This document shows positions 1 to 64,000 of a stretch of DNA of 64,000 nt, piece after piece. Origin of the DNA: Aggregatilineales bacterium (GTDB lineage Bacteria; Chloroflexota; Anaerolineae; Aggregatilineales; Ch27); contig JARKOQ010000172.1 of the NCBI GenBank assembly GCA_029976005.1, positions 2,254 to 66,253 of the forward strand, written 5' to 3'. The notes beneath the pieces were generated by a model. That model was not told the origin of the DNA and made no database searches. It saw only the letters and a program-made list of their open reading frames with translations. Position 1 is the first letter of the stretch. Each line of letters begins with the position of its first letter. Made by a program: the position numbers and the translations under genes.

Positions 1-603
1 AAGATTCCCGATCTTCCCCAACTGAGCACGCTGGTTCCGACGGACACGGCAACGCCCTTGGAGCAGCCCTCGGCGACCGCTTCCGCGACGCCCGCCGTGA
101 TCGTGACCCTGCCCGGCTTCCCGACCGGCACGATTATCGTGCCCAGCCCGACTCTGGTCAGTGGCGGCACGCCGGTGCAGGTGGTCGAAGGGGTCTTCAC
201 CCCGCCTCCGCCGGGAAACGCGGCCGAGTATACCCGCGCGCCGTTCCCGTTCACCGTGTATGAGGACGCCGCCAGCTACATGCAGAATCCCAACACGAGC
301 GGCTGTCGCTGGGCGAGCATTGCCGGGGCCGTGACCAACCTGGACGGCGTGCCGTTGGCCGGACTGGCCGTCCGCGTGATCGGGGAAGGGATCGACGAGA
401 TTCGTTTCACCGGCACGGCGCTCACCTATGGGCCAAGCGGTTACGAGATTTTCCTGAACGGCGCGCCGCTGCGTGGGCAGTATCGCGTGCAGCTTCTCAG
501 CCAGACCGGCTCTCCGATCTCCGCGCCCTTCACGGTGGAGACGTCCGCGGTTTGTGAGGAAAACGTCGCCATCGTCAACTTTGTCCAGAATTATGCGTAC
601 TGA
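1..603 (+). CDS. Hypothetical exported protein, 5'-truncated; Pro/Thr-rich linker plus C-terminal beta-sandwich (carboxypeptidase-regulatory-like) domain
   Basis: Frame is open from position 1 to TGA at 601-603; P/T-rich stretch then 'SIAGAVTNLDGVPLAGLAVRV...G.YEI'. Confidence 0.55.
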   Translation, partial: KIPDLPQLSTLVPTDTATPLEQPSATASATPAVIVTLPGFPTGTIIVPSPTLVSGGTPVQVVEGVFTPPPPGNAAEYTRAPFPFTVYEDAASYMQNPNTSGCRWASIAGAVTNLDGVPLAGLAVRVIGEGIDEIRFTGTALTYGPSGYEIFLNGAPLRGQYRVQLLSQTGSPISAPFTVETSAVCEENVAIVNFVQNYAY

Positions 604-630
604 GCCTCCCCGGCCGCTTGTGGAGCCGCC

Positions 631-1446
631 ATGCCGCTGTACATCGTCCCGACGCCGATAGGCAACCTGGAAGATATCACCCTGCGGGCCTTGCGCGTGC
701 TGCGCGAGGTCGATCTGATCGCGGCCGAGGACACGCGCACGTCTCGCGTGCTGCTCGATCATTACGAGATCGTGCGCCCGATGGTGAGCTATCACGAGCA
801 CAACAAGATCGAGCGGATCGAGGATATCCTCGACGTGATGGGCAAGGGGGGCAGCGTCGCGCTCATCTCCGACGCCGGGACGCCGGGCCTGTCCGATCCC
901 GGTTACGAGCTGATTAACGCCTGCCTGCTGGCCGGGGTGGAAGTCGTCTCCCTGCCGGGGCCGACGGCGGCGATCACGGCCCTGGTGGCATCCGGCCTGC
1001 CGACCGACCGGTTTCTGTTCCTGGGATTCCTGCCCCGCAGGCAGTTTGCCCTGGTAGGCCTCCTCAACGAGCTGCAGAACCGCCCGGAAACGCTGATCGC
1101 CTATGAAAGCCCTTACCGGCTGGTGGAGGCGCTCCAGGCGGTGCGCGAGGTGATGGGAGCGTCGCGCCCGGTCTGCGTGGCCCGCGAGCTGTCCAAGATG
1201 TTCGAGGAGTTTTTTCGGGGCACGGCGGAGGAGGCCGTGGCCTACTTTCAGGAACAGCCCGTGCGCGGCGAGATCACGCTGCTGATCGGCGGACAGGTCC
1301 AGGCCGCCTCGGTCTGGACCGAGAGCCAGGTGCGGGCCGCGTTCAGCGAGCGGCTGGCCCGCGGCGAGAAGCGCAACGACGCGGCGCGGGCCGTGGCGGC
1401 GGACTCCGGATGGAACAAACGCGATATCTACGCCCTCGACTTGTAG
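631..1446 (+). CDS. rsmI: 16S rRNA (cytidine1402-2'-O)-methyltransferase
   Basis: LYIVPTPIGNLEDITLRAL, AAEDTR, SDAGTPGLSDPG, YESPYR, RELSKMFEE motifs; GGAG RBS. Confidence 0.95.
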   Translation: MPLYIVPTPIGNLEDITLRALRVLREVDLIAAEDTRTSRVLLDHYEIVRPMVSYHEHNKIERIEDILDVMGKGGSVALISDAGTPGLSDPGYELINACLLAGVEVVSLPGPTAAITALVASGLPTDRFLFLGFLPRRQFALVGLLNELQNRPETLIAYESPYRLVEALQAVREVMGASRPVCVARELSKMFEEFFRGTAEEAVAYFQEQPVRGEITLLIGGQVQAASVWTESQVRAAFSERLARGEKRNDAARAVAADSGWNKRDIYALDL

Positions 1447-1478
1447 CAGCAGCAAACGGATCGAACTGGACATTCCCT

Positions 1479-2771
1479 ATGGCGTTTTTCACCCGGCGCG
1501 GCGCGCGTCTTGTCGAAGGCTGGCAGTCTCTTGGCCCGGCGGCTCAACGGCTCTCGCTCTCGCTTTTCCTGTGGGGCGTGGGCGAAGGGCTGTGGGCGTA
1601 TCTGCGCCCGCTGTACATCACCCAACTGGGGGCCGATTCGGCCGGAGTGGGGCTGATTCTGGCGATTTACGGCCTGGCTCCGATGCTGGTGATGCTGCCG
1701 GCGGGCCGCCTGAGCGACGTCTTCGGCCCGCGCCGCCTGATGATCGGCGCGTGGTGGCTCGGCACCCTGGGCCAGGTGTGCCTGGTGTTCGCCCCGGACT
1801 GGTATTGGCTGGCCCCCGGCGTTTTCCTGTTGGCCGCATCGGCGGCCGGGATGCCCGCCATGAACGCGTACGTGGCCCTGGACGCGTCGCACCGCCTGGG
1901 CGTGGCGGAGGCGGGACGCCGGATGCAGACCCTGCTCTCGCGCGTGATCGCGATCTACGTGGCCGGGACGATCGTCTCGCCGCTGGTGGGCGGCTGGCTG
2001 GCGGAACGGTTGGGGCTGCGAGTGGTGCTTTTGATCTCGGCCGGCTGGTTCCTGATGTCGACCCTGCTCGTCCATACCCTGCCGCCCGTCCGGCTGCTTT
2101 CGACGAATCCGGATGCCGGGAAGAGCGATGGCGGCGCGCTTCCCGCCGCGCGGCCGGTTGCCTGGTGGCGCATGAGCGCCGATCAGATTCGCGTGTTCGG
2201 CGTGCTGCTGCTGGTGTACCTGTGCTTCTCGCTGGGATACAGTCTCGTGCCGAGTTACCTGGAGGACGTGCGCCAGCTTCCCGTGGCGACCATCGGCGGG
2301 CTGGGCAGCGCGACCGCGCTGGGGGGCACGATCTGGCTGCTGGTGCTGGGCCGGCGCTCTTCCCGCCGGGCGCTCGTGACCGCATCGGGGATGCTCGTCA
2401 TCGCCTGGATGGGGCTGCTGCTGGCTCCGGGTGGGGCGGTGGAGATGCCCGCCCTGGTCGGGGTGTACTTCCTGCTGGGGGTGTATTCCGGGGCGCGCTC
2501 GCTGTCGCTGACCGTGGTCGGTGAGCACACGCCCCCCGAACAGCGCGGCACAAGCTTTGGGCTGATCGAGACGATGTTCGGCGTAGGGACGTTCGCCGGC
2601 CCGTGGTTGGCCGGGCAGTTGTATGGATTTGACCCGCGCCTGCCCTTTGGCGTGGCGATTGCCGCCGCCTTTGTACTGATGCCGGTCATCTGGCTGGCGC
2701 TTACATCGCCGCGCGGGGAGAAACACAAACGGGGGCAGGCGATGGCTGCCCCCGTCGAAGTCTCTGACTGA
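1479..2771 (+). CDS. MFS transporter
   Basis: About 12 hydrophobic segments; MFS motif A 'GRLSDVFGPRR' and 'GGWLAERLGLR'; start placed at ATG 1479 to avoid overlap with rsmI. Confidence 0.85.
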   Translation: MAFFTRRGARLVEGWQSLGPAAQRLSLSLFLWGVGEGLWAYLRPLYITQLGADSAGVGLILAIYGLAPMLVMLPAGRLSDVFGPRRLMIGAWWLGTLGQVCLVFAPDWYWLAPGVFLLAASAAGMPAMNAYVALDASHRLGVAEAGRRMQTLLSRVIAIYVAGTIVSPLVGGWLAERLGLRVVLLISAGWFLMSTLLVHTLPPVRLLSTNPDAGKSDGGALPAARPVAWWRMSADQIRVFGVLLLVYLCFSLGYSLVPSYLEDVRQLPVATIGGLGSATALGGTIWLLVLGRRSSRRALVTASGMLVIAWMGLLLAPGGAVEMPALVGVYFLLGVYSGARSLSLTVVGEHTPPEQRGTSFGLIETMFGVGTFAGPWLAGQLYGFDPRLPFGVAIAAAFVLMPVIWLALTSPRGEKHKRGQAMAAPVEVSD

Positions 2772-2777
2772 CCGCGC

Positions 2778-5700
2778 CTAAGCGCCTGCCTGAATATCCA
2801 TGATCCGGACCGGCACGGCGCGAATCGCCAGTCGTTCCTCGAAGATACCCCGGAACGCATCCCATGTCGTACAGGTGATCAACGTCAGCGTCTGGTTGCG
2901 GGTGGGATAGGTGACCTCCACGTCGTCGGGTGCAACCACGTCGATCGTGTAGACCATGAACTCGTAAATCCGGCCGCGTTCCGCCAGGAAGATCGAGTCG
3001 CCGACTTCCAGCAGGTCGAGGTCGCGGAACGGCCCTGGCACGCCGGTTGTGATCTGGATGTGCCCCGCCAGGACGGTGTTACCGCCCAAGCCCTGCCCGG
3101 CCTCCTCCACCCAGGTCGTCCCTTCCAGGAAGCCAATACTCTGGCCAAGATCGCGCACGTCCCAGGTCTGATTGCGGAGCGGCACGGTCACGATGGGCAC
3201 GGAGTCGCTCAAACCCAGCTTGGGAATGTACAACTCCCGGTCGTACTGCGGGCTGAACGGCGGCTGGCTGACGGTTTCCACCGGCACCCGCTGGCCGGGG
3301 GGGAGCGCCGCGATTGCGGTCGGGATCGGGATGGGCGTGGGCGGCGGTGCGGTGGGCTGGCCTGGCTCCGGCGTCGAAGTCGGGAGCGCCGTCTCCAGGG
3401 GAGCCGACATGGCTTCCGGCGGGGTGGCAGTGGCCGCCGCGGCCTGCGGCGTGCCCACGGGCGCGCTGCCCAGGTTGAGCACCAGGCTGGCGACGACGGC
3501 TACGATCACCACCGCGGCCGCGACCAGCGCCACGATGATGACCAGACGCAAGCCCTTGTCCTGCACGTTGAGCGCGAGGCCCAGCAGGCCGGTTAGCGCC
3601 AGCAGACCGATCATGAGCGCGCCGATCGGGAAGTCCGGCTGGCCGGGGGCGACATCGGCCGCGCCGGTGGCGGGCAGCATCGAGGCGTCCGGCGAGACGC
3701 GCACCGTACCCGTGGCGCAAGTGGCCTGCTGCGCGCCGATCGAGGTCGCGCAGCCGATATTCTGGAGGACCTGGTTGGCGAGCACATCCTCGCGGACTCG
3801 CGCGATGACCGTCAGCACGGCGCTCTGGTTAAAGGTCAGCGTACCCGTTGTGGCGACGATGACGTTGCCTTCGGATTCGATCGTGCCGTTGTTGATGGTC
3901 ACGCTCTGGAGGACCATCGTGCTTTCGAGCGTATCGGTCACGATGATCCCGGACAGGGGATCGGTGCCAGGGTTGCGGACGGAGACCTGCCAGGTAAGCA
4001 GGCCGCCGGGGATGGCGTAGGCCAGATCGGCCGTCTTGGTGACTTCCGGCGCGGCGGTGCCGGGGATCGGCGTGCCCACGACGATCGGATTGCCGGACGA
4101 ATCGACCGTGATCAGCGGGGTGCTGATCAGTGCGTCGTCGCTGACCGTGACCTGAGTGGTGCCGACCAGACCCTCTCCGGTGGCGGTGACCCGGAACGTG
4201 AGCGGATTGGCATCCGCGCTGGTAACCACGTGGTTGAAAGTGCCGGTCGTGCCGACGCCTTCGGCCAGAGTGCCGTCCGCGGGCAGGGTGAGCTGGATCG
4301 AGCCGCCTTGCAGGCTGGGCCGCTGCTGAGTCCCGGCGCCCTGGGTGGGCGTGGCGGTGATGTAGACCGCGCGCAGGGTGCGGACAGGCCCGTCGCCGAT
4401 GTTGAGCACGGTGATCTGGTAGTTGATCAACTCACCGACGGTGGCGATCGAGCGATCGGCTGCCACCGTGACGAAGAGCTCCGGACGGCGGACATTGATC
4501 GAGAACGTGTCGTTATCCGCGACCGAGCGGTTGAAGCTGGTCGTGGCGCTGACGGTCAGGGTGTTCACCAGCGGATCGGGGTCCGAGGCCGTGATCACGT
4601 GGGTGAAGGTCACCTGGCGCGCCGCATTCGGCGTCAGGCTGAGGATGGCCGGGCTGACGACGATTGAGCCATACCGGCTGTCCACCAGAGCCACGTTGTA
4701 GATCGTGGTATTCCCGACGTTGGTGATGGTGGCCGTATAGGTCACGGTATCTCCGTTGGCCGCCTGGGTCTTGTCCGCCGTGAGGACGACGCTGATGCGC
4801 GGGGTGGCCGTTGATAGGATGAGGTCGAAGGTCTGCATGACCGTGGCCCCCACCGGGTCCTGGGCACTGGCTGTGACCGAAACCAGGGTCTGAGGCGGTA
4901 CGCCCAGCGGCACCCGATACGCGAAGGTGACGGTGTGGGATTCGCCCGGCTGGATGATGGGCGGCGCGCCGGTGATGAGCTGGCCGGTTGGATTCGCGCT
5001 GGTAACCGCCTGCGGGCTGGTCATGGAGAGGCCGGTCAGCAAGGTGGCCCCGCTGTTGGTGACGGTCGCGGCGAAGGTGACCAGGTCGCCCACGACGGCC
5101 ACGCAGGGCACGGCGCAGTTGGCGGTGCGCAGGTCGATATCGATGGAGGATGCGGTGAGGCCGGTGCGGACGGAGCTGGTATCGGTCACCGTGCCGGCGA
5201 TCGCGCCGATGCCGGTCGCGGTCACGGTCGTGGTGATGGGCGAGACGTCCGCCGGCTGGACGGTATAGGAGAAGGTGCGTGTGACGCTCTGGCCGGAGCC
5301 GAGGCTGATCGTGTCGGCGAGGGTAATGAGCGATAGCGTGCTGCCATCCGGCCGAGTCGCCACGAGGGTGATGTTGTTGAGTGTTTCCGCGCCGATGTTG
5401 GTCACGGTTGCCAGGTAGTTGATCGGCTCCGTCGCCAGCACTCTGGCCCGATCCGCGGTCAGGATAACCCGCAGGTTGGCGTTGGACAGTAGCGCGACCG
5501 TGGCGCTGGATGTGTCGCTGACGGCCACGCCGAGCTGATCGCGGCCGGCCACGGCCACCGTATTGATCAGCGGGTCGAGATCGGTGCTGGTGTTGACCGT
5601 GTGGGTGTAGCTGGTCGAGATGCGCTGGCCCGGATCGAGGCTGTACTGCGGCAGGGTCAGGCCGGAGGTGAGGCTGTCGGAGATCGTCAGGCCGGAGACT

Positions 5701-8700
5701 CGCGTGGTGCTGGTGTTGGTGATCTCGACCGTGTAGGTGATGACGTCGCCGTTCTGAGCGGCGGCCACGCTGGCCCGTTTGATGACCTGCAACCCGCTGC
5801 CGGCGATGTTGACCTGCGCCGTGGAGGTATCGGTCAGAGTCGCGCCGGTCGCCGTGACGGCCGTGACGGCTGCGGTGTTGACGGCAGGATCGCCGTCAGC
5901 GGATGTCACGGTGCGCGAGAGGGTCGCCGAGATGGTGGCCCCCGGGATCAAGGGCTGGGCGGCGCTGACCGCCGGGAAACGGCTGGTGATGTTGCCGCCG
6001 AGCAGGGTGTCGGTGATGGTCACCGATTCGATGTTCGTCGTGCCGGTATTGGTGACGGCGATTGTGTAGTTGATCGGCGTGCCAACGGTCGCCAGGGTGG
6101 GGGTCGCGCTCTTGACGATGCGGATGTTGGGCGAGACGATGTCCACGCTGGCCGTGGCCGCGCCGGTGATCGTCCGGCTCTGGCTGAGACCCGTCACGTT
6201 GGCCGTGGTCCGGTACGGATCGGCATCCATGCCGCTGATGGTGTGGGTGTAGGACGCGATCGTGCTTTGGCCAGGGGCGAGCGTGGTGACGGACAGCGGC
6301 AGCGCGCTGCCGGTGGGCAGGCTGCTGGCCGCGAGACTCGTGATCGTGGTCAGACCGGTATTGCGGATGGTGACTGTGAAGGTCACCGTGTCCCCGATGC
6401 TGGCGAACGACCGGTCGGGAGTGTTGGTGACCAGCAGGTCGCTCGTCGTCAGCGGGATGCTGGCCGAGCTGGTATCCATGACCGGCAGGCCGCCGATCTG
6501 GCCGGTCGCCACGGCGGTGTTCACGAAGGGGCTGGTAGCCCCGGCGGGGACGGTCGCGGTGATGCAGGCCTGGGCGAACCCGCTAGGCCCCAGCGGGCCG
6601 GTGGTGCCAGGACCGGGGGTGATCGGAGTCGTGAAGGTGCTGAAGGGGATGTAATTTCCGGTCAGCGCGTCCTGAACGGCCACATTCATGATCGTGGTGG
6701 AGGCGCTCAGGTTGCGCACCTCGATGTCATAGGCCAGCGTGTCGCCGATCTCGGCGGATGTGGCCGGAACGGCGCTGGCACAGGTGCCAATGCCCCGGAT
6801 GGTCTTGGTCACGACCAGGGCCGACGCCGAGATTTGAACCGTGGCGCTGTCCGCGTCCTGGATCAGGACGCCGCTGATGGTGCGCGCCGTGGCCCGCGCG
6901 GTGTTGACCAGCGGGTCGGGATCGGAGGTCTGGATGACGCGCGTGATCGAGCCGGTGACGGACTCGTTCGGCCCCAGCGTGCCGGTCGTGGCGGGCACGC
7001 TCTGGCCGGGGAAGATGAAGTTGACCAGGCCGCCCGTGCAGCCGGTAAGCGCCGTGGCGCACAGCGGATCGCTGACCTGGACATTGCTCAGGTTGGACGT
7101 GCCGGCGTTGGCGATCGTGAATTGGTAGGTGATGGTATCGCCCACGGCGGCGGTGATGCTGTCGCCGCTCTGCGCGCCGTTGATGGCGATCTTGCTGAGG
7201 GAGATATCGGCCTCGCGGATGTCCACCACGGCCAGGGCGCTGGTGGAGACCACCACGCCGGACGGCGCGCGGCCGCTGACCGTGACACGGTTGATCAACG
7301 GATCGGGCACGGTGGGCGGCACCGTGTACAGGAAGGTGCCCACCGCGCGCTCGCCAACCGCCAGGGAGGTGATTTCCAGACCGCTGGTTGGGCTGTGGAG
7401 CGGCACGGGCAGGCCGGAAAGCTGATCCAGCGCCATGACTGCGGTAAGGGCCGTGCTGCTGGTGTTGGTGACTTCGATGGTGTAGGTAATCGTGTCCCCG
7501 ATGAGGGCAGAAGTGACGTCGGCCCGCTTGGTGACCGTCAGGCTCAGATCGCGGATCTCGACGGTGGCCGCCGCCCCGTCCGTTAAACCCTGGTCGTTGG
7601 TGACGGTGACCGTGTTGACGAACGGGTTGGGAGTCGTGCGCGTGACCACATAGAAGACCACGCCGCGCGCAGTCCGGCCGGCGGCCAGGCTGCTCAGCGC
7701 GGGATCGGTGGTGGCGGCGCCTCCGTTGTAGCTCATCGGGACGAGCTGGCCGGTCACATTGTCGACGACCTGGATGCCCGTCAGCGGGCTGGCGCCGACG
7801 TTCACCAGCTCGATCGTGTACTGGATGGTGTCGTTAACCGACGCGCCGGAGCGGTCGGCCGTCTTGGTAAGCAGGATGCCGGGCACGGCGATGTCTACCG
7901 CGACGCGGTCGATGCCTTCGACCGGCTTGTCACTGCTGTCCAGGCCGGTGACCCTGACCTCGTTGACGAACGGGTCCGGGATGGTGGCGCTGGCGACGAC
8001 CCGGTAGCTGATGAAGGCCACCTGGAAAGGACGCAGTTCCTCGGCCGGACTGACGGTCAGCGGGTTGGTGACGGTGCAGGTCAGGGTGTAGTCGGTCGAT
8101 CCGTCGCCGTTCGCGTCGACCGGCCCGCCGCAGGTGTTGGGACTGGCGCTCGTGTCCAGGCCGACTGCGGCGTCGACCACGCGCAGGTTGCGGATGCGAG
8201 TCTGGCCGATGTTGGTGATCGCAATGTTGTAGGTGATGGTGTTGCCGACCTGGACGACCGAGGGTGACGCCTGCTTTTCCACCAGAAGCTGCGACGACGA
8301 GATCAGCACCGTGGTATAGGTGCTATCCGAAAGCTGAAGGCCCGCCGGGATCGTTCGGCCCGAGGCCGAGACCCGGTTGAAGAGTGGGCTTGGATCGGCC
8401 TGGGAGAGCGTGTACGTGATCACGCCCACGGCCGACTCGTTTGGATTGAGCCGCCCGCTCACGCCGCTGGGGAAGACCAGCGGGACCGGCCCGGTCAGGT
8501 CATCGGTCGCGGCGACGCTGTCCATGATCGAGCCGCTGGAGTTGGTGACGGTGATGGTGTAGGTGATCGTGCTGCCCACGAAGCCGATCCCAGGATCGGC
8601 CACCTTGCTGACGCGGAAGCGCGGATCGATGATGTCGACGATGGCATTATCCGAGGCGGTGAGCGACTGGCCGCCCGTATCGGTGCCCTGGACGGTCAGG

Positions 8701-11700
8701 GTATTCACCAGGGGGTCGGGGTCGCTCGTGCCGACGGTGTACTGCCACGAGCAGGAGGCGGTCTGGCCCGCGAGCAGCGAGGTCGGACAGCTCGCCAGAC
8801 TGGCGATGATCGCGTTGGTGCTGTCGTCGTAGGTCAGACCGTTGATGGTGGTCGTGCCATTATTGCGCAGCACGACCGTCCAGTTGATCGGGTGTCCACG
8901 CTCTGCCTCGGTGACGTCGGATGTCAGGTCGACAGCCAGGATAGGGTTGAGCAGGTCGACTTCGGCCTGACCCTGGACGACCAGGTTGTAGTCAACGCCG
9001 CCGATGGTCATCACGCCGTTGGCGGTCACAATGTTGGTGAAGGGATCGGAAGCTGTCGGCGGCACGACCAGCGAGGCCGTGCCCACGGCCGTCTGGCCGG
9101 GGGCGAGCTGGCCCGGGTTGGCGGGATTGGGGAATGTCAGGGTGACTTCGCCGGTCAGCGTGTCGACGGCCGTGATGTTGCGGATGGTATCGGTCAGGCT
9201 GGTGTTGGTGAGCGTGATCGTGTAGTTGATCGTGTCCCCGATGTTGGCGGATGCCGGGCCGGTCTTGATGACCTGGAGCGGGCTGCTGACCTGGACTTCC
9301 GCATCATCCTCGGTAAGGATGATCACGCCTTGTTCGACCGGCCCGGCCCCGGTCACGCCGCGAACGGTGACCGTGTTGACCAGGGTCTCACTGGCCAGAT
9401 CGGCCGGCTTGATGACGTAGTTATTGCCCGCCGGATCGCTCTGCAGATAGTTGGGGTTGCAGATGAACGGCAGACAGGGCGAATCGGCGGGATTGCTGAT
9501 CGCGGCGGGCAGGGATTGGGGCGAGGTGGTGTAGACGCCCGCGCCGTTATAGCGCACGGCGATGGCGCCAAGCTTGTCGTCCGTCAGGACGACGTTCTCC
9601 ATGCTGACCCGCGAGATGTTCCACACGGTGTAGTCGTAGTGCACGGTCTGCCCCACCAGGGCAAAGGTGGGGGTGGGCGTCTTGAGGATCAGGAACGGGC
9701 TGAAAATCTCGACCGTCGACGCGGCCGAGTATGGGACGTTGCCGGTGCCGTCGTTGACCGTGACCGTGAAGGTGTTGTTCAGCTCGTTCGGATCACGCGG
9801 CTGGACGATGTAGCTGTAGGTCATCGTCGCCGTTTCACCCGGCTGGAGGACGTTGTCTGCGGTGCCGGAGCTACCTGCGATCAGCGTCGCCAGAAAGTCA
9901 CGCGGGCCGGGGGTTCCGGCGCTGTTGGACTGGTCGATGGCGGAGACAAGCGTGTAGGGCGAGTCCGAAACATTCGAGACGCTGATCTGGTAGGTGACTT
10001 CGTCGCCAATCAGGGCGATACCATAGGCCGACTTGGTGACGATGATCGGCTCGGTGACATCGACTTCCCAGGTATCCACGGCGGAGACGAGCTGGTTGTT
10101 GACCGTTCCGGTGACGGTGGCCGCATTGGAAATGGCGCCCCGCGTGACGTCATCGTTGTCCACCTCGTAGCCCGTGCCAGCGCCGCAGGGCGTCGTGGGG
10201 GCGGTCACCACCCAGACGGCGCGCGGAGGCAGGCTGGCCTGCGTCCCGATCGTGCCCAGGTTGGAGTCCTGCAAGGTGAGGTTGGTGATGGTGCTGAGCT
10301 GGCCCGTGTTGGTGATCGTGTAGGTATAGGTGATGCACTGGCCGCGCGTGGCGACGACCCGGTTGGCCGCCTTATCGATGGTCAGCGGGTTGACGACCTG
10401 GACATTCCACTGGTTCGAGTCCGCGACCCGGTCGCCGCTCACGCGCCGCGTGCCGGTCACGGTCGCGGTGTTGGTGATGGTGCTGTTCCGGCGGGTCAGG
10501 TCGGTGAGCGTCACCTGATAGCTGAACTTGCCGTAGGCCATTCCACCGGGCGTGCCCGCGATCGGATCGGCGGGAGCCAGACTCAGCGTCTCCGCGTAAG
10601 GCCCGGTCACGGCCGTGCCATCGTAGGGCGCGATCAGGACGTGGCCGTTCAGGCAGTCCGTCGACGTGGTCGGGCAGAGCGCGTCGCTCAACGTGACCCC
10701 GTCGATGATCTCGTCCGAGATGTTCTCGATGACGAACTCGTAGTTGATGGTGTCTCCGACCGCGGCATTGTTCACGTTTGCCGTCTTGGTCAGGCGAATT
10801 TGCGTTGGCAGGACGTTGATAGTGGCGGTGCCGAAGAAGCTGCGTTCCAAACCCTGGTCATCGCGCCCGGTGATTCGCACCAGGATGGTCAGCGGGTCGG
10901 GGTCCGAGGACTGTACCGTGCGGGTGAATTCCGCGAATGCGCTTTCGAAGGGGGCCAGGTCATCCGGCACGGTGGTTGGACCGGAGCCGAAATTGATCTG
11001 GAGCTGGGTGGGGGCGCCCCCGCCGCTCACGACTTCCCAGTAGCCGACGATGTCGGTCAGCGTGATCCGGCCGATGTTGGCGATGCCCACGTTGTACAGG
11101 ACGGGCAGGCCGGGGCCCTGTTCGTCCGGCGGGTTGGACGAGACCGTGATGAACAACTGGGCGTCGCTGATGTCCACGATCTCGGAGGTCGAATCGGACA
11201 GTCCTGGCGTCGTGGTGAGGACCTCGATCACGTTCACGAGCGGGTCGGGATCGCTGCCGGCGACGGTGTAGGGCACGCTGAAGGAGTAGGTAGTCCCTGC
11301 GGGCAGTGACAGGCCGGTGGGCGGGATGCCACCGACCTGGCCGACCAGGCTGTCATTGATCGACTGGATGACAAAATCCTGATCTGGAGTCAGGTTGGTC
11401 ACGGCGATGTCGTAGGTGATGGTATCGCCGCGCAGCGCCGATGTCCGGTCGGCGGTCTTGGTGATCTGGAGGCGATCGTCAAGGATGTCCACGAACACCG
11501 AGGCCGAATCCGAGATGATGGAGCCGGTGGTCGTAGTTGCCCTGACGGTGGCCGTCGTGCGGGTGGTGTAACCGAAGGGGTCCGGATCGCTGGGCTGGAT
11601 GGTATAGACGAACGAGCCAGAGACGGAGCCACCGGCCGGGATGGATGTGCTGGTCAGGTTGACCTGACCGCCCGTGCAGCCGACGCCCGCGCCGGGTAGG

Positions 11701-13154
11701 GTACACAGCGGGAACGTGAGCGTGACGTTTACCAGCCCATCCGGCCCGGTATTGTTGACCTGGAAGCCGTACTGGACGGTGTTGTTGGGAAGCTGGCGGT
11801 TGGGCGTAACCGTCATGACCAGTTCCAGCGCGGGATTGGTCTTATCCACGCTGGCCGTCCAGTTGTCGCCGACATTGGTGCCTCGCGGCGAGACGCCGAC
11901 GGCGGTCACGATATTGATCAGGGGATCGGCGTCACTTTCCTTGACGGTATAGTTGACGGTGCGGGTGACGATATCACCGGCGGGCAGCGGATTGGGCACA
12001 CCGGTGATGATGCCGGTCAGCGAGTCGACGACCGTGACGTTGTTGAGCGGCACGTCGCCATTGTTCTCGATCCGGATCGTGTAGGTGATGGTTTCGCCGA
12101 CGGCCGCTTGCTGCACGTTGGCATACTTCAGCACGCGCAGCGAGGGAATCGCCTTGGTGGTCGTCGCACTGTCGCCAAATACCGCAGTGATGCCGGAAGC
12201 CTGGGCCTGAACCACCACGCTGTTCAGGACGGGGTTGGGGTACTCCGGCCGCATCGTACATGAGAAATTGCCAGTCGCCAGCGCGCCAATCGAGGCTGGC
12301 AGGCTCAGGGTGCTCATCAGGCCTTCAATGGTCGAGCCTGGAGTCGGGGTACATGCCCCGAATGTGCTCGTCTCGAAATAGACGTCGTTGATGAAGTTCA
12401 GGGTGGTGGCAATGGCGCGGTTGTTGACGACGGTCAGCGTCCAGGTAATCGTGTCGCCGACTTCGACGGCGGCGCTGGCGGTCAGGTCGACCGAGATGTT
12501 GGGGCCGTCGACGCGGAAGGTCAGATTGTTGGTGGAACCCGTGTCCTGGTCGCAGACGACGCCTATGCTTGGAAAAGTGCCCCAGGCATTCCAGCGGTAG
12601 TCCATAACAACCGGGTCCGAGGCCCGGGCCGTGTATTCGACATAGGCCTGGGCGACTTCTCCTGGCGAGAGGATGCCATCGAAGGTGATCGGATTGCCGG
12701 AGAGATCGGTCCAGATGGGATCGATGTCAACCCGGTTGAGGGCGTTATTCCAGTCCATGCGGACATTGCCCTGAACTCCGGTCGCATCGACCGCCGCCGT
12801 GTTGGTCACGCGCACGACGATGCGCACCAGGTCGCCCGGCGTGACCTGGATCAGGCTGCCTGTGAATCCGCCGGGGTAGAAGTCGTTGTGCAGGATATTG
12901 CGGTTGCCGAAAATCGTAGAGACGGTGTGCAGTTCCCAGAGCTGCACGCTCAGCCGATTGCCAGAGTCATTCGGGCAGACTGCCGGCGGCGTGGCGCCAC
13001 TGGGCCGCTCCGGTATTTCGGCGGGTTGCGCCGCGGCCTCCTCGCCGGCATAGGCGCGCGGCGCGGCCTCCGGCTGGATCAGGCCGGAAGCGTTCAGGAC
13101 CAGCAGCACGATATAGAGCAGAGTGAGGGCAGACCGCAGCCACTTCCTAGACAT
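2778..13154 (-). CDS. Giant secreted surface protein: signal peptide, ~25 DUF11-like Ig repeats, LPATG motif, two TM helices, P/T linker and C-terminal sortase domain
   Basis: N-terminal signal MSRKWLRSALTLLYIVLLVLNASG; repeats of 'L.(V/I)TK.A....A..GDTITY.I.V.N.G......V.D.L...DP..N...V.G'; LPATG at 3663-3677; sortase motifs LYIPKLG, GNTVLAGH, LEVGD, TLTLITC, ERLAIRA. Confidence 0.88.
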   Translation of the reverse strand: MSRKWLRSALTLLYIVLLVLNASGLIQPEAAPRAYAGEEAAAQPAEIPERPSGATPPAVCPNDSGNRLSVQLWELHTVSTIFGNRNILHNDFYPGGFTGSLIQVTPGDLVRIVVRVTNTAAVDATGVQGNVRMDWNNALNRVDIDPIWTDLSGNPITFDGILSPGEVAQAYVEYTARASDPVVMDYRWNAWGTFPSIGVVCDQDTGSTNNLTFRVDGPNISVDLTASAAVEVGDTITWTLTVVNNRAIATTLNFINDVYFETSTFGACTPTPGSTIEGLMSTLSLPASIGALATGNFSCTMRPEYPNPVLNSVVVQAQASGITAVFGDSATTTKAIPSLRVLKYANVQQAAVGETITYTIRIENNGDVPLNNVTVVDSLTGIITGVPNPLPAGDIVTRTVNYTVKESDADPLINIVTAVGVSPRGTNVGDNWTASVDKTNPALELVMTVTPNRQLPNNTVQYGFQVNNTGPDGLVNVTLTFPLCTLPGAGVGCTGGQVNLTSTSIPAGGSVSGSFVYTIQPSDPDPFGYTTRTTATVRATTTTGSIISDSASVFVDILDDRLQITKTADRTSALRGDTITYDIAVTNLTPDQDFVIQSINDSLVGQVGGIPPTGLSLPAGTTYSFSVPYTVAGSDPDPLVNVIEVLTTTPGLSDSTSEIVDISDAQLFITVSSNPPDEQGPGLPVLYNVGIANIGRITLTDIVGYWEVVSGGGAPTQLQINFGSGPTTVPDDLAPFESAFAEFTRTVQSSDPDPLTILVRITGRDDQGLERSFFGTATINVLPTQIRLTKTANVNNAAVGDTINYEFVIENISDEIIDGVTLSDALCPTTSTDCLNGHVLIAPYDGTAVTGPYAETLSLAPADPIAGTPGGMAYGKFSYQVTLTDLTRRNSTITNTATVTGTRRVSGDRVADSNQWNVQVVNPLTIDKAANRVVATRGQCITYTYTITNTGQLSTITNLTLQDSNLGTIGTQASLPPRAVWVVTAPTTPCGAGTGYEVDNDDVTRGAISNAATVTGTVNNQLVSAVDTWEVDVTEPIIVTKSAYGIALIGDEVTYQISVSNVSDSPYTLVSAIDQSNSAGTPGPRDFLATLIAGSSGTADNVLQPGETATMTYSYIVQPRDPNELNNTFTVTVNDGTGNVPYSAASTVEIFSPFLILKTPTPTFALVGQTVHYDYTVWNISRVSMENVVLTDDKLGAIAVRYNGAGVYTTSPQSLPAAISNPADSPCLPFICNPNYLQSDPAGNNYVIKPADLASETLVNTVTVRGVTGAGPVEQGVIILTEDDAEVQVSSPLQVIKTGPASANIGDTINYTITLTNTSLTDTIRNITAVDTLTGEVTLTFPNPANPGQLAPGQTAVGTASLVVPPTASDPFTNIVTANGVMTIGGVDYNLVVQGQAEVDLLNPILAVDLTSDVTEAERGHPINWTVVLRNNGTTTINGLTYDDSTNAIIASLASCPTSLLAGQTASCSWQYTVGTSDPDPLVNTLTVQGTDTGGQSLTASDNAIVDIIDPRFRVSKVADPGIGFVGSTITYTITVTNSSGSIMDSVAATDDLTGPVPLVFPSGVSGRLNPNESAVGVITYTLSQADPSPLFNRVSASGRTIPAGLQLSDSTYTTVLISSSQLLVEKQASPSVVQVGNTITYNIAITNIGQTRIRNLRVVDAAVGLDTSASPNTCGGPVDANGDGSTDYTLTCTVTNPLTVSPAEELRPFQVAFISYRVVASATIPDPFVNEVRVTGLDSSDKPVEGIDRVAVDIAVPGILLTKTADRSGASVNDTIQYTIELVNVGASPLTGIQVVDNVTGQLVPMSYNGGAATTDPALSSLAAGRTARGVVFYVVTRTTPNPFVNTVTVTNDQGLTDGAAATVEIRDLSLTVTKRADVTSALIGDTITYTIEVTNTSSTALTAVMALDQLSGLPVPLHSPTSGLEITSLAVGERAVGTFLYTVPPTVPDPLINRVTVSGRAPSGVVVSTSALAVVDIREADISLSKIAINGAQSGDSITAAVGDTITYQFTIANAGTSNLSNVQVSDPLCATALTGCTGGLVNFIFPGQSVPATTGTLGPNESVTGSITRVIQTSDPDPLVNTARATARTISGVLIQDADSATVQISASALVVTKTIRGIGTCASAVPATSAEIGDTLAYDIEVRNLSASTTIMNVAVQDALTGNYIPFSTFTTPITPGPGTTGPLGPSGFAQACITATVPAGATSPFVNTAVATGQIGGLPVMDTSSASIPLTTSDLLVTNTPDRSFASIGDTVTFTVTIRNTGLTTITSLAASSLPTGSALPLSVTTLAPGQSTIASYTHTISGMDADPYRTTANVTGLSQSRTITGAATASVDIVSPNIRIVKSATPTLATVGTPINYTIAVTNTGTTNIESVTITDTLLGGNITSRFPAVSAAQPLIPGATISATLSRTVTSADGDPAVNTAAVTAVTATGATLTDTSTAQVNIAGSGLQVIKRASVAAAQNGDVITYTVEITNTSTTRVSGLTISDSLTSGLTLPQYSLDPGQRISTSYTHTVNTSTDLDPLINTVAVAGRDQLGVAVSDTSSATVALLSNANLRVILTADRARVLATEPINYLATVTNIGAETLNNITLVATRPDGSTLSLITLADTISLGSGQSVTRTFSYTVQPADVSPITTTVTATGIGAIAGTVTDTSSVRTGLTASSIDIDLRTANCAVPCVAVVGDLVTFAATVTNSGATLLTGLSMTSPQAVTSANPTGQLITGAPPIIQPGESHTVTFAYRVPLGVPPQTLVSVTASAQDPVGATVMQTFDLILSTATPRISVVLTADKTQAANGDTVTYTATITNVGNTTIYNVALVDSRYGSIVVSPAILSLTPNAARQVTFTHVITASDPDPLVNTLTVSATTSFNRSVADNDTFSINVRRPELFVTVAADRSIATVGELINYQITVLNIGDGPVRTLRAVYITATPTQGAGTQQRPSLQGGSIQLTLPADGTLAEGVGTTGTFNHVVTSADANPLTFRVTATGEGLVGTTQVTVSDDALISTPLITVDSSGNPIVVGTPIPGTAAPEVTKTADLAYAIPGGLLTWQVSVRNPGTDPLSGIIVTDTLESTMVLQSVTINNGTIESEGNVIVATTGTLTFNQSAVLTVIARVREDVLANQVLQNIGCATSIGAQQATCATGTVRVSPDASMLPATGAADVAPGQPDFPIGALMIGLLALTGLLGLALNVQDKGLRLVIIVALVAAAVVIVAVVASLVLNLGSAPVGTPQAAAATATPPEAMSAPLETALPTSTPEPGQPTAPPPTPIPIPTAIAALPPGQRVPVETVSQPPFSPQYDRELYIPKLGLSDSVPIVTVPLRNQTWDVRDLGQSIGFLEGTTWVEEAGQGLGGNTVLAGHIQITTGVPGPFRDLDLLEVGDSIFLAERGRIYEFMVYTIDVVAPDDVEVTYPTRNQTLTLITCTTWDAFRGIFEERLAIRAVPVRIMDIQAGA

Positions 13155-13340
13155 AAGCTTCCCCCGCAGGATAAGGCCAGGATCGGGCTTTCCCCGGCCG
13201 CAGCAGTCGCACGGATTATCGAGGAAACATGAGTTTATAGATCGCCACTAGATATCATTATCAGCTTTCGTAGAGCCAAGCGGCAAGTGTCAGAAGGTAC
13301 TATTTTGTTACAGTGTTGTGCAAGTTCGGTAAGGTTACAG

Positions 13341-14528
13341 TCAACGGGCATCGAGACCCGCGTAGCTTTCCAGCAGGCGCACTGCCTGAGCCGGCCAGCC
13401 GCAGACCTGCTGGGCCGCCTGAAGCGCGGCCTGCCACGCCTGGCGCGTGTCTGGATTCTCCAGCCGGATGATGGCTTCCGCCAGTGTTTCCGGCTGATCG
13501 GCATCCCACAGCGAACCGATCGGATATTCCACGAGAAAGTGGGCCAACGCCGGGGTCCGGGTCGAGAGCACCGGCAGGCCGGCGGCGATCGCTTCCAGCA
13601 GTTTGGTGGGGACCGAGAGCGCGTAGTTTGGCTCGGATGCCGTGATGGCGATCAGGGATGCGTCCGCGTTCTGGATGGCGGCGCTGACTTCGGCAGAGGC
13701 GATCGGCGGATGGAAGTGGACCTGCCGGCCGACGCCCAGCGACTCCGCCAGCGCGGCCAGCGCCGCCTTCTGTTCGCCGTCTCCCAGGAAGGTCAGGTGA
13801 ACATCCGGCGGGCAGAGGGCCACGCCTCTGACCAGTTGATCCAGACAGCGTCCCCGGCGGATCAGGCCCCCGGTGTGGATCAGCCACAGGCGCGCGCCTT
13901 CGGGACGAGGCAGGGGCGTGGCATTTCCCACACACGTAACCCCATTAAGTATGGTCACCGGGCAGGCGCATCCCCACCGGCGGGCCATGAAGTCAGCTCG
14001 ATAGGGGCTGTTGGCCAGGATCAGATTGGCCCGGCGGGCCAGGCGGCGTTCCAGGGCGCGTTCCACGGCGAGGCGCAGCCGGGGCCAGGGATGGGGAGGC
14101 TCCGGATAGCGGTAGAGATACAGCTCGTGGGCGTCGTAGACCAGGCGAGTCTTGCGGCGTTGGCCCAGGCGGGCCAGGGCGACCATCACCAGGGCCGGGA
14201 AGTCGTGGGCATGCCAGATGTCGGCGGATTGACGGCGCAGACTACCGAGCAGGGCCAGTCCCTGGAGCACGTGGCGCAGCCGCTTGAGCAGCGGCAACCG
14301 GCGCAGGGCCTCCAATTCTGGCCCGTAGCGGAAGCGGCGGATTTCCCAGAGGCCCGCGGATTCGTGATCGGGCAGCGGGCTGGAAGCGTCGTGCGTGCCG
14401 ATCACGCTGACCGGGTAGCCCGCCTCCGCCAGGGCAGCCGCTTCGTTGCGCACCCGGGTGTCAAACGTGACCTCGTTGAGGACGAGCATCACAACCCGTG
14501 GACTGCCAGGGCTGACATGCTTGATCAT
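13341..14528 (-). CDS. Glycosyltransferase family 4 (GT-B)
   Basis: D.RV..EA..L...GY.V, HAHDF, VYDAHELY, PTKLLEAIAAGLPV motifs. Confidence 0.88.
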   Translation of the reverse strand: MIKHVSPGSPRVVMLVLNEVTFDTRVRNEAAALAEAGYPVSVIGTHDASSPLPDHESAGLWEIRRFRYGPELEALRRLPLLKRLRHVLQGLALLGSLRRQSADIWHAHDFPALVMVALARLGQRRKTRLVYDAHELYLYRYPEPPHPWPRLRLAVERALERRLARRANLILANSPYRADFMARRWGCACPVTILNGVTCVGNATPLPRPEGARLWLIHTGGLIRRGRCLDQLVRGVALCPPDVHLTFLGDGEQKAALAALAESLGVGRQVHFHPPIASAEVSAAIQNADASLIAITASEPNYALSVPTKLLEAIAAGLPVLSTRTPALAHFLVEYPIGSLWDADQPETLAEAIIRLENPDTRQAWQAALQAAQQVCGWPAQAVRLLESYAGLDAR

Positions 14529-14586
14529 GATTGATATACTCTATGTTTATGAACTGTACAGGTATCCAGATTGGGGCAACGCAACA

Positions 14587-15150
14587 TTGAAAATATACAC
14601 GAAAACCGGGGATAGCGGCGACACGGGCCTCTTTGGTGGGGGCCGGGTGCGCAAAAGCGGCATCCGGGTCGAGGCGTATGGAACCGCCGATGAACTCAAT
14701 TCGATCCTGGGACTGGTGCGCGCCTACGGCTTGCCGGAACCGGCCGACCGGTGGCTGGTGGACGTCCAGAACGATCTGTTTTGTCTGGGGGCTGACCTGG
14801 CGACCCCGATGGAGGCCAAGTCCGCCTGGATCGTGCGCCTGGAGATGGCGGCAGTGACGCGCCTGGAGCAGGTGATCGACCAGATCGAGGTAGACCTGCC
14901 GCCGCTTAAGAACTTCATCTTGCCCGGCGGCGCGCCGGCGGCAGCCGCGCTTCACGTGGCCCGGACGGTCTGCCGGCGGGCGGAGCGCATTGCCGTGCAG
15001 TTGAACGACGAGCAGGAGATCAACCCGACCGTCCTGATCTATCTCAACCGCCTTTCGGATTTGCTGTTTGTCCTGGCGCGTTGGGTCAATATCCGGCTCG
15101 GACAGAGCGAAACCGAATGGCAGTCGGGCGGGCGTTCAGACCCGGCCTAG
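14587..15150 (+). CDS. PduO-type ATP:cob(I)alamin adenosyltransferase
   Basis: KIYTKTGDSGDTGL, EAYGTADELNS, FILPGG, ARTVCRRAER, YLNRLSDLLF; likely TTG start at 14587. Confidence 0.92.
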   Translation: MKIYTKTGDSGDTGLFGGGRVRKSGIRVEAYGTADELNSILGLVRAYGLPEPADRWLVDVQNDLFCLGADLATPMEAKSAWIVRLEMAAVTRLEQVIDQIEVDLPPLKNFILPGGAPAAAALHVARTVCRRAERIAVQLNDEQEINPTVLIYLNRLSDLLFVLARWVNIRLGQSETEWQSGGRSDPA

Positions 15151-16019
15151 AGGTCGGCGGCCAGACGGAATCCGACCACGTTATCCTGGCCGTGCGGGTA
15201 GTAGCAGTAACGGGCCGCGCAGCGCGCGTCATCCGGCCCGTGATACCAGGAGCCGCCCCGGACGATCTGCGGCTCTGCGGCGGCTCTGGGATTGGCCGGT
15301 TGGTCCAGGGCGAGCGGGTAGCGGCGCAGGGGGGAATCGCACCATTCCCAGAGGTTCCCGGCCATGTCCGCGCAGCCGAACGGGCTGTCCCCCAGGGGGG
15401 AGAACTGGCCAACCGGCGTGGGGCAGGCCCGGCGCGGCGCGGGATCGGGGGCGTCCCAGCTATCGACCGTCTCCGGCGCGGTGTTGGCATAGGCCGGCTC
15501 CCAGCGATTACCCCAGGGATAACGCCGTCCGTCTGTGCCCCGTGCGGCTTTCTCCCATTCCGGCTCGGTGGGCAGGCGGTAGGCTCCGCCGCTGACGTGG
15601 GACAGCCAGCGACAGTAGGCTGCGGCCGCGTGCCAGCTCACCCCCGCGACGGGCAGGTTGGGATCGTCCGACCAGTCCGGGTCCGACCAGTATTCGGGCT
15701 GAGTGATCCGGTTTTGTTCTCGCCAGCGCCAGCCAGACTCGCTCCAGAAGACGCTGTCCAGGTATCCCCCCGCTTCGACGAAGGCCGCGAATTCGCCGAC
15801 CGTCACGGGATAGCGCCCGATCTGGTAGGCGGGCAGAGTCAGGGTATGCAGGGGCTGCTCCCTGGCGTACCACTCCATCCGGTTGCCGTGCGCCGTGCGC
15901 CCCAACTGCCGTACTTCGCGCGGGTCGGTGCCCATCAGGAAGGGACCGGCGGGAATCGTCACCATAGCCGGATGAGGCACGTTCGGCGCTGCTTGGGGGT
16001 TGGAGCTTGCCTGAGACAT
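15147..16019 (-). CDS. Formylglycine-generating-enzyme (SUMF1/EgtB-like) domain protein
   Basis: IPAGPFLMG, YPVT..EF..FV, RLPTEPEWEKAARG, YPWG, DMAGNLWEW, RGGSW, GFR. Confidence 0.88.
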   Translation of the reverse strand: MSQASSNPQAAPNVPHPAMVTIPAGPFLMGTDPREVRQLGRTAHGNRMEWYAREQPLHTLTLPAYQIGRYPVTVGEFAAFVEAGGYLDSVFWSESGWRWREQNRITQPEYWSDPDWSDDPNLPVAGVSWHAAAAYCRWLSHVSGGAYRLPTEPEWEKAARGTDGRRYPWGNRWEPAYANTAPETVDSWDAPDPAPRRACPTPVGQFSPLGDSPFGCADMAGNLWEWCDSPLRRYPLALDQPANPRAAAEPQIVRGGSWYHGPDDARCAARYCYYPHGQDNVVGFRLAADL

Positions 16020-16075
16020 CGTTTCTACCCAATCCAGGTGCCCTGGCAGGCGGGGCGGCGGCGAAGGGGCGTCCT

Positions 16076-16513
16076 CTAGAGCAGACCCAGGTGGCCGAGC
16101 AAGGCATCCATCCCCAGGATGTAGCTCCGCCAGCCGAATCCGCAAATCTGGCCCAGGCAGACCGCCGCCAGCATCGAGCGGTGGCGGAAGGATTCCCGGG
16201 CGTGAATGTTGCTGAGGTGGACTTCGACCACGGGCAAATCGATGCTGGCGATCGCGTCCCGCAAGGCGATGGAGGTATGGGTGTATGCGCCTGGGTTCAT
16301 CACCACGCCGCCCGCCCAGTTGCGCGCGATGTGCAGGGTATCGATCAACACGCCTTCGTGGTTTGACTGCTGGATGCGCACGGTGACGCTCCGGGCGAGC
16401 GCGTGCTCCTTGATACGATCGTTGATGTCGTCGAGCGTCAGGGAGCCATAGACCTCCGGCTCGCGCTGGCCGAGCAGGTTGAGGTTCGGGCCGTGGAGTA
16501 TCAGGAACTCCAT
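16076..16513 (-). CDS. aroQ: Type II 3-dehydroquinate dehydratase
   Basis: [43 protein letters not shown]; true start at ATG 16513. Confidence 0.95.
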
Positions 16514-16515
16514 GC

Positions 16516-17568
16516 TTATGCTCCGCTCATTTCGGTTAAGACGGATATGACAACGCCGGGGTCTATATTCTCCATAATAAACGGTTTTCCAATCTCCTTC
16601 AAGAGCACGAATCGCGCCCGGCCGTGTTCCCACTTTTTGTCGGTCGCCATCGCCTCCCACAGGCTTTCTGGATCGTAGCGGCCCAGCCGGGTCGGCAGTT
16701 CCAGATGCCCCAGCAGCTCCTCGACCTGGGCGATCAGGGCCGGGTCGCACTGGCCCAGGCGGGCCGAGAGCCTGATCGCCGCAACCAGCCCGACCGCCAC
16801 GGCCTGCCCGTGCTTCCAGGTGTAGCCGCTGATCTGTTCCAGGGCGTGGCCGAACGTGTGGCCGAGATTCAGGAAGGCGCGCACGTTCTGCTCGTAGGGG
16901 TCCTGCTCGACCACGGCAACCTTGACGGAGACCGCGCGTGGCACGAATTCGGCGGCCCGCTCGCGAACCAGCAGGGCGGGATCGAGCAGGCCGGGATCGG
17001 CCAGCAGACCGTGCTTGACCACCTCGGCCAGGCCGCAGCGCCATTCGACCTCCGGCAGGGTGGTTAGCACATCGGTGTCGACGACCACCATCTCCGGCTG
17101 CTTGAAGGCCCCGACCAGATTCTTGCCTTCCGGCAGATCGACGGCCGTCTTGCCGCCGACGCTGGAATCGACCATTGCCAGCAGGCTGGTGGGCACCTGG
17201 ACGAGCCGCACCCCGCGCATGTACGACGCGGCCGCGTAGCCCATGATGTCACCGATCACGCCGCCGCCCAGGGCCAGGACAATGCCCTTGCGGTCGAGGC
17301 CGAGCCTGACCAGACCGCTGTAGATGGCCTCCAGGGTAGGCAGGGTCTTGTAGATTTCGCCGTCCTCGATGGTAAGGACGACGCTGTTAGGCAGCCGATC
17401 CGCCAGCGGGCGGGCATACAACGGCGACAGCGTGGTATTCGTGCCGATGACCGTCCGCGCGGTGAGCCTGTGTTCCTGGAGGAGATCGGGCAGCCGCCGG
17501 AGCGCGCCCGGCTCGAAATAGATGGGGTAGGAGCCGTCCGGTGTTTTTACGGGAATCGTGAGTGCCAT
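16516..17568 (-). CDS. aroB: 3-dehydroquinate synthase
   Basis: [51 protein letters not shown]. Confidence 0.95.
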
Positions 17569-18077
17569 AGCTTGATGATCACCTCCACGGTTTCTTCAGG
17601 GGTCAGGGTGGTCGTATCGACGTGATGGGGCAGGGCCGCATAGGCGGCCGCGCGCTCCGCCAGCAGTTCCCGGATGCGGGCTTCCGGATCGGCGGCCTGG
17701 AGCAGGGGACGGTCGCTCTCGCGCAGACGGGCCAGCAGGCTGTCCGGCGAGGCTTCCAGGCAGATCACCAGGCCGGTGGCGGCCAGGCGCGCCCGGTTGG
17801 TCGCGTCGACGAGCGCGCCGCCTCCGGTGGCGATGACCAGGCCCTGCCGGGCAGCCAGCTCCTGGCAGAGATCGCGCTCCATTCGCCGGAAAGCGGCCTC
17901 GCCCTGGGCGGCGAAGATGGCGGGGATGGTCTGGCCGGCGCGCTCTTCCAGGACGGCGTCCATGTCGATGAACGGGCGGCCCAGACGCTCGGCCACCAGA
18001 CGCCCGACCGTGCTCTTGCCGGTGCCCATGAAGCCGGTCAGGATCAGATTGGCGCGGTCGGGGGCTGGATCGGTCAT
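17547..18077 (-). CDS. aroK: Shikimate kinase
   Basis: GFMGTGKSTVG P-loop, GEAAFR..E, ATGGG, RPLL. Confidence 0.95.
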   Translation of the reverse strand: MTDPAPDRANLILTGFMGTGKSTVGRLVAERLGRPFIDMDAVLEERAGQTIPAIFAAQGEAAFRRMERDLCQELAARQGLVIATGGGALVDATNRARLAATGLVICLEASPDSLLARLRESDRPLLQAADPEARIRELLAERAAAYAALPHHVDTTTLTPEETVEVIIKLWHSRFP

Positions 18078-19270
18078 TCGGCCGGCCAGTCGTAGCCAAA
18101 GCGCCAGGGTTCGTTTCGCATAGTCAGTTCATCCAACCGACCCTGACGCAATGCCTGAAAGCGTGCCCGAAGCTCCCCCAGGCTGTCCCCGCCCAGCTTC
18201 TCCAGCAGGGCATCCGCCAGCACGAAGGCGACCATCGCTTCGCCGACGACGACCGCGCGCGGCACGGCGCAGAAGTCGGAGCGCTCGTAGACGGTCGGCG
18301 CGGGCTGGCCCGTCGCCAGATCGATCGACTCGATCGGGGTCAGGGTGGTGCTGATCGGTTTCATGGCGGCGCGCACGATCAACGGCTCGCCGGTGGTCAT
18401 GCCGCCTTCCAACCCGCCGGCCCGGTTGGTCCGGCGGCGCAGCGCGCCCTGCTCGGCCGTGATCGCGTCGTGCACCGACGTGCCGTAGTGGCGCGTATTT
18501 TCGAAGGCCGTGCCGATCTCCGCGCCTTTGATGGACTGGATACTGCCCATCGCGCCAAGCAGGCGGCCGGTCAGGCGGCGGTCGTAGTGAACATGGCTGC
18601 CCAGTCCCGGCGGCAGGCCCAAAGCCGCGATCTCGAAGACGCCGCCCAGGGTGTCGCGGTCGATCTTGGCCTGGTGGATCGCGGCCCGCATCGCTTCCGT
18701 CGCGGCCGGATCGGGACAGCGCACCTCGCTCGTCTCGGCGGCGGCGAAGCGTTCCTCATAGGGCATGCTCGCGGGCAGGTCGGCCTGAACCCGGCCGATG
18801 CAAACCACGTACCCGCCGATGGCGATCCCGAATTCGGCCAGCAGCTTCTTGCACACCGCGCCTATGGCGACCCGCATGGCGGTTTCGCGCGCGCTGGCGC
18901 GTTCCAGCGAGAGGCGCAGATCGTCGTAGTCATACTTGAGCGCGCCGGTCAGGTCGGCATGGCCGGGACGCGGGGTGGTCATGGGGGGGATGTCCCTCTC
19001 GGCCCAGTTCTTCCAGTCGCGGTTGTGGATGATCAGGCCGATGGGAGCGCCGGTCGTGCGCCCGGCCATAACCCCGGCGGTGAAGTGGATTTCGTCGCGC
19101 TCGATCTGCATCCGGCCCCCGCTGCCATACCCTTCCTGGCGGCGGGCGAGGTCGGAGGCGAGGTCCTCCGGGGCGAGGGGCAGGCCGGCCGGCATGCCTT
19201 CCAGGATGCCGGACAGCAGCGGACCGTGGGATTCGCCCGCGGTCAGGAAACGGAGTCGGGAAGGGGTCAT
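18074..19270 (-). CDS. aroC: Chorismate synthase
   Basis: TAGESHG, RRQ.GYG.GGRM, PRPGHAD, ERASARETA, NRAGGLEGG, MKPIST, ERSD. Confidence 0.96.
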   Translation of the reverse strand: MTPSRLRFLTAGESHGPLLSGILEGMPAGLPLAPEDLASDLARRQEGYGSGGRMQIERDEIHFTAGVMAGRTTGAPIGLIIHNRDWKNWAERDIPPMTTPRPGHADLTGALKYDYDDLRLSLERASARETAMRVAIGAVCKKLLAEFGIAIGGYVVCIGRVQADLPASMPYEERFAAAETSEVRCPDPAATEAMRAAIHQAKIDRDTLGGVFEIAALGLPPGLGSHVHYDRRLTGRLLGAMGSIQSIKGAEIGTAFENTRHYGTSVHDAITAEQGALRRRTNRAGGLEGGMTTGEPLIVRAAMKPISTTLTPIESIDLATGQPAPTVYERSDFCAVPRAVVVGEAMVAFVLADALLEKLGGDSLGELRARFQALRQGRLDELTMRNEPWRFGYDWPAE

Positions 19271-20172
19271 TGGGCCAATACCTGTCTGGCGGCGTCGAGC
19301 ATCAGGTCGATGGGGGCTTCAGTCCCGGTCCAGCGCTGGAACGCGGCCGCGCCCTGTTGTACGAGCATCCCCAGGCCACTGACCGCGTTCAGTCCGGCGT
19401 CCTGAGCCTGGCGGACGAGCAGCGTTTGCTCCGGCCGGTAGACCATATCGTAGACAAAAGCGGTTGGTGGAAACGGGATGCCATCCGGCCAGGGTGAGGC
19501 CGCGGTGTTGGGCCACATGCCCACCGGCGTGCAGTTGACGATCAGATCGACCGGGGTCTTCAGCTCAGCCAGCCGGTCGGGGGTCATCGTCCGGATTTGC
19601 ATCCGCCACTGGGTGGATTCGATGGGGTGTTCGGCGTCGCCCAGCCGGAGGCCGCTCTGAATGCTGCGGATCAGCTCCAGGCCGCGGCCCGGCGTGCGCG
19701 AGACGATCATGATCTGGAAGCCCAGGCGCGCCAGGACGTAGGTCGCCGCGTGAGCCGCGCCGCCCGCGCCCAGGATCAGGGCCAGCATTCCCGGACGCGG
19801 ATCGGGCAGGTGGATCAGCAGATCGCGCTGGAAGCCCAGGATGTCCGTGTTGGTCCCCTGCCAGATCGGCGTGGGATCGGCGAGCGCGGTGACGGTATTG
19901 ACCGCGCCGACCGCCCTGGCTTCGGGCAGGATCGAGTCCAGATGGGGCAGGATGGCCTGCTTGTGGGGGACGGTCACGTTGAAGCCCAGCACCCCGCGCG
20001 CGTGCAAATCGCGCAGGGTGCGCTCCAGCTTATCCGGAGGAACCGGGAATGCCTCGTAACGCCAGTTCAGGCCCAATGCCTTGAAAGCGGCATTGAACAT
20101 GGCCGGGCTGGCGCTGTGCTCGACCGGCCACCCGATCAGCCCGACGGTTTTTGCGGCTTTTGCGGTGCTCAA
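19267..20172 (-). CDS. aroE: Shikimate dehydrogenase
   Basis: G.PVEHS.SP, GFNVTVPHK, GAVNT, NTD, GAGGAA, NCTPVGM, DMVYRP, GL.MLVQQG. Confidence 0.95.
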   Translation of the reverse strand: MSTAKAAKTVGLIGWPVEHSASPAMFNAAFKALGLNWRYEAFPVPPDKLERTLRDLHARGVLGFNVTVPHKQAILPHLDSILPEARAVGAVNTVTALADPTPIWQGTNTDILGFQRDLLIHLPDPRPGMLALILGAGGAAHAATYVLARLGFQIMIVSRTPGRGLELIRSIQSGLRLGDAEHPIESTQWRMQIRTMTPDRLAELKTPVDLIVNCTPVGMWPNTAASPWPDGIPFPPTAFVYDMVYRPEQTLLVRQAQDAGLNAVSGLGMLVQQGAAAFQRWTGTEAPIDLMLDAARQVLAQ

Positions 20173-21497
20173 TGCACGTCCACTCCTAGCCTTGCCAGAG
20201 TCGCAGCGAAACCAGGGAACGAGTCGGCCACGCAGCCGGCCCCCTCGATCTGGCTGGGGCCGCGCGCGACGAGCGCGGCGATCGCCAGGCTCATCGCGAT
20301 CCGGTGATCGTCGTGGCCGTCCAGGGTGGCGCCGTGCAGCGGCTGCGGGCCGGACAGTTGGAAGCCATCCTCCGCTTCCAGGATGACCGCGCCCATCTTG
20401 CGCAGCTCGCCCGCCATGACGGCGATGCGGTCGGTTTCCTTGACGCGCAGCTCGCGGGCGTCGCGCACCGTGGTCTGGCCTTCGGCGCGCAGCGCGGCGA
20501 TCATGAAGGCGGGGAACTCATCGATCATGCGCACCACGGTTTCGCCGCCGACTTCGACGCCGCGCAGGCTGGCCGAGCGAATCGTCACCCGGCCCACGGG
20601 ATCGCCGCCCGCTTCACCCAGGACTTCCATTGTAACATCAGCGCCCATCGCCGCTAACACATCGACCAACCCGGTTCGGGTCGGGTTGAGGCTGACGTGC
20701 TCCAGAGTTACGGCGCTGCCGTCCAGGATGGAGGTGGCCACGATCAGGAAGGCCGCCGAGGAGAAGTCGCCGGGGATGGTCATGCCCAGCGCCCGGAGCG
20801 GGCGGCCGGGGATGAGGGTGACGCGCCCGCCGTCGACGCGCAGCTCGGCCCCCATCGCGGAGAGCAGGCGCTCGGTGTGGTCGCGTCCGGGGCCGGATTC
20901 CACGACGGTGGTCGGGCCTTCGGCAAACAGCCCGGCCAGCAGGATGGCGCTCTTGACCTGGGCGCTGGCGACGGGCAGGGCGTACTCAATGCCGCGCAAG
21001 GGGGCCGGCTCGAAGTGCAGGGGGGGATAGCCGCCGGCGCTGCTCACGCAAGCCCCCATGCGTTCCAGCGGCTCCGTGACCCGGCGCATGGGGCGGCGGC
21101 GAAGCTGCTCGGAGCCATCCAGGGTACTGGGGAACGGCTGGCCGGCCATGATCCCGGCCAGCAGGCGGATGCCGGTTCCTGCGTTGACGAGATTGAGCGA
21201 GTCGTCGGGCGGCTGGAACGCGCCGCCGTGGACGATCAGCGCAGTCGGCGCGGGCCGTTCGATGGTGATGCCAAGCCGGCGGACGGCGTTGAGGGTGGCC
21301 GTGGTATCTCCGGCGGGGAGCCAGCCTTCGACGCGGCTGATCCCGGACGCCATCGCCCCAAACAGGATGGCCCGGTGGCTGATGCTCTTGTCGCCGGGGA
21401 CGCGGGTCGTCCCGCGCAACGGCCCGCCGGGGGCCAGGCGCAGGACGTCGGGATCGACAGGTTGGGCGCTCGATGGGTCAAACGAGGTCGGTGACAT
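20169..21497 (-). CDS. aroA: EPSP synthase
   Basis: PGDKSISHR, RRPMRR, ASAQVKSA, RDHTER, KETDRI, DHRIAMS, SFPGF. Confidence 0.96.
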   Translation of the reverse strand: MSPTSFDPSSAQPVDPDVLRLAPGGPLRGTTRVPGDKSISHRAILFGAMASGISRVEGWLPAGDTTATLNAVRRLGITIERPAPTALIVHGGAFQPPDDSLNLVNAGTGIRLLAGIMAGQPFPSTLDGSEQLRRRPMRRVTEPLERMGACVSSAGGYPPLHFEPAPLRGIEYALPVASAQVKSAILLAGLFAEGPTTVVESGPGRDHTERLLSAMGAELRVDGGRVTLIPGRPLRALGMTIPGDFSSAAFLIVATSILDGSAVTLEHVSLNPTRTGLVDVLAAMGADVTMEVLGEAGGDPVGRVTIRSASLRGVEVGGETVVRMIDEFPAFMIAALRAEGQTTVRDARELRVKETDRIAVMAGELRKMGAVILEAEDGFQLSGPQPLHGATLDGHDDHRIAMSLAIAALVARGPSQIEGAGCVADSFPGFAATLARLGVDVH

Positions 21498-21533
21498 GGT
21501 GTGCCTGGCAGATCGTGCTGCCGGATAAGTCCG

Positions 21534-22412
21534 TTAGCGCAGGTGTTGCTCCGCCCAGGCCTCGCGGGAGTCGTGGGCGGCTTGCAGCAGGGCTTCGAGC
21601 TGGGTGTTGTCCTGGGCGACCAGCGACGCTTCCAGAATCGCGAGCTGGACGCGGTACAGGGCGAGCAGGCGCATGATGGCGGTCCGATTGGTGCTGATGA
21701 TGTCGGTCATCATCCGTACGCTGCTGCCGGCCAGCCGGGAGGTATCCCGAAAGCCCCCCGCCGCCAGCTCCCAGATCGTCGGATCGATCTGGCCCTCGGC
21801 GCTGATGGTGTTGACCAGGGAGGCGCTGAGCAGGTAGGGCAGGTGGCTGATCCCGGCGACCAGGCGATCGTGGCGGATGGCATCCATTTCGATCGGGACG
21901 GCCCCTATCGCGTCGACCAGTTCGAGGGCGCGAATCCGGGCGGCGGGGGTGGCCCGGCGCGGCGGGCACAGGACGAACGGGCGGCCCCGATAGAGCGTGG
22001 CTTCGGCGGCCTGGAGGCCGCTCTGCTCCTTGCCGCACATCGGATGGCCGCCCATCGCCTGGATGCCGATGGGCAGATTGCCCATCTCCTCGCAGATTTC
22101 GGCCTTGGTGCTGCCCAGATCGAGCAGCAGGGTATTGGAGCGGAGGTAGCTGCCCAGCCGGTTGTGAAGCATCTCCAGGATGATGCGCACCGGGGCGGCC
22201 AGGATGACGGTATCGGCATCCTGGACGCCCTCGCGGAGATCGGTGGTGCCCCGGTGGATGATTCCGCCCTTAAATGCATCCTCCAGGGAGTCTTGATCGG
22301 GATCGACGCCCGTGATGCTGCTGACCTTGTCGCGCAGGGCCAGCGCCAGGGAGCCACCCATCAGGCCAAGTCCCACAATGGCGACAGTCTGTCGTTCGAG
22401 CGAGCGAGTCAT
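21534..22412 (-). CDS. tyrA: Prephenate/arogenate dehydrogenase
   Basis: [47 protein letters not shown]; ATG 22412 overlaps the aroF stop (ATGA). Confidence 0.92.
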
Positions 22413-23428
22413 GCGGTTCTGTCCACGGCCTCGGCCACGCGCCGGATGGCGCGCATCATGTCCGCGAAGCGCTTTGGGGTCAGCGACTGCATCCCGTCGG
22501 AGACGGCTTCTTCCGGTTTGGGATGAACTTCGACGATCAGGCCGTCGGCTCCGGCGGCGATGGCGGCCTTCGCGGCCGGTTCGACGTACTGCCAGTAGCC
22601 GGTCGCGTGGCTGGGATCGGCGATCACGGGCAGGTGGGTGCGCTCCTTGAGGACGGGGATGGCGTTGATGTCGAACGTATTGCGGGTGTAGCGCTCGAAG
22701 GTGCGAATGCCGCGCTCGCACAGCATGACGCGGGTGTTGCCGTGGCTGAGGATGTATTCCGCCGCCATGAGCAGTTCTTCGATGGTGCTGCTCATGCCGC
22801 GCTTGAGCAGGACGGTATGCTGGGCCTTGCCGACGGCATGCAGCAGGGCATAGTTCTGCATGTTGCGCGCGCCGATTTGCAGCACGTCCGCGTAATCGCA
22901 GACCAGGGGCACCATCGACGAGTCCATGACCTCGGTTACGACGGGGAGGCCGGTCTGCTCGCGGGCTTCGGCCAGGTACTTGAGGCCTTCTTCACCGAGG
23001 CCCTGGAAGACATAGGGCGAGGTGCGCGGCTTGAACGCGCCGCCGCGCAGCGCGGTCGCCCCCGCTTCCTTGACGGCGTGAGCGGTCTCCAGGATTTGTT
23101 CCCGGCTTTCGACCGAACACGGGCCGGCCATGACGATGATCTTGCGGTCGCCGACCTTCGAGCCGTTGAGCGGGACAAGGGTATTGGCGGCATGGAAGTC
23201 GCGGCTGGCCAGCTTGTAAGGATGGCTGACCGGCATGGTGCGCTCGACGCCATCCATCATCTGGAATTGCTCGGCGTACTCGCGGATATTGCCATCGCCC
23301 ACGATGCCGATAATCGTGCGCTCTTCGCCGTCGCTGAGATGGGCTTCGTAGCCCAGCTTCTTGACGCGGGCGATGACGGCGGAGATTTCCTTGGTGGTGG
23401 ACCCAACTTTCATCACGACAATCATCAT
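22409..23428 (-). CDS. aroF: DAHP synthase (type I-beta) with N-terminal regulatory domain
   Basis: [45 protein letters not shown]; N-terminal MIVVMK...G.ERTIIG.VGD domain. Confidence 0.94.
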
Positions 23429-23442
23429 CCTCGATCTCCTTG

Positions 23443-23883
23443 CTAGCCTTGGTGGCGTGCCGGTTCAGGTTGTGGCCGGTGATCACCGGTCATTTCAGGT
23501 TGAGCGCGATCCGGGCGGAGGACTTCGGCTCCCCGGATGTAGACGTGGTGGATGTCCTTCTGGGTACGGCGCGTGTTCCAGTGAATCAGGACCCGGATGC
23601 AACGCGGCGGACTGTTGGGCGGGGCCATTTCCAGGGTCGTGAGCAGGGCCGTATCCACCCATCCAAGCTGGCGCGCGGCAACCGCCGGATAGGCCGCGGT
23701 CAGATCGGGGGTGACGGTGAAGATCACGCTGGCGACATCGTCCTGCTCGATCCCATTGGCGCTGATGATCTCCTCCAGCAGGGCGCGCGTGGCTTCATGG
23801 ATCGCGTCCGCCGTGTCGGCTTCGGCCAGCACGGCGCCTCGGATACCTCGGCAGGCCCAGGGGGGTTCGGACATAGTGCTCAC
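23443..23883 (-). CDS. aroH: AroH-class chorismate mutase
   Basis: [16 protein letters not shown]...[23 protein letters not shown]. Confidence 0.93.
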
Positions 23884-23902
23884 CTTTCCATCGATTGGCG
23901 CG

Positions 23903-23939
23903 AAAACAAAAAAGCGCAGGGGCGTTATCCCTGCGCTTT
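23903..23939 (-). terminator. Attenuator terminator of the aro operon leader
   Basis: Minus strand AAAGCGCAGGG-ATAACGC-CCCTGCGCTTT followed by TTTGTTTT; perfect 11-bp stem ~25 nt upstream of aroH. Confidence 0.88.
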
Positions 23940-23959
23940 GACTTCCTGGTATGCCGCGC

Positions 23960-24037
23960 TTAAACCGCAGCAGATAACGCCCGACCCGGTGCTATGTCTC
24001 CCCAATAATAAAAGTAAAAGCCGAAATAACCGCGCAT
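23960..24037 (-). CDS. Aromatic amino acid leader peptide MRGYFGFYFYYWGDIAPGRALSAAV
   Basis: 8 of 9 consecutive codons are Tyr/Phe/Trp; lies between promoter and terminator; alternative in-frame ATG at 24082. Confidence 0.85.
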   Translation of the reverse strand: MRGYFGFYFYYWGDIAPGRALSAAV

Positions 24038-24116
24038 GCGGTCACTGGCTTGTTCTTTCGGAAGGAGATTCGCGAGCGGCATGGATCGGGACTCTCTGGC
24101 TGCAAACGCTGGATAC

Positions 24117-24145
24117 AGGATAGCGGCTTTACGGGACGCTGTCAA
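24117..24145 (-). promoter_or_regulatory. Sigma70-type promoter of the aro operon leader
   Basis: Minus strand TTGACA-N17-TATCCT. Confidence 0.8.
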
Positions 24146-24205
24146 CAAATCGCCCCACTGAGTTTTCCCAGGGGGCGATTGGACAGATTGGTTCGCGCGA
24201 CCGGA

Positions 24206-25192
24206 TTACCAGTTGGCGTGCACGTGCTCCCGGATATAGGCGTCGTAGACGGCCCGGACGTTGTCCATGAACGGCCGGGGCAGCGGCGCCAAACTGGCCG
24301 CTTCCACGTTCTGGCGGGCCTGGGCGGGCCGCTTGGCCCCAGGGATTGCGCAGGTCACGGCGTCGAACATCGTGATCCAGCGCAGGGCCGCGCCGACCAT
24401 GTCGTAGCCGGGCGGCAGGGCCGCCTTCAGCTCGTCCACGGCCCTCAGCCCAACCTCGTAGGGCACGCCGGAGAAGGTTTCGCCGACGTCGAACGACTCG
24501 CCGTGGCGGTTGAAGTTACGATGATCGTCGGCGGCGAAGGCAGACTGAGGGGTCATCTTGCCGGTGAGCAGCCCGCTGGCCAGCGGCACGCGGGCGAGGA
24601 TGCCCACCTGCTTTTCTTTCGCCAGCGGGAAGAATTCCTCGGCGGGCTTGAGCCGGAACATATTGAAGATGATCTGCACCGACTGAATGTTGGGATAGCG
24701 TCTGACGGCGGTGAGGGCTTCGCTCACCTTTTCGACGCTGATGCCGTAGTAGCGAATCTTGCCCTCGCGGACGAGACGCTCCAGGGCGTCGAAGGTCGAG
24801 TCCTGCTCGTAGGCCGGGGTGGGCGGGCAATGAAGCTGAACCAGATCGAGCGCCTCCGTCTCCAGGTTCTTGAGGCTGCGCTCGATGAACCCGGCCAGGT
24901 TGGCGTAGTTGTAGCCCGCGGCGGTATGTGGATCGAGCCGCCGCCCGGCCTTGGTCGCCACGAAGACCTTCTCGCGCCGGGCCTTCAGCGTCTGGGCGAT
25001 CAGGCGTTCGCTGCGTCCATCTCCATACACGTCCGCCGTGTCGATGAAGTTGACTCCCAGGTCGATGGCGGTATTCAGCGCGCCCAGCGCTTCTTCGTCC
25101 GTGACACTGCCCCAGGCGCCGCCGATGGCCCACGCGCCGAAGCTGATCACCGAGACCTGCATGTCGGTCCGGCCGAGTTGTCTATATTCCAT
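24206..25192 (-). CDS. Aldo/keto reductase
   Basis: MEYRQLGRT, FGAWAIGG.WG, IDTADVYGDG.SE, ATK, SLKNL, QLH, PLASGLLTGK, IPGA. Confidence 0.92.
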   Translation of the reverse strand: MEYRQLGRTDMQVSVISFGAWAIGGAWGSVTDEEALGALNTAIDLGVNFIDTADVYGDGRSERLIAQTLKARREKVFVATKAGRRLDPHTAAGYNYANLAGFIERSLKNLETEALDLVQLHCPPTPAYEQDSTFDALERLVREGKIRYYGISVEKVSEALTAVRRYPNIQSVQIIFNMFRLKPAEEFFPLAKEKQVGILARVPLASGLLTGKMTPQSAFAADDHRNFNRHGESFDVGETFSGVPYEVGLRAVDELKAALPPGYDMVGAALRWITMFDAVTCAIPGAKRPAQARQNVEAASLAPLPRPFMDNVRAVYDAYIREHVHANW

Positions 25193-25229
25193 GCGTGCCG
25201 TCTCCTCTACTGTGTGTGAACGCGGCCAG

Positions 25230-26003
25230 TTACGGCCGGTGTCCGCTGCGACGAAAAGCCAGGGGGAGCAGGCCAACCGCCAGCGCCACCAGAATCCAGG
25301 GACCGGCCTGAACAGCCAGATCGAACACCGGCTCAGGCAGTAGCCTCCACAGCACTGTGGCGGCCGCGATACCAACCGTGGTCAGGATCAGTCCGGAGGG
25401 CAGCAGCCGAGCCATCTGGCGGCGGTTGGCCGCCGCGGTCAGCAGGATGGCGCTGCCCAGAAGGGCCACGAACAGCGGCCAGGTGCGGCCGAGGCCGCCG
25501 CCCAGACCGGGTTCCAGGACCATCCAGCAGCCCAATGCTCCCCAGAGCAGACTCAGCATCCCCAGGAAGAACGCGCCGTACGCCCGGCGCTGCCGATCCC
25601 GCCAGTAGGCCACCAGCACCACGGCCAGGCCCACGGCCGCGATCAGGACGATCAGGCCCGGCACCAGGATCATGCCGCCGGACAGGGCCGGCCAGAGAAG
25701 AATCACCCCCAGCGCAATCAGCAGAATCGCCGCCATGAAGGAGGATAACCCAGGCTGGCGCGCGGCCTGTCCGGCCAGTGGGGTGGACAGCGCGCCTTCC
25801 GGCGGGGGCGCTGACGGCTCGGCCGGGGAGGGTATCGGCTCCTGCTCTGGCCCGGCGCTCTCCCCCACGATCGCGGCTGGCGCGGTTTCCTGTTCCAGGG
25901 CGTCGCCGTCTGGTCGTGGGGCGGGGCTGTCCAGGGGTTCCGGCTCCGGGGCCGGCAGGTCTTCGTCGGGTAATGGGTTGCGTGGTGATTCCAGGTCTGA
26001 CAT
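25230..26003 (-). CDS. Hypothetical membrane protein with disordered Pro/Glu N-terminus
   Basis: Low-complexity N-terminus then about 6 TM segments including 'TWPLFVALLG'. Confidence 0.6.
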   Translation of the reverse strand: MSDLESPRNPLPDEDLPAPEPEPLDSPAPRPDGDALEQETAPAAIVGESAGPEQEPIPSPAEPSAPPPEGALSTPLAGQAARQPGLSSFMAAILLIALGVILLWPALSGGMILVPGLIVLIAAVGLAVVLVAYWRDRQRRAYGAFFLGMLSLLWGALGCWMVLEPGLGGGLGRTWPLFVALLGSAILLTAAANRRQMARLLPSGLILTTVGIAAATVLWRLLPEPVFDLAVQAGPWILVALAVGLLPLAFRRSGHRP

Positions 26004-26103
26004 AGATGTTTCCCCCGCAGGGTGATGACGCACGTGTATTGTAGCAGAGGAGGCAGAGGTCTGCCCAATCCACGGACCGGCACGAGATGACGGAATAAAG
26101 AAA

Positions 26104-26187
26104 TGCTGAATTTTGAATTATTAATTTTTAATTAAATGCGTAGCGTTTTGTCTTCAATTCAAAATTCAAAATTAAGTATTCAAAATT
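26104..26187. repeat. Inverted arrays of AT-rich heptamer repeats
   Basis: Left TGCTGAA-TTTTGAA-TTATTAA-TTTTTAA; right TTCAAAA-TTCAAAA-TTAAGTA-TTCAAAA; very AT-rich in a high-GC context. Confidence 0.7.
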
Positions 26188-26270
26188 GTGTCAGGTTGCC
26201 AGCCGGGAGGAGAGCGATTATGATGCTTGGCGTGCCCTGTGACCCTGTTCATCCAGAAAGCCGTCCGCCC

Positions 26271-27098
26271 ATGCCCAGAGCGACCATGATCGTGACCTCC
26301 ACCCTGCGGGAGTCCATGTCCAGTATTGCCGAAGCCATCTGCCAGGTGTGGGAAGCGGACGTCGATACCCCGGCCGTCTATGCCGAACACTGCCGGGCTC
26401 AGAACGCCGACCTAGAGCACTCCGTTCTGGCCACGACGCCGGACGGCCGGTTGGTGGGAATCGGGATGCTGTGCCGGCGCGGGGAGCGCGGCTTCGTGCT
26501 GGATTTTGGGATCACGCCTCCGTATCGCGGCCAGGGATTGGGGCACCAGCTCTTTGCGGCTCTTGTGGAGCGCATGCGGGCGGCCGGCTTGCGCGAAGTC
26601 TCGCTGATGGTCAACGCCGAGAATGTGGCGGCAATCCGAATCTATTTGCAGGCGGGCTTCCAGCAGATGCGCGAGATGGTGACTCTGCGCGGCAAGGTGG
26701 CGGCCTACGCGCCGGCCAGCGCGAGCGAAGTGCGCCAGGACCTAGCGGCAACGATCCTGGCCTGGTACGGGAGCGGCAAAGCCGCGCGCCCGTATTGGGA
26801 GCGCGAGCTGCCCGCGCTGCTGGCGATGAGGACGCGCGCCTTTGAGAACCGGCGCGGCTTTATGCTCGTCCGTCGCTCACCGTTCTTTCGCCAGGTCGAT
26901 ATCGTACACCTGGGCCTCGATCCGGCGGCCGTAATCGAAGACGTGAACGGCCTGGTGTATGCGGCCAGCGCGGTCTTTGGCGACGATCTCCCGCTGGCGC
27001 TGGTCGACGAGCCGGAAGGCAGCCGGGCCTGCCAGCAGTTGCTCGATTTGGGCTTCCGGGAGGTCGAGCGAAACCACGAGATGCGATTGACCCTCTAA
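26271..27098 (+). CDS. GNAT-family acetyltransferase
   Basis: Acetyl-CoA motif 'GITPPYRGQGLGHQL', 'L.VNAENVAAIRIY..AGF'; degenerate second GNAT fold; start uncertain. Confidence 0.8.
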   Translation: MPRATMIVTSTLRESMSSIAEAICQVWEADVDTPAVYAEHCRAQNADLEHSVLATTPDGRLVGIGMLCRRGERGFVLDFGITPPYRGQGLGHQLFAALVERMRAAGLREVSLMVNAENVAAIRIYLQAGFQQMREMVTLRGKVAAYAPASASEVRQDLAATILAWYGSGKAARPYWERELPALLAMRTRAFENRRGFMLVRRSPFFRQVDIVHLGLDPAAVIEDVNGLVYAASAVFGDDLPLALVDEPEGSRACQQLLDLGFREVERNHEMRLTL

Positions 27099-27104
27099 GC
27101 AGCC

Positions 27105-30100
27105 CTAGCGCAGCGGCCTGGGGCTGGTATCGCGCACGATCAGGTCGTCGAAACAGGCGGTTGTGTTAGGCTCGACCCCCAGGGCGACCGTGCCGCCCAG
27201 CCAGTGTGAGTCGATATCGACCCCAACCAGCCGCCCGTTGAGGAAGAACGCGATCCGGTTGTCCAGCGCCACGACGATCAACTCCATCCACTCCGGCCAG
27301 GTGCCGGCGTCGTCGCGGGGAACCTCTTCCTGGAACAGGACGCGCTGCTCGCCGGGGGTTTGCAGGGAGACGGTGAACGTATAGCGCGCGTCCCAGGTGC
27401 GGGTGAGATCGAAGCGATACTGATCCAGGTTGGCGCCGGTGATGGTCGGCACGGCGCGCGCGCCCAGCCAGGCGGTGCCGCTGCTCCCCTGCGGGAAGTG
27501 AATCATGACCCTGGCGTAGAAGTCGCTCGAGTCGCTATACGTTCGCTGATCCTGCCCACGGCCGAAGATGGTGCGATCCTCGGAGATGGCCTCGCGCATC
27601 AGCCGCCATGTGGGGCGGTCGAGGTAGGTCATGCAGTAGATCGTGCCGTGGTCGGGCTGGGTGCTGTCGGTGACGTACTGGCCCGGCCCAGGCTGGCCGC
27701 CTTCCCACCACCAATCCGTCCGGAAGGCGTTATCAAAGAATTCGTACCAGTCGTTGAGCAAATCCTGAATCTGGCGGGTGTTCAGGTCGGTCAGGATGTC
27801 AAACGCGAAGCGGGCATCCTCGCTGCCGGAGCGGGCGATTGCGGTGATCAGCACGTCGTCGAGCTGGAAAATGTCCAGATTGTGGGCCAGGAATGCGATG
27901 CTGCCTTCCGCAGGCGCTGCGGTGAGCGTGCCATCGAAAAAGAGCTGGCCGCTCCGGTAGATCAGCATGCGCTGGCCGACCAGGCGGATGAACAAATCGA
28001 TCCAGTTGCCCCGCCCGTAGAAATTGGGGACGCCCTGTTCCTGAAGGACCTGACCCTCCGCGCTGACCACCCGAATCGCCAGATTGCCGCCGTTCAGATC
28101 GAGCAGGACGATCCCCTGGGGGCTTTCCCGTAGCACGATCTGCAAGCCGCCCTGGATGCTGAGCAGGCGCAGGCCGAGGCCGAAATCGGCCAGGGGCGGG
28201 GTGTTGGCCCGGATCAGCGCGTCTTTCTCCAGCCGGACGAACTGGTTACCCGCGTCTTCTAGGCCCATCGTGACGTTGGTTAGATTACTGCGTGTCCAGG
28301 TCGCCGGGAAGTCCGACCCCTGGAAGTGCTCGCTGGCGAGCAGGGGCTGCTCGATCTTGAGATCATCAATGTTGATGCCCTGCTGCTGGGCCACCGTCTG
28401 GAACAGGATCGCGCCGGGGGGCAGCGCGCCGGCGATCGTATCGTCGACCCGCGCGATCAACTGGTCGTCGAGGTACACGAAGATGCGCGCGCCTTCCACC
28501 CAGACCATGAGCTGATACCACCGCCCGCTCTGGATGGGGGCGTTGATCGTGCGCAGGACGCGCTCGTTGGTGCGGATGAGGTGGTCGCCATAGTTGCCCC
28601 GCCGGACGACCAGCAGCCCGGAGAAATACTCCAGGGCATAGTAGCCGCTTTCGGAGAAGGCGAAGAGCAGCCGGCCGCCGCTGGTGGGATCGGTGAGGCT
28701 GGTGCGGAAGGACACCACGAGGTCGCCGTCATTGGACAGCCATTCCGGCAGTTCAGTGCCCAGGATTTCGATGGGGTTGCCCAACCCGGCCCGGCCCTGC
28801 AGGTGGCGATTGCCGCCCTCGGTGATGATCCGCCAGTAATCCGGGTTGTAGTCCCAGCCGGCCAGCGAGTCGTCCCGCTCGAAATCGGCGACGTAGGGCA
28901 TCCGGCCCAGCGGGACCGGAGTCGGCGATGGGATGGGCGTCTCGGTCGCCGTGGGGGTGGCACTGGGCGTCGCGCTCGGCGTTGGCGTGTCCGTGGGCGT
29001 CGGTGTGGCGGTGTTCGTCGCCGTGGGTGTGTCCGTCGGCGTTGCGGTGGCGGTATCTGTCGGCGACGGTGTGTCCGTCGGCGTGGTCGTGACGGTATGG
29101 GTTGCCGTGGGGGTCTCCGTCGGTGACGGCGTGTTCGTCGGAGTCGCGGTTGGCGTGTCTGTGGCGGTTGCCGTAGGCGTGTCCGTCGGCGTTGCGGTGG
29201 CGGTATCTGTTGGCGACGGCGTGTCGGTCGGCGTGGACGTGGCGGTATGAGTTGCCGTGGGGGTATCCGTCGGTGACGGCGTGCCCGTCGGCGTCATGGT
29301 CTCGGTATCCGTCGGCGAGGGTGTGTCGGTCGGCGTGTGCGACGGGGTGACGGTGACCGTCGGAGTTGCCGTGCTCGATGGTGTTGGCGTTGTCGATGGG
29401 GTGTCCGTGAGCGTCGCCGTGGGCGTTTCCGTCAGGGTGAGGGTCGGTTCGAGCGCGATCGCAGCCGGCGTATCCGAGGGCAGGGCCGGCGTCTGCGTGG
29501 CGCTGGGAGTTTCGGTGAGGGCCGCGCCGGCTGTGGCCGTGAGATGGGCCTGCGCGAGGGCGAGGGCGGTCTCGGTCGCGGAGAGGTTGCCCTGCCCGGC
29601 CGCGCTCGCGATCACCAGGATGGCGATGGCAAAAACCGCCACCAGCGCGATCCCGCCAACCACGAGCGCCGGGCTGGCCGCGAGGGCGCGCGGGCGCTGG
29701 ACGGTCTTTTCGGCGGGCGGGGTGGGCGGAGTCTGTGCTGCTTCTTTCTGCGGGACGGTGGGTGGTTCCGGCGGCGCAGGCTCGGTTTCGCTGCCTGTCC
29801 TGGCGCGGCGCTCGGCCATCTCCTGGATGGTCGCCTGGGCCACCTGGCGCAGGGCCGTGGGGGTGACGTCGGCCGTGCTTTCCAGCGCTGATGCCAGATC
29901 GCGCACGAGATCGGCGACCGTCTGATAGCGATCGTCGGGGGCCTTGGCCATCGCCCTGGCGATGATCTCATCGATCGCGGGCGGCAGGTCCGGATTCAGG
30001 GCGCAGGCGGCCGGCACCGGCTCGTTGATGTGCTTGAGCACGATGCCCATCGGGGTTTCCGCCCTGAACGGGGGCTGGCCCGTGAGCATCTCGAACAGCA

Positions 30101-30689
30101 TGACGCCCAGCGAATAGATATCCGAGCGCCCATCGACGTGAATGCCCATGCCCTGTTCCGGGGACATATAGCCGGGCGTGCCCACGGCGACACCGCTGGC
30201 GGTCAGCCCTTCGGTGCTCTCGATCATGCGCGCCACGCCGAAGTCGGTCAGGAAGGCGTTGCCTTCGGCGTCGATCAGGATGTTGGAAGGCTTGATGTCG
30301 CGGTGGACGACTCCATGACGGTGGGCATAGTCCAGGGCGGAGGCGATCTGCCGGAACAGGAAGACCACCTCGGCGTACGGCAACTGCCGGCGCTCCAGAA
30401 TGTCCTTGAGCGTGCCGGTGGGCATGTAGCGCATGACGATGTAGGGCGGATCGGCAGTCGGGTTGTAGTCGTAGACCGGCAAGATGTGGGGGTGTTCCAG
30501 GCGGGCGATGAGTTGGGCTTCGCGCTGGAAGCGCTCCACGGCCGTCTGATCGAGGGCGATCGCCCGGTGGATGACCTTGATGGCGACGTCGCGTCCGACG
30601 CGCTCCTGAACGGCACGATAGACCGTGGCCATGCCGCCGTGGCCGATTTCCTCCACGATCAGATAGGACCCCAGACGTGTGCCGATCAT
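27105..30689 (-). CDS. Membrane Hanks-type Ser/Thr protein kinase with Thr/Pro stalk and extracellular beta-sandwich domains
   Basis: [42 protein letters not shown]; TM segment; TPT repeats. Confidence 0.93.
29029..29283 (-). repeat. 150-bp-period internal duplication in the TPT-repeat stalk
   Basis: 29031-29133 nearly identical to 29181-29283 (GTCCGTCGGCGTTGCGGTGGCGGTATCTGT...). Confidence 0.8.
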
Positions 30690-30931
30690 GCGGTATCCTG
30701 CCGGAGGCCACCGGCGGTTTCAGGTGGGGACAAATGCCAGCCCGGTGAGGCGCATACACCCTGTGCCGGGGATTGTAGCATAGGATTTCGGGGGATGCAC
30801 GCGGCCGCGCGGGCAGAATCGAGGCCGGAAAGGCGGCGAAGCGCCTGTGCGGCAGACAGAATCAGGCCCGGTTGCGCCTGCCGGGCCTTGACGAGTTCGG
30901 GTGGGTGCCAGACTGAATTCCGGGCGGCCGG

Positions 30932-32293
30932 TCAGACCTGGCTGAAATGCTCGATCAGGCTGGCCGTGAAGCGCAGGCTGGTGAAATAGTCGCGTTCCAG
31001 GATGTTCTCGTTGGGCGAATGGGCGCGGGTATCCGGGTGCCAGGTTGCGCCGGCCGAGATGACCGGGATGTTCAGCATGACGCTCAGCGGATACATGGGG
31101 CCGCTGCCCGCGAACCAGGGATACAGCACCGGCGTCTGGTTCCAGGTGTCCAGGCTGGCCTCGATGGCCGCGGTGCGCAGGGGCGACTCGATCGGGCTGC
31201 GGGCCGGTTTTTCCCCGCTGAGGCGCGTGATCTGAACGTCGGTGAATCCGCGCGCGTCCAGGTGACGGCGAAGGAGGTCTTCCACCAGGTCCGGGGTGAG
31301 GTCGGGCACCAGGCGAAAGTCCAGTTTGGCGCTGGCGACTGCGGGCAGGACGGTTTTGGTGCCGTTGCCCTGATAACCGCTGGTCAGGCCGCAGATCGTG
31401 GCCGTGGGAATTTCGTACAGGCGGCGCAGCGCGGCCCGATCATCCAGGTCGTTCAGGAAGCGGGCCAGCCCATAGTTGTGCTTGAACTGCTCGGCCTCGA
31501 AGGGCAGGGCCTCGATCCGCTGGATTTCGAGCGGGGTGAGCGGGCGGACGTGCGCGTTGAACCCATCGATCGTGATTTCGTCCTGGGTGTTCTTGAGGGT
31601 GCTCAGGGCCTGAACGAGCCGCCAGGCGGGATTGGTGACGATGGGCGCGTTGGCCGAATGCATGTCCACGGCCGGGCCTTGAACGCGCAGTTCGAAGTAG
31701 GCGATGCCCTTGCAGCCGGCCGCCATCGTGATCCGGCCGGCCTCGTCGTAACCGCCGCCTTCCCAAAGGATGCCATCCGCGCCCAGCATGTCGGCCTGTT
31801 CCCGGACCCAATCCTCGAGGTGGACGCTGCCGATCTCCTCCTCGCCTTCGATCACCCACTTGATCTTCAGGGGGAGGTCGCCGCGCGTCGCCAGCCAGGC
31901 TTCCACCGCCTGGATGCGCGAGAGCAGCTCGCCTTTGTCATCGGAAACGCCGCGGCCGAACAGCTTGCCGTCCTGACGGGTCAATGTGAAGGGATCGGTT
32001 GTCCACAGCGCGAGCGGGTCTTCCGGCTGGACGTCGTAGTGGTTGTAGATCATCAGGGTGCGCGGGCCGGAGCCGATCTCGGCATAGACGACCGGGCTGC
32101 CGCCATCGGGCAGGGGATACTGGCGAACGACCGCGCCGAGCTTGCGGAAGCGTTTGGTCAGGAGATCGGCCATTTCCTTGATGCCGCGTTTCTGGGCCGC
32201 CACGCTGGGCACGGCGATGAACTCCCCGAATTCTTTCAGGAATTTGTCCTGATTGGCATTGACGTAGACGTCGAAACGTTCGGAATGGGGCAT
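30932..32293 (-). CDS. M20 family metallopeptidase/deacylase (ArgE/DapE-like dipeptidase)
   Basis: YNHYDVQP, GRGVSDDKG, EGEEEIGS, HSPNEN. Confidence 0.92.
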   Translation of the reverse strand: MPHSERFDVYVNANQDKFLKEFGEFIAVPSVAAQKRGIKEMADLLTKRFRKLGAVVRQYPLPDGGSPVVYAEIGSGPRTLMIYNHYDVQPEDPLALWTTDPFTLTRQDGKLFGRGVSDDKGELLSRIQAVEAWLATRGDLPLKIKWVIEGEEEIGSVHLEDWVREQADMLGADGILWEGGGYDEAGRITMAAGCKGIAYFELRVQGPAVDMHSANAPIVTNPAWRLVQALSTLKNTQDEITIDGFNAHVRPLTPLEIQRIEALPFEAEQFKHNYGLARFLNDLDDRAALRRLYEIPTATICGLTSGYQGNGTKTVLPAVASAKLDFRLVPDLTPDLVEDLLRRHLDARGFTDVQITRLSGEKPARSPIESPLRTAAIEASLDTWNQTPVLYPWFAGSGPMYPLSVMLNIPVISAGATWHPDTRAHSPNENILERDYFTSLRFTASLIEHFSQV

Positions 32294-32387
32294 GGCAGAC
32301 TCCTCGACGGGCACGGCGCGATCGGGCCGGGGGAAGGCAATGGCGGGGATTGTAAGCAGGTCAGGTCAAAGCGGCAACAAGACCGGC

Positions 32388-33113
32388 TCACGGCTCGCAG
32401 GGAGGCCAGACCTGGCGCGGCGTCATGTCCAGATAGTCGCAGGCAACCAGGTGGTAGCGCGTGCCATCGCGCAGCCCGTGAGCGGCCACGCGCCATTCGT
32501 GGCTGAAGTGCAGGTGTCCGTAGACGCATACGTCCGGCGCGGAGGCCTGAATCCGCTCCGAAAAGCCGGAGGGCTGGCCGTCGGACGTGAAGGGGGGGTA
32601 GTGCATCAGGAGGATGACGGGCTGGCCGTTGGTGCGCAGCGTCTGGGCCTCGCTGAGGGCCTGCGAGAGCCATTTCAATTCCCGCTGGTAGCTGCTGAAT
32701 TTGCGCGTTTCGTAGTAGGGGTCGTTGGGGGCGATGTGGCCCATCGTCCCGCACAGGATGACCCCGTCCAGGGCCAGACTGGTGCCCTGGATGGCGGAAA
32801 TGCCGTCCGGCAGGATTTCCTGCACCTGGCCCAGCTTCTTCCACCAGTAATCGTGGTTGCCGCGCACGAGGACCTTACGGCCCGGCAGCGCGGCGATCCA
32901 TTCCAGGTCGAGCCGGACGTTGCGCGGGTTGTGCGCCCAGCTCAAATCCCCCGGAAGCAGCACGATGTCGTCCTTCGCGACGCGCGACATCCACGCCGCC
33001 CGAATGCGTTCGGCGTGATTGATCCACTTGGGGCCAAACTGGCTCTGGTCCTTGGGGGCGCCAAAACTCAGATGGGTATCGGAAATCGCCCAGACGATGG
33101 GAGTCACCTTCAT
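32388..33113 (-). CDS. Calcineurin-like metallophosphoesterase (DR1119-like)
   Basis: AISDTHL, PGDLSWA, RGNHDYWW, HYPP, YGHLH. Confidence 0.88.
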   Translation of the reverse strand: MKVTPIVWAISDTHLSFGAPKDQSQFGPKWINHAERIRAAWMSRVAKDDIVLLPGDLSWAHNPRNVRLDLEWIAALPGRKVLVRGNHDYWWKKLGQVQEILPDGISAIQGTSLALDGVILCGTMGHIAPNDPYYETRKFSSYQRELKWLSQALSEAQTLRTNGQPVILLMHYPPFTSDGQPSGFSERIQASAPDVCVYGHLHFSHEWRVAAHGLRDGTRYHLVACDYLDMTPRQVWPPCEP

Positions 33114-33168
33114 CCAGCCCGCAAAGTCAACCGGCAGCGGCGGCGGCCGCTCCTGCTAGCGCGCCGGA

Positions 33169-33498
33169 CTATCCGGCGCTGAAGATTTCGTTGATAAAGG
33201 CATTCGCTTCGAGAATGGCAAACTCCTGCTCGGTCAGGCTGGTGTAGCTGCGACCGATCAGGGTTTGACCCCGTTCTCGCACGGCAGCCACGACGCGTGA
33301 CAGATCGTACGTGGCCCACAGATCGAGCATCCCGTTCTGGTAGCGGATCAGGACGGTCACGGCTTCCCAGAGCCGTTGCCAGTTTTCCTCGTGAAACACG
33401 TTATCTCGTTCCAGACAGGCCAGGAATCCTTCCGGCGCTTCGGTCTCGAAAAAAATCCGGTCGGAGGCTTCCTGCATTTCGATCGTCTCGCGAGTCAT
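33169..33498 (-). CDS. Small acidic hypothetical protein
   Basis: 109-aa ORF in co-directional gene string downstream of tkt. Confidence 0.6.
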   Translation of the reverse strand: MTRETIEMQEASDRIFFETEAPEGFLACLERDNVFHEENWQRLWEAVTVLIRYQNGMLDLWATYDLSRVVAAVRERGQTLIGRSYTSLTEQEFAILEANAFINEIFSAG

Positions 33499-33534
33499 GG
33501 CTGCCGTGCTACGGGTCCTTTGATAGGGCAGGCG

Positions 33535-35532
33535 CTATTTGCCGAGCAGCTTGTGCGCGGCTTCGAGGACTGCCTTGGTCGAAAAGCCGAACTTCTCGTA
33601 GAGTACCTTTATGGGCGCGGACGCGCCAAAGCGGTCGATGCCGATGATGATTCCCTCGTCACCCACCCAGTGATTCCAGCCGAAGCTCACCCCGGCCTCG
33701 ATACTGATGCGCTTCTTGACCGCCGGGGGCAGGATTTGATTGCGGTATTCCACCGGCTGGCGCGCGAACAGGGTGTCGCTGGGCATGCTCACCATGCGCA
33801 CGGCCACGCCTTCCTCGGCGAGCTGGCGCGCGGCGGCAAGGCCGAACTCGACCTCGCTGCCGGTCCCGATGATGATCAGTTCCGGGTTGGGGGCCGATTC
33901 GAACAGGATGTACGCACCCTTGCTGACATCCCCGACCATTTCCGGGGGCAGAATCGGGGTACCCTGGCGCGTCAGGGCGAGCACCACCGGGCCGTCGCTG
34001 GTCATGGCGGTCTTCCAGGCGGCGACCGTCTCGTTGGCTTCGGCCGGGCGGATCACGGTCAGGTTGGGGATGACCCGCAGGGCGGCCAGATGCTCTACCG
34101 GCTGATGGGTGGGGCCATCCTCGCCCAGGGCGATGCTGTCGTGCGTGAAGATGTACACGGTGCGCAGGTTCATCAGCGCGCCGAGGCGGATGGCCGGGCG
34201 CATGTAGTCGCTGAAGGTCATGAACGTGGCGGTATAGGGTTTGATGATCCCGCCGTGGAGGGCCATGCCGTTGACCATCGCGCCCATCGCGTGCTCGCGC
34301 ACGCCAAACCGGATATTGCGGGCGGCGTAATCGCCCTTGCGGAAGTTGCCCTCGCCCTTGAGCGAGGTATTGGTGCTGGGAGCCAGGTCGGCATCGCCGC
34401 CAAACATGGTCGGCACGTGGGCCGCGATCGCGTTCAGGATCTTGCCGCCGGCGACGCGGGTCGCGACGGGTTTGTCCGTGGCGGCGTAAGTGGGCAGCTC
34501 GGCATCCCAGCCGTTGGGCAGTTCGCCCGCCAGGGCGTGGGCGAACTCCGCGTAGAGTTCGGGGAAGGCGGTTTCGTAGGCGCGCAGACGCTCATCCCAC
34601 AAGCGCTGAGTCTCGCGGCCATGCTCGACCGCCAGCCGCATGTGCTGCTTGGCTTCGTCCGGCACGTAGAATGCCGGTTCGACCGGCCAGCCCAGGGCCT
34701 CCTTGGTCAGGCGGACTTCCTCTTCCCCCAGGGGGGAGCCGTGCGCTTCGTGGGTATTGGCTTTGTTCGGGCTGCCGTAGCCCAGGATGGTGCGCACGCT
34801 GATGATTGATGGCCGGTCGGCCACGGCCTTGGCTTCGGTGATCGCCGCCTCGATGGCTGCGATGTCGTTCCCGTCGGCGACTTCGACCACGTGCCAGCCG
34901 TAGGCCGTGAAGCGCATCGGGACGTTTTCGGTGAAGCTGTCGCTGGTGGGGCCGGAGAGGCTGATCAGGTTGTTGTCGTACAACACGATCAGTTTGCCCA
35001 GGCCCAGGTGACCAGCCAGCGAAGCTGCTTCGTGGCTGATGCCTTCCATCAGGTCACCGTCGGAGGCCAGAACGTAGGTGTAATGGTCGATGATGGTGTG
35101 GCCGGGGCGGTTGAACCTGGCGGCCAGGAAGGCCTCCGCGGCGGCCATGCCGACGCCGGTTGCCAACCCCTGGCCCAGCGGGCCGGTGGTGGTCTCCACG
35201 CCGGGGGTCTCGCCGTATTCCGGATGGCCGGGGGTCGGGCTGCCCCATTGGCGGAAGCTCTTGAGATCGTCCAGCGTGACCCCGTACCCGGTCAGGTAGA
35301 GCAGGCTGTAGAGAAGCATGCTGCCGTGGCCGGCCGACAGGATGAACCGGTCGCGGTCAGGCCACTCGGGGTTGGTTGGGTTGTGCTTGAGAAAGCGAGT
35401 CCACAGGGTATAGGCCATCGGCGCGGCCCCCATCGGGAGGCCGGGATGGCCGCTGTTGGCCTTCTGCACCCCGTCGATGGCCAGGGTGCGAATGGTGTTG
35501 ATACAGAGTTGATCGAGATTGGGTGTGGTCAC
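33535..35532 (-). CDS. tkt: Transketolase
   Basis: [58 protein letters not shown]; GTG start. Confidence 0.97.
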
Positions 35533-35646
35533 AGAGTGTTACTCCTTCGGTGGCCTTCCGGTCAACCGGAATCAAGTCGGGGCAATTATAGCGCATGCTT
35601 GACTGTTGGCGGACGATCAGAATTCAATTCACCGGCCCACCGCCGC

Positions 35647-36882
35647 TCACGGCGATCGATCCGGTGGGTCGGCGAGCGAGGTCGGGCCGGGGGCCAGCGA
35701 GTCCGGCCGAGTCGGCGTCAGCGGCGCGGCGGGCGTCAGCCCCGTGGGAGCGAGGGCTGCTCTGGCCCGGAGCGCGAGAAGCTCGTCTTCGATCACTTCA
35801 TCCGGGTGGCGCGCCAGCGTGGCGGTGACCATGCCCACGAAGCCCAGGCCGAGCATGATTGCCGCCAGAACCAGCACGGGCAGGGTCAGCTCTCCCAGCA
35901 AGGAGCGCACGATCCCTTCCAGAATCAGGCCAGCGTAACTCGTCTCGCCGGACGGTGCGGCTCCAAAGAATCCACCGGGGCCGGAGCGTTCCTGAAGTGA
36001 CCCGATCGCGCTGGGCAGTAGCAGCGGCGAGAGGAGCAGGGGGATGGGCAGCGCCGTGAATACCCCGCTCACGATCAGGGCCAACCCGCTCCAGCGGCCG
36101 AACGATTTGAGGGAGCGCACGGTGAAGAACACGACCAGGGAGAGCAGCGCGGCCGGGATGAGGACCAGCTCCAGGGTCATCGCCCTGGAGACATGCACGA
36201 CCTGCTGAAGCTGAGTCAGCTCCGCGCGAGTCTGGTTGTCGTCGAGCCAGCCCGGCTCCGGCGATACATCGGGCAGAGTGCTGGCGGCCTGGCTCAGGGC
36301 CTGGCTGAGCGCCTGGCTGACGAAGGCCAGATATTCCCCAGGCGGCTGGCAGAAGGGGAAGGGTTGACCGCTGTTGGCTTCGTACGCCGCCAGAACGGCG
36401 ACCTCTTCCTCGGTGCAGACCGGCCACGAAGCGATGATCTCGTTAACCGCGCGCTGGCCCGGTTCTCCCGACAGGCGCTCGCGGAGAGAGCCGGTATCGA
36501 AGGCCAGGGCGGGCGCGTCCGTGCGGCCGTTCAGCCAGTCAAAAAAGGCATCCAGGTTGGACTCGGCCTGCTGGCGCAGCCATTCCGCCGGAATCAGATT
36601 GGCCGCGATGCGCGCCCAGGCAGCCTCGTCCAGGTTGCGGACGATGTTGAGCAGGGTGAGCGCTTCGGGGTCGTGGATTTCGGTATGCACGTCGCTCTGG
36701 GCGACGGCAGGGAGCAGGGCGGGGATCAGGTCGGAATAGACGTCCTGGTTCCCCAGGGCGGTTTTGTACGTGTCGGCGCTCAGCAAAAGCTGGGAAGCGC
36801 CGAACGTCCACGCCGCGCAGGGCAATATGGCGACGAACAGCAGCGCCGCCAACAGAGCCATGAGCCGTCCCACAACGCGCAT
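35647..36882 (-). CDS. Hypothetical membrane protein
   Basis: N-terminal TM/signal, soluble domain with two Cys, three C-terminal TMs. Confidence 0.65.
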   Translation of the reverse strand: MRVVGRLMALLAALLFVAILPCAAWTFGASQLLLSADTYKTALGNQDVYSDLIPALLPAVAQSDVHTEIHDPEALTLLNIVRNLDEAAWARIAANLIPAEWLRQQAESNLDAFFDWLNGRTDAPALAFDTGSLRERLSGEPGQRAVNEIIASWPVCTEEEVAVLAAYEANSGQPFPFCQPPGEYLAFVSQALSQALSQAASTLPDVSPEPGWLDDNQTRAELTQLQQVVHVSRAMTLELVLIPAALLSLVVFFTVRSLKSFGRWSGLALIVSGVFTALPIPLLLSPLLLPSAIGSLQERSGPGGFFGAAPSGETSYAGLILEGIVRSLLGELTLPVLVLAAIMLGLGFVGMVTATLARHPDEVIEDELLALRARAALAPTGLTPAAPLTPTRPDSLAPGPTSLADPPDRSP

Positions 36883-36940
36883 TCCGTATCCTTCTGCCCG
36901 GTTCGGGTCAATGCCATCCGCCTGGATGGCGCGCCGTATT

Positions 36941-37432
36941 CTACCCCTGCTGCTGTTGTTCCCGCCATGCCTGGATATCCTCGGCATGGTCGCGCTCGTG
37001 CCACACGGCGATTTCGAGCACGAGGTAAGCCAGCGGCTCGCCTTCCATCCACTCGAAGGCTTCCGGGGCGCTCAGGGTGCGGTCGTCCAGGTCTTCGATG
37101 GCCTTGAGCAGGTGCTTGTGCACGCCGTGAAAATCCGGCAGCAGCTCCGCCAGGGGCTTGCGCGCATTGAGGTGGTACTGCTCCTCGTTCCATTCGTCGA
37201 TGTCTTCGATGTTCACGACCTCCGGCGCGTCCTTGTAACGGCTGGAGAGCTTGCGGCTCAGCGCGGTGATCAGCTCCGCTTCCCAGGCGATCAGGTGGGC
37301 CAGGATGTCCTTCACCGACCAGATGCCAGCCGCCCCCGGCTGCATCATCTGTTCCTCGGTCAGGCCGTCGATCGCGGCCTGCAGTTGCCCGCGCGCCTGC
37401 TGCAATTCTTCAATCAGGTCTTTTTTCTTCAC
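36941..37432 (-). CDS. DinB/ClbS-DfsB-like four-helix-bundle protein
   Basis: WSVKDILAHLIAWE and H...H motif (HERDH); GTG start at 37432. Confidence 0.82.
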   Translation of the reverse strand: MKKKDLIEELQQARGQLQAAIDGLTEEQMMQPGAAGIWSVKDILAHLIAWEAELITALSRKLSSRYKDAPEVVNIEDIDEWNEEQYHLNARKPLAELLPDFHGVHKHLLKAIEDLDDRTLSAPEAFEWMEGEPLAYLVLEIAVWHERDHAEDIQAWREQQQQG

Positions 37433-37487
37433 GGCGCCTCTCGTCGCGGGGCGGGCCGGTCGGGACCGCCCGTGTGTACAGGTATAC

Positions 37488-38129
37488 TCAGGCAAAGATG
37501 CCGGTCAGCCACGTCCAGGACAGCGCTCCCGCCCATGCCAGCAGCGTCGCCTGGATGGTTTTTCCGGCCGTGGCCGCGAGCAGATACTTCCACCAGGGCA
37601 TGTGCGATGCCCCGGCCAGGATGCCGGCCATGTCAAAGACCGGGTTGGGCACGATCGCCAGGACGAAGATGACCCAGGGGCCGAAGCGATCCATCCAGCC
37701 GTCGAACCGCCGGTAAAGGGCCGTGTTCTCCAGGGGAGTCGCCCCGCCATACCCGGCCAGGTAACCCGTCAGCTCGCCGAGGGCCGCTCCCGGCCCGGCG
37801 CACAGGCCGACCAGCCAGGGGTTGAGTGTGCTGCCCATCGCGATGACGAACACCAGGCCCGGCACGGGAAAAACGACGGTGGCGTTGCCCGCCAGCATGA
37901 TCAGGAACGCGCCCAGATAACCCAGGGCCTGAAGCTCCTGAATGCGATTGGAGAGTAGCAGGATGACGACCGTGACGAGCACGGCGAGCAGTAGAGCCGC
38001 CAGCCGGAGCCAGCCGGACATGGGGCGATTGGCCGGTTGGGGGGACTGGGCCTGGTCGAGTGTCCCCTGATCGGGTGAAGCCTGCTCCAGCAGAGTCTGT
38101 TCGGGTGAGATGGGTGATGGATCGGTCAT
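37488..38129 (-). CDS. VTT/DedA (SNARE-associated) membrane protein
   Basis: PVPG, GAALGELTGYLAGYGG, PNPVFDMAGILAG, GKTI. Confidence 0.85.
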   Translation of the reverse strand: MTDPSPISPEQTLLEQASPDQGTLDQAQSPQPANRPMSGWLRLAALLLAVLVTVVILLLSNRIQELQALGYLGAFLIMLAGNATVVFPVPGLVFVIAMGSTLNPWLVGLCAGPGAALGELTGYLAGYGGATPLENTALYRRFDGWMDRFGPWVIFVLAIVPNPVFDMAGILAGASHMPWWKYLLAATAGKTIQATLLAWAGALSWTWLTGIFA

Positions 38130-38232
38130 AGGTATGCTGTCCGGCGACGATTGCTCGGCGCTGATTATCTCATACGATGGGCGCGGGTGGGTAGGGTCGC
38201 TGGCGGATCAGTTTCTCCGGGCGCGATCCCCG

Positions 38233-38267
38233 GCACAACAACAAGTCCTGCCGGTAGGCAGGACTTG
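38233..38267 (-). terminator. Probable intrinsic terminator downstream of the DnaB-like gene
   Basis: CAAGTCCTGCC-TACC-GGCAGGACTTG followed by TTGTTGT on the minus strand. Confidence 0.7.
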
Positions 38268-38293
38268 AGGAACGACTGCGTCTGGCAGACAAG

Positions 38294-39493
38294 CTAGGCC
38301 TCGATCAGCTTGTCGTCGATGAGCTGCTGCTGCACCTTCTGGCCACGCGGATCGAAGGAGAAGAAAGGCGCGTAGAGCTGGAACTCCATGTCCAGCATCG
38401 CCCGGCCAGCGCGGTTCTTCTCGACCGTGAAGACGACCCAATCACGGTACTGCTTGGCCTTGTACGGGTTGAAGGCGACGTGATCCTTGCTCAGGATGTG
38501 GTACTTGTTGTTCATGATCACGGCGATGTCGCACTCGTAGTCGAGCGCGCTGGAGCCGCGCAGGTGGTACAGGTGCAGACGCGGACTGCGCAGCCCTTCC
38601 CGATCCGCCGCGACAATTGACCAGACGGGCACATCCAGGGCCAGGGCGATATCCTTGAGGCCCTCGACGATGATCGTGACCTTTTCGCCCTCGTCGGCAG
38701 CGCGCTCCGGATGGATGGCGACCTTCTGGAGGTAGTCCACGAAAACGGTGACATTGCCGCCGGTCGCGTCGCACAGGCGGGCGGTCATCTCGCGGATGGC
38801 GCGCAGGGTCGTGACGGCGGGACTGGCCTTGACCAGGATCAGCCGGTCGGCGTAGCGGTTCATCCGCGCCAGGGCCATGGTCGTGCTGCTGTTCTCCCGC
38901 AGAATGCGCTGGAGCGATCCGCCGCCGCTGTCGTGACTCAGCATGTTCCGGGCGCGCTGGCTGATGATGATGTTATACAGGTCCTTGAGCTTGAGGCCCT
39001 GATTCACGTCGATCTCTGGTGGATTGATGCTCTCCAGGCAGAGCAGCCGGTTCATCAGGTGGGTTTCCGTATGCTCGTAGGACAGGTAGAATGCGTACTG
39101 GTCCTTGCGCATGGCGATGTTGCGGGCGATCTGCAGGGTGGCAATGGTCTTGCCGATGCCCTGCGGCCCGCCGAGCAGAACCAGCTCCGTCTTGCGCAGT
39201 CCGCCTCCAATCAGCCCATCGAGCGGATCGAAACCGGTCGGCAGCGGCACGAAATCGGTCAGATCGCCACGCATCACCTGCTCGTTGGCGTCGTTCAGGA
39301 CCTGGGCCAGGGTGCGTGGCATATGCGCGAGGTTACGCGAACTGCCTCGCGGTGCGCGCGGCGGCGCGGCCGCGGGCGAGGCAGGCGGTGTGGAACCCGG
39401 CAGGGCTGTTTCGCGCGGCATTTCAGGAGGTGTCGAAACCGGCGGATTGGCTGGAGCGTCAGCCATATCGTCGTCGAAGCGTCTCGTGGCCAT
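38294..39493 (-). CDS. DnaB-like (SF4/RecA-fold) ATPase lacking the DnaB N-terminal domain
   Basis: PTGFDPLD.LIGGG, Walker A GPQGIGKT, YLSYE, Walker B VFVDYLQ, LRGSSALDYECD, EKNRAG. Confidence 0.8.
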   Translation of the reverse strand: MATRRFDDDMADAPANPPVSTPPEMPRETALPGSTPPASPAAAPPRAPRGSSRNLAHMPRTLAQVLNDANEQVMRGDLTDFVPLPTGFDPLDGLIGGGLRKTELVLLGGPQGIGKTIATLQIARNIAMRKDQYAFYLSYEHTETHLMNRLLCLESINPPEIDVNQGLKLKDLYNIIISQRARNMLSHDSGGGSLQRILRENSSTTMALARMNRYADRLILVKASPAVTTLRAIREMTARLCDATGGNVTVFVDYLQKVAIHPERAADEGEKVTIIVEGLKDIALALDVPVWSIVAADREGLRSPRLHLYHLRGSSALDYECDIAVIMNNKYHILSKDHVAFNPYKAKQYRDWVVFTVEKNRAGRAMLDMEFQLYAPFFSFDPRGQKVQQQLIDDKLIEA

Positions 39494-39800
39494 GGAGAAA
39501 GCGCTTTCTGGCGTCTATTCTAAGTTGGCTGTTGGTGTCATTCTACATGGATGATTGCATGGGCGCAACCGCTCCAGTCGTACGCGGGGAACGAGAAATC
39601 GGAAACACTTACTGGCGCGACATTTTGCTGGCGGGTGGGTGGCCCGAGGGCTGAACCGGCTCCGGTCGGGGTGGAATGTCGGGAACACGACAGCCTATTT
39701 CAGCTTCATGAATTCATTCGGAAACTATAGAACACTTGTCTGAATTCTGAATCTAATTTATGCTTGGCGTAGATCGGGATGGGATGGGTAGGAGACAGGA

Positions 39801-41081
39801 TTGTCCGTGCGTTTCTTGCATATGGCGGATGTGCATCTAGGCAACCAGCAGTACAACCTGTCGGCTCGCTTCAATGACTTTGGCCGTGCTTTTCTGGACG
39901 CAGTTGATCTGGCGCTCGACCAGCGGGTCGACGCGGTGCTGATTGCCGGCGACCTGTTCCACAAGGCCACGGTCGAGCCTAAGACGCTGCTAATCGCCGA
40001 AGAAGGGCTGGCCCGGCTCCAGGCGAGGGGGATCGCTGCCCTGGCGGTGCATGGCAACCACGACCGGGCGCGCTATCTCGCCCAGGCTTCGTGGGTGGAC
40101 TACCTGGCGGAGCGCGGCCTGGTGCGGCTGCTCAGTCCGGTGTTTGTCGAAGGCGGCCTTCTGCTGGAGCCGGAGACCAGCTATATCGAGCTGGATGGGG
40201 TGCGCTTCGTGGGCGTGCCCTGGCTCGGCGCGGCGGCCCCGCGTGTCCTCAGGGAGGTTGCGGTGGCTTGCGCGGACCTCAACGCCAGCCGGCCCTGTTT
40301 CACCGTGCTGATCACGCACGGCGGGGTCGAGGGGCAGATGCCGCACATGCCCGGCGGGTTGACCTTCGCGGAACTGGAGCCGCTCAAGGGGATCGTCCAG
40401 TACCTGGCGCTTGGCCATCTCCACAAACCCTACTGCGTGGATGACTGGATTTACAATCCAGGGTCGCTGGAAACGTGCAGCTTTGATGAGGCGCAGTACG
40501 AGCGCGGCGTGTATCTGGTCGATGTCACGGGGCGCGAGACGCATATCGCCGAGCACCGGCGCACGGCGATGCGCCCCTTTTTCACGATCAACGTCCAGAC
40601 CGATCTGTGCCTGACTCCTGATGATCTGGTGGCGGCGGCGCGGGCGGAGATTGCCCAGGCCGCGCGTAAGATCAGGCCGGTCGTGGACCAGTGCTCCGAT
40701 CGTGAGCGCGCGCTGCCGGTTGTCCGGCTGGTTCTGCGCGGCAATCTGACTTTCGACCGGACGCGCCTGGAGGCGGATGTTTTGCACAGAATGATGCGCG
40801 ACGAAATCGAGGCGCTGCACAGCCGCGTCGAGAACCATACCAGCCCCCTCAAGACGAGCACCGTCAATACGGAAACCCTGGGCCGAAACGAGCTGGAAAA
40901 GGCCATCTTCGAGGACCAGGCGCGGGGCGACTCGCGTTTTGCAGGGCAGGCGGAAGCCTGGGGAAATCTGATGCAGGCGATGAAGGCCCTGGTTCTGGAT
41001 GGGGCCGACCCCGCGGCAGTCTATGACCTGCTGGACGGCCACATGGCCGCGCTGGAGGATGGCGGGCATGTGGATCACTAA
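39801..41081 (+). CDS. Mre11/SbcD nuclease
   Basis: HMADVHLG, AGDLF, GNHD, THGG, LGHLH, NPGS.E. Confidence 0.92.
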   Translation: MSVRFLHMADVHLGNQQYNLSARFNDFGRAFLDAVDLALDQRVDAVLIAGDLFHKATVEPKTLLIAEEGLARLQARGIAALAVHGNHDRARYLAQASWVDYLAERGLVRLLSPVFVEGGLLLEPETSYIELDGVRFVGVPWLGAAAPRVLREVAVACADLNASRPCFTVLITHGGVEGQMPHMPGGLTFAELEPLKGIVQYLALGHLHKPYCVDDWIYNPGSLETCSFDEAQYERGVYLVDVTGRETHIAEHRRTAMRPFFTINVQTDLCLTPDDLVAAARAEIAQAARKIRPVVDQCSDRERALPVVRLVLRGNLTFDRTRLEADVLHRMMRDEIEALHSRVENHTSPLKTSTVNTETLGRNELEKAIFEDQARGDSRFAGQAEAWGNLMQAMKALVLDGADPAAVYDLLDGHMAALEDGGHVDH

Positions 41082-44043
41082 AGTCCAACTGAGCGACATC
41101 AAGAGCTACGCCAAAAACAGCCCGGCGATCGAGTTTCGGCCCGGCGTCAACCTGATCCAGGGTCACAACGGGGCGGGCAAGTCGACCCTGCTGGAAGCGA
41201 TTGGCGTGGCCCTGTTCGACAGCCGTCCGTATACCAACCCTCAGTTTGTCCGGGAAGGGGCGCGATCCGGGACCATCACGGTGGGCTTCATGAGCGCCCT
41301 CGACGATCGTGAGTACGAGGTGGTGCGCGCGGTCGGCGCCAGCGCGTTTTACATCTACGACCCCGTGATCAGGCAGAAACTGTGCGAGGGCAAGGACGAT
41401 ACCTTCGCCTTCATCCGCAGGCATTTGCAGGTTGAGCCGGACACCGAACTGGCGGGTCTGTTCCAGGATGCGATCGGCGTGCCGCAGGGCACCATGACGG
41501 GCATCTTCCTGGAGACGGCCGGGACGCGCAAAGCCAAGTTCGACCGCCTGCTGGGGATCGATTCGTACGAGCGAGTTTGGACGAGCCTGCGCGACACCGC
41601 CAGCTTCATCGACCGGATGATCGGCGACAGTGGCCGGGAAATCGCCGAACTGCAGGGCATGCTGGTCGATCTGCCGGGGGTGCAGGCCGAGGTCGAACGC
41701 CTGGAGAATCTGGTCGGCCAGGGGCAGACGGAGCGCCAGGCGCGGGAATCCGCCATCGGCGAGGTCTCGGAGTCGGTTCAGGCCTTCGACCGGACGAAAG
41801 CGCAGATCGATCAGTTGGCCGGTCAACTGGCCGAGTTCGCCACCGATCTCGCCCGGCTGGAGGAGCGCGCCAGGCAGGCGCGGGCAGAGACTCAAAGCGC
41901 GGAGGAAGCCGCCGCTATCCTGGCGGAAAGCGCCGCCGGATTCGAGGCCTATACCCTGGCGGACGAAACGTTGAAGACTCTGGAACCGCAGCAGAAAGCG
42001 CGCGCCTTGCTGCTCGACAGCCGCCGCGATCTGGAGACGGCACGCCAGCTTGGCGAACAGGAAGCTGCCCGGCTCGAAACCCAATTGGAGGGGGTCGTGG
42101 CCGCGGAGGCGGAAGTCCGGCGGCTGGAGCCGCTGGTGGAACAACAGGCGGCTCTGGAGGCCGAACTGGCCCGGCTTCAGGATGCGACGTTCCGGCATCG
42201 CCAGCTCGAATCCCAGCTTCGTCAGACGGCGCAGATGCGGGCCGATCTCGATTTTCGGCTGGCGCGGAGTCGCCAGCGGGCAGTGGAGGAGCAGGTCAGC
42301 GCCGAGGCAGCGCCTCCTGCGGAGGAGGCCGGCGCTGGAGATGATTTCGCCGAGCTGGCATCGCAACTGCGCGAAGGGCTGGCCGGATTGGAAAACGAGC
42401 TGACCCAGGTCGCCGAGGCCCGGCAGGCGGCCGGACACGCGGAGTCGGCCCTGGCCGAGGCGCGCCTGCATGTGACGGAGCGGACGAACGGGCAGGAGGA
42501 ACTCCGCCGGATTGAAGCCGATCTGGCGGCGGCCCGCGAGCGGCTGGCCGATGCCCGCCTGGAAGTTCGCCAGGGCGAGCAGGCCCGCCAGCAGCTTGAG
42601 GCGCATCAAACCCTGCTGGACGGCGCCGAGGCGGTCTGCCCGGTCTGCCACCAGCCCCTCAATCCACAGGCGCGGGCCGAGAGCGCCGCGCATTTCGCGG
42701 CCGAGCAGGCACGTCTGGACGAGTCGCTGGCCCGCGCCCGCGCAACCGAGACGGACTCGGCCAGGGCTGTCGCGGCGCTGGATGGCCAGCGCCAGACCCT
42801 GGCCGCCCGGATCGAGAGCCTGCCTTCGGAGGCCAGTCTGGAGGCAGCCGAAGCGCGAGCGCGCCAGACGGCCGACGCGCTGCACGCGCGCCGGGTTGGA
42901 GCAGGCCGCGATCTGGCCCTGGTCGAGGCGAGATTCCAGCGGTTCGATCGAAGTCTGGTGGAAGCGCAGGCGGCCCTGGACGAACTGGCCGGGGCGATTG
43001 GCCATGCGGCGGAGCTTCAGGTTCAGATCGAAGCGCTGGCCGATCCACGCCGCGCTCGCGATCGCGCGCTGGATCGCGCCGCGGAGCGGCTTACAATCGA
43101 ACCGGCACTGGCGGCCGCGCGGGCCAATCTGGAGGCGGTGCGGGGCCAGTTCGACGACCTGAACCAGCAATTGGCCGTGTTTGAAGGGCTGGACGAGGCG
43201 CTGGAGGCCGCCCGCCGCGATCGGGAGCTGCACGGCGAGGCGTACCGGCGCACGCTGGCCCACCAGACGGCGGCGGCGCAGCTTCAGGCGCGCCGGGCCG
43301 CGCTGGAAGGGCTGACGGGTGAAATCGCGGCGCGGGAGGCGGCGCGCCAGAGTCTGGTTCAGGAACGCGACGGGCTGCTGGCCGGATACGACGCGGCGGC
43401 GCACGATGCGCGGCGGCTGGAGCAGACCCGTTTGCAGGTGGAACTGGGCCAGATTCAGGCCCGGCTGGACGAGCATCAACACATGCTGTATGGGATGGAG
43501 GCGCGCCGGGCGGACCTGCTGGAGAAGCAGCAGGCGCTCGAACGGCTCCAGGCCGAGGTTGGCCGCCTGCAAGCGCGCAAGGAAGGCTTCGAATTTGTAC
43601 GCGGCGCGATTCGGGGAGCAGGCCCCAGGATCGCCGAACAGCTCGTCCAGTTGATCGGCGAACAGGCCAACCGGACGTTTGGCGACATCCTGGGAGATTA
43701 CAGCCTGACGCTCAACTGGAGCAAGGACTATGCCATCAGCGTCAACGCCGCGGGCGAGACGCGCGCTTTCGAGCTGCTATCCGGCGGGGAACAGATGATC
43801 GCGGCGATGGCGGTCCGGCTGGCGCTGCTTACCCAGCTTGCCAGCGTGCGCTTCGCTTTCTTCGACGAGCCGACGGCCAACCTGGATGAGACGCGCCGCG
43901 AGCAGCTTGCCCAGCGCCTTTCGGAAATCCGCAGCTTGCAACAGTTGTTCGTGATCAGCCACGACGATACCTTCGAGCAGGAGAGCTACCACGTCGTCCA
44001 GGTGCGCAAGGAGAATGGCCTGAGTCAGGTGGAAATCCTATGA
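41068..44043 (+). CDS. Rad50/SbcC SMC-like ATPase
   Basis: Walker A GHNGAGKS, Q-loop VPQG, zinc hook CPVC, signature LSGGE, Walker B FFDEPT, ISH; long coiled coil; start ATG 41068. Confidence 0.93.
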   Translation: MWITKVQLSDIKSYAKNSPAIEFRPGVNLIQGHNGAGKSTLLEAIGVALFDSRPYTNPQFVREGARSGTITVGFMSALDDREYEVVRAVGASAFYIYDPVIRQKLCEGKDDTFAFIRRHLQVEPDTELAGLFQDAIGVPQGTMTGIFLETAGTRKAKFDRLLGIDSYERVWTSLRDTASFIDRMIGDSGREIAELQGMLVDLPGVQAEVERLENLVGQGQTERQARESAIGEVSESVQAFDRTKAQIDQLAGQLAEFATDLARLEERARQARAETQSAEEAAAILAESAAGFEAYTLADETLKTLEPQQKARALLLDSRRDLETARQLGEQEAARLETQLEGVVAAEAEVRRLEPLVEQQAALEAELARLQDATFRHRQLESQLRQTAQMRADLDFRLARSRQRAVEEQVSAEAAPPAEEAGAGDDFAELASQLREGLAGLENELTQVAEARQAAGHAESALAEARLHVTERTNGQEELRRIEADLAAARERLADARLEVRQGEQARQQLEAHQTLLDGAEAVCPVCHQPLNPQARAESAAHFAAEQARLDESLARARATETDSARAVAALDGQRQTLAARIESLPSEASLEAAEARARQTADALHARRVGAGRDLALVEARFQRFDRSLVEAQAALDELAGAIGHAAELQVQIEALADPRRARDRALDRAAERLTIEPALAAARANLEAVRGQFDDLNQQLAVFEGLDEALEAARRDRELHGEAYRRTLAHQTAAAQLQARRAALEGLTGEIAAREAARQSLVQERDGLLAGYDAAAHDARRLEQTRLQVELGQIQARLDEHQHMLYGMEARRADLLEKQQALERLQAEVGRLQARKEGFEFVRGAIRGAGPRIAEQLVQLIGEQANRTFGDILGDYSLTLNWSKDYAISVNAAGETRAFELLSGGEQMIAAMAVRLALLTQLASVRFAFFDEPTANLDETRREQLAQRLSEIRSLQQLFVISHDDTFEQESYHVVQVRKENGLSQVEIL

Positions 44044-45218
44044 GTCCTCTCTATGCCGGACGGGTCGCGGCTGCCTTGAAGGGCCGGGGAGACGAATTCA
44101 GCGCTGCCCAGCGGGAGATGCAATCCGACATGAAGCGCATGCGGGACGCCCTGGAGCGCTTCAAGAAGATGCGCCTCGCGGACATCGACGCGCGTCTGGC
44201 CCAGTGGACGGCGGAAACCGGCCACGAACACGTGGGCGCGCGCCCGACCCCGGAACAGGAATCCGGCCCGTTCGTGGTGAAGTTCGATTCGTCCTGGCTG
44301 CATCACCGGGATGCCCGCGATTGGGCCGCCGATACCCTGGCCGGGGTGACGACCTTCGCGGCGGATGGCTCGCAGATTTTCCCCAGCGGCGACATGTCGA
44401 TCCCGGTCGGGCTGATCCAGGTGGGCTGGTTCGAGAATCCCCACGATCAGCGCGGCTCTTATACCAAGGATGTGCAGGTAGACATTGTGACCCCGGCGGA
44501 GCTGACCCGGGAGTACGAGCCGGGCTACGCGGAGCGCGAAATCGAGTGGCGGCGCTTTCGGAACGAGATGCTCCAGACCATGATGTTCCTGAAGCGCATG
44601 GCGGGCAAGCGCGCCCTGGCTTTCGTGGACGGTTCGTTGATCCTGTCCTTCGTGCACACCATGCGCGAACCGCGCCAGCGCGAGTACATCCGGCTCGTCC
44701 AGGACCTCCTGGACCTTTCCGAATCGACCGGCGTGCCGGTGGTGGGGTACGTCGATTCGAGCCAGTCCGCCGACCTATCCGGCCTGGTCCAGGCGGCCGC
44801 CGGATACAGCGGCCAGCGGATGGGGGACGCTATCCTGGTGCAGCGCGACCTGGCCTGGGGCGACCGCTGCCGGATGTTCGTTTGCGACCGGGACGACGAG
44901 GTCATTGACTCGTCGTATTATCCCAGGGTGTGTTTCACCTATCTCAGGACGACGCGCGATCATCCCCCGGCCCGGGTGGAAATGCCCGGCTGGGTATTCG
45001 AGGCGGGTCTGCACGAGCAGATACTCGATGTCGTGCGCGCCGAGTGTGTCGTCGGGGTGGGGTATCCTTATCCCCTGGAGACCGCGGACGCGGTGGCCGT
45101 CCTGTCCATGCAGGATCGGGAACGCTTCTACCGGCTTTTTCAGGAGTTTGCCAGGGAGCGCGACATCCCGGTGCATTTCAGCCGTAAGTCGATCAGCAAG
45201 CGCGGCCGTCGTTTGTGA
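44040..45218 (+). CDS. nurA: NurA-family 5'-3' nuclease
   Basis: FAADGSQ, VDGSL, RVE.P.W, GYPYPLE.AD; operon context. Confidence 0.85.
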   Translation: MSPLYAGRVAAALKGRGDEFSAAQREMQSDMKRMRDALERFKKMRLADIDARLAQWTAETGHEHVGARPTPEQESGPFVVKFDSSWLHHRDARDWAADTLAGVTTFAADGSQIFPSGDMSIPVGLIQVGWFENPHDQRGSYTKDVQVDIVTPAELTREYEPGYAEREIEWRRFRNEMLQTMMFLKRMAGKRALAFVDGSLILSFVHTMREPRQREYIRLVQDLLDLSESTGVPVVGYVDSSQSADLSGLVQAAAGYSGQRMGDAILVQRDLAWGDRCRMFVCDRDDEVIDSSYYPRVCFTYLRTTRDHPPARVEMPGWVFEAGLHEQILDVVRAECVVGVGYPYPLETADAVAVLSMQDRERFYRLFQEFARERDIPVHFSRKSISKRGRRL

Positions 45219-45229
45219 GGAGGTGGCTG

Positions 45230-45850
45230 GTGAGCAAAACCCGCGAGGTCATCCTCGGGAAGATCGTCAAGTCGAACAGCCATACCGATTACGTGTGCCA
45301 GGTCTACAGCCTGAACGAGTTCGAGCCGGCCCCGCGCCCGGAGAACTACGCGCTGGGGACGTTCGTCAAGATCGAGCTGACGGATGGGACAAGTCCGGCC
45401 TACCTGGTGGGTCTGATCTACGACACCGTGCTGCTCAATCCGGAGTTCGGGCGGCTTGGGCCGCGCCTGTCCTCCGAGTCCGAGCTGACGACGTTTTCGC
45501 CCGATTACCTGAACGAGCGGGCGGTGCTGCTGGGGATCACGGCGATCGGGCGGGTCAAGGCCAACGGCGAGGCGGTGCTGGGGGTGCCCCGCCTGGCGGC
45601 CCGGAGCGATGCGCTCGTCCGGGAGATGACCCGCGAGGAGATCGTCCACTTTCACACCGGCAGCGGGCAACTGGACCTTTCTTACCTGCCAATCCTGGTG
45701 CGGATCGACAATCCGCTGGCGTACCATCTGGCCCGGATCGTGTTGCTCCGTCTGATGGATTTGCTGCCGGCGTATCGGGCTGAACTGGATGTCCTGGAAG
45801 ACGATTTGGGCTGGCAGACGCAGATCGGCCCGCTGGGAGGGCTGCAATGA
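45230..45850 (+). CDS. Stand-alone HAS-barrel-like protein
   Basis: LGKIVKSNSH.DYVCQV, YALG.FV, VGLIYDT; GAGGAGG RBS before GTG 45230; sits between nurA and herA. Confidence 0.65.
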   Translation: MSKTREVILGKIVKSNSHTDYVCQVYSLNEFEPAPRPENYALGTFVKIELTDGTSPAYLVGLIYDTVLLNPEFGRLGPRLSSESELTTFSPDYLNERAVLLGITAIGRVKANGEAVLGVPRLAARSDALVREMTREEIVHFHTGSGQLDLSYLPILVRIDNPLAYHLARIVLLRLMDLLPAYRAELDVLEDDLGWQTQIGPLGGLQ

Positions 45851-47517
45851 ACCGTCCACTCGGTCGCGCCAAAGGGCCTGGGCCGACGCCCCACAGTTTT
45901 CTGTTCGTCTCGCCCGACCTGGAGAAGAACCTCAAGGTCGGCGAGTTCATCACCTACGAGGCCGAGATCGACGGCGAGCCGCAGACGATCCTGGCGCGGA
46001 TCAGCGAGCGGCGGCCGGTGCGCCTGTACCCCGACCCGTTTTCGTCCGATCCGGCCATCGACCCGAACCGGGTGGCGGCGATTGTTGGCTACAGCGGCAA
46101 GACCAGCGAGCTGTTCGAGATCACGGCCGAGGTGATCGGCTGTTACGACGAGAAGCTGCGCGCGTTTATTAACCCGCGTGTCCCGCCGCGGGTGGGCACA
46201 CCGATCGCCCTGGCCGGGAATGAATACCTGTCCAGGGTGCTGAGCCGCGTCAAGGCCGGGGAAGTCGGATCGGCCACGGTGGGCTGGCTGCTCAGCCGGC
46301 CGCGCCTCCAGGTGCCAATCGCGATTGACGTCAACGCTCTGGTCAGCACCCACATGGCGATCATCGCCAGCACCGGAGCTGGCAAGAGCTATACCGCCGG
46401 GGTGTTGATCGAGGAAATGCTCAAGGCCAACAATAGGGCGGCGATCCTGGTGATCGATCCCCACGGCGAGTACGAGACCCTGGCGGAGATCGCCAATAGC
46501 AATGCCCTGAGTGGTGACGGCTACCGGCCCGGCGCGCGCGTCCACGCGCCGGGGGGGATCAAAATCCGGGTGGGAACGCTGGAGCAGGGCGATCTGCGCT
46601 ATCTGCTGCCCAACGTCTCCGATCGGATGAGCTACGTGCTCGGCCGGGCGTACCGGGAAGCCGAGAACATCAGCAAGAAGCGGTGCAGCGACCCGAATCG
46701 CTGGACGCTGCGCGAGCTTGAGGACGCGATCGATCGCCAGGGCGAAAACGAGGAAGACACCTTCGACCGGGGATCGGCCAACGCGCTGCTGTGGCGGCTG
46801 CGGGCCACGATCCATACCGGCGCGGACGAAATCTTCGACGATCAGCAGCAAACGCCCTTGAGCGAATTATTCCAGCCCGGCCGGGTGACGGTCATGCGGC
46901 TCGACCAGGTGGACGAGCGCCAGCAGCAGGTGATCGTGGCCGCACTGCTGCGGCGGGTGTTTTATGCCCGGATGGACAACAAGAACGAGCAGGTCGCCCC
47001 CGGCAGCGACAACTACTTGCCGTACCCGGTCTTCATCCTGATCGAGGAGGCGCACAACTTCGCCCCGGCCAACGCGGACATCGTGACGACCAACATCCTC
47101 AAGAAAGTCCTGGCCGAAGGGCGCAAGTTCGGGGTGGGGGTCGGGCTGATCAGCCAGCGGCCCGGCAAGCTGGACCCGGACGTGCTCTCTCAATGCAACA
47201 CGCAGTTCCTGCTGCGGATCGTCAATCCGGTCGACCAGGCGCGCGTCCGCGAGAGCGTGGAGAGCGTGGGGCGCGATCTGCTGGACGAACTGCCCGCGCT
47301 GACCAAGGGCCAGGCCATCATCTCCGGGGCGGCGGTCAACACGCCCGTGCTGTGCCAGATTCGGGAGCGCTACGTCCGGCACGGCGGCGAAAGCCAGTCG
47401 GCGGTGGATGAGTGGCGCAGCTATTCCGGTGAGGCGCAGACCCGGCGGCGCGAACGGGATACCGCGACCCCGCGCCAGCCCTCGTCGCGGCGCTCGTCCC
47501 TGTTCAAGGAAGACTGA
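45847..47517 (+). CDS. herA: HerA-family ATPase/helicase
   Basis: N-terminal HAS barrel, HMAIIASTGAGKS, IDPHGEY, IEEAH, EGRKFGVG...SQRP, SQCNT. Confidence 0.9.
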   Translation: MNRPLGRAKGPGPTPHSFLFVSPDLEKNLKVGEFITYEAEIDGEPQTILARISERRPVRLYPDPFSSDPAIDPNRVAAIVGYSGKTSELFEITAEVIGCYDEKLRAFINPRVPPRVGTPIALAGNEYLSRVLSRVKAGEVGSATVGWLLSRPRLQVPIAIDVNALVSTHMAIIASTGAGKSYTAGVLIEEMLKANNRAAILVIDPHGEYETLAEIANSNALSGDGYRPGARVHAPGGIKIRVGTLEQGDLRYLLPNVSDRMSYVLGRAYREAENISKKRCSDPNRWTLRELEDAIDRQGENEEDTFDRGSANALLWRLRATIHTGADEIFDDQQQTPLSELFQPGRVTVMRLDQVDERQQQVIVAALLRRVFYARMDNKNEQVAPGSDNYLPYPVFILIEEAHNFAPANADIVTTNILKKVLAEGRKFGVGVGLISQRPGKLDPDVLSQCNTQFLLRIVNPVDQARVRESVESVGRDLLDELPALTKGQAIISGAAVNTPVLCQIRERYVRHGGESQSAVDEWRSYSGEAQTRRRERDTATPRQPSSRRSSLFKED

Positions 47518-47545
47518 TCACCGCGAAATACTCAGTAGAAATGCG

Positions 47546-47584
47546 ACGCCCTGCCGGTTTTCGTCCGGCAGGGCGTTTTGTTTG
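47546..47584 (+). terminator. Intrinsic terminator after herA
   Basis: ACGCCCTGCCGG-loop-CCGGCAGGGCGT followed by TTTGTTT. Confidence 0.85.
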
Positions 47585-47823
47585 GAGGCGTGGCGTCGGG
47601 TGAAAATCATGCTCGTATTCCGACCGGTATATTACTTCCTGGGTATTATTTAGAATTCCTGTGTCCAAATCCGGGTAGCGACTTGTGCGTAATATCCTGG
47701 TTTATGCAACATGACGAAAAATAGCCCCCCATTCTTCTCGCAATCTAGCACATGACAGCCGGGGTGACATTCCTTTACGATGAACTCACTTAGACATTGT
47801 TGTGTCGTCACGGAGGTTTCATT

Positions 47824-49242
<1,419 letters not shown>

Positions 49243-49294
49243 ACCCTGTCCCGGCATCGTCTCGAATGACTGCGAACAGAAAAGGTGAAGCGTC

Positions 49295-49678
49295 ATGACC
49301 AAGAAAATCGAAGCCATCATCCGTGAAGACAAACTCGACGCCGTGAAGGATGCCTTGAGCGCGATCGGGATCATGGGCCTGAACGTCATCCAGATTCGCG
49401 GCCGCGGCCGGCAGGGCGGGATCAAGTTGAATTGGCGCAACGGCTCGTACGTGGTCGATCTGTTGCCCCGCGCCCAGGTCAACATCGTGCTCAGCGACGA
49501 CAACGTGGAGGCGACGATCGACGCGATCTGCAAGGCGGCGCATACCGGCCAGGAAGGCGACGGCCTGATCTTCGTCTACCCGGTGGAAGACGTGATCCGG
49601 ATCAGCACCGGAGAGCGCGGCCGCACCGCGATCAGCTACGCGGAGGACATCGACGAGCGTAAGGTGAAGTCTCACTAA
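49295..49678 (+). CDS. glnK: P-II nitrogen regulator
   Basis: KKIEAIIR, GRGRQ.G, T-loop Tyr, TG..GDG.IF..PV..VIRI.TGERG; adjacent to amt. Confidence 0.88.
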   Translation: MTKKIEAIIREDKLDAVKDALSAIGIMGLNVIQIRGRGRQGGIKLNWRNGSYVVDLLPRAQVNIVLSDDNVEATIDAICKAAHTGQEGDGLIFVYPVEDVIRISTGERGRTAISYAEDIDERKVKSH

Positions 49679-49705
49679 AGCCTGTTTTCAATCAATCCGA
49701 ATCCG

Positions 49706-49740
49706 GGGGGCGATGACTGGCGCAACGTCATCGCCCTCTT
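49706..49740 (+). terminator. Hairpin between glnK and gltB (weak terminator or mRNA stabiliser)
   Basis: GGGGGCGATGAC-loop-GTCATCGCCCTC with only a short T tail. Confidence 0.5.
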
Positions 49741-49788
49741 GGCCTATCCGACGACCGGCGTCAACAGGTAATTCCAGGAGAGACGACG

Positions 49789-54495
<4,707 letters not shown>

Positions 54496-54512
54496 GCCTA
54501 ACGACTCAACAA

Positions 54513-54542
54513 AGAGGCGCTGGTCGAAGGATCAGCGCCTCT
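54513..54542. terminator. Probable bidirectional terminator between gltB and hoxW
   Basis: AGAGGCGCTGGTC-GAAG-GATCAGCGCCTCT between convergent genes. Confidence 0.7.
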
Positions 54543-54561
54543 CGTGTTTCATGGGGATGGG

Positions 54562-55017
54562 TCAGGCCGCGGAGCGGATCAACGCCTCGATCCGGGCCAG
54601 CAGGTCGGGCAGCGCGGCGCTGACCTCCGGCGATAGTCCTTCCGCGAACTCGAAGGACTTGCCGCACACGGTCAGCAGCACCATCCTCGGCGCGGCTCCA
54701 TACAGCGCCCGCGCCCCGGCCAGCAAGCCTTCCGGACTCTGGTGATGGTGCAGGGTATCTGCCGCGTTCGGGTCGAAAGAGACCTCGCGCTGGCTGATCT
54801 GGCCGGGGGAGTCGCCCGCCTCGGCGTCGATCAGGATTACCAGCCGTGCGGCGCTGATCCATTCAACCAGATCGAGTGTAAGCTGGTGGCAAGTGAGAGC
54901 CTCCACTCCGGGCAGGGTCTGCTGCTGGAGCGCCTCGGCGGCGACCCAGCCCAGCCCGTCATCACCCCGCAGGGTATTCCCGAAGCCGATGACCCTCACC
55001 TGACGTGTCTCACTCAT
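54562..55017 (-). CDS. hoxW: Hydrogenase maturation protease
   Basis: IGFGNTLRGDDGLG, HQLT, IDA, LHH; start ATG 55017 overlaps the hoxH stop. Confidence 0.88.
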   Translation of the reverse strand: MSETRQVRVIGFGNTLRGDDGLGWVAAEALQQQTLPGVEALTCHQLTLDLVEWISAARLVILIDAEAGDSPGQISQREVSFDPNAADTLHHHQSPEGLLAGARALYGAAPRMVLLTVCGKSFEFAEGLSPEVSAALPDLLARIEALIRSAA

Positions 55018-56438
55018 CCGCGCGTGACTTCGTCCAGCTTCTCGCCGTGCGGGCCGACCAGCTCGTACTGGATCGGCAGCTCGTTCTGGGCGTGGGTCGA
55101 GCAGCTCAGGCAGGGGTCGAAGGTGCGGATCACCGCTTCCACCCGGTTGAGCATCCCCTCGGTGAGCTTGTTGCCATCCACGTAGCGGTGGGCAACCTGC
55201 TGCACGGCCCGGTTCATGGCCATGTTGTTGTGCGTGGTCGAGACGATCATGTTGGCCCACACGATGCGGCCCTGTTCGTCCACGCGGTAGTGGTGGATCA
55301 GGGTGCCACGCGGGGCTTCGGTCACGCCGACGCCTTCCTCGGAGTTGGGGCCGGCGTTGGCGCGAACCATCTTGCCCAGGATGTCGGGATCGTCGAGCAT
55401 CATCTCGATCTTCTCGACGGCGTACAGGCACTCGATCAGACGGGCATAGTGGTAGTAGAACGAGCTGAGCACGACACGACGATCAAGCTGGCGGAATTCC
55501 GCCCATTCCTGGTCGGCGCGCGGCGTGCCGCAGCTATCGATGACGTTCAGGCGGGCCAGCGGGCCGACCCGGTAGATGCCGTCGGGATAGCCCATCGGCT
55601 TGTAGTACGGGAACTTCATGAAGGTCCACGGCTCGACGGCTTCGCCAATATAGTCGGCGTAGCGCTGGGCCTTGAAGCTAGGCTCGACCATGTGGCCGCG
55701 ATCGTCCACGATGCGCAGGTGGCCGTCATACAGGTCCAGCTCACCTTTGGGGGTGATGGTGCCCATGAACATGGTCGGGAAGTTGCCGAAGGTGCGGATT
55801 TCCTGGGCGTAGTCCTCCATCTTGCGCTTGAACCAGTCGAGGTTGCGCTGGAGGAGGACGTAGATTTCTGGGATGGTCGCCAGGATGCGGTCGCGGACTT
55901 CAGGCTCGAGCGGGCTGGCCACGCCGCCGGGGACAATCCAGGTCGGGTGCAGGCGCTTGCCGGCCATCCACTCGATGATCTCCTGGCCGAAGCGGCGCAG
56001 GCGGATGCCATCGCGGGCAACTTCGGGATACATCTGCATCAGCCCGAAGATGCTGCGCTTGGCCGGGTCCGATTCCATGCCCAGCAGGAAGTCCGGCGAG
56101 GACAGGTGGAAGAAGCTGAGCGCATGCGACTGGATGATCGAGGCCAGGTTGATGATCTGGCGCAGGCGATGGCCGGTCTCAGGCACGCGCACGGCCATGA
56201 TGCGGTCGGTGGCCTTGGCCGAGGCCAGCATGTGGCTGATGGTGCAGATGCCGCAGATGCGGCCCATGATGCCCGGCATCTCGTAGAAAGGGCGGCCTTC
56301 GATGAACTTCTCAAAGCCGCGGTACTGGGTGACATGGAAACGCGCGTCGGTCACGCCGCCGTTTTCATCGATCTGGATGGTGATCTTGGAATGACCCTCG
56401 ATCCGGGTGACGGGATCGATCACGATCTGTTTGGTCAT
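55014..56438 (-). CDS. hoxH: Group 3d [NiFe] hydrogenase large subunit
   Basis: PVTRIEGH, RICGIC, EAPRGTLIH, DPCLSCSTH plus cleavable tail. Confidence 0.95.
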   Translation of the reverse strand: MTKQIVIDPVTRIEGHSKITIQIDENGGVTDARFHVTQYRGFEKFIEGRPFYEMPGIMGRICGICTISHMLASAKATDRIMAVRVPETGHRLRQIINLASIIQSHALSFFHLSSPDFLLGMESDPAKRSIFGLMQMYPEVARDGIRLRRFGQEIIEWMAGKRLHPTWIVPGGVASPLEPEVRDRILATIPEIYVLLQRNLDWFKRKMEDYAQEIRTFGNFPTMFMGTITPKGELDLYDGHLRIVDDRGHMVEPSFKAQRYADYIGEAVEPWTFMKFPYYKPMGYPDGIYRVGPLARLNVIDSCGTPRADQEWAEFRQLDRRVVLSSFYYHYARLIECLYAVEKIEMMLDDPDILGKMVRANAGPNSEEGVGVTEAPRGTLIHHYRVDEQGRIVWANMIVSTTHNNMAMNRAVQQVAHRYVDGNKLTEGMLNRVEAVIRTFDPCLSCSTHAQNELPIQYELVGPHGEKLDEVTRG

Positions 56439-56449
56439 GGTTGTGCCTC

Positions 56450-57001
56450 CTAGGCGCCGGGACGGGTACGCTGGGTCAGGTCGGGGGTGCGGCCGGCGAC
56501 CAGTTCACTCAGCACGAAGTAGATGGTATCGGCCGAGGGCGGGCAGCCCTGGACGAATACATCCACCGGGACGACTTCGTGAATGGGACGCACGAACGGC
56601 AGCAGCTTGGGCACGACCTGATCCGGGACCTGCGGCTGGACGTTCACGTTCTCGATGTAGGCGCGGCTCTCGATATCCTTCACCAGGTAGGGATTGCGCA
56701 TCGTCGGCACGTTGCCGGCCACGGCGCAGTCGCCCAGGGCGACCAGGATGCGCGAGTGCGCGCGGATCATGTGAATTTTCTCGATGTCCTCGCTGCTGCT
56801 GATCGCGCCTTCGACGATCGCCACATCGACCATCTCAGGATAGTCCTTGGTCTTGCGGTCGACCAGCGGGCTGTAGACGATATCCACAGCCTTGGCGATC
56901 TCGATCAGGCGCTCGTCCATGTCGAGCAGGGACATATGACAGCCGGAGCAGCCATCCAGCCAGACGGTCGCGACGGTTACTTTGCTTGGTGCCTTGCTCA
57001 T
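56450..57001 (-). CDS. hoxY: Hydrogenase small subunit
   Basis: WLDGCSGCHMS, GDCA, GCPP. Confidence 0.93.
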   Translation of the reverse strand: MSKAPSKVTVATVWLDGCSGCHMSLLDMDERLIEIAKAVDIVYSPLVDRKTKDYPEMVDVAIVEGAISSSEDIEKIHMIRAHSRILVALGDCAVAGNVPTMRNPYLVKDIESRAYIENVNVQPQVPDQVVPKLLPFVRPIHEVVPVDVFVQGCPPSADTIYFVLSELVAGRTPDLTQRTRPGA

Positions 57002-57723
57002 TTCTTGGCCTCCCGCATCTTCGCCAGATGTGGCAGAAAGTCATGCCGCTTGGCCATCTCGCCGACGGCGCGGCCTTTTTCGACAATCGCACCCACCGGG
57101 CAGACGCGGACGCATTTGCCGCAGCTTGTGCAGGTATCGGATTCGCCCCACGGCGTGTCCAGGTCGGTGATGACGCGCGCGTCCACCCCGCGCCCCTTGA
57201 TGTCCCACGTATGCGCCCACTCGATTTCGTCGCACACCCGCACGCAGCGCGCGCACAGGATGCAGCGGTTGCGGTCCACCACGAACCGTTCGTGGGTCAT
57301 GTCCACCAGGCGTTCCTGCTGGAGGTTGGCGAAGCGGACGTGATCCATGCCCAGCCGTTGGGCCAGGGCCTGCAATTCGCATTTCCCGTTGGAAACGCAG
57401 ATCGCGCAGATGTGATTGCCCTCGGAGAACAGCAGCTCCAGGATCATGCGGCGGTAGTTACGCAGGCGCTCGGAATCCGTGAAAACTTCCATGCCCTCGG
57501 TCGCATAGGTCAGGCAGGCGGGAACGAGCTTGTTCATGCCGGCGACTTCGACCAGGCACAGGCGGCAGGCCCCAACCAGGCTGAGGCCCTCGATCCGGCA
57601 CAGGGTCGGGATGAAGATGCCGTTTTCCTCGGCCAGCTCGAGGATGGTCTCGTCTTCACGGGCGCTGACGTCACGCCCGTCGATTTTGAGCGTTCTAATT
57701 CTGGATCGGACAGCGGTTGCCAT
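56998..57723 (-). CDS. hoxU: Diaphorase Fe-S subunit
   Basis: IPTLC...GACRLC, HICAIC...C, CILCARC.RVC, CTSCGKC..VCP. Confidence 0.93.
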   Translation of the reverse strand: MATAVRSRIRTLKIDGRDVSAREDETILELAEENGIFIPTLCRIEGLSLVGACRLCLVEVAGMNKLVPACLTYATEGMEVFTDSERLRNYRRMILELLFSEGNHICAICVSNGKCELQALAQRLGMDHVRFANLQQERLVDMTHERFVVDRNRCILCARCVRVCDEIEWAHTWDIKGRGVDARVITDLDTPWGESDTCTSCGKCVRVCPVGAIVEKGRAVGEMAKRHDFLPHLAKMREAKK

Positions 57724-57734
57724 GTCTCACCTCT

Positions 57735-59378
57735 CTACGATGCATGACCGTCGGGCGCGGTCTTGCCATTGGGGCTGGTGGTATCAACCAGCTTCGCCAG
57801 GTATTCTTCGCGGAAATAGCGCAGGGTGCTGAGCACGGGATTGGGCGCGGACTGGCCCAGCCCGCACAGGCTGGTGGAGCGGACCAGGTCGCAGAGCTGC
57901 TCCAGCAGTTCGAGATCGCGGATGGTGCCATTTCCCTTGGCGATCTTGGTGAGCAGGTTGTACATCTGCGCGGTGCCGACGCGGCAGGGGATGCATTTGC
58001 CGCATGACTCGGACATGCAGAACTCCATGAAATACCTGGCGACGTCGACCATCGAGGAGGTGTGATCCATGACGATCATGCCGCCGGAACCCATGATCGA
58101 GCCGAGCTTGGCCAGCGAGGCATAATCGACCGGGGTGTCGAGATGCTTTTCGGGGATGCAGCCGCCGGAAGGCCCGCCCGTCTGCACGGCCTTGAAGCCG
58201 GCTTCGGTCGTCGTGCCGCCGCCAATCTCTTCCACGATTTCCCGCAGGGTCGTGCCCATCGGGACTTCGATCAGACCGGTGTTCTTGATCTGACCGGCCA
58301 GGGCAAACACCTTGGTGCCCTTGCTGCTCTCGGTGCCGATGCCAGCAAACCACGCGCCGCCATTGCGGATGATGGGAGCGACGTTGGCATAGGTTTCGAC
58401 GTTATTGATCAGGGTCGGCTCACCCCACAGACCGTGATCCGAGGGGTAGGGTGGGCGGGGACGCGGGGAGCCGCGCCGGCCTTCGATGGAGGCCATGAGC
58501 GCGGTTTCCTCGCCGCAGACGAACGCGCCCGCGCCCAGCCGGATTTCCACATCGAAGTTGAAACCCGTACCGAAGATGCTCTCACCCAGCAGGTGAAGGC
58601 GCTTGGCCTGGCGGATGGCCTGCTTGAGGCGCTCGATCGCCAGAGGATACTCGGCGCGGCAGTAGACGTAGCCCATGTTGGCGCCGATGGCGTACCCGGC
58701 GATCGCCATGCCTTCCAGAACGCGGTGCGGGTCGCTTTCCAGGACGCTGCGATCCATGAACGCGCCGGGGTCGCCCTCGTCGGCGTTGCAGACGACGTAC
58801 TTGCGATCGCTGATGGCCTTGGCGACCGTCGACCACTTGAGGCCGGTGGGATACCCGCCGCCGCCGCGGCCGCGCAGCCCGCTGGCCACGATCTCGTCGA
58901 TAACCTGGGCGGGGGACATCTCGGTCAAAGCCTGGCCGAGGGCTTCATACCCATCGGCGGTAATGTATTCCTCGATGTTCTCCGGATCGATGACGCCGGA
59001 GTTTTCCAGCACGACCCTGACCTGGCGGGTGAAGAACGGCTGCTGGTTGTCGCAGCGCAGGCGCTCCACCGGTTTCTTGTCCAGACCGGCCACGATCTCG
59101 GCGGCATCGGCCGGGGAGACCTTTTCGTACAGGATGTTGCCCGGTTCCACGGAGACCAGCGGGCCCTGGGCGCAGAGGCCCATGCAGCCAACGCCCTTGA
59201 CTTTGACCGTATCTTCCAGGCCCTGTTCTTTCACGGCCGCTTCCAGCGCGAGCTTGATCTGATCCTTGTGCTGGGAGAGGCAGCCAGCCGCCATGCAAAC
59301 CCGAATCTGGTATTCGAATTTGCTCTGCTTTTCCTTTTCGGCGGATGCGATCTTGGCGAGTTCTTCCTGTGGGATCAT
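57735..59378 (-). CDS. hoxF: Diaphorase flavoprotein subunit (NuoF-like)
   Basis: [51 protein letters not shown]. Confidence 0.94.
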
Positions 59379-59869
59379 GACTTTAACACCTCTTCGAGCT
59401 TGCTGAGCGTGCTTTCAATCGTCTGGTTGCCACTCACCTCGCTGTCGATGACGACGGCCGGCGCAAGGCCGCACGCCCCGACACAGCGCACCGTCAGCAG
59501 GGAAAGCGAGGAGTCCGCAGTCGTGCCGCCGGCCTTGATGCCGTACTTTTCCTCAATCTTTTCGAGCAGGGCGCCGCTCCCCTTGATGTAGCAGGCGGTG
59601 CCGGTGCAGACGGAGCAGACATGCTTGCCCTTGGGCTTGAGGTTGAAGAAGTGGTAGAACGTCGCAACCCCGTAGACCTGGCTGGGTGAGACTCCCAGGG
59701 CTTCGGAAACATAGGTCAGGGCTTTGTCATCCAGATAGCCGAACGATTCCTGGATCGTATGCAGCGTCTCAATCAGGGCATCCGGACGGAAGCCATTGCG
59801 GCGCATGGTGGCATTGACCAGTTTCCACCGTTTGTCATCCGAAGGTACCGCTACAGTGGCATTACTCAT
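59375..59869 (-). CDS. hoxE: Diaphorase [2Fe-2S] subunit (NuoE-like)
   Basis: [26 protein letters not shown]. Confidence 0.93.
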
Positions 59870-60017
59870 TGGGTCTGTCCTTTCGATTTGAAGCCAGTTG
59901 CACCTGGAAAACGGGCGCGCCGGCGCTCACGACTTCCCAAAACACGGCAGATTTGGATACCCGGCTTCATGCTAGCAGCACTTGCCGCACCATACAGCCG
60001 AAAAACCTCACTTCAAA

Positions 60018-60035
60018 TTGTGAAAATAATCACAA
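60018..60035. promoter_or_regulatory. Rex operator upstream of hoxE
   Basis: TTGTGAAAATAATCACAA, one mismatch from the Rex consensus TTGTGAA-N4-TTCACAA. Confidence 0.78.
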
Positions 60036-60203
60036 ATAAAAAGAAGTGAACCCAAAGGTTATCGACCGGCAGGGGATGGTTCGGAATGTTTTCCCCAGAA
60101 ATCATAGCACGTTGACTTCTCCAGTCAGACAGTCGTTTGTCACTGCTTTTCTGTGAGTTCGGTGAGGTTTGTCACTTTGTTTCCGGAAGTGAATATAGTA
60201 TCT

Positions 60204-60234
60204 ATAGAATATGAACAGGAGGTTCATATTCTAT
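60204..60234. promoter_or_regulatory. Perfect 13-bp inverted repeat, likely TetR operator, enclosing the RBS
   Basis: ATAGAATATGAAC-AGGAG-GTTCATATTCTAT, running into the tetR ATG. Confidence 0.7.
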
Positions 60235-60952
60235 GGGACTGTCGAGCTGGACGGATTTCTACGCAAGGATTCTGGAGCTGGAGCAGCGCGGGCTGGTGAC
60301 CCGCACGTTCCGGCGTCTCGACCCGGAACGGCAGGAGCTGATCTTGCAGGCCATCCTGGACGAGGCCGTCGACAAGGGCCTCGTCACTCTCAGCATCAAG
60401 GATGTGGCCGCGCGGGCCGGCGTGGCGGTGGGGTCGCTCTACCAGTACTTTGGCAACCGGGATGGTCTGGTGGACTTCGCAATCGAACTGTGCGTGGCTT
60501 TCACCGCGGGCGTGTTCGACGAGTATCGGGATTATCTCGTCCACCTGCCGCTGCGCGAAGGGCTGGCGGCCTATCTGATTGGCGGGGTGGAGTGGGGGCA
60601 GACGGAGATCAGCCTGGTACGCCTGTTCGCGCGGGCAGCCTATCAGGGCGATCCGGCCTTCCAGGAGCGGCTGGTTCAGCCGGTGGCCCTGGTCATGCGG
60701 CACATGGTGAGCGACATCCTGGCGGCGGCCCAGGCCCGGGGCGAGCTCCGGCCGGACGTCGATCTGGAGGCGCTGACCAGGGTGATCCACGCTCTGATGA
60801 TCGCCGTGGGGGATGCCCAACTGCTGCCTTATCTCAACACGTACTTCCAGGTGGTGGACGCCGAGATGCCGCCGGAGCGCCTGTTGGAGGGCTTGCTCGA
60901 CCTTGTCTTGCACGGCATCGCGTCCGGCGGCGACCGGCAGGAGGGGGCATGA
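60233..60952 (+). CDS. TetR/AcrR family regulator
   Basis: HTH 'SIKDVAARAGVAVGSLYQYFGNRDGL'. Confidence 0.9.
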   Translation: MGLSSWTDFYARILELEQRGLVTRTFRRLDPERQELILQAILDEAVDKGLVTLSIKDVAARAGVAVGSLYQYFGNRDGLVDFAIELCVAFTAGVFDEYRDYLVHLPLREGLAAYLIGGVEWGQTEISLVRLFARAAYQGDPAFQERLVQPVALVMRHMVSDILAAAQARGELRPDVDLEALTRVIHALMIAVGDAQLLPYLNTYFQVVDAEMPPERLLEGLLDLVLHGIASGGDRQEGA

Positions 60953-62103
60953 TGACCATGCTGCGAATCGCCCGCAAGGCGCTGCTCGAATACGTGCGCG
61001 AGCCGCTGCTGCTGGGGCTGGCCTTCGTCTTTCCGGTGCTGCTCGTGCTGCTCTACTACGTGGCGTTTGGCGAATCGGATACGGGGCTGGCCCGCTACAT
61101 GAAGCTCATGGTCTGGAACGCCGATCGGGGTACGTTCGGCGACCGGCTGATCGAGGCCCTCGCAAGCGAGCAGTTCGAGGGTTCGCCCGTACTCGAATTG
61201 ACCCTGGTGCAGGACCCCGCGCTGGCCGTGGTTCCCCTGCGCGAACATAAGGTGGCGGCGCTGCTCCAGATTCCCCCGGAATTCAGCGCGACGATCGAGG
61301 CGGCTGCGCGTGGGGAAGCGGTTCCCCCAACCATTGTTTCCCTGGCCGGCGACCCGTACCAGGACAACTACGTGTTTGTTCAGACCTACGTCGACGGCGC
61401 GGTGAGCGCGCTCGTTCGCCAGGCGACCGGGCAGCCGGAAACCGTGCACGCGAGCTACGAATTCACGACCGGCACCGGGACGATGTCCGACTTCGACTTC
61501 GGCGTTGGTGGGATTCTGGTCTTTGGCGTGATGTTCACCGTAATCACGACCGCGCACATCCTGGTCAAGGAACGGGTCAGCGGGACGCTGCGCCGGTTGC
61601 GCGTGACCCGGATGCGGGCGGTGGACCTGCTGGGCGGCGTGACGCTGGCCCAGATGGCGCTGGCCCTCGTCCTGGTTCCGTTCACGCTGGGGATCGCCGT
61701 AGCCTGTGGCTTTCGCAGCAATGGCTCTCTGCTGCTGGCGATCGGGGTCGGCTGGCTGCTGACCCTGGGGGCGGTGGGGCTGGGGCTGATCACAGCCTGC
61801 TTCGCCCGCAGCGATGGCGAAGCGGCCAACCTTGGCGCGAGCCTGATGGTCCCGGTGGTGCTGATGTCCGGCGCACTGTATCCCATGCCGGCGGCCCCGC
61901 TGTTTTCCCTTGGCGACCGGGTGATCGAGCTGTACGACTTCGTACCGGCGGCCCCCGCCGCCGAAGCGCTGCGCCGCATCCTGGTCGGCGGGGATGGCCT
62001 TGACGCGGTGGGCTATGAGCTGTTCATGATCGCGCTGAGTTCGGTCTTGCTGTTTGCTCTGGGCGTGGTGTTGTACCGGCGGCTGCAACTGCGCCGGTCG
62101 TGA
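60949..62103 (+). CDS. ABC-2 type exporter permease
   Basis: N-terminal TM, extracellular loop, 'KERVSGTLRRLRVT', C-terminal TMs; start ATG 60949. Confidence 0.88.
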   Translation: MMTMLRIARKALLEYVREPLLLGLAFVFPVLLVLLYYVAFGESDTGLARYMKLMVWNADRGTFGDRLIEALASEQFEGSPVLELTLVQDPALAVVPLREHKVAALLQIPPEFSATIEAAARGEAVPPTIVSLAGDPYQDNYVFVQTYVDGAVSALVRQATGQPETVHASYEFTTGTGTMSDFDFGVGGILVFGVMFTVITTAHILVKERVSGTLRRLRVTRMRAVDLLGGVTLAQMALALVLVPFTLGIAVACGFRSNGSLLLAIGVGWLLTLGAVGLGLITACFARSDGEAANLGASLMVPVVLMSGALYPMPAAPLFSLGDRVIELYDFVPAAPAAEALRRILVGGDGLDAVGYELFMIALSSVLLFALGVVLYRRLQLRRS

Positions 62104-62114
62104 CGGAGGGTGGG

Positions 62115-63068
62115 ATGAGTACGGTCGTGCTTCGGACGGAAGGATTGACCAGACGCTACGGGGACCTGATCGCGGTCAACGATCTCTCCCTGGAGATTCG
62201 CGAGGGCGAGGTCTTTGGGTTTCTCGGCCCCAATGGGGCGGGCAAGACCACCTCGATCAACATGATGTGCGGCCTCCTGAAGCCGGATGCCGGGCGCGTC
62301 CTGATCCACGACAAGCCGGTGGAGAATGGCGCGACCGAAGTGCGGGCCAGAGTGGGGGTGTGTCCGCAGGAGATCGTGCTGTGGGAGCGACTGACCTGCC
62401 AGGAACAACTGGAGTTCATCGGCCAGATGTACGGGGTGCCGGGCCGGATCGCGCGCCAGCGGGCCGAACGGCTGCTGGATGACCTCGACCTGAGCGAGAA
62501 ACGGCACAAGCAGGCCCGGACACTCTCCGGGGGGATGCAGCGCCGCCTGAATCTGGCGATGGCTCTGGTTCACGAGCCGGAGATCGTGGTGCTGGACGAG
62601 CCGGAGGCCGGACTCGATCCGCAGAGCCGGGTCAAGGTGCGCGAATACATCCAGCGCCTGGCCCGGAGCAAGACGGTGATCCTGACCACACACAACATGG
62701 ACGAGGCCGAACGGCTGGCCGACCGCGTGGCGATTATCGACCACGGCCAGCTTCTGGTGGTGGATACGCCGGACGCCTTGAAGCAGCGCGTGGGCGAGGG
62801 GGACGTGATCGAAATCGGTCTGGCGGGGCAGCCTGACGATGCCGTGATCCAGCAGGCCCGGACGGCCTTGCAGGCGGTCGCCGAGGGGGTGGTCTACAGC
62901 CAGGGTCAGGATGTGCTGGTAGTGCGTGCGCTCAACGGGGTCGGCCATCTGCCGGTTGTGCTCAATGCCCTGGAGGCGGCGGGCCTGCAAGCCGGCGACG
63001 TCCGGCTGCGCGAGAACACGCTGGAAGATGTCTTCATCGAACTGACGGGCCGGAGGCTGCGTGAATGA
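62115..63068 (+). CDS. ABC exporter ATP-binding protein (DrrA-like)
   Basis: GPNGAGKTT, LSGGMQRR, LDEP.AGLDP, TTH.MDEAE, TLEDVF..LTG. Confidence 0.93.
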   Translation: MSTVVLRTEGLTRRYGDLIAVNDLSLEIREGEVFGFLGPNGAGKTTSINMMCGLLKPDAGRVLIHDKPVENGATEVRARVGVCPQEIVLWERLTCQEQLEFIGQMYGVPGRIARQRAERLLDDLDLSEKRHKQARTLSGGMQRRLNLAMALVHEPEIVVLDEPEAGLDPQSRVKVREYIQRLARSKTVILTTHNMDEAERLADRVAIIDHGQLLVVDTPDALKQRVGEGDVIEIGLAGQPDDAVIQQARTALQAVAEGVVYSQGQDVLVVRALNGVGHLPVVLNALEAAGLQAGDVRLRENTLEDVFIELTGRRLRE

Positions 63069-64000
63069 AAACCTTGCTGGTTGCCCGCAAGTCATTGCGC
63101 GAAATTTCGCGCGAGCCGCAGCTCTTGCTGCTGACCATTCTCCTGCCCGTGGCCTTTGTCGGGATCACGTACCTGGGGTATCGGGGCGACCTGGTGGCGA
63201 CCTATCCGGTCGCGGTGATCGTGGCCGATCCGGGCCAGAGGGCCCTCGTGGACAATCTGGCGGCCCAGCGGCACGGCAACGGCCAGCCGGTGTTCGACAT
63301 CCGGGTGATGGAGGATCGCGCCGGGGCCGAGGCCGGCCTGTTGGATCGCAGCCTGGCCGCCCTGCTGGTGATCGACAGCGAGGCCGGGACTCCGGCGGTC
63401 ACGATCAAGGGAGACGCGCTCTACGCCAGATACTACCGGGCCAGCGTCCTCCTGGAGAACGCCATCACGGCTTTCACGGACCGGGCGGCCGGGTTGCCCG
63501 AAGTTGTGCGGATCGAGGAGGCCCCGCTGTATTCGATCGGACCGCGGACCGAGTTCGACCTCTACGCGCCGGGCATGATCGTGTTCGCGATGCTGATGAT
63601 CGTCCCCCAGACGGCGATGCTGGTTGCCCGCGAATTGCGCTGGCGGACGCTGCGGCGGCTGCGCCTGTCCCGCCTGAGCACGTTCGAACTGCTGGCAGGC
63701 CTGAGTCTGGCGCAGATGGTGGTGGGCGTGGTTCAGGTCGGCGCGGTTTTCGTCGCGGCGCTGGCGCTGGGGTTCCCCAACCAGGGATCGTTGCCGCTGG
63801 CGATCGGGGTCGGATTGGCGATTGCGCTCTCGGCGATCGGGCAGGGCCTGATCGTGGCTTGCTTCGCCGAAAATGACAGCCAGGCGGCGAACGTTGGCTC
63901 GACGGCCGCGATGATCCAGGTCTTTTTGTCTGGGGCGTTCTACGCCCTGCCGTCGCCGACGATCCTCAGCCTGGGAGCGTATCAGCTTGGCGTGTTTGAC
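63065..64000 (+). CDS. Second ABC-2 permease, 3'-truncated
   Basis: ATG 63065: MKTLLVARKSLREISREPQLLLLTILLP..., 'RELRWRTLRRLRLS'; resembles the 60949 permease; not in the ORF track because it runs off the window. Confidence 0.8.
   Translation, partial: MKTLLVARKSLREISREPQLLLLTILLPVAFVGITYLGYRGDLVATYPVAVIVADPGQRALVDNLAAQRHGNGQPVFDIRVMEDRAGAEAGLLDRSLAALLVIDSEAGTPAVTIKGDALYARYYRASVLLENAITAFTDRAAGLPEVVRIEEAPLYSIGPRTEFDLYAPGMIVFAMLMIVPQTAMLVARELRWRTLRRLRLSRLSTFELLAGLSLAQMVVGVVQVGAVFVAALALGFPNQGSLPLAIGVGLAIALSAIGQGLIVACFAENDSQAANVGSTAAMIQVFLSGAFYALPSPTILSLGAYQLGVFD

Follow-up and report, generated by a model that had tools for sequence, protein, structure and literature searches.

Sortases are textbook trans-acting enzymes with many substrates. 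In the canonical system, the substrate carries within its last 35-50 or so residues a sorting signal composed of an LPxTG motif, a hydrophobic helix and basic residues, and the sortase is a separate, type II membrane-tethered protein with a His-Cys-Arg catalytic set. Some sortases are dedicated to a single substrate encoded next to them, and those of class C are associated with pilins, which contain isopeptide-type Ig domains. A C-terminal processing domain is also known from Hedgehog/Hint-type proteins. It cleaves itself off by forming a (thio)ester with the new C-terminus of its passenger, and this single-turnover reaction ends with the transfer of the passenger to an acceptor. Its fold and chemistry family are unrelated to those of sortases, and the analogy concerns the logic alone.

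The original design of a self-cleaving sortase fusion tag reportedly dates from 2004. In such engineered tags, the sortase and LPXTG belong to one polypeptide, and cleavage in cis or in trans frees the partner, according to the accessible part of one report (PMC2901362). These are soluble laboratory constructs, with the sortase N-terminal of the motif. The literature that we searched, subscription journals and supplements being outside its scope, describes engineered fusions only and no natural fusion of a substrate with a sortase. A survey of isopeptide domains checked only the last 50 residues for sortase motifs; hence, such fusions lie outside its motif screen. In Chloroflexota, the CLIPPER adhesin GhlA of Litorilinea aerophila has a giant stalk of tandem DUF11-type domains, and the accessible part of its description mentions neither sortase nor LPXTG (0 occurrences).

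We analysed a window of 64,000 nucleotides from an Aggregatilineales bacterium (GCA_029976005.1, contig JARKOQ010000172.1, positions 2,254 to 66,253). It codes for a giant precursor, P0001, with a stalk like that of GhlA and with both a sorting signal and a sortase of the canonical kinds. In contrast with the canonical system, no stop codon separates the two, the basic tail of the signal appears to have turned into a cytoplasmic loop, and substrate and enzyme are present 1:1 in one chain. The fusion also differs from the engineered tags in that it is natural, C-terminal, tethered by a membrane hairpin and conserved across the phylum. LPXTG, sortases and CLIPPER repeats are each familiar components, and annotations in databases already display the architecture; the surprise is limited accordingly.

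Gene and passenger of P0001

The P0001 gene occupies positions 2778-13154 of the minus strand, on which all the features described below are found. It codes for 3,458 residues, its stop codon is at 2778-2780, and the open reading frame (ORF) list and translation show no internal stop. As pattern matches only, a promoter-like site is present ~100 nt upstream of the start codon (13257-13286; 9/12 in a consensus scan), and a terminator-like hairpin of 11 pairs, 8 of them G-C, begins 22 nt past the stop codon (2728-2756). The terminator consensus scan gave two matches in the gene region versus 0.3 expected.

From its N- to its C-terminus, P0001 comprises a signal peptide, ~31 DUF11/DUF7507 (CLIPPER) Ig-like repeats, an LPATG motif, a transmembrane (TM) helix, a loop of 8 residues containing Lys and Arg, a second TM helix, a tether and a sortase domain. 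The initial annotation had described the anatomy from the Ig repeats onwards, including a Pro/Thr linker before the sortase, and the ORF, hydropathy, AlphaFold2 and Pfam analyses all agree with it. The profile searches that it had proposed matched both PF04203 and DUF11. Altogether, Pfam detects 20 stretches of DUF7507 and 11 of DUF11 in P0001, plus CARDB and Sortase.

The predicted signal peptide region, read from the sequence and from a hydropathy peak at residues 6-27, extends at most over residues 1-36 (13047-13154). It has a basic n-region (R3, K4 and R7) and a hydrophobic core (L10-L20), with possible cleavage after G24 or A36. The passenger that follows (residues 37-3159; 3678-13046) consists of tandem CLIPPER-type (DUF11/DUF7507) Ig-like domains according to Pfam and NCBIfam, and these repeats would form a fibrillar stalk. 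Fifteen of its 27 Lys residues are invariant across 10 orthologues and are spaced ~110 residues apart, which is the pattern expected for a single isopeptide Lys per domain. Lys-Asp-Asn triads are listed for both DUF11 and DUF7507 (PMC12617251, Table 1), and the NCBIfam signature of isopeptide-forming fimbrial domains, TIGR04226, was detected with an E value of 4e-16. P0001 thus displays the hallmarks of CLIPPER fibrillar adhesins, namely tandem DUF11/DUF7507 domains, an N-terminal hydrophobic signal, a sorting element and a conserved Lys per domain. In a relative, P0171, a short member of the TM-less family described below, the modelled DUF11 domain is similar to a CLIPPER domain of solved structure, 9ifr (Z 15.6). 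The N-terminal 304 residues of P0001 retrieved only DUF11/DUF7507-like clusters from the ESM Atlas, at 0.91, a weak match. The pilin-type motif [WYF]P[KR] is absent from the entire protein, as judged by a simple pattern that a divergent motif could escape.

Sorting motif, membrane hairpin and sortase domain

The LPATG motif (residues 3160-3164) is encoded at 3663-3677, exactly where the initial annotation had placed it, and its predicted scissile bond is T3163/G3164. It is the sole LPxTG of P0001; shuffled sequences contain a mean of 0.21 per protein and 0.002 per given 30-residue window. TM helix 1 (residues 3175-3195; 3570-3632), a putative stop-transfer segment running from out to in, starts 10 residues after the motif, the median distance being 11 residues in fused proteins. 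It is followed by the loop NVQDKGLR (residues 3196-3203; 3546-3569), predicted to be cytoplasmic from loop charge statistics and from split relatives, and by TM helix 2 (residues 3204-3228; 3471-3545), a putative signal-anchor running from in to out. Both helices were called with a simple Kyte-Doolittle hydropathy script and with AlphaFold2, which models them at residues 3177-3195 and 3200-3229, respectively. A tether rich in Pro, Ala and Thr (21, 13 and 10 of 79 residues) spans residues 3229-3307 (3234-3470), and its composition and low pLDDT indicate that it is probably flexible. The median tether length is 57 residues in fused proteins versus 60 in 69 stand-alone relatives.

P0001 thus has the pentapeptide of an LPXTG sorting signal, a hydrophobic helix directly after it and then basic residues (K3200 and R3203). 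In contrast with canonical signals, which are found at the extreme C-terminus, the motif is followed by ~294-295 residues comprising the hairpin, the tether and the sortase. None of the TIGR01167-type LPXTG-anchor models of NCBIfam matched P0001 at an E value of 0.01 or better.

In 57 fused proteins, the hairpin loops contain 158 Lys and Arg versus 35 Asp and Glu, with at least one Lys or Arg in every loop (57/57), and the outer flanks are acidic, with 47 basic versus 77 acidic residues on the motif side and 75 versus 247 on the enzyme side. The loop is positively charged, hence cytoplasmic, which would place LPATG and the sortase on the same, outer face of the membrane. The topology put forward in the initial annotation, with a hairpin that brings the sortase next to the motif, is thus borne out in silico by the positive-inside rule. 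The same analysis predicts the arrangement typical of the sortase family, in which the catalytic domain is extracytoplasmic and anchored in the membrane.

The sortase catalytic domain (residues 3308-3449; 2808-3233) was identified with PF04203, TIGR01076, AlphaFold2 and Foldseek. PF04203 scores 74 bits (E 1e-20) on the C-terminal piece and 70.7 bits on the whole of P0001 for a cut-off of 26.6, and TIGR01076 of NCBIfam scores 43.3 bits versus a cut-off of 39.35. The putative catalytic residues, His3365 of LAGH (3060-3062), Cys3428 of TLITC (2871-2873) and Arg3441 of ERL (2832-2834), correspond to the invariant columns H222, C285 and R298 of an alignment of 117 sequences (A1). His3365 and Cys3428 are also aligned with the GH and TC motifs of solved sortases, which sequence comparison matches as well. 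AlphaFold2 models the sortase core, with the closed beta-barrel fold of the family, at a pLDDT of 93-97, and Foldseek matched this model to sortases of classes A, C and E (E 5e-10 to 1e-8, target TM-scores of 0.55-0.81). Thus, the fused enzyme looks active, judging from the invariant His, Cys and Arg and from the modelled fold.

Assignment to sortase classes A-F or to the marine class (NF033745-NF033748, NF058671 and TIGR03784) was rejected, all scores being below the class cut-offs of NCBIfam. Class E gave the best score (39.3 bits versus a cut-off of 160), followed by classes C (38.6/160) and D (37.7/165), the marine class (29.8/158) and class F (26.8/166). As the P0001 sortase falls outside the curated classes, unlike canonical sortases, its motif preference cannot be read off a class. 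In the AlphaFold2 model, LPATG is unplaced (pLDDT <50) and is not docked on its own sortase. A predicted complex of the sortase domain with a 32-residue LPATG segment (score 0.03, mark 0.32) weighs neither way.

Distribution and unfused relatives of the fusion

The initial annotation had reported a frame without stop or frameshift and had surmised that similar fusions might exist in Chloroflexota. Contigs from three other, independent metagenome studies cross the junction without insertions or deletions; those of X5 tile positions 2700-3913, and a single 515-nt contig of X9 covers 3337-3851. Together with the continuous ORF, they show the frame to be uninterrupted. Among the sequencing runs listed for the region, none was an RNA run with a substantial share of it; four presumed RNA runs contain small shares only, and X16, one of the runs compared with the region, is probably DNA. 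The fusions turned out to be numerous, and a survey of homologues, which the initial annotation had recommended, showed that the order LPxTG-TM-TM-sortase is conserved. PF04203 is present in 23/23 near-length matches, and LP[ATV]TG, two hydrophobic segments and a sortase were found in all 17 of the closest near-length homologues (P0002-P0018, P0002 being the window's own cluster). Among the best 150 representatives of 50%-identity clusters, 45 have the motif, at least two TM helices and a sortase. In genomes of GTDB species, 44 of 80 loci, nearly all from Chloroflexota, combine LPxTG, two TM helices and a sortase in one open frame; five of the 80 were not evaluable by the motif pattern, and the scan relied on patterns derived from a narrower alignment (A2) of the window's clade and does not bear on other phyla. 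Since motif and enzyme are inherited together in one gene, their joint conservation alone does not prove that one acts on the other.

A second, larger family has LPxTGFAPG joined directly to the sortase, with no membrane helices. The motif xPx[TS]G is found in all its evaluable members (118/118), at a near-fixed distance of 142-146 residues upstream of the Cys, except for one member with 128 residues. AlphaFold2 places the motif of this TM-less family against the domain with a pLDDT of ~97. The LPxTGFAPG segment aligns with 6bwe_B where the lid of class C sortases presumably begins, as judged from the alignment range only. The fusion thus occurs in a hairpin-tethered family and in a TM-less family of several hundred clusters of sequences.

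Unfused relatives have the side-by-side organization of dedicated sortases and their single substrates. At one locus (L070), an ORF ending with LPVTG, a TM helix and RARRK is found ~70 nt before a stand-alone sortase. For 4 of the 11 closest stand-alone sortases of the class sample, an ORF with an LPETG sorting signal ends between -66 and +76 nt from the sortase frame. In these split relatives, the substrate ends and the sortase starts at a point equivalent to the NVQDKGLR loop, which would thus be the counterpart of a sorting signal's basic tail and a sortase's basic N-terminus fused together. The fused sortases form their own clades, with 16 rows in that of the window, all fused (support 100). 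The existence of unfused substrate-then-sortase pairs implies that the fusion joins the tail of a substrate to its dedicated enzyme, and these comparisons of sequences are taken to show that such gene pairs gave rise to it.

A frameshift, a lost stop codon or a chimeric assembly might in principle have joined separate substrate and sortase genes, as relatives have split forms and, at one related locus (L064), the frame seems to be shifted. Such an artefact is extremely improbable given the continuous frame in 44 species-level genomes and in all the close homologues, the indel-free contigs of the three other studies, and a fused loop that is always a short, basic stretch without a stop.

Proposed processing of P0001 and its alternatives

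We consider it rather probable that P0001 is a giant, isopeptide-stabilized fibrillar surface protein and that its fused sortase processes the chain to which it belongs and attaches the fibre to the wall. The signal peptide would send the ~3,100-residue passenger through Sec, after which TM helix 1 would stop the transfer and keep the precursor in the membrane. TM helix 2 would then re-insert, and the tether and the sortase domain would thereby reach the outer face. The enzyme would thus appear only after export of the entire passenger, in a 1:1 stoichiometry with it. Cys3428 would attack the T3163-G3164 bond of its own chain or of a neighbouring copy, and the resulting thioacyl intermediate would be resolved by an amine. 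The initial annotation had been wary of an atypical or absent peptidoglycan. This concern is largely answered, as the genome makes peptidoglycan, with nine matches to penicillin-binding protein (PBP) transpeptidases and six to Mur ligases; hence, a peptidoglycan precursor is the most likely acceptor. The fibre would end up covalently anchored to the wall, leaving a hairpin-plus-sortase remnant in the membrane. Cleavage itself, its occurrence in cis or in trans, a single turnover and the nature of the acceptor are steps that we infer.

More tentatively, the fusions might define a Chloroflexota 'auto-sortase' module, in which a C-terminal sortase would cut its own LPxTG in cis, once, and pass the passenger to the wall or to another acceptor. 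This possible module would have two natural forms, the membrane hairpin and a soluble LPxTGFAPG-sortase cassette found on many kinds of passengers.

Rather than being anchored to the wall, P0001 could be polymerized as pilins are, with Thr3163 linked to a Lys of another copy to yield class C-like, multi-subunit fibres. The fold does resemble class C as well as classes A and E, the passenger has isopeptide-type Ig domains like those of pilins, including the TIGR04226 signature, and, in a different species of Chloroflexota, a giant protein with DUF11 domains is reported to make multi-chain grappling-hook filaments (PMC13319060). Nevertheless, polymerization appears unlikely, as the Lys of a pilin-type motif was not found, the spacing of the 15 invariant Lys matches the domain repeats and fits intramolecular isopeptide bonds, and, in contrast with class C systems, the enzyme is fused to its substrate and a single 3,100-residue chain already has the length of a fibre. 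The GhlA filament is, moreover, described without any sortase in the part of its account that is accessible.

The genome also codes for four ordinary stand-alone sortases, which could process LPATG instead. The freed, hairpin-anchored sortase domain would then serve other LPxTG proteins, for which at least four candidate canonical tails are available in the genome (contigs C64, C143, C189 and C221), and the fusion would only couple expression. This uncoupled use of the two parts is quite doubtful, considering that the fused sortases make up separate, long-lived clades that are not nested among housekeeping enzymes, that their closest unfused relatives are found directly behind a single substrate gene, and that the stand-alone sortases of the same genome are just 30-35% identical to the fused domain. 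Sortases hydrolyse their substrates in the absence of an amine acceptor; thus, the fused enzyme might also be mainly a site-specific protease using water as the nucleophile, shedding the passenger into a sheath, the matrix or the medium. The TM-less sister family, which is not tethered to the membrane near lipid II, and the origin of the organism in sludge and wastewater communities, which could plausibly contain matrix proteins, point in that direction. Self-release nonetheless seems improbable, because cheaper routes exist, such as having no anchor whatever, because the membrane tether and the Arg-His-Cys transpeptidase set are retained as in anchoring sortases, and because peptidoglycan is synthesized.

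A natural fusion of substrate and enzyme that anchors itself would, if true, represent a mode of operation different from that of known sortases, stoichiometric and possibly limited to a single turnover. If the more tentative auto-sortase reading holds, each of these surface proteins would carry its own single-use anchoring enzyme, and the two forms of the module would constitute a functionally new class of sortases as well as a natural model for self-ligating protein tags. Natural self-processing cassettes of this type could also serve as self-cleaving tags. For the Anaerolineae of sludge and wastewater communities, which are poorly studied and mostly uncultured, these fusions would provide a direct handle on how surface fibres are built.

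C-terminal module of the giant surface protein

According to the ORF listing and translation, 2778-13154 on the reverse strand is a single open frame of 3,458 codons. In its product, P0001, Pfam identifies 20 DUF7507 and 11 DUF11 stretches, CARDB and, at residues 3308-3449, a Sortase domain matched over its full length (PF04203). With a cut-off of 26.6 bits, the Sortase score is 70.7 for the complete protein and 74 (E 1e-20) for its last 350 residues. At the N-terminus, the n-region is basic and a hydropathy scan shows a hydrophobic core (residues 6-27), which together fit a predicted Sec signal peptide. Past the last repeat, the chain continues with LPATG (residues 3160-3164; nucleotides 3663-3677, reverse strand) and two transmembrane (TM) helices (TM1, residues 3175-3195; TM2, residues 3204-3228) linked by the loop NVQDKGLR. 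A tether of 79 residues, among them 21 Pro, 13 Ala and 10 Thr, then leads to the sortase. All the elements listed in the initial annotation, from LPATG to a sortase with His, Cys and Arg, thus lie where it had put them, and the profile search that it proposed detected both Sortase and DUF11 domains.

AlphaFold2, run with a 117-sequence alignment, placed the helices at residues 3177-3195 and 3200-3229 and modelled the sortase core with pLDDT values of 93-97. Foldseek matched the model to solved class A, C and E sortases (E 5e-10 to 1e-8), phmmer matched the domain to 50 solved sortase sequences, and His3365, Cys3428 and Arg3441 do not vary among the 117 aligned sequences. Profile, triad and fold all place the domain in the sortase family; when tested on the curated classes A-F, it fitted none. 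LPATG is the sole LPxTG of the chain, for a chance level in shuffles of P0001 of 0.21 per protein and 0.002 per given 30-residue window. The motif, helix and charge of a sorting signal are present, away from the extreme C-terminus.

P0001 has only 27 Lys among its 3,458 residues. Fifteen of them, spaced by ~110 residues between positions 343 and 3040, are invariant among ten orthologues. Such a distribution would be expected of CLIPPER-type (DUF11/DUF7507-type Ig-like) domains that each form one intramolecular isopeptide bond; presumably, there is one isopeptide Lys per domain. Table 1 of PMC12617251 lists Lys-Asp-Asn triads for both DUF11 and DUF7507. In a published isopeptide survey, sortase motifs were screened in the last 50 residues only, and P0001-type fusions therefore fall outside that screen.

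Occurrence and topology of the fusion

The fusion is real, as indicated by long homologues, HMMER clusters, loci of other species and junction-spanning contigs. With the last 319 residues of P0001 as the query and targets limited to 1,901-6,052 aa, 23 proteins were returned, all with PF04203. LP[ATV]TG, a pair of hydrophobic segments and the sortase occur together in each of the 17 closest (P0002-P0018, where P0002 is the cluster of the window itself). When 1.84 billion cluster representatives were searched exhaustively with HMMER, 4,171 matched at E ≤1e-3. Among the best 150 of these, for which class counts are approximate because many short entries are contig-end fragments, 45 combine the motif and the sortase with two or more TM segments, two have the motif and one TM segment, and 14 have the motif without TM. 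Motif-less proteins comprise 67 with one TM segment, which are ordinary stand-alone sortases, 10 with two, 10 with none and one with three; the Cys pattern is missing in one protein.

Scanning GTDB, with each species represented by one genome, gave 80 loci, the top one 84% identical, with titles nearly all from Anaerolineae, Aggregatilineales, Anaerolineales, Thermoflexus or other Chloroflexota. At 44 of the 80 loci (five not being evaluable with the search pattern), a single frame, usually open as far as the 4-kb flank reaches, encodes LPxTG, two or more TM segments and the sortase. Contigs of runs from studies distinct from the possible source bridge the junction without insertion or deletion: those of run X5 tile 2700-3913, and run X9 provides one 515-nt contig (3337-3851) taking in the motif, TM1, the loop and TM2. 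That the fusion is an artefact, not genuine in the organism, is extremely improbable. The intact frame, the LPxTG-TM-TM-sortase arrangement, for which a homologue survey had been advised, and the guess that similar fusions exist in Chloroflexota were thus all borne out.

Apart from G000, 15 genomes (G280, G398, G119, G322, G183 and others) of the 401 sampled from the class have, in total, 21 sortase matches that end open frames of 689-3,620 aa, with four in G280 alone. In a long-read MAG (locus L064, 3700-4450), the frame shifts soon after LPTTG, TM1 is lost and a sortase frame then resumes. An indel error, or decay of the fused form to a pseudogene, probably accounts for this.

We determined charge distributions in 57 fused proteins with the motif and exactly two hydrophobic segments. 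The inter-helix stretch, taken between helix centres, totals 158 K+R versus 35 D+E, has at least one K or R in all 57 proteins and is net positive in 49. The corresponding numbers are 47 versus 77 for the motif-side flank and 75 versus 247 for the enzyme-side flank. By the positive-inside rule, this bias predicts a cytoplasmic loop, with LPxTG and sortase both outward, as the initial annotation had proposed. The motif lies at a median of 11 aa from TM1, and the tether between TM2 and the sortase core has a median length of 57 aa, versus 60 aa in 69 stand-alone relatives. The fused protein thus appears to be an ordinary sorting signal and an ordinary membrane-tethered sortase, joined at both cytoplasmic ends.

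Gene pairs and a sister family

In an Anaerolineae MAG (locus L070, 1-1770; sortase 41% identical), an ORF ends with LPVTG, a hydrophobic segment, RARRKDDNAS and a stop, and ~70 nt further lies a stand-alone sortase gene whose product carries a TM anchor behind a basic N-terminus. For 4 of the 11 closest stand-alone sortases in the 401-genome sample, an ORF with an LPETG sorting signal ends -66 to +76 nt from the sortase frame; LPETG substrate-sortase pairing is found at loci L009, L010, L011 and L016. Loss of one stop codon from such a pair would give the architecture of P0001.

This origin is supported by a FastTree phylogeny with local support values, built from 172 sortase domains; P0002, P0037-P0041, rows lacking the Cys pattern and rows with <125 aa ahead of it were left out. 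The clade of P0001 (16 rows, all fused; support 100) is nested in a 58-row clade with 38 recognisably fused rows, the remainder being mostly fragments. A second hairpin-fused clade, of shorter proteins with LPGTG, is separate. The grouping of fused rows in their own clades indicates that the fusions are old and stably inherited.

Six of the 23 long matches (P0019-P0024) represent a TM-less form with the motif directly ahead of the sortase, which forms a monophyletic clade of 19 rows in the tree (support 99). With P0171, a short member, as the query, 514 proteins in its length band were matched at E ≤1e-10. P0171, P0192-P0310 and P0019-P0024 are Anaerolineae surface proteins with a C-terminal sortase and no TM helix, and the passengers of the P0171 family are varied (DUF11, DUF7507, PF14312, PF13205, PF17210 and others). 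Among the best 120 of the 514, two of which are too short, xPx[TS]G is present in 118/118, located 142-146 aa ahead of the catalytic Cys with a single exception at 128 aa, and exactly 144 aa ahead in 95. The extended consensus is LPxTGFAPG[RV]xT. In the AlphaFold2 model of P0171 (mean pLDDT 91.9), the motif block reaches ~97 though it is a coil, which suggests that the motif is packed against the sortase domain. The structural alignment with the class C sortase 6bwe_B starts at model residue 128, just ahead of the motif, at the position of the class C lid; this is a hint only.

Genomic context and proposed processing of the passenger

The window's stretch is present in wastewater and sludge metagenomes of several studies. 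Pattern matches alone indicate a promoter-like site ahead of the giant gene's start and a terminator-like hairpin (2728-2756, reverse strand) 22 nt past its stop codon; this strong hairpin extends into the 3' end of a convergent gene for an MFS transporter (1410-2771, forward strand). A GT4-family glycosyltransferase gene (13341-14528, reverse strand) directly precedes the giant gene, at a distance of 186 nt and on the same strand, and the Pro/Thr-rich tether or the passenger might be a substrate of its product. Genes for a cobalamin adenosyltransferase (14446-15150) and an FGE-sulfatase-type protein (15147-16145) are found beside a shikimate-pathway run (16076-21497, reverse strand) encoding dehydroquinase II, dehydroquinate synthase, shikimate kinase, chorismate synthase, shikimate dehydrogenase and EPSP synthase.

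In full-text searches of the openly available literature, we found no account of a natural substrate-sortase fusion, in agreement with the initial annotation, which knew of no mechanistic description. The fusions reported are engineered in the laboratory, whereas the P0001 type is natural. Databases label these proteins 'sortase family protein', and the fused architecture is thus visible there but unexplained.

We consider it fairly probable that the P0001 sortase is a dedicated enzyme that processes its own polypeptide, the passenger then being taken by an amine. Several points weigh against this: AlphaFold2 leaves LPATG of P0001 unplaced, the domain falls outside every curated class, and motif and enzyme, being inherited together, would be expected to be conserved together in any case. 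The four other sortase genes of the genome (4.76 Mb assembly, 82% complete) also do; all are stand-alone and, where scored, share 30-35% identity with the fused domain. Candidate canonical LPxTG tails, at least four in number, occur on contigs C64, C143, C189 and C221. Functional uncoupling, with LPATG cut by another sortase, is quite unlikely in our view.

Pilus-like polymerisation also seems unlikely; the pilin-type motif [WYF]P[KR] was not found anywhere in P0001. A 6,596-aa DUF11 protein of Litorilinea aerophila gives rise to grappling-hook filaments (PMC13319060 and preprint); the passages on it in these texts mention no sortase. We give hydrolytic self-release a similarly small chance. 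With respect to the acceptor, about which the initial annotation had doubts, the mur-gene check returned six Mur-ligase and nine PBP-transpeptidase matches in the genome, including a dcw-like cluster on contig C178, which indicate that this organism makes peptidoglycan.

In the self-processing reading that we favour, Cys3428 would attack the T3163-G3164 bond of its own chain or of a neighbouring copy, and the passenger would be transferred to an amine, probably the peptidoglycan precursor. For the fusions overall, the TM-less family raises the plausibility that motif and enzyme have a built-in relation. The fusion would secure a 1:1 supply and the co-localisation of enzyme and substrate, and the enzyme would appear only once the entire 3,100-aa passenger has been exported.

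Follow-up and report, generated by a model that had tools for sequence, protein, structure and literature searches.

A probable leader-peptide attenuator of the phenylalanine/tyrosine type ahead of a nine-gene aromatic amino-acid operon in a Chloroflexota bacterium

Introduction

Among the closest described systems are the leader-peptide attenuators pheL-pheA and pheM-pheST (Rfam Phe_leader, RF01859) and trpL-trpEDCBA (Trp_leader, RF00513) of Escherichia coli, in which a promoter is followed by a short open reading frame (ORF) with a run of regulatory codons. In these attenuators, pairing of regions 2 and 3 competes with the 3:4 terminator, and a ribosome that has reached the stop codon masks region 2. 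A mixed leader has been described in a different phylum for Corynebacterium glutamicum, in which the aroR leader peptide with a Phe-Tyr-Phe motif lies upstream of the operon of aroF, encoding 3-deoxy-d-arabino-heptulosonate 7-phosphate (DAHP) synthase (Neshat et al. 2014, as summarized in a review, PMC11802643); in that summary, limitation of Phe is the only one reported to be effective (PMC11802643). The original prediction for the locus analyzed here held that such leaders usually serve one amino acid or the branched-chain group, a statement to be qualified in view of the published mixed aroR leader.

In this study, we analyzed a 64,000-nucleotide stretch of DNA (the window) from a wastewater Chloroflexota bacterium, in which it is highly probable that the minus-strand element upstream of a chorismate mutase gene is a classical ribosome-mediated (leader-peptide) transcription attenuator, reporting the supply of charged tRNA-Phe and tRNA-Tyr. 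Most likely, the attenuator raises the whole aromatic amino-acid pathway upon shortage of Phe/Tyr. The window leader has the same order of promoter, short ORF, and regulatory codon run as pheL, pheM, and trpL, and the same alternative of 2:3 and 3:4 pairing, with region 2 placed where a ribosome at the stop codon would mask it. Several features set it apart from the E. coli leaders: it would read two amino acids instead of one, and is long (40 codons, 18 of them ahead of the run); its candidate region 1 is the ribosome-binding region of the leader and not the regulatory codons; its target is the common pathway rather than a terminal branch; and it gives no match to the Rfam models of the E. 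coli leaders. As far as aroR is described in the review, the C. glutamicum and window elements share a mixed Phe/Tyr leader ahead of a DAHP synthase operon, with ribosome stalling and transcription attenuation, reported for the former and proposed for the latter. The likeness is one of description; aroR has three regulatory residues (Phe-Tyr-Phe) as compared with eight aromatic residues in nine codons in the window, where the controlled unit comprises the whole common pathway together with chorismate mutase and tyrA.

Results

All elements of the original prediction, i.e., a promoter, a leader ORF, a terminator, and a segment complementary to the terminator, were found on the minus strand. The sigma-70-type promoter (24117..24145) consists of a -35 hexamer TTGACA (24145-24140) and a -10 hexamer TATCCT (24122-24117) separated by a 17-nt spacer, with 10 of 12 consensus matches, and the transcript is predicted to start near position 24110. 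It is the one promoter-like site found in 23000-25000 (shuffled sequences, 0.5 +/- 0.9), and a TTGACA-N16-18-TATnCT promoter is kept in all ten family genomes. Downstream of the promoter (24145-24117) lie the leader ORF, the terminator-complementary strand (23983-23961), and an 11-bp terminator with a U-tract. The intrinsic terminator (23901..23939) has a stem at 23939-23911 with 11 pairs (7 GC) and a loop of 7 (-18.9 kcal/mol), followed by TTTTTTGTTTT, with the U-tract at 23910-23901. The site at 23939-23901 is the only terminator-like one on the minus strand in 14400-24300, and an intrinsic terminator placed after the leader and ahead of the first gene is conserved in 10/10 family genomes. 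The possibility that it is the terminator of the upstream aldo/keto reductase gene was rejected because that gene is kept only in 12 loci, all from the family, among the 83 leader-bearing loci.

The first operon gene, on the minus strand as are all the others, encodes an AroH-type chorismate mutase (CM_1; 23443..23874; E 7.6e-44) and has AAAGG 8-12 nt before its ATG at 23874. It is followed by genes for a type I-beta DAHP synthase carrying an N-terminal ferredoxin-like regulatory domain (22409..23428; DAHP_synth_1, 9.9e-81; DAHP_snth_FXD, 9.3e-22) and prephenate dehydrogenase (tyrA; 21534..22412), the ATG of which overlaps the DAHP synthase stop codon. The remaining six were identified by Pfam as the genes for EPSP synthase (aroA; 20169-21497), shikimate dehydrogenase (aroE; 19267-20172), chorismate synthase (aroC; 18074-19270), shikimate kinase (aroK; 17547-18077), 3-dehydroquinate synthase (aroB; 16516-17568), and type II dehydroquinase (aroQ; 16076-16519). 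The predicted control of a nine-gene aromatic operon is borne out by these gene identities, by overlaps at six of the eight junctions (five by 4 nt and one by 22 nt), and by the lack of any internal terminator-like site on the minus strand in 14400-24300; a tenth gene may also belong to the operon. The branch genes in the operon are those for Phe/Tyr (chorismate mutase and tyrA), and trp genes are missing from it. The 82%-complete assembly yielded no prephenate dehydratase, and its trpE is so close to the end of a contig that only 77 nt of upstream sequence are available. No aromatic-codon leader was seen by eye, and no Rfam match was obtained, upstream of trpE in two relatives or of pheA in four relatives. 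In Thermotoga maritima DAHP synthase, the ferredoxin-like regulatory domain mediates feedback by Tyr and Phe, the same two amino acids that the leader would report.

The leader ORF (23960..24082) encodes 40 codons, MPLANLLPKEQASDRMRGYFGFYFYYWGDIAPGRALSAAV, followed by TAA, when read from ATG 24082; the original prediction had taken the internal ATG 24037 as the start, which gives a shorter version. Its codon content and its stop are present, with ATG 24037 followed by CGC GGT and the run TAT TTC GGC TTT TAC TTT TAT TAT TGG (4 Tyr, 3 Phe, and 1 Trp), and TAA at 23962-23960, but the start is probably ATG 24082, which lies in frame 15 codons upstream of ATG 24037 with AGAGAG 9 nt ahead. In a genome of the same genus, GAG replaces ATG 24037 and the upstream ATG is retained. 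Eight of the ten family members have GGAG or AGGA plus a GTG or ATG start 16-18 codons ahead of the aromatic run. A strong Shine-Dalgarno (SD) sequence is absent for loci L001 and L002, and the window's own leader has only the weak SD-like AGAGAG; starts with a strong SD are found in frame in 40/230 cases as compared with 9/268 in the other frames. With this start, a short ORF follows the promoter and precedes the first biosynthetic gene, and its start position is homologous within the family.

The regulatory codon run (YFGFYFYYW; 24002..24028) is rare in the genome. When all six frames of the 4.76-Mb assembly were scanned, only three places among 9.5 million 10-residue windows contain eight F/Y/W residues in ten, and only the leader run is rich in both Phe and Tyr, the other two being Trp-rich. 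Other aromatic-rich windows of the genome (C198, C259, and six Trp-rich ones) were considered as leaders and rejected, having no combination of a short ORF and a terminator before a biosynthetic gene. Five of the seven F/Y codons of the run are the rarer synonyms of the genome (in ten genes of the window, TTT 16 versus TTC 116, and TAT 32 versus TAC 91). The conservation of the run is of a coding type, which lends indirect support to translation of the leader: variation occurs at the third position in 6/7 codons, compared with the first in 2/7 and the second in 3/7, the third-position changes being TTT/TTC and TAT/TAC swaps, and the F/Y codons hardly vary at their first and second positions.

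A survey upstream of chorismate mutase genes in relatives, proposed with the original prediction, found the expected F/Y/W-rich short ORFs. At least 6 F/Y/W residues in 10, together with a T-run terminator, are present in 27 of the 30 loci of the same order (window included). A Phe/Tyr-rich leader with at least 6 of 10 F/Y/W precedes chorismate mutase in 56 of 71 Chloroflexota-labelled genome_contigs loci, including those of Roseiflexus, Chloroflexus, and Oscillochloris, among them the cultured O. trichoides DG6, and in 67 of 71 when 5 or more are counted; a T-run terminator was not detected in 13 of the 56, and the Chloroflexaceae/Oscillochloris leaders gave none. Such leaders occur in none of nine loci labelled Planctomycetota or Desulfobacterota (maximum, 4 residues).

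The composition of the runs bears on which amino acids are sensed. The 71 unique leader runs contain on average 3.5 F, 3.3 Y, and 0.55 W; at least two F and at least two Y occur in 67 of them, and W in 33. As judged from the leader sequences, the conserved inputs are Phe plus Tyr, and Trp is not conserved. The original prediction that one leader integrates all three end-products was therefore not upheld, given that W is found in only 33/71 runs and that the operon lacks a trp gene. It is nonetheless conceivable, if unlikely, that the one TGG, which closes the run, adds a response to Trp to that to Phe and Tyr: the window's run does end in this codon, nearly half of the unique leaders have a W, the operon makes chorismate, which is required for Trp synthesis too, and in the two relatives inspected upstream of trpE neither a Trp-codon leader nor an Rfam element was seen. 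On the other hand, W is missing from 38/71 unique runs and is present in those of only 5 of the 10 family genomes, the window's run has a single Trp codon, and the branch genes joined to the common pathway are chorismate mutase and tyrA. In C. glutamicum aroR, even Tyr was without effect according to the summary in the review (PMC11802643).

Region 2, the 5' strand of the candidate antiterminator (23961..23983; core GGGCGTTATC at 23982-23973), lies within the last seven leader codons, and region 3, the 3' strand (23920..23936), comprises the 5' arm and loop of the terminator and the first 2 nt of its 3' arm; GGGCGTTATCTGCTGCG (23982-23966) is complementary to CGCAGGGATAACGCCC (23935-23920). 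The window antiterminator duplex (-30.5 kcal/mol) is stronger than the pairing of the same strand with each of 54 unrelated terminators (-15.8 +/- 2.2; 0/54 as good). Across 65 unique loci, cognate antiterminators average -20.7 versus -16.1 for non-cognate ones, with the cognate pair among the best 5% of non-cognates in 28 loci and outside it in 37. The core helix is 94.9% paired in the ten family genomes (slid controls, 37-58%), and, in answer to the search for compensatory changes among relatives, one U-A to G-C swap was found in it, in 4/10 family genomes.

Taking generally known ribosome footprint sizes, the start of region 2 is just outside a stalled ribosome. In the window, region 2 starts 18 nt past TGG, and the stop codon is 21 nt past that start. 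From the last aromatic codon to the antiterminator strand, the median distance is 17 nt (interquartile range 14-18; 59/65 loci within 11-22), and the stop codon lies a median of 23 nt past the beginning of that strand. This stalled-ribosome geometry and the wide conservation support the trpL/pheL-type logic originally proposed, i.e., a leader ORF, regulatory codons within it, and an antiterminator and a terminator that exclude each other.

The 221-nt leader RNA is strongly folded (z = -3.3; 0/200 shuffles fold as well). Within the segment 23991-23908, the terminator (-32.8) and antiterminator (-31.7) are nearly isoenergetic, the former being 1.1 kcal/mol more stable, and before synthesis of the 3' arm of the terminator, the antiterminator is the minimum-free-energy (MFE) fold (-25.3). 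We also folded the whole leader with a 28-nt ribosome mask placed at each of 26 codons from ATG 24037 to the stop. The terminator was kept at 26/26 positions because of pairing between region 2 and the 5' untranslated region (UTR) that spans the masked stretch. The equilibrium test on the whole leader therefore fails to reproduce the switch, and antitermination would need kinetics, steric exclusion, or trailing ribosomes; truncated and co-transcriptional folds do reproduce it. The 5' UTR segment concerned, candidate region 1 (24083..24103), includes the SD-like AGAGAG at 24097-24092 and would pair with region 2 in untranslated RNA. In the MFE fold of the pre-terminator transcript, the partner of region 2, which follows the aromatic codons, is this initiation region and not the codon run in 10/10 family genomes. 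Cognate 1:2 pairs average -25.8 versus -23.6 for non-cognate ones, with 8/65 loci at 5% or better and the advantage confined to the family; the long-range pairing of the initiation region with region 2 is thus a suggestive hypothesis.

Discussion

Based on these elements, we infer that leader translation, ribosome stalling, and the order of folding would give rise to the amino-acid response as follows. Transcription would begin at ~24110, and a ribosome loading at ATG 24082 would trail the polymerase. With ample Phe and Tyr, the ribosome would pass YFGFYFYYW, reach the stop codon (23962-23960), and mask region 2 (23983-23961), so that the terminator (23939-23911) with its U-tract could form and the transcript would end ahead of chorismate mutase. 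Under a shortage of charged tRNA-Phe or tRNA-Tyr, the ribosome would stall within 24028-24002 with its front edge at least 9 nt short of region 2, which would pair with region 3 (23936-23920) upon its emergence; the terminator would be blocked and the nine genes transcribed. If the leader is not translated at all, the initiation region (24103-24083) would pair with region 2, and the default state would therefore be termination.

A more speculative variant, to which we give little credence at present, takes region 1 to be the ribosome-binding site of the leader itself together with its first codons. Left untranslated, the leader would be one long closed stem hiding both the SD and start codon and the antiterminator strand, and read-through would need a stalled lead ribosome plus continued loading or queuing of ribosomes on the 18-codon run-up, by which the stem is held open. 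The switch would then read initiation as well as the Phe/Tyr-tRNA supply, and might be an ancient, phylum-wide device of Chloroflexota (Anaerolineae and Chloroflexia).

The behavior of the whole leader at equilibrium, in which folding never frees the terminator, and the weak SD of the window's leader could also be read as a terminator and an upstream ORF without amino-acid sensing. Under this explanation, the terminator would be constitutive and partial, or the ORF would only tune translation or mRNA stability, and the aromatic codons would be incidental. We regard this as improbable: the F/Y run is the feature conserved across very different leader sequences and terminators, its variation is synonymous at third positions, its occurrence in the genome is rare (3 in 9.5 million windows), and the antiterminator strand matches its own terminator and begins at a fixed spacing from the run.

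Searches against Rfam gave no match in the window at the gathering threshold, Phe_leader (RF01859), Trp_leader (RF00513), and T-box included, and none of the leader families at E up to 10 in 23850-24200. The sub-threshold matches (Atu_C9 on the opposite strand, the trpB motif, Vault, mir-7143, and STnc320) all fall on the terminator hairpin and were rejected. For the trpB ncRNA motif (RF04312), the score is 22.3 bits (E 0.46) as compared with the 59 bits required, with an alignment that rests on the terminator; this motif has been described from Firmicutes and Fusobacteria (PMC11109978). An RNA that binds a ligand or a protein (a riboswitch, T-box, or TRAP-like system) and thereby controls the same terminator, the ORF playing no part, would suit the strong structure (z -3.3) and the conserved stretches of nucleotides, among them GACATA and GGGCGTTA, but is highly improbable given the lack of any Rfam family at threshold, a best cis-regulatory match (the trpB motif, 22 of 59 bits) limited to the terminator, sequence changes that preserve the frame and codons, and conservation across the phylum of the amino-acid content of the frame, not of an RNA fold.

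For the leader-peptide attenuator, the mechanism itself is textbook, and Chloroflexota is a lineage without a catalogued example; the gain is therefore in breadth and annotation, not in principle. Our literature searches, as far as they reach, returned no paper on such an attenuator in Chloroflexota, and to that extent the statement that it had not been described for this lineage holds. Gene regulation in Chloroflexota, most members of which are uncultured, is almost unstudied, and a leader-peptide attenuator before the entire common aromatic pathway, with conservation extending from Anaerolineae to Roseiflexus, Chloroflexus, and Oscillochloris, provides a concrete, testable element. With it, the documented reach of classical attenuation would extend well past Proteobacteria and Actinobacteria, and a small ORF and RNA family currently missed by Rfam and genome annotation is added. 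The design also appears to act at the level of the pathway, with one leader reading two end-products beside a DAHP synthase that has an allosteric domain.

As for RNA evidence, the runs examined consist of contigs, and two of these runs, X15 and X16, probably represent DNA. In metatranscriptome X18, one contig of 151 letters aligns to 23952-24100, inside the predicted leader transcript, with one differing letter; having no ends, strand, or level, and with DNA carry-over possible, it offers no more than a hint of RNA support for the leader transcript. Within the leader ORF, a hairpin, P1 (24020..24049, minus strand; -15.1 kcal/mol), overlaps the first aromatic codons with its 3' arm. It is recovered in the RNAalifold consensus of ten genomes, with both-sided changes in four of six pairs, and may possibly serve as an RNA-polymerase pause hairpin.

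Leader anatomy and the aromatic operon

The leader upstream of the aromatic-pathway genes is very probably a ribosome-mediated attenuator, as predicted from its sequence. On the minus strand, a promoter (TTGACA-17-TATCCT, 24145–24117) is followed by an open frame with the codon run TAT TTC GGC TTT TAC TTT TAT TAT TGG (24028–24002) and the stop codon TAA (23962–23960), and by a terminator hairpin of 11 pairs (23939–23911) and TTTTTTGTTTT, all at the coordinates of the original prediction. The promoter is the sole promoter-like site in 23000–25000 (shuffled sequences, 0.5 ± 0.9), and the terminator is the sole minus-strand terminator-like site in 14400–24300. The segment 23982–23966 is complementary to 23935–23920, which spans the 5′ arm and loop of the terminator and extends two bases into the 3′ arm. 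The leader RNA (221 nt) has a folding energy of −84.3 kcal/mol, against −70.1 ± 4.3 kcal/mol for shuffled sequences (z, −3.3; equaled by none of 200). A six-frame scan of the whole assembly, a metagenome-assembled genome of the Anaerolineae (Chloroflexota) (4.76 Mb in 268 contigs; 65.9% G+C; 82% complete; 9.5 million 10-residue windows), found 8 of 10 residues to be Phe, Tyr, or Trp at only three places. Two of these are Trp-rich, and the leader run alone is dominated by Phe and Tyr.

Nine minus-strand aromatic-pathway genes, each confirmed by Pfam, lie downstream of the leader: AroH-type chorismate mutase (23874–23443), DAHP synthase bearing a ferredoxin-like regulatory domain at the N terminus (23428–22409), prephenate dehydrogenase (22412–21534, start checked), and EPSP synthase, shikimate dehydrogenase, chorismate synthase, shikimate kinase, dehydroquinate synthase, and type II dehydroquinase (down to 16076). 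Neighboring genes overlap at six of the eight junctions (by 4 nt at five and by 22 nt at one) and are separated by 14 and 36 nt at the remaining two. A co-directional gene of the FGE-sulfatase family (about 16019–15147) follows 57 nt after the type II dehydroquinase gene with no terminator-like site found between them, and may be the tenth gene of the attenuated operon. Upstream of the leader, an aldo/keto reductase gene ends at 24206; it stands beside the leader in 12 of 83 leader-bearing loci, which are the 12 loci of the window's own family (the window and its close relatives), so the leader is part of the aro operon rather than of the upstream gene.

Probable start and composition of the leader peptide

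The leader had been proposed to start at ATG 24037, a codon replaced by GAG in a genome of the same genus, which instead retains an in-frame ATG at 24082, 15 codons upstream. The other eight of the ten family genomes have GTG or ATG 16–18 codons before the run, with GGAG or AGGA 5–12 nt ahead of the start, and the window and its congener have AGAGAG alone at the Shine–Dalgarno (SD) position. Across 78 unique loci, 40 of 230 in-frame starts have a strong SD sequence, compared with 9 of 268 starts in the remaining frames. From the retained upstream ATG, the family starts, and this in-frame excess, the leader is therefore read as 40 codons (24082–23960).

In the ten family genomes, the run has seven codons that align without gaps. 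Third positions vary in six of them (TTT/TTC and TAT/TAC swaps), first positions in two, and second positions in three, the changes at first and second positions lying mostly at the non-aromatic codon; on the aligned sequences, this variation is the apparent signature of a translated frame, not of a pure RNA motif. The genome's rarer synonyms are favored in the leader (TTT in two of three Phe codons and TAT in three of four Tyr codons), whereas the ten window genes use TTT 16 and TTC 116 times, and TAT 32 and TAC 91 times. Leaders of 74 unique loci together contain 206 TTT and 51 TTC codons. A conserved GACATA just past the run includes ATA, a codon rarely used for Ile (8 of 383). The 71 unique runs hold on average 3.5 Phe, 3.3 Tyr, and 0.55 Trp codons, with at least two Phe and at least two Tyr in 67. 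Trp, formerly put forward as a third input, occurs in just 33 of the 71 and is not conserved as such.

Probable antiterminator switch

The duplex of 23983–23961 (region 2) with its own terminator 5′ arm and loop has an energy of −30.5 kcal/mol, which none of 54 unrelated terminators matched (−15.8 ± 2.2 kcal/mol). Over 65 unique loci, the cognate duplex averages −20.7 kcal/mol versus −16.1 for non-cognate ones, and lies among the best 5% of non-cognates in 28 loci (about 3 expected) and outside in 37. In the ten-genome alignment, 94.9% of the cells of the 10-bp core helix are paired, falling to 37–58% when the partner is slid. Compensatory change within this helix is seen at one pair, where four family genomes have G-C in place of U-A and one has a mismatch. 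Conservation of the terminator loop is explained by its place in the antiterminator helix. The RNAalifold consensus recovers the terminator and a further hairpin (P1, 24049–24020), of which the 3′ arm overlaps the first aromatic codons and four of six pairs show changes on both sides.

The antiterminator strand starts a median of 17 nt past the last aromatic codon (interquartile range, 14–18; 59 of 65 loci within 11–22), and the stop codon lies a median of 23 nt past this start. With ribosome footprints of generally accepted size, a ribosome holding TGG in its A site would extend to about 23992 and so not touch region 2, which begins at 23983; of the 23 bases of that region, 17 would be hidden by a ribosome at the stop codon. 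In the free RNA 23991–23908, the terminator (−32.8 kcal/mol) and antiterminator (−31.7 kcal/mol) states are nearly equal, and the antiterminator is the minimum-free-energy (MFE) structure (−25.3 kcal/mol) prior to transcription of the terminator 3′ arm; these two properties are the requirements of a kinetic switch.

Folding of the whole leader with a ribosome mask, a check of the kind first proposed, retained the terminator whichever of the 26 codons between ATG 24037 and the stop was masked, because region 2 pairs with the 5′ UTR (24103–24083, SD-like bases included). For the untranslated transcript made before the terminator, the MFE structure in each of the ten family genomes has a long-range helix of 17–41 pairs between the initiation region of the leader and the segment past the aromatic run, and the 5′ strand of this helix falls between about −32 and +35 relative to the start codon. 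The strands vary by genome, for example GCCCGCCCUGC with GCAGGGUCGGGC versus GCCCGUUUUGC with GCAAAGCGGGC. The comparison of cognate with non-cognate pairings is at most suggestive (4 of 10 family loci at 0.04 or below, median near 0.1; 8 of 65 of all loci at 5% or below). We infer that the helix is a default-off "region 1:2" structure formed when the leader is untranslated; during stalling, steric hindrance, or the arrival and queuing of further ribosomes along the 18-codon run-up, would be needed to keep it open.

Conservation among Chloroflexota

The surroundings of chorismate mutase genes were collected from 29 genomes of the same order and 80 named genome records, and 450–500 nt upstream was scanned; some loci occur in both sets (e.g. 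L031 = L007 and L032 = L008), and unique runs were thus counted as well. Phe/Tyr/Trp-rich short frames, anticipated upstream of chorismate mutase in relatives, were indeed present: a frame in which six or more of 10 residues are of these kinds, followed by a hairpin and T-run, was found in 27 of the 30 loci of the same order, the window's own among them. The exceptions are L024 (5 of 10), L028 (4 of 10, in a frame of weak aromatic content near −360), and L030 (none). Among the 71 loci assigned to Chloroflexota by record title, 56 have such a frame, and 67 have one at a threshold of at least 5; none of nine loci titled Planctomycetota or Desulfobacterota exceeded 4 of 10. Carriers include Roseiflexus, Chloroflexus, and Oscillochloris (O. 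trichoides DG6 among them), as well as Ardenticatenaceae, Promineifilaceae, Caldilineaceae, and Anaerolineales.

By the same criterion, a T-run terminator was found in 43 of the 56 Chloroflexota leader loci and was missing in 13 (L035, L040, L042, L043, L048, L055, L056, L066, L072, L074, L084, L087, and L109). Most of the latter are Chloroflexia by record title (Roseiflexaceae, Chloroflexaceae/Chloroflexus, Oscillochloris, and Chloroflexales), with L043 and L048 labeled Anaerolineae. Weaker leaders of Oscillochloris (at most 5 of 10; L067, L073, L078, L079, and L098) likewise had no hairpin and T-run. The read-out in the terminator-less leader loci may differ, e.g. by a weaker terminator or a translational switch. 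The region 22400–24300 was found almost whole in wastewater and sludge metagenome contigs of two studies (0.80–0.94 of sampled words), and one of these metagenomes may come from the source sample.

Relation to known attenuators

No Rfam family reached threshold in the window; the only cis-regulatory match at E-values up to 10, the trpB motif (22 of 59 bits), rested on the terminator and was rejected. The available text of one report places this motif in Firmicutes and Fusobacteria (PMC11109978). The window's leader shares its regulatory logic with trpL, pheL, and pheM. The closest published case found is, from the accessible portion of a review, aroR of C. glutamicum, a mixed leader (Phe-Tyr-Phe) ahead of the aroF (DAHP synthase) operon, where Phe limitation alone is said to act (PMC11802643); a mixed aromatic leader is thus already in print, contrary to the lack of precedent implied earlier. 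In the parts available, a 2005 survey of Actinobacteria has no such elements for Phe or Tyr, and a 2010 genome-wide terminator study gives leader peptides as then known from Proteobacteria and Actinobacteria only, adding Firmicutes. A full-text literature search, which did not reach the 2010 survey by Lopatovskaya et al., returned no description of such a leader in Chloroflexota. Altogether, the original prediction was correct in kind, namely a leader-peptide attenuator, and wrong or unproven as to the start codon, the Trp input, and the precedent; judged from sequence comparison, the leader is very probably a classical leader-peptide attenuator, uncatalogued and conserved across Chloroflexota.

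Other genes

Prephenate dehydratase (PF00800) was not found in the window's own assembly (82% complete); four of five relatives have it, at another place in the genome and with no obvious leader. The trpE gene lies at a contig end (C206, 6656–8193) with 77 nt available upstream; in two relatives (L112 and L113), neither a Trp-codon leader nor an Rfam match was seen upstream of trpE, and T-runs were present. Also on the minus strand of the window, 2778–13154 encodes a protein of 3458 residues that has an N-terminal segment resembling a signal peptide, at least 17 repeats of DUF7507 and seven of DUF11, and a sortase domain at the C terminus (residues 3308–3449) with a TLITC motif. By this domain content, it is predicted to be a giant, repeat-rich surface protein carrying a fused sortase-type domain of its own.
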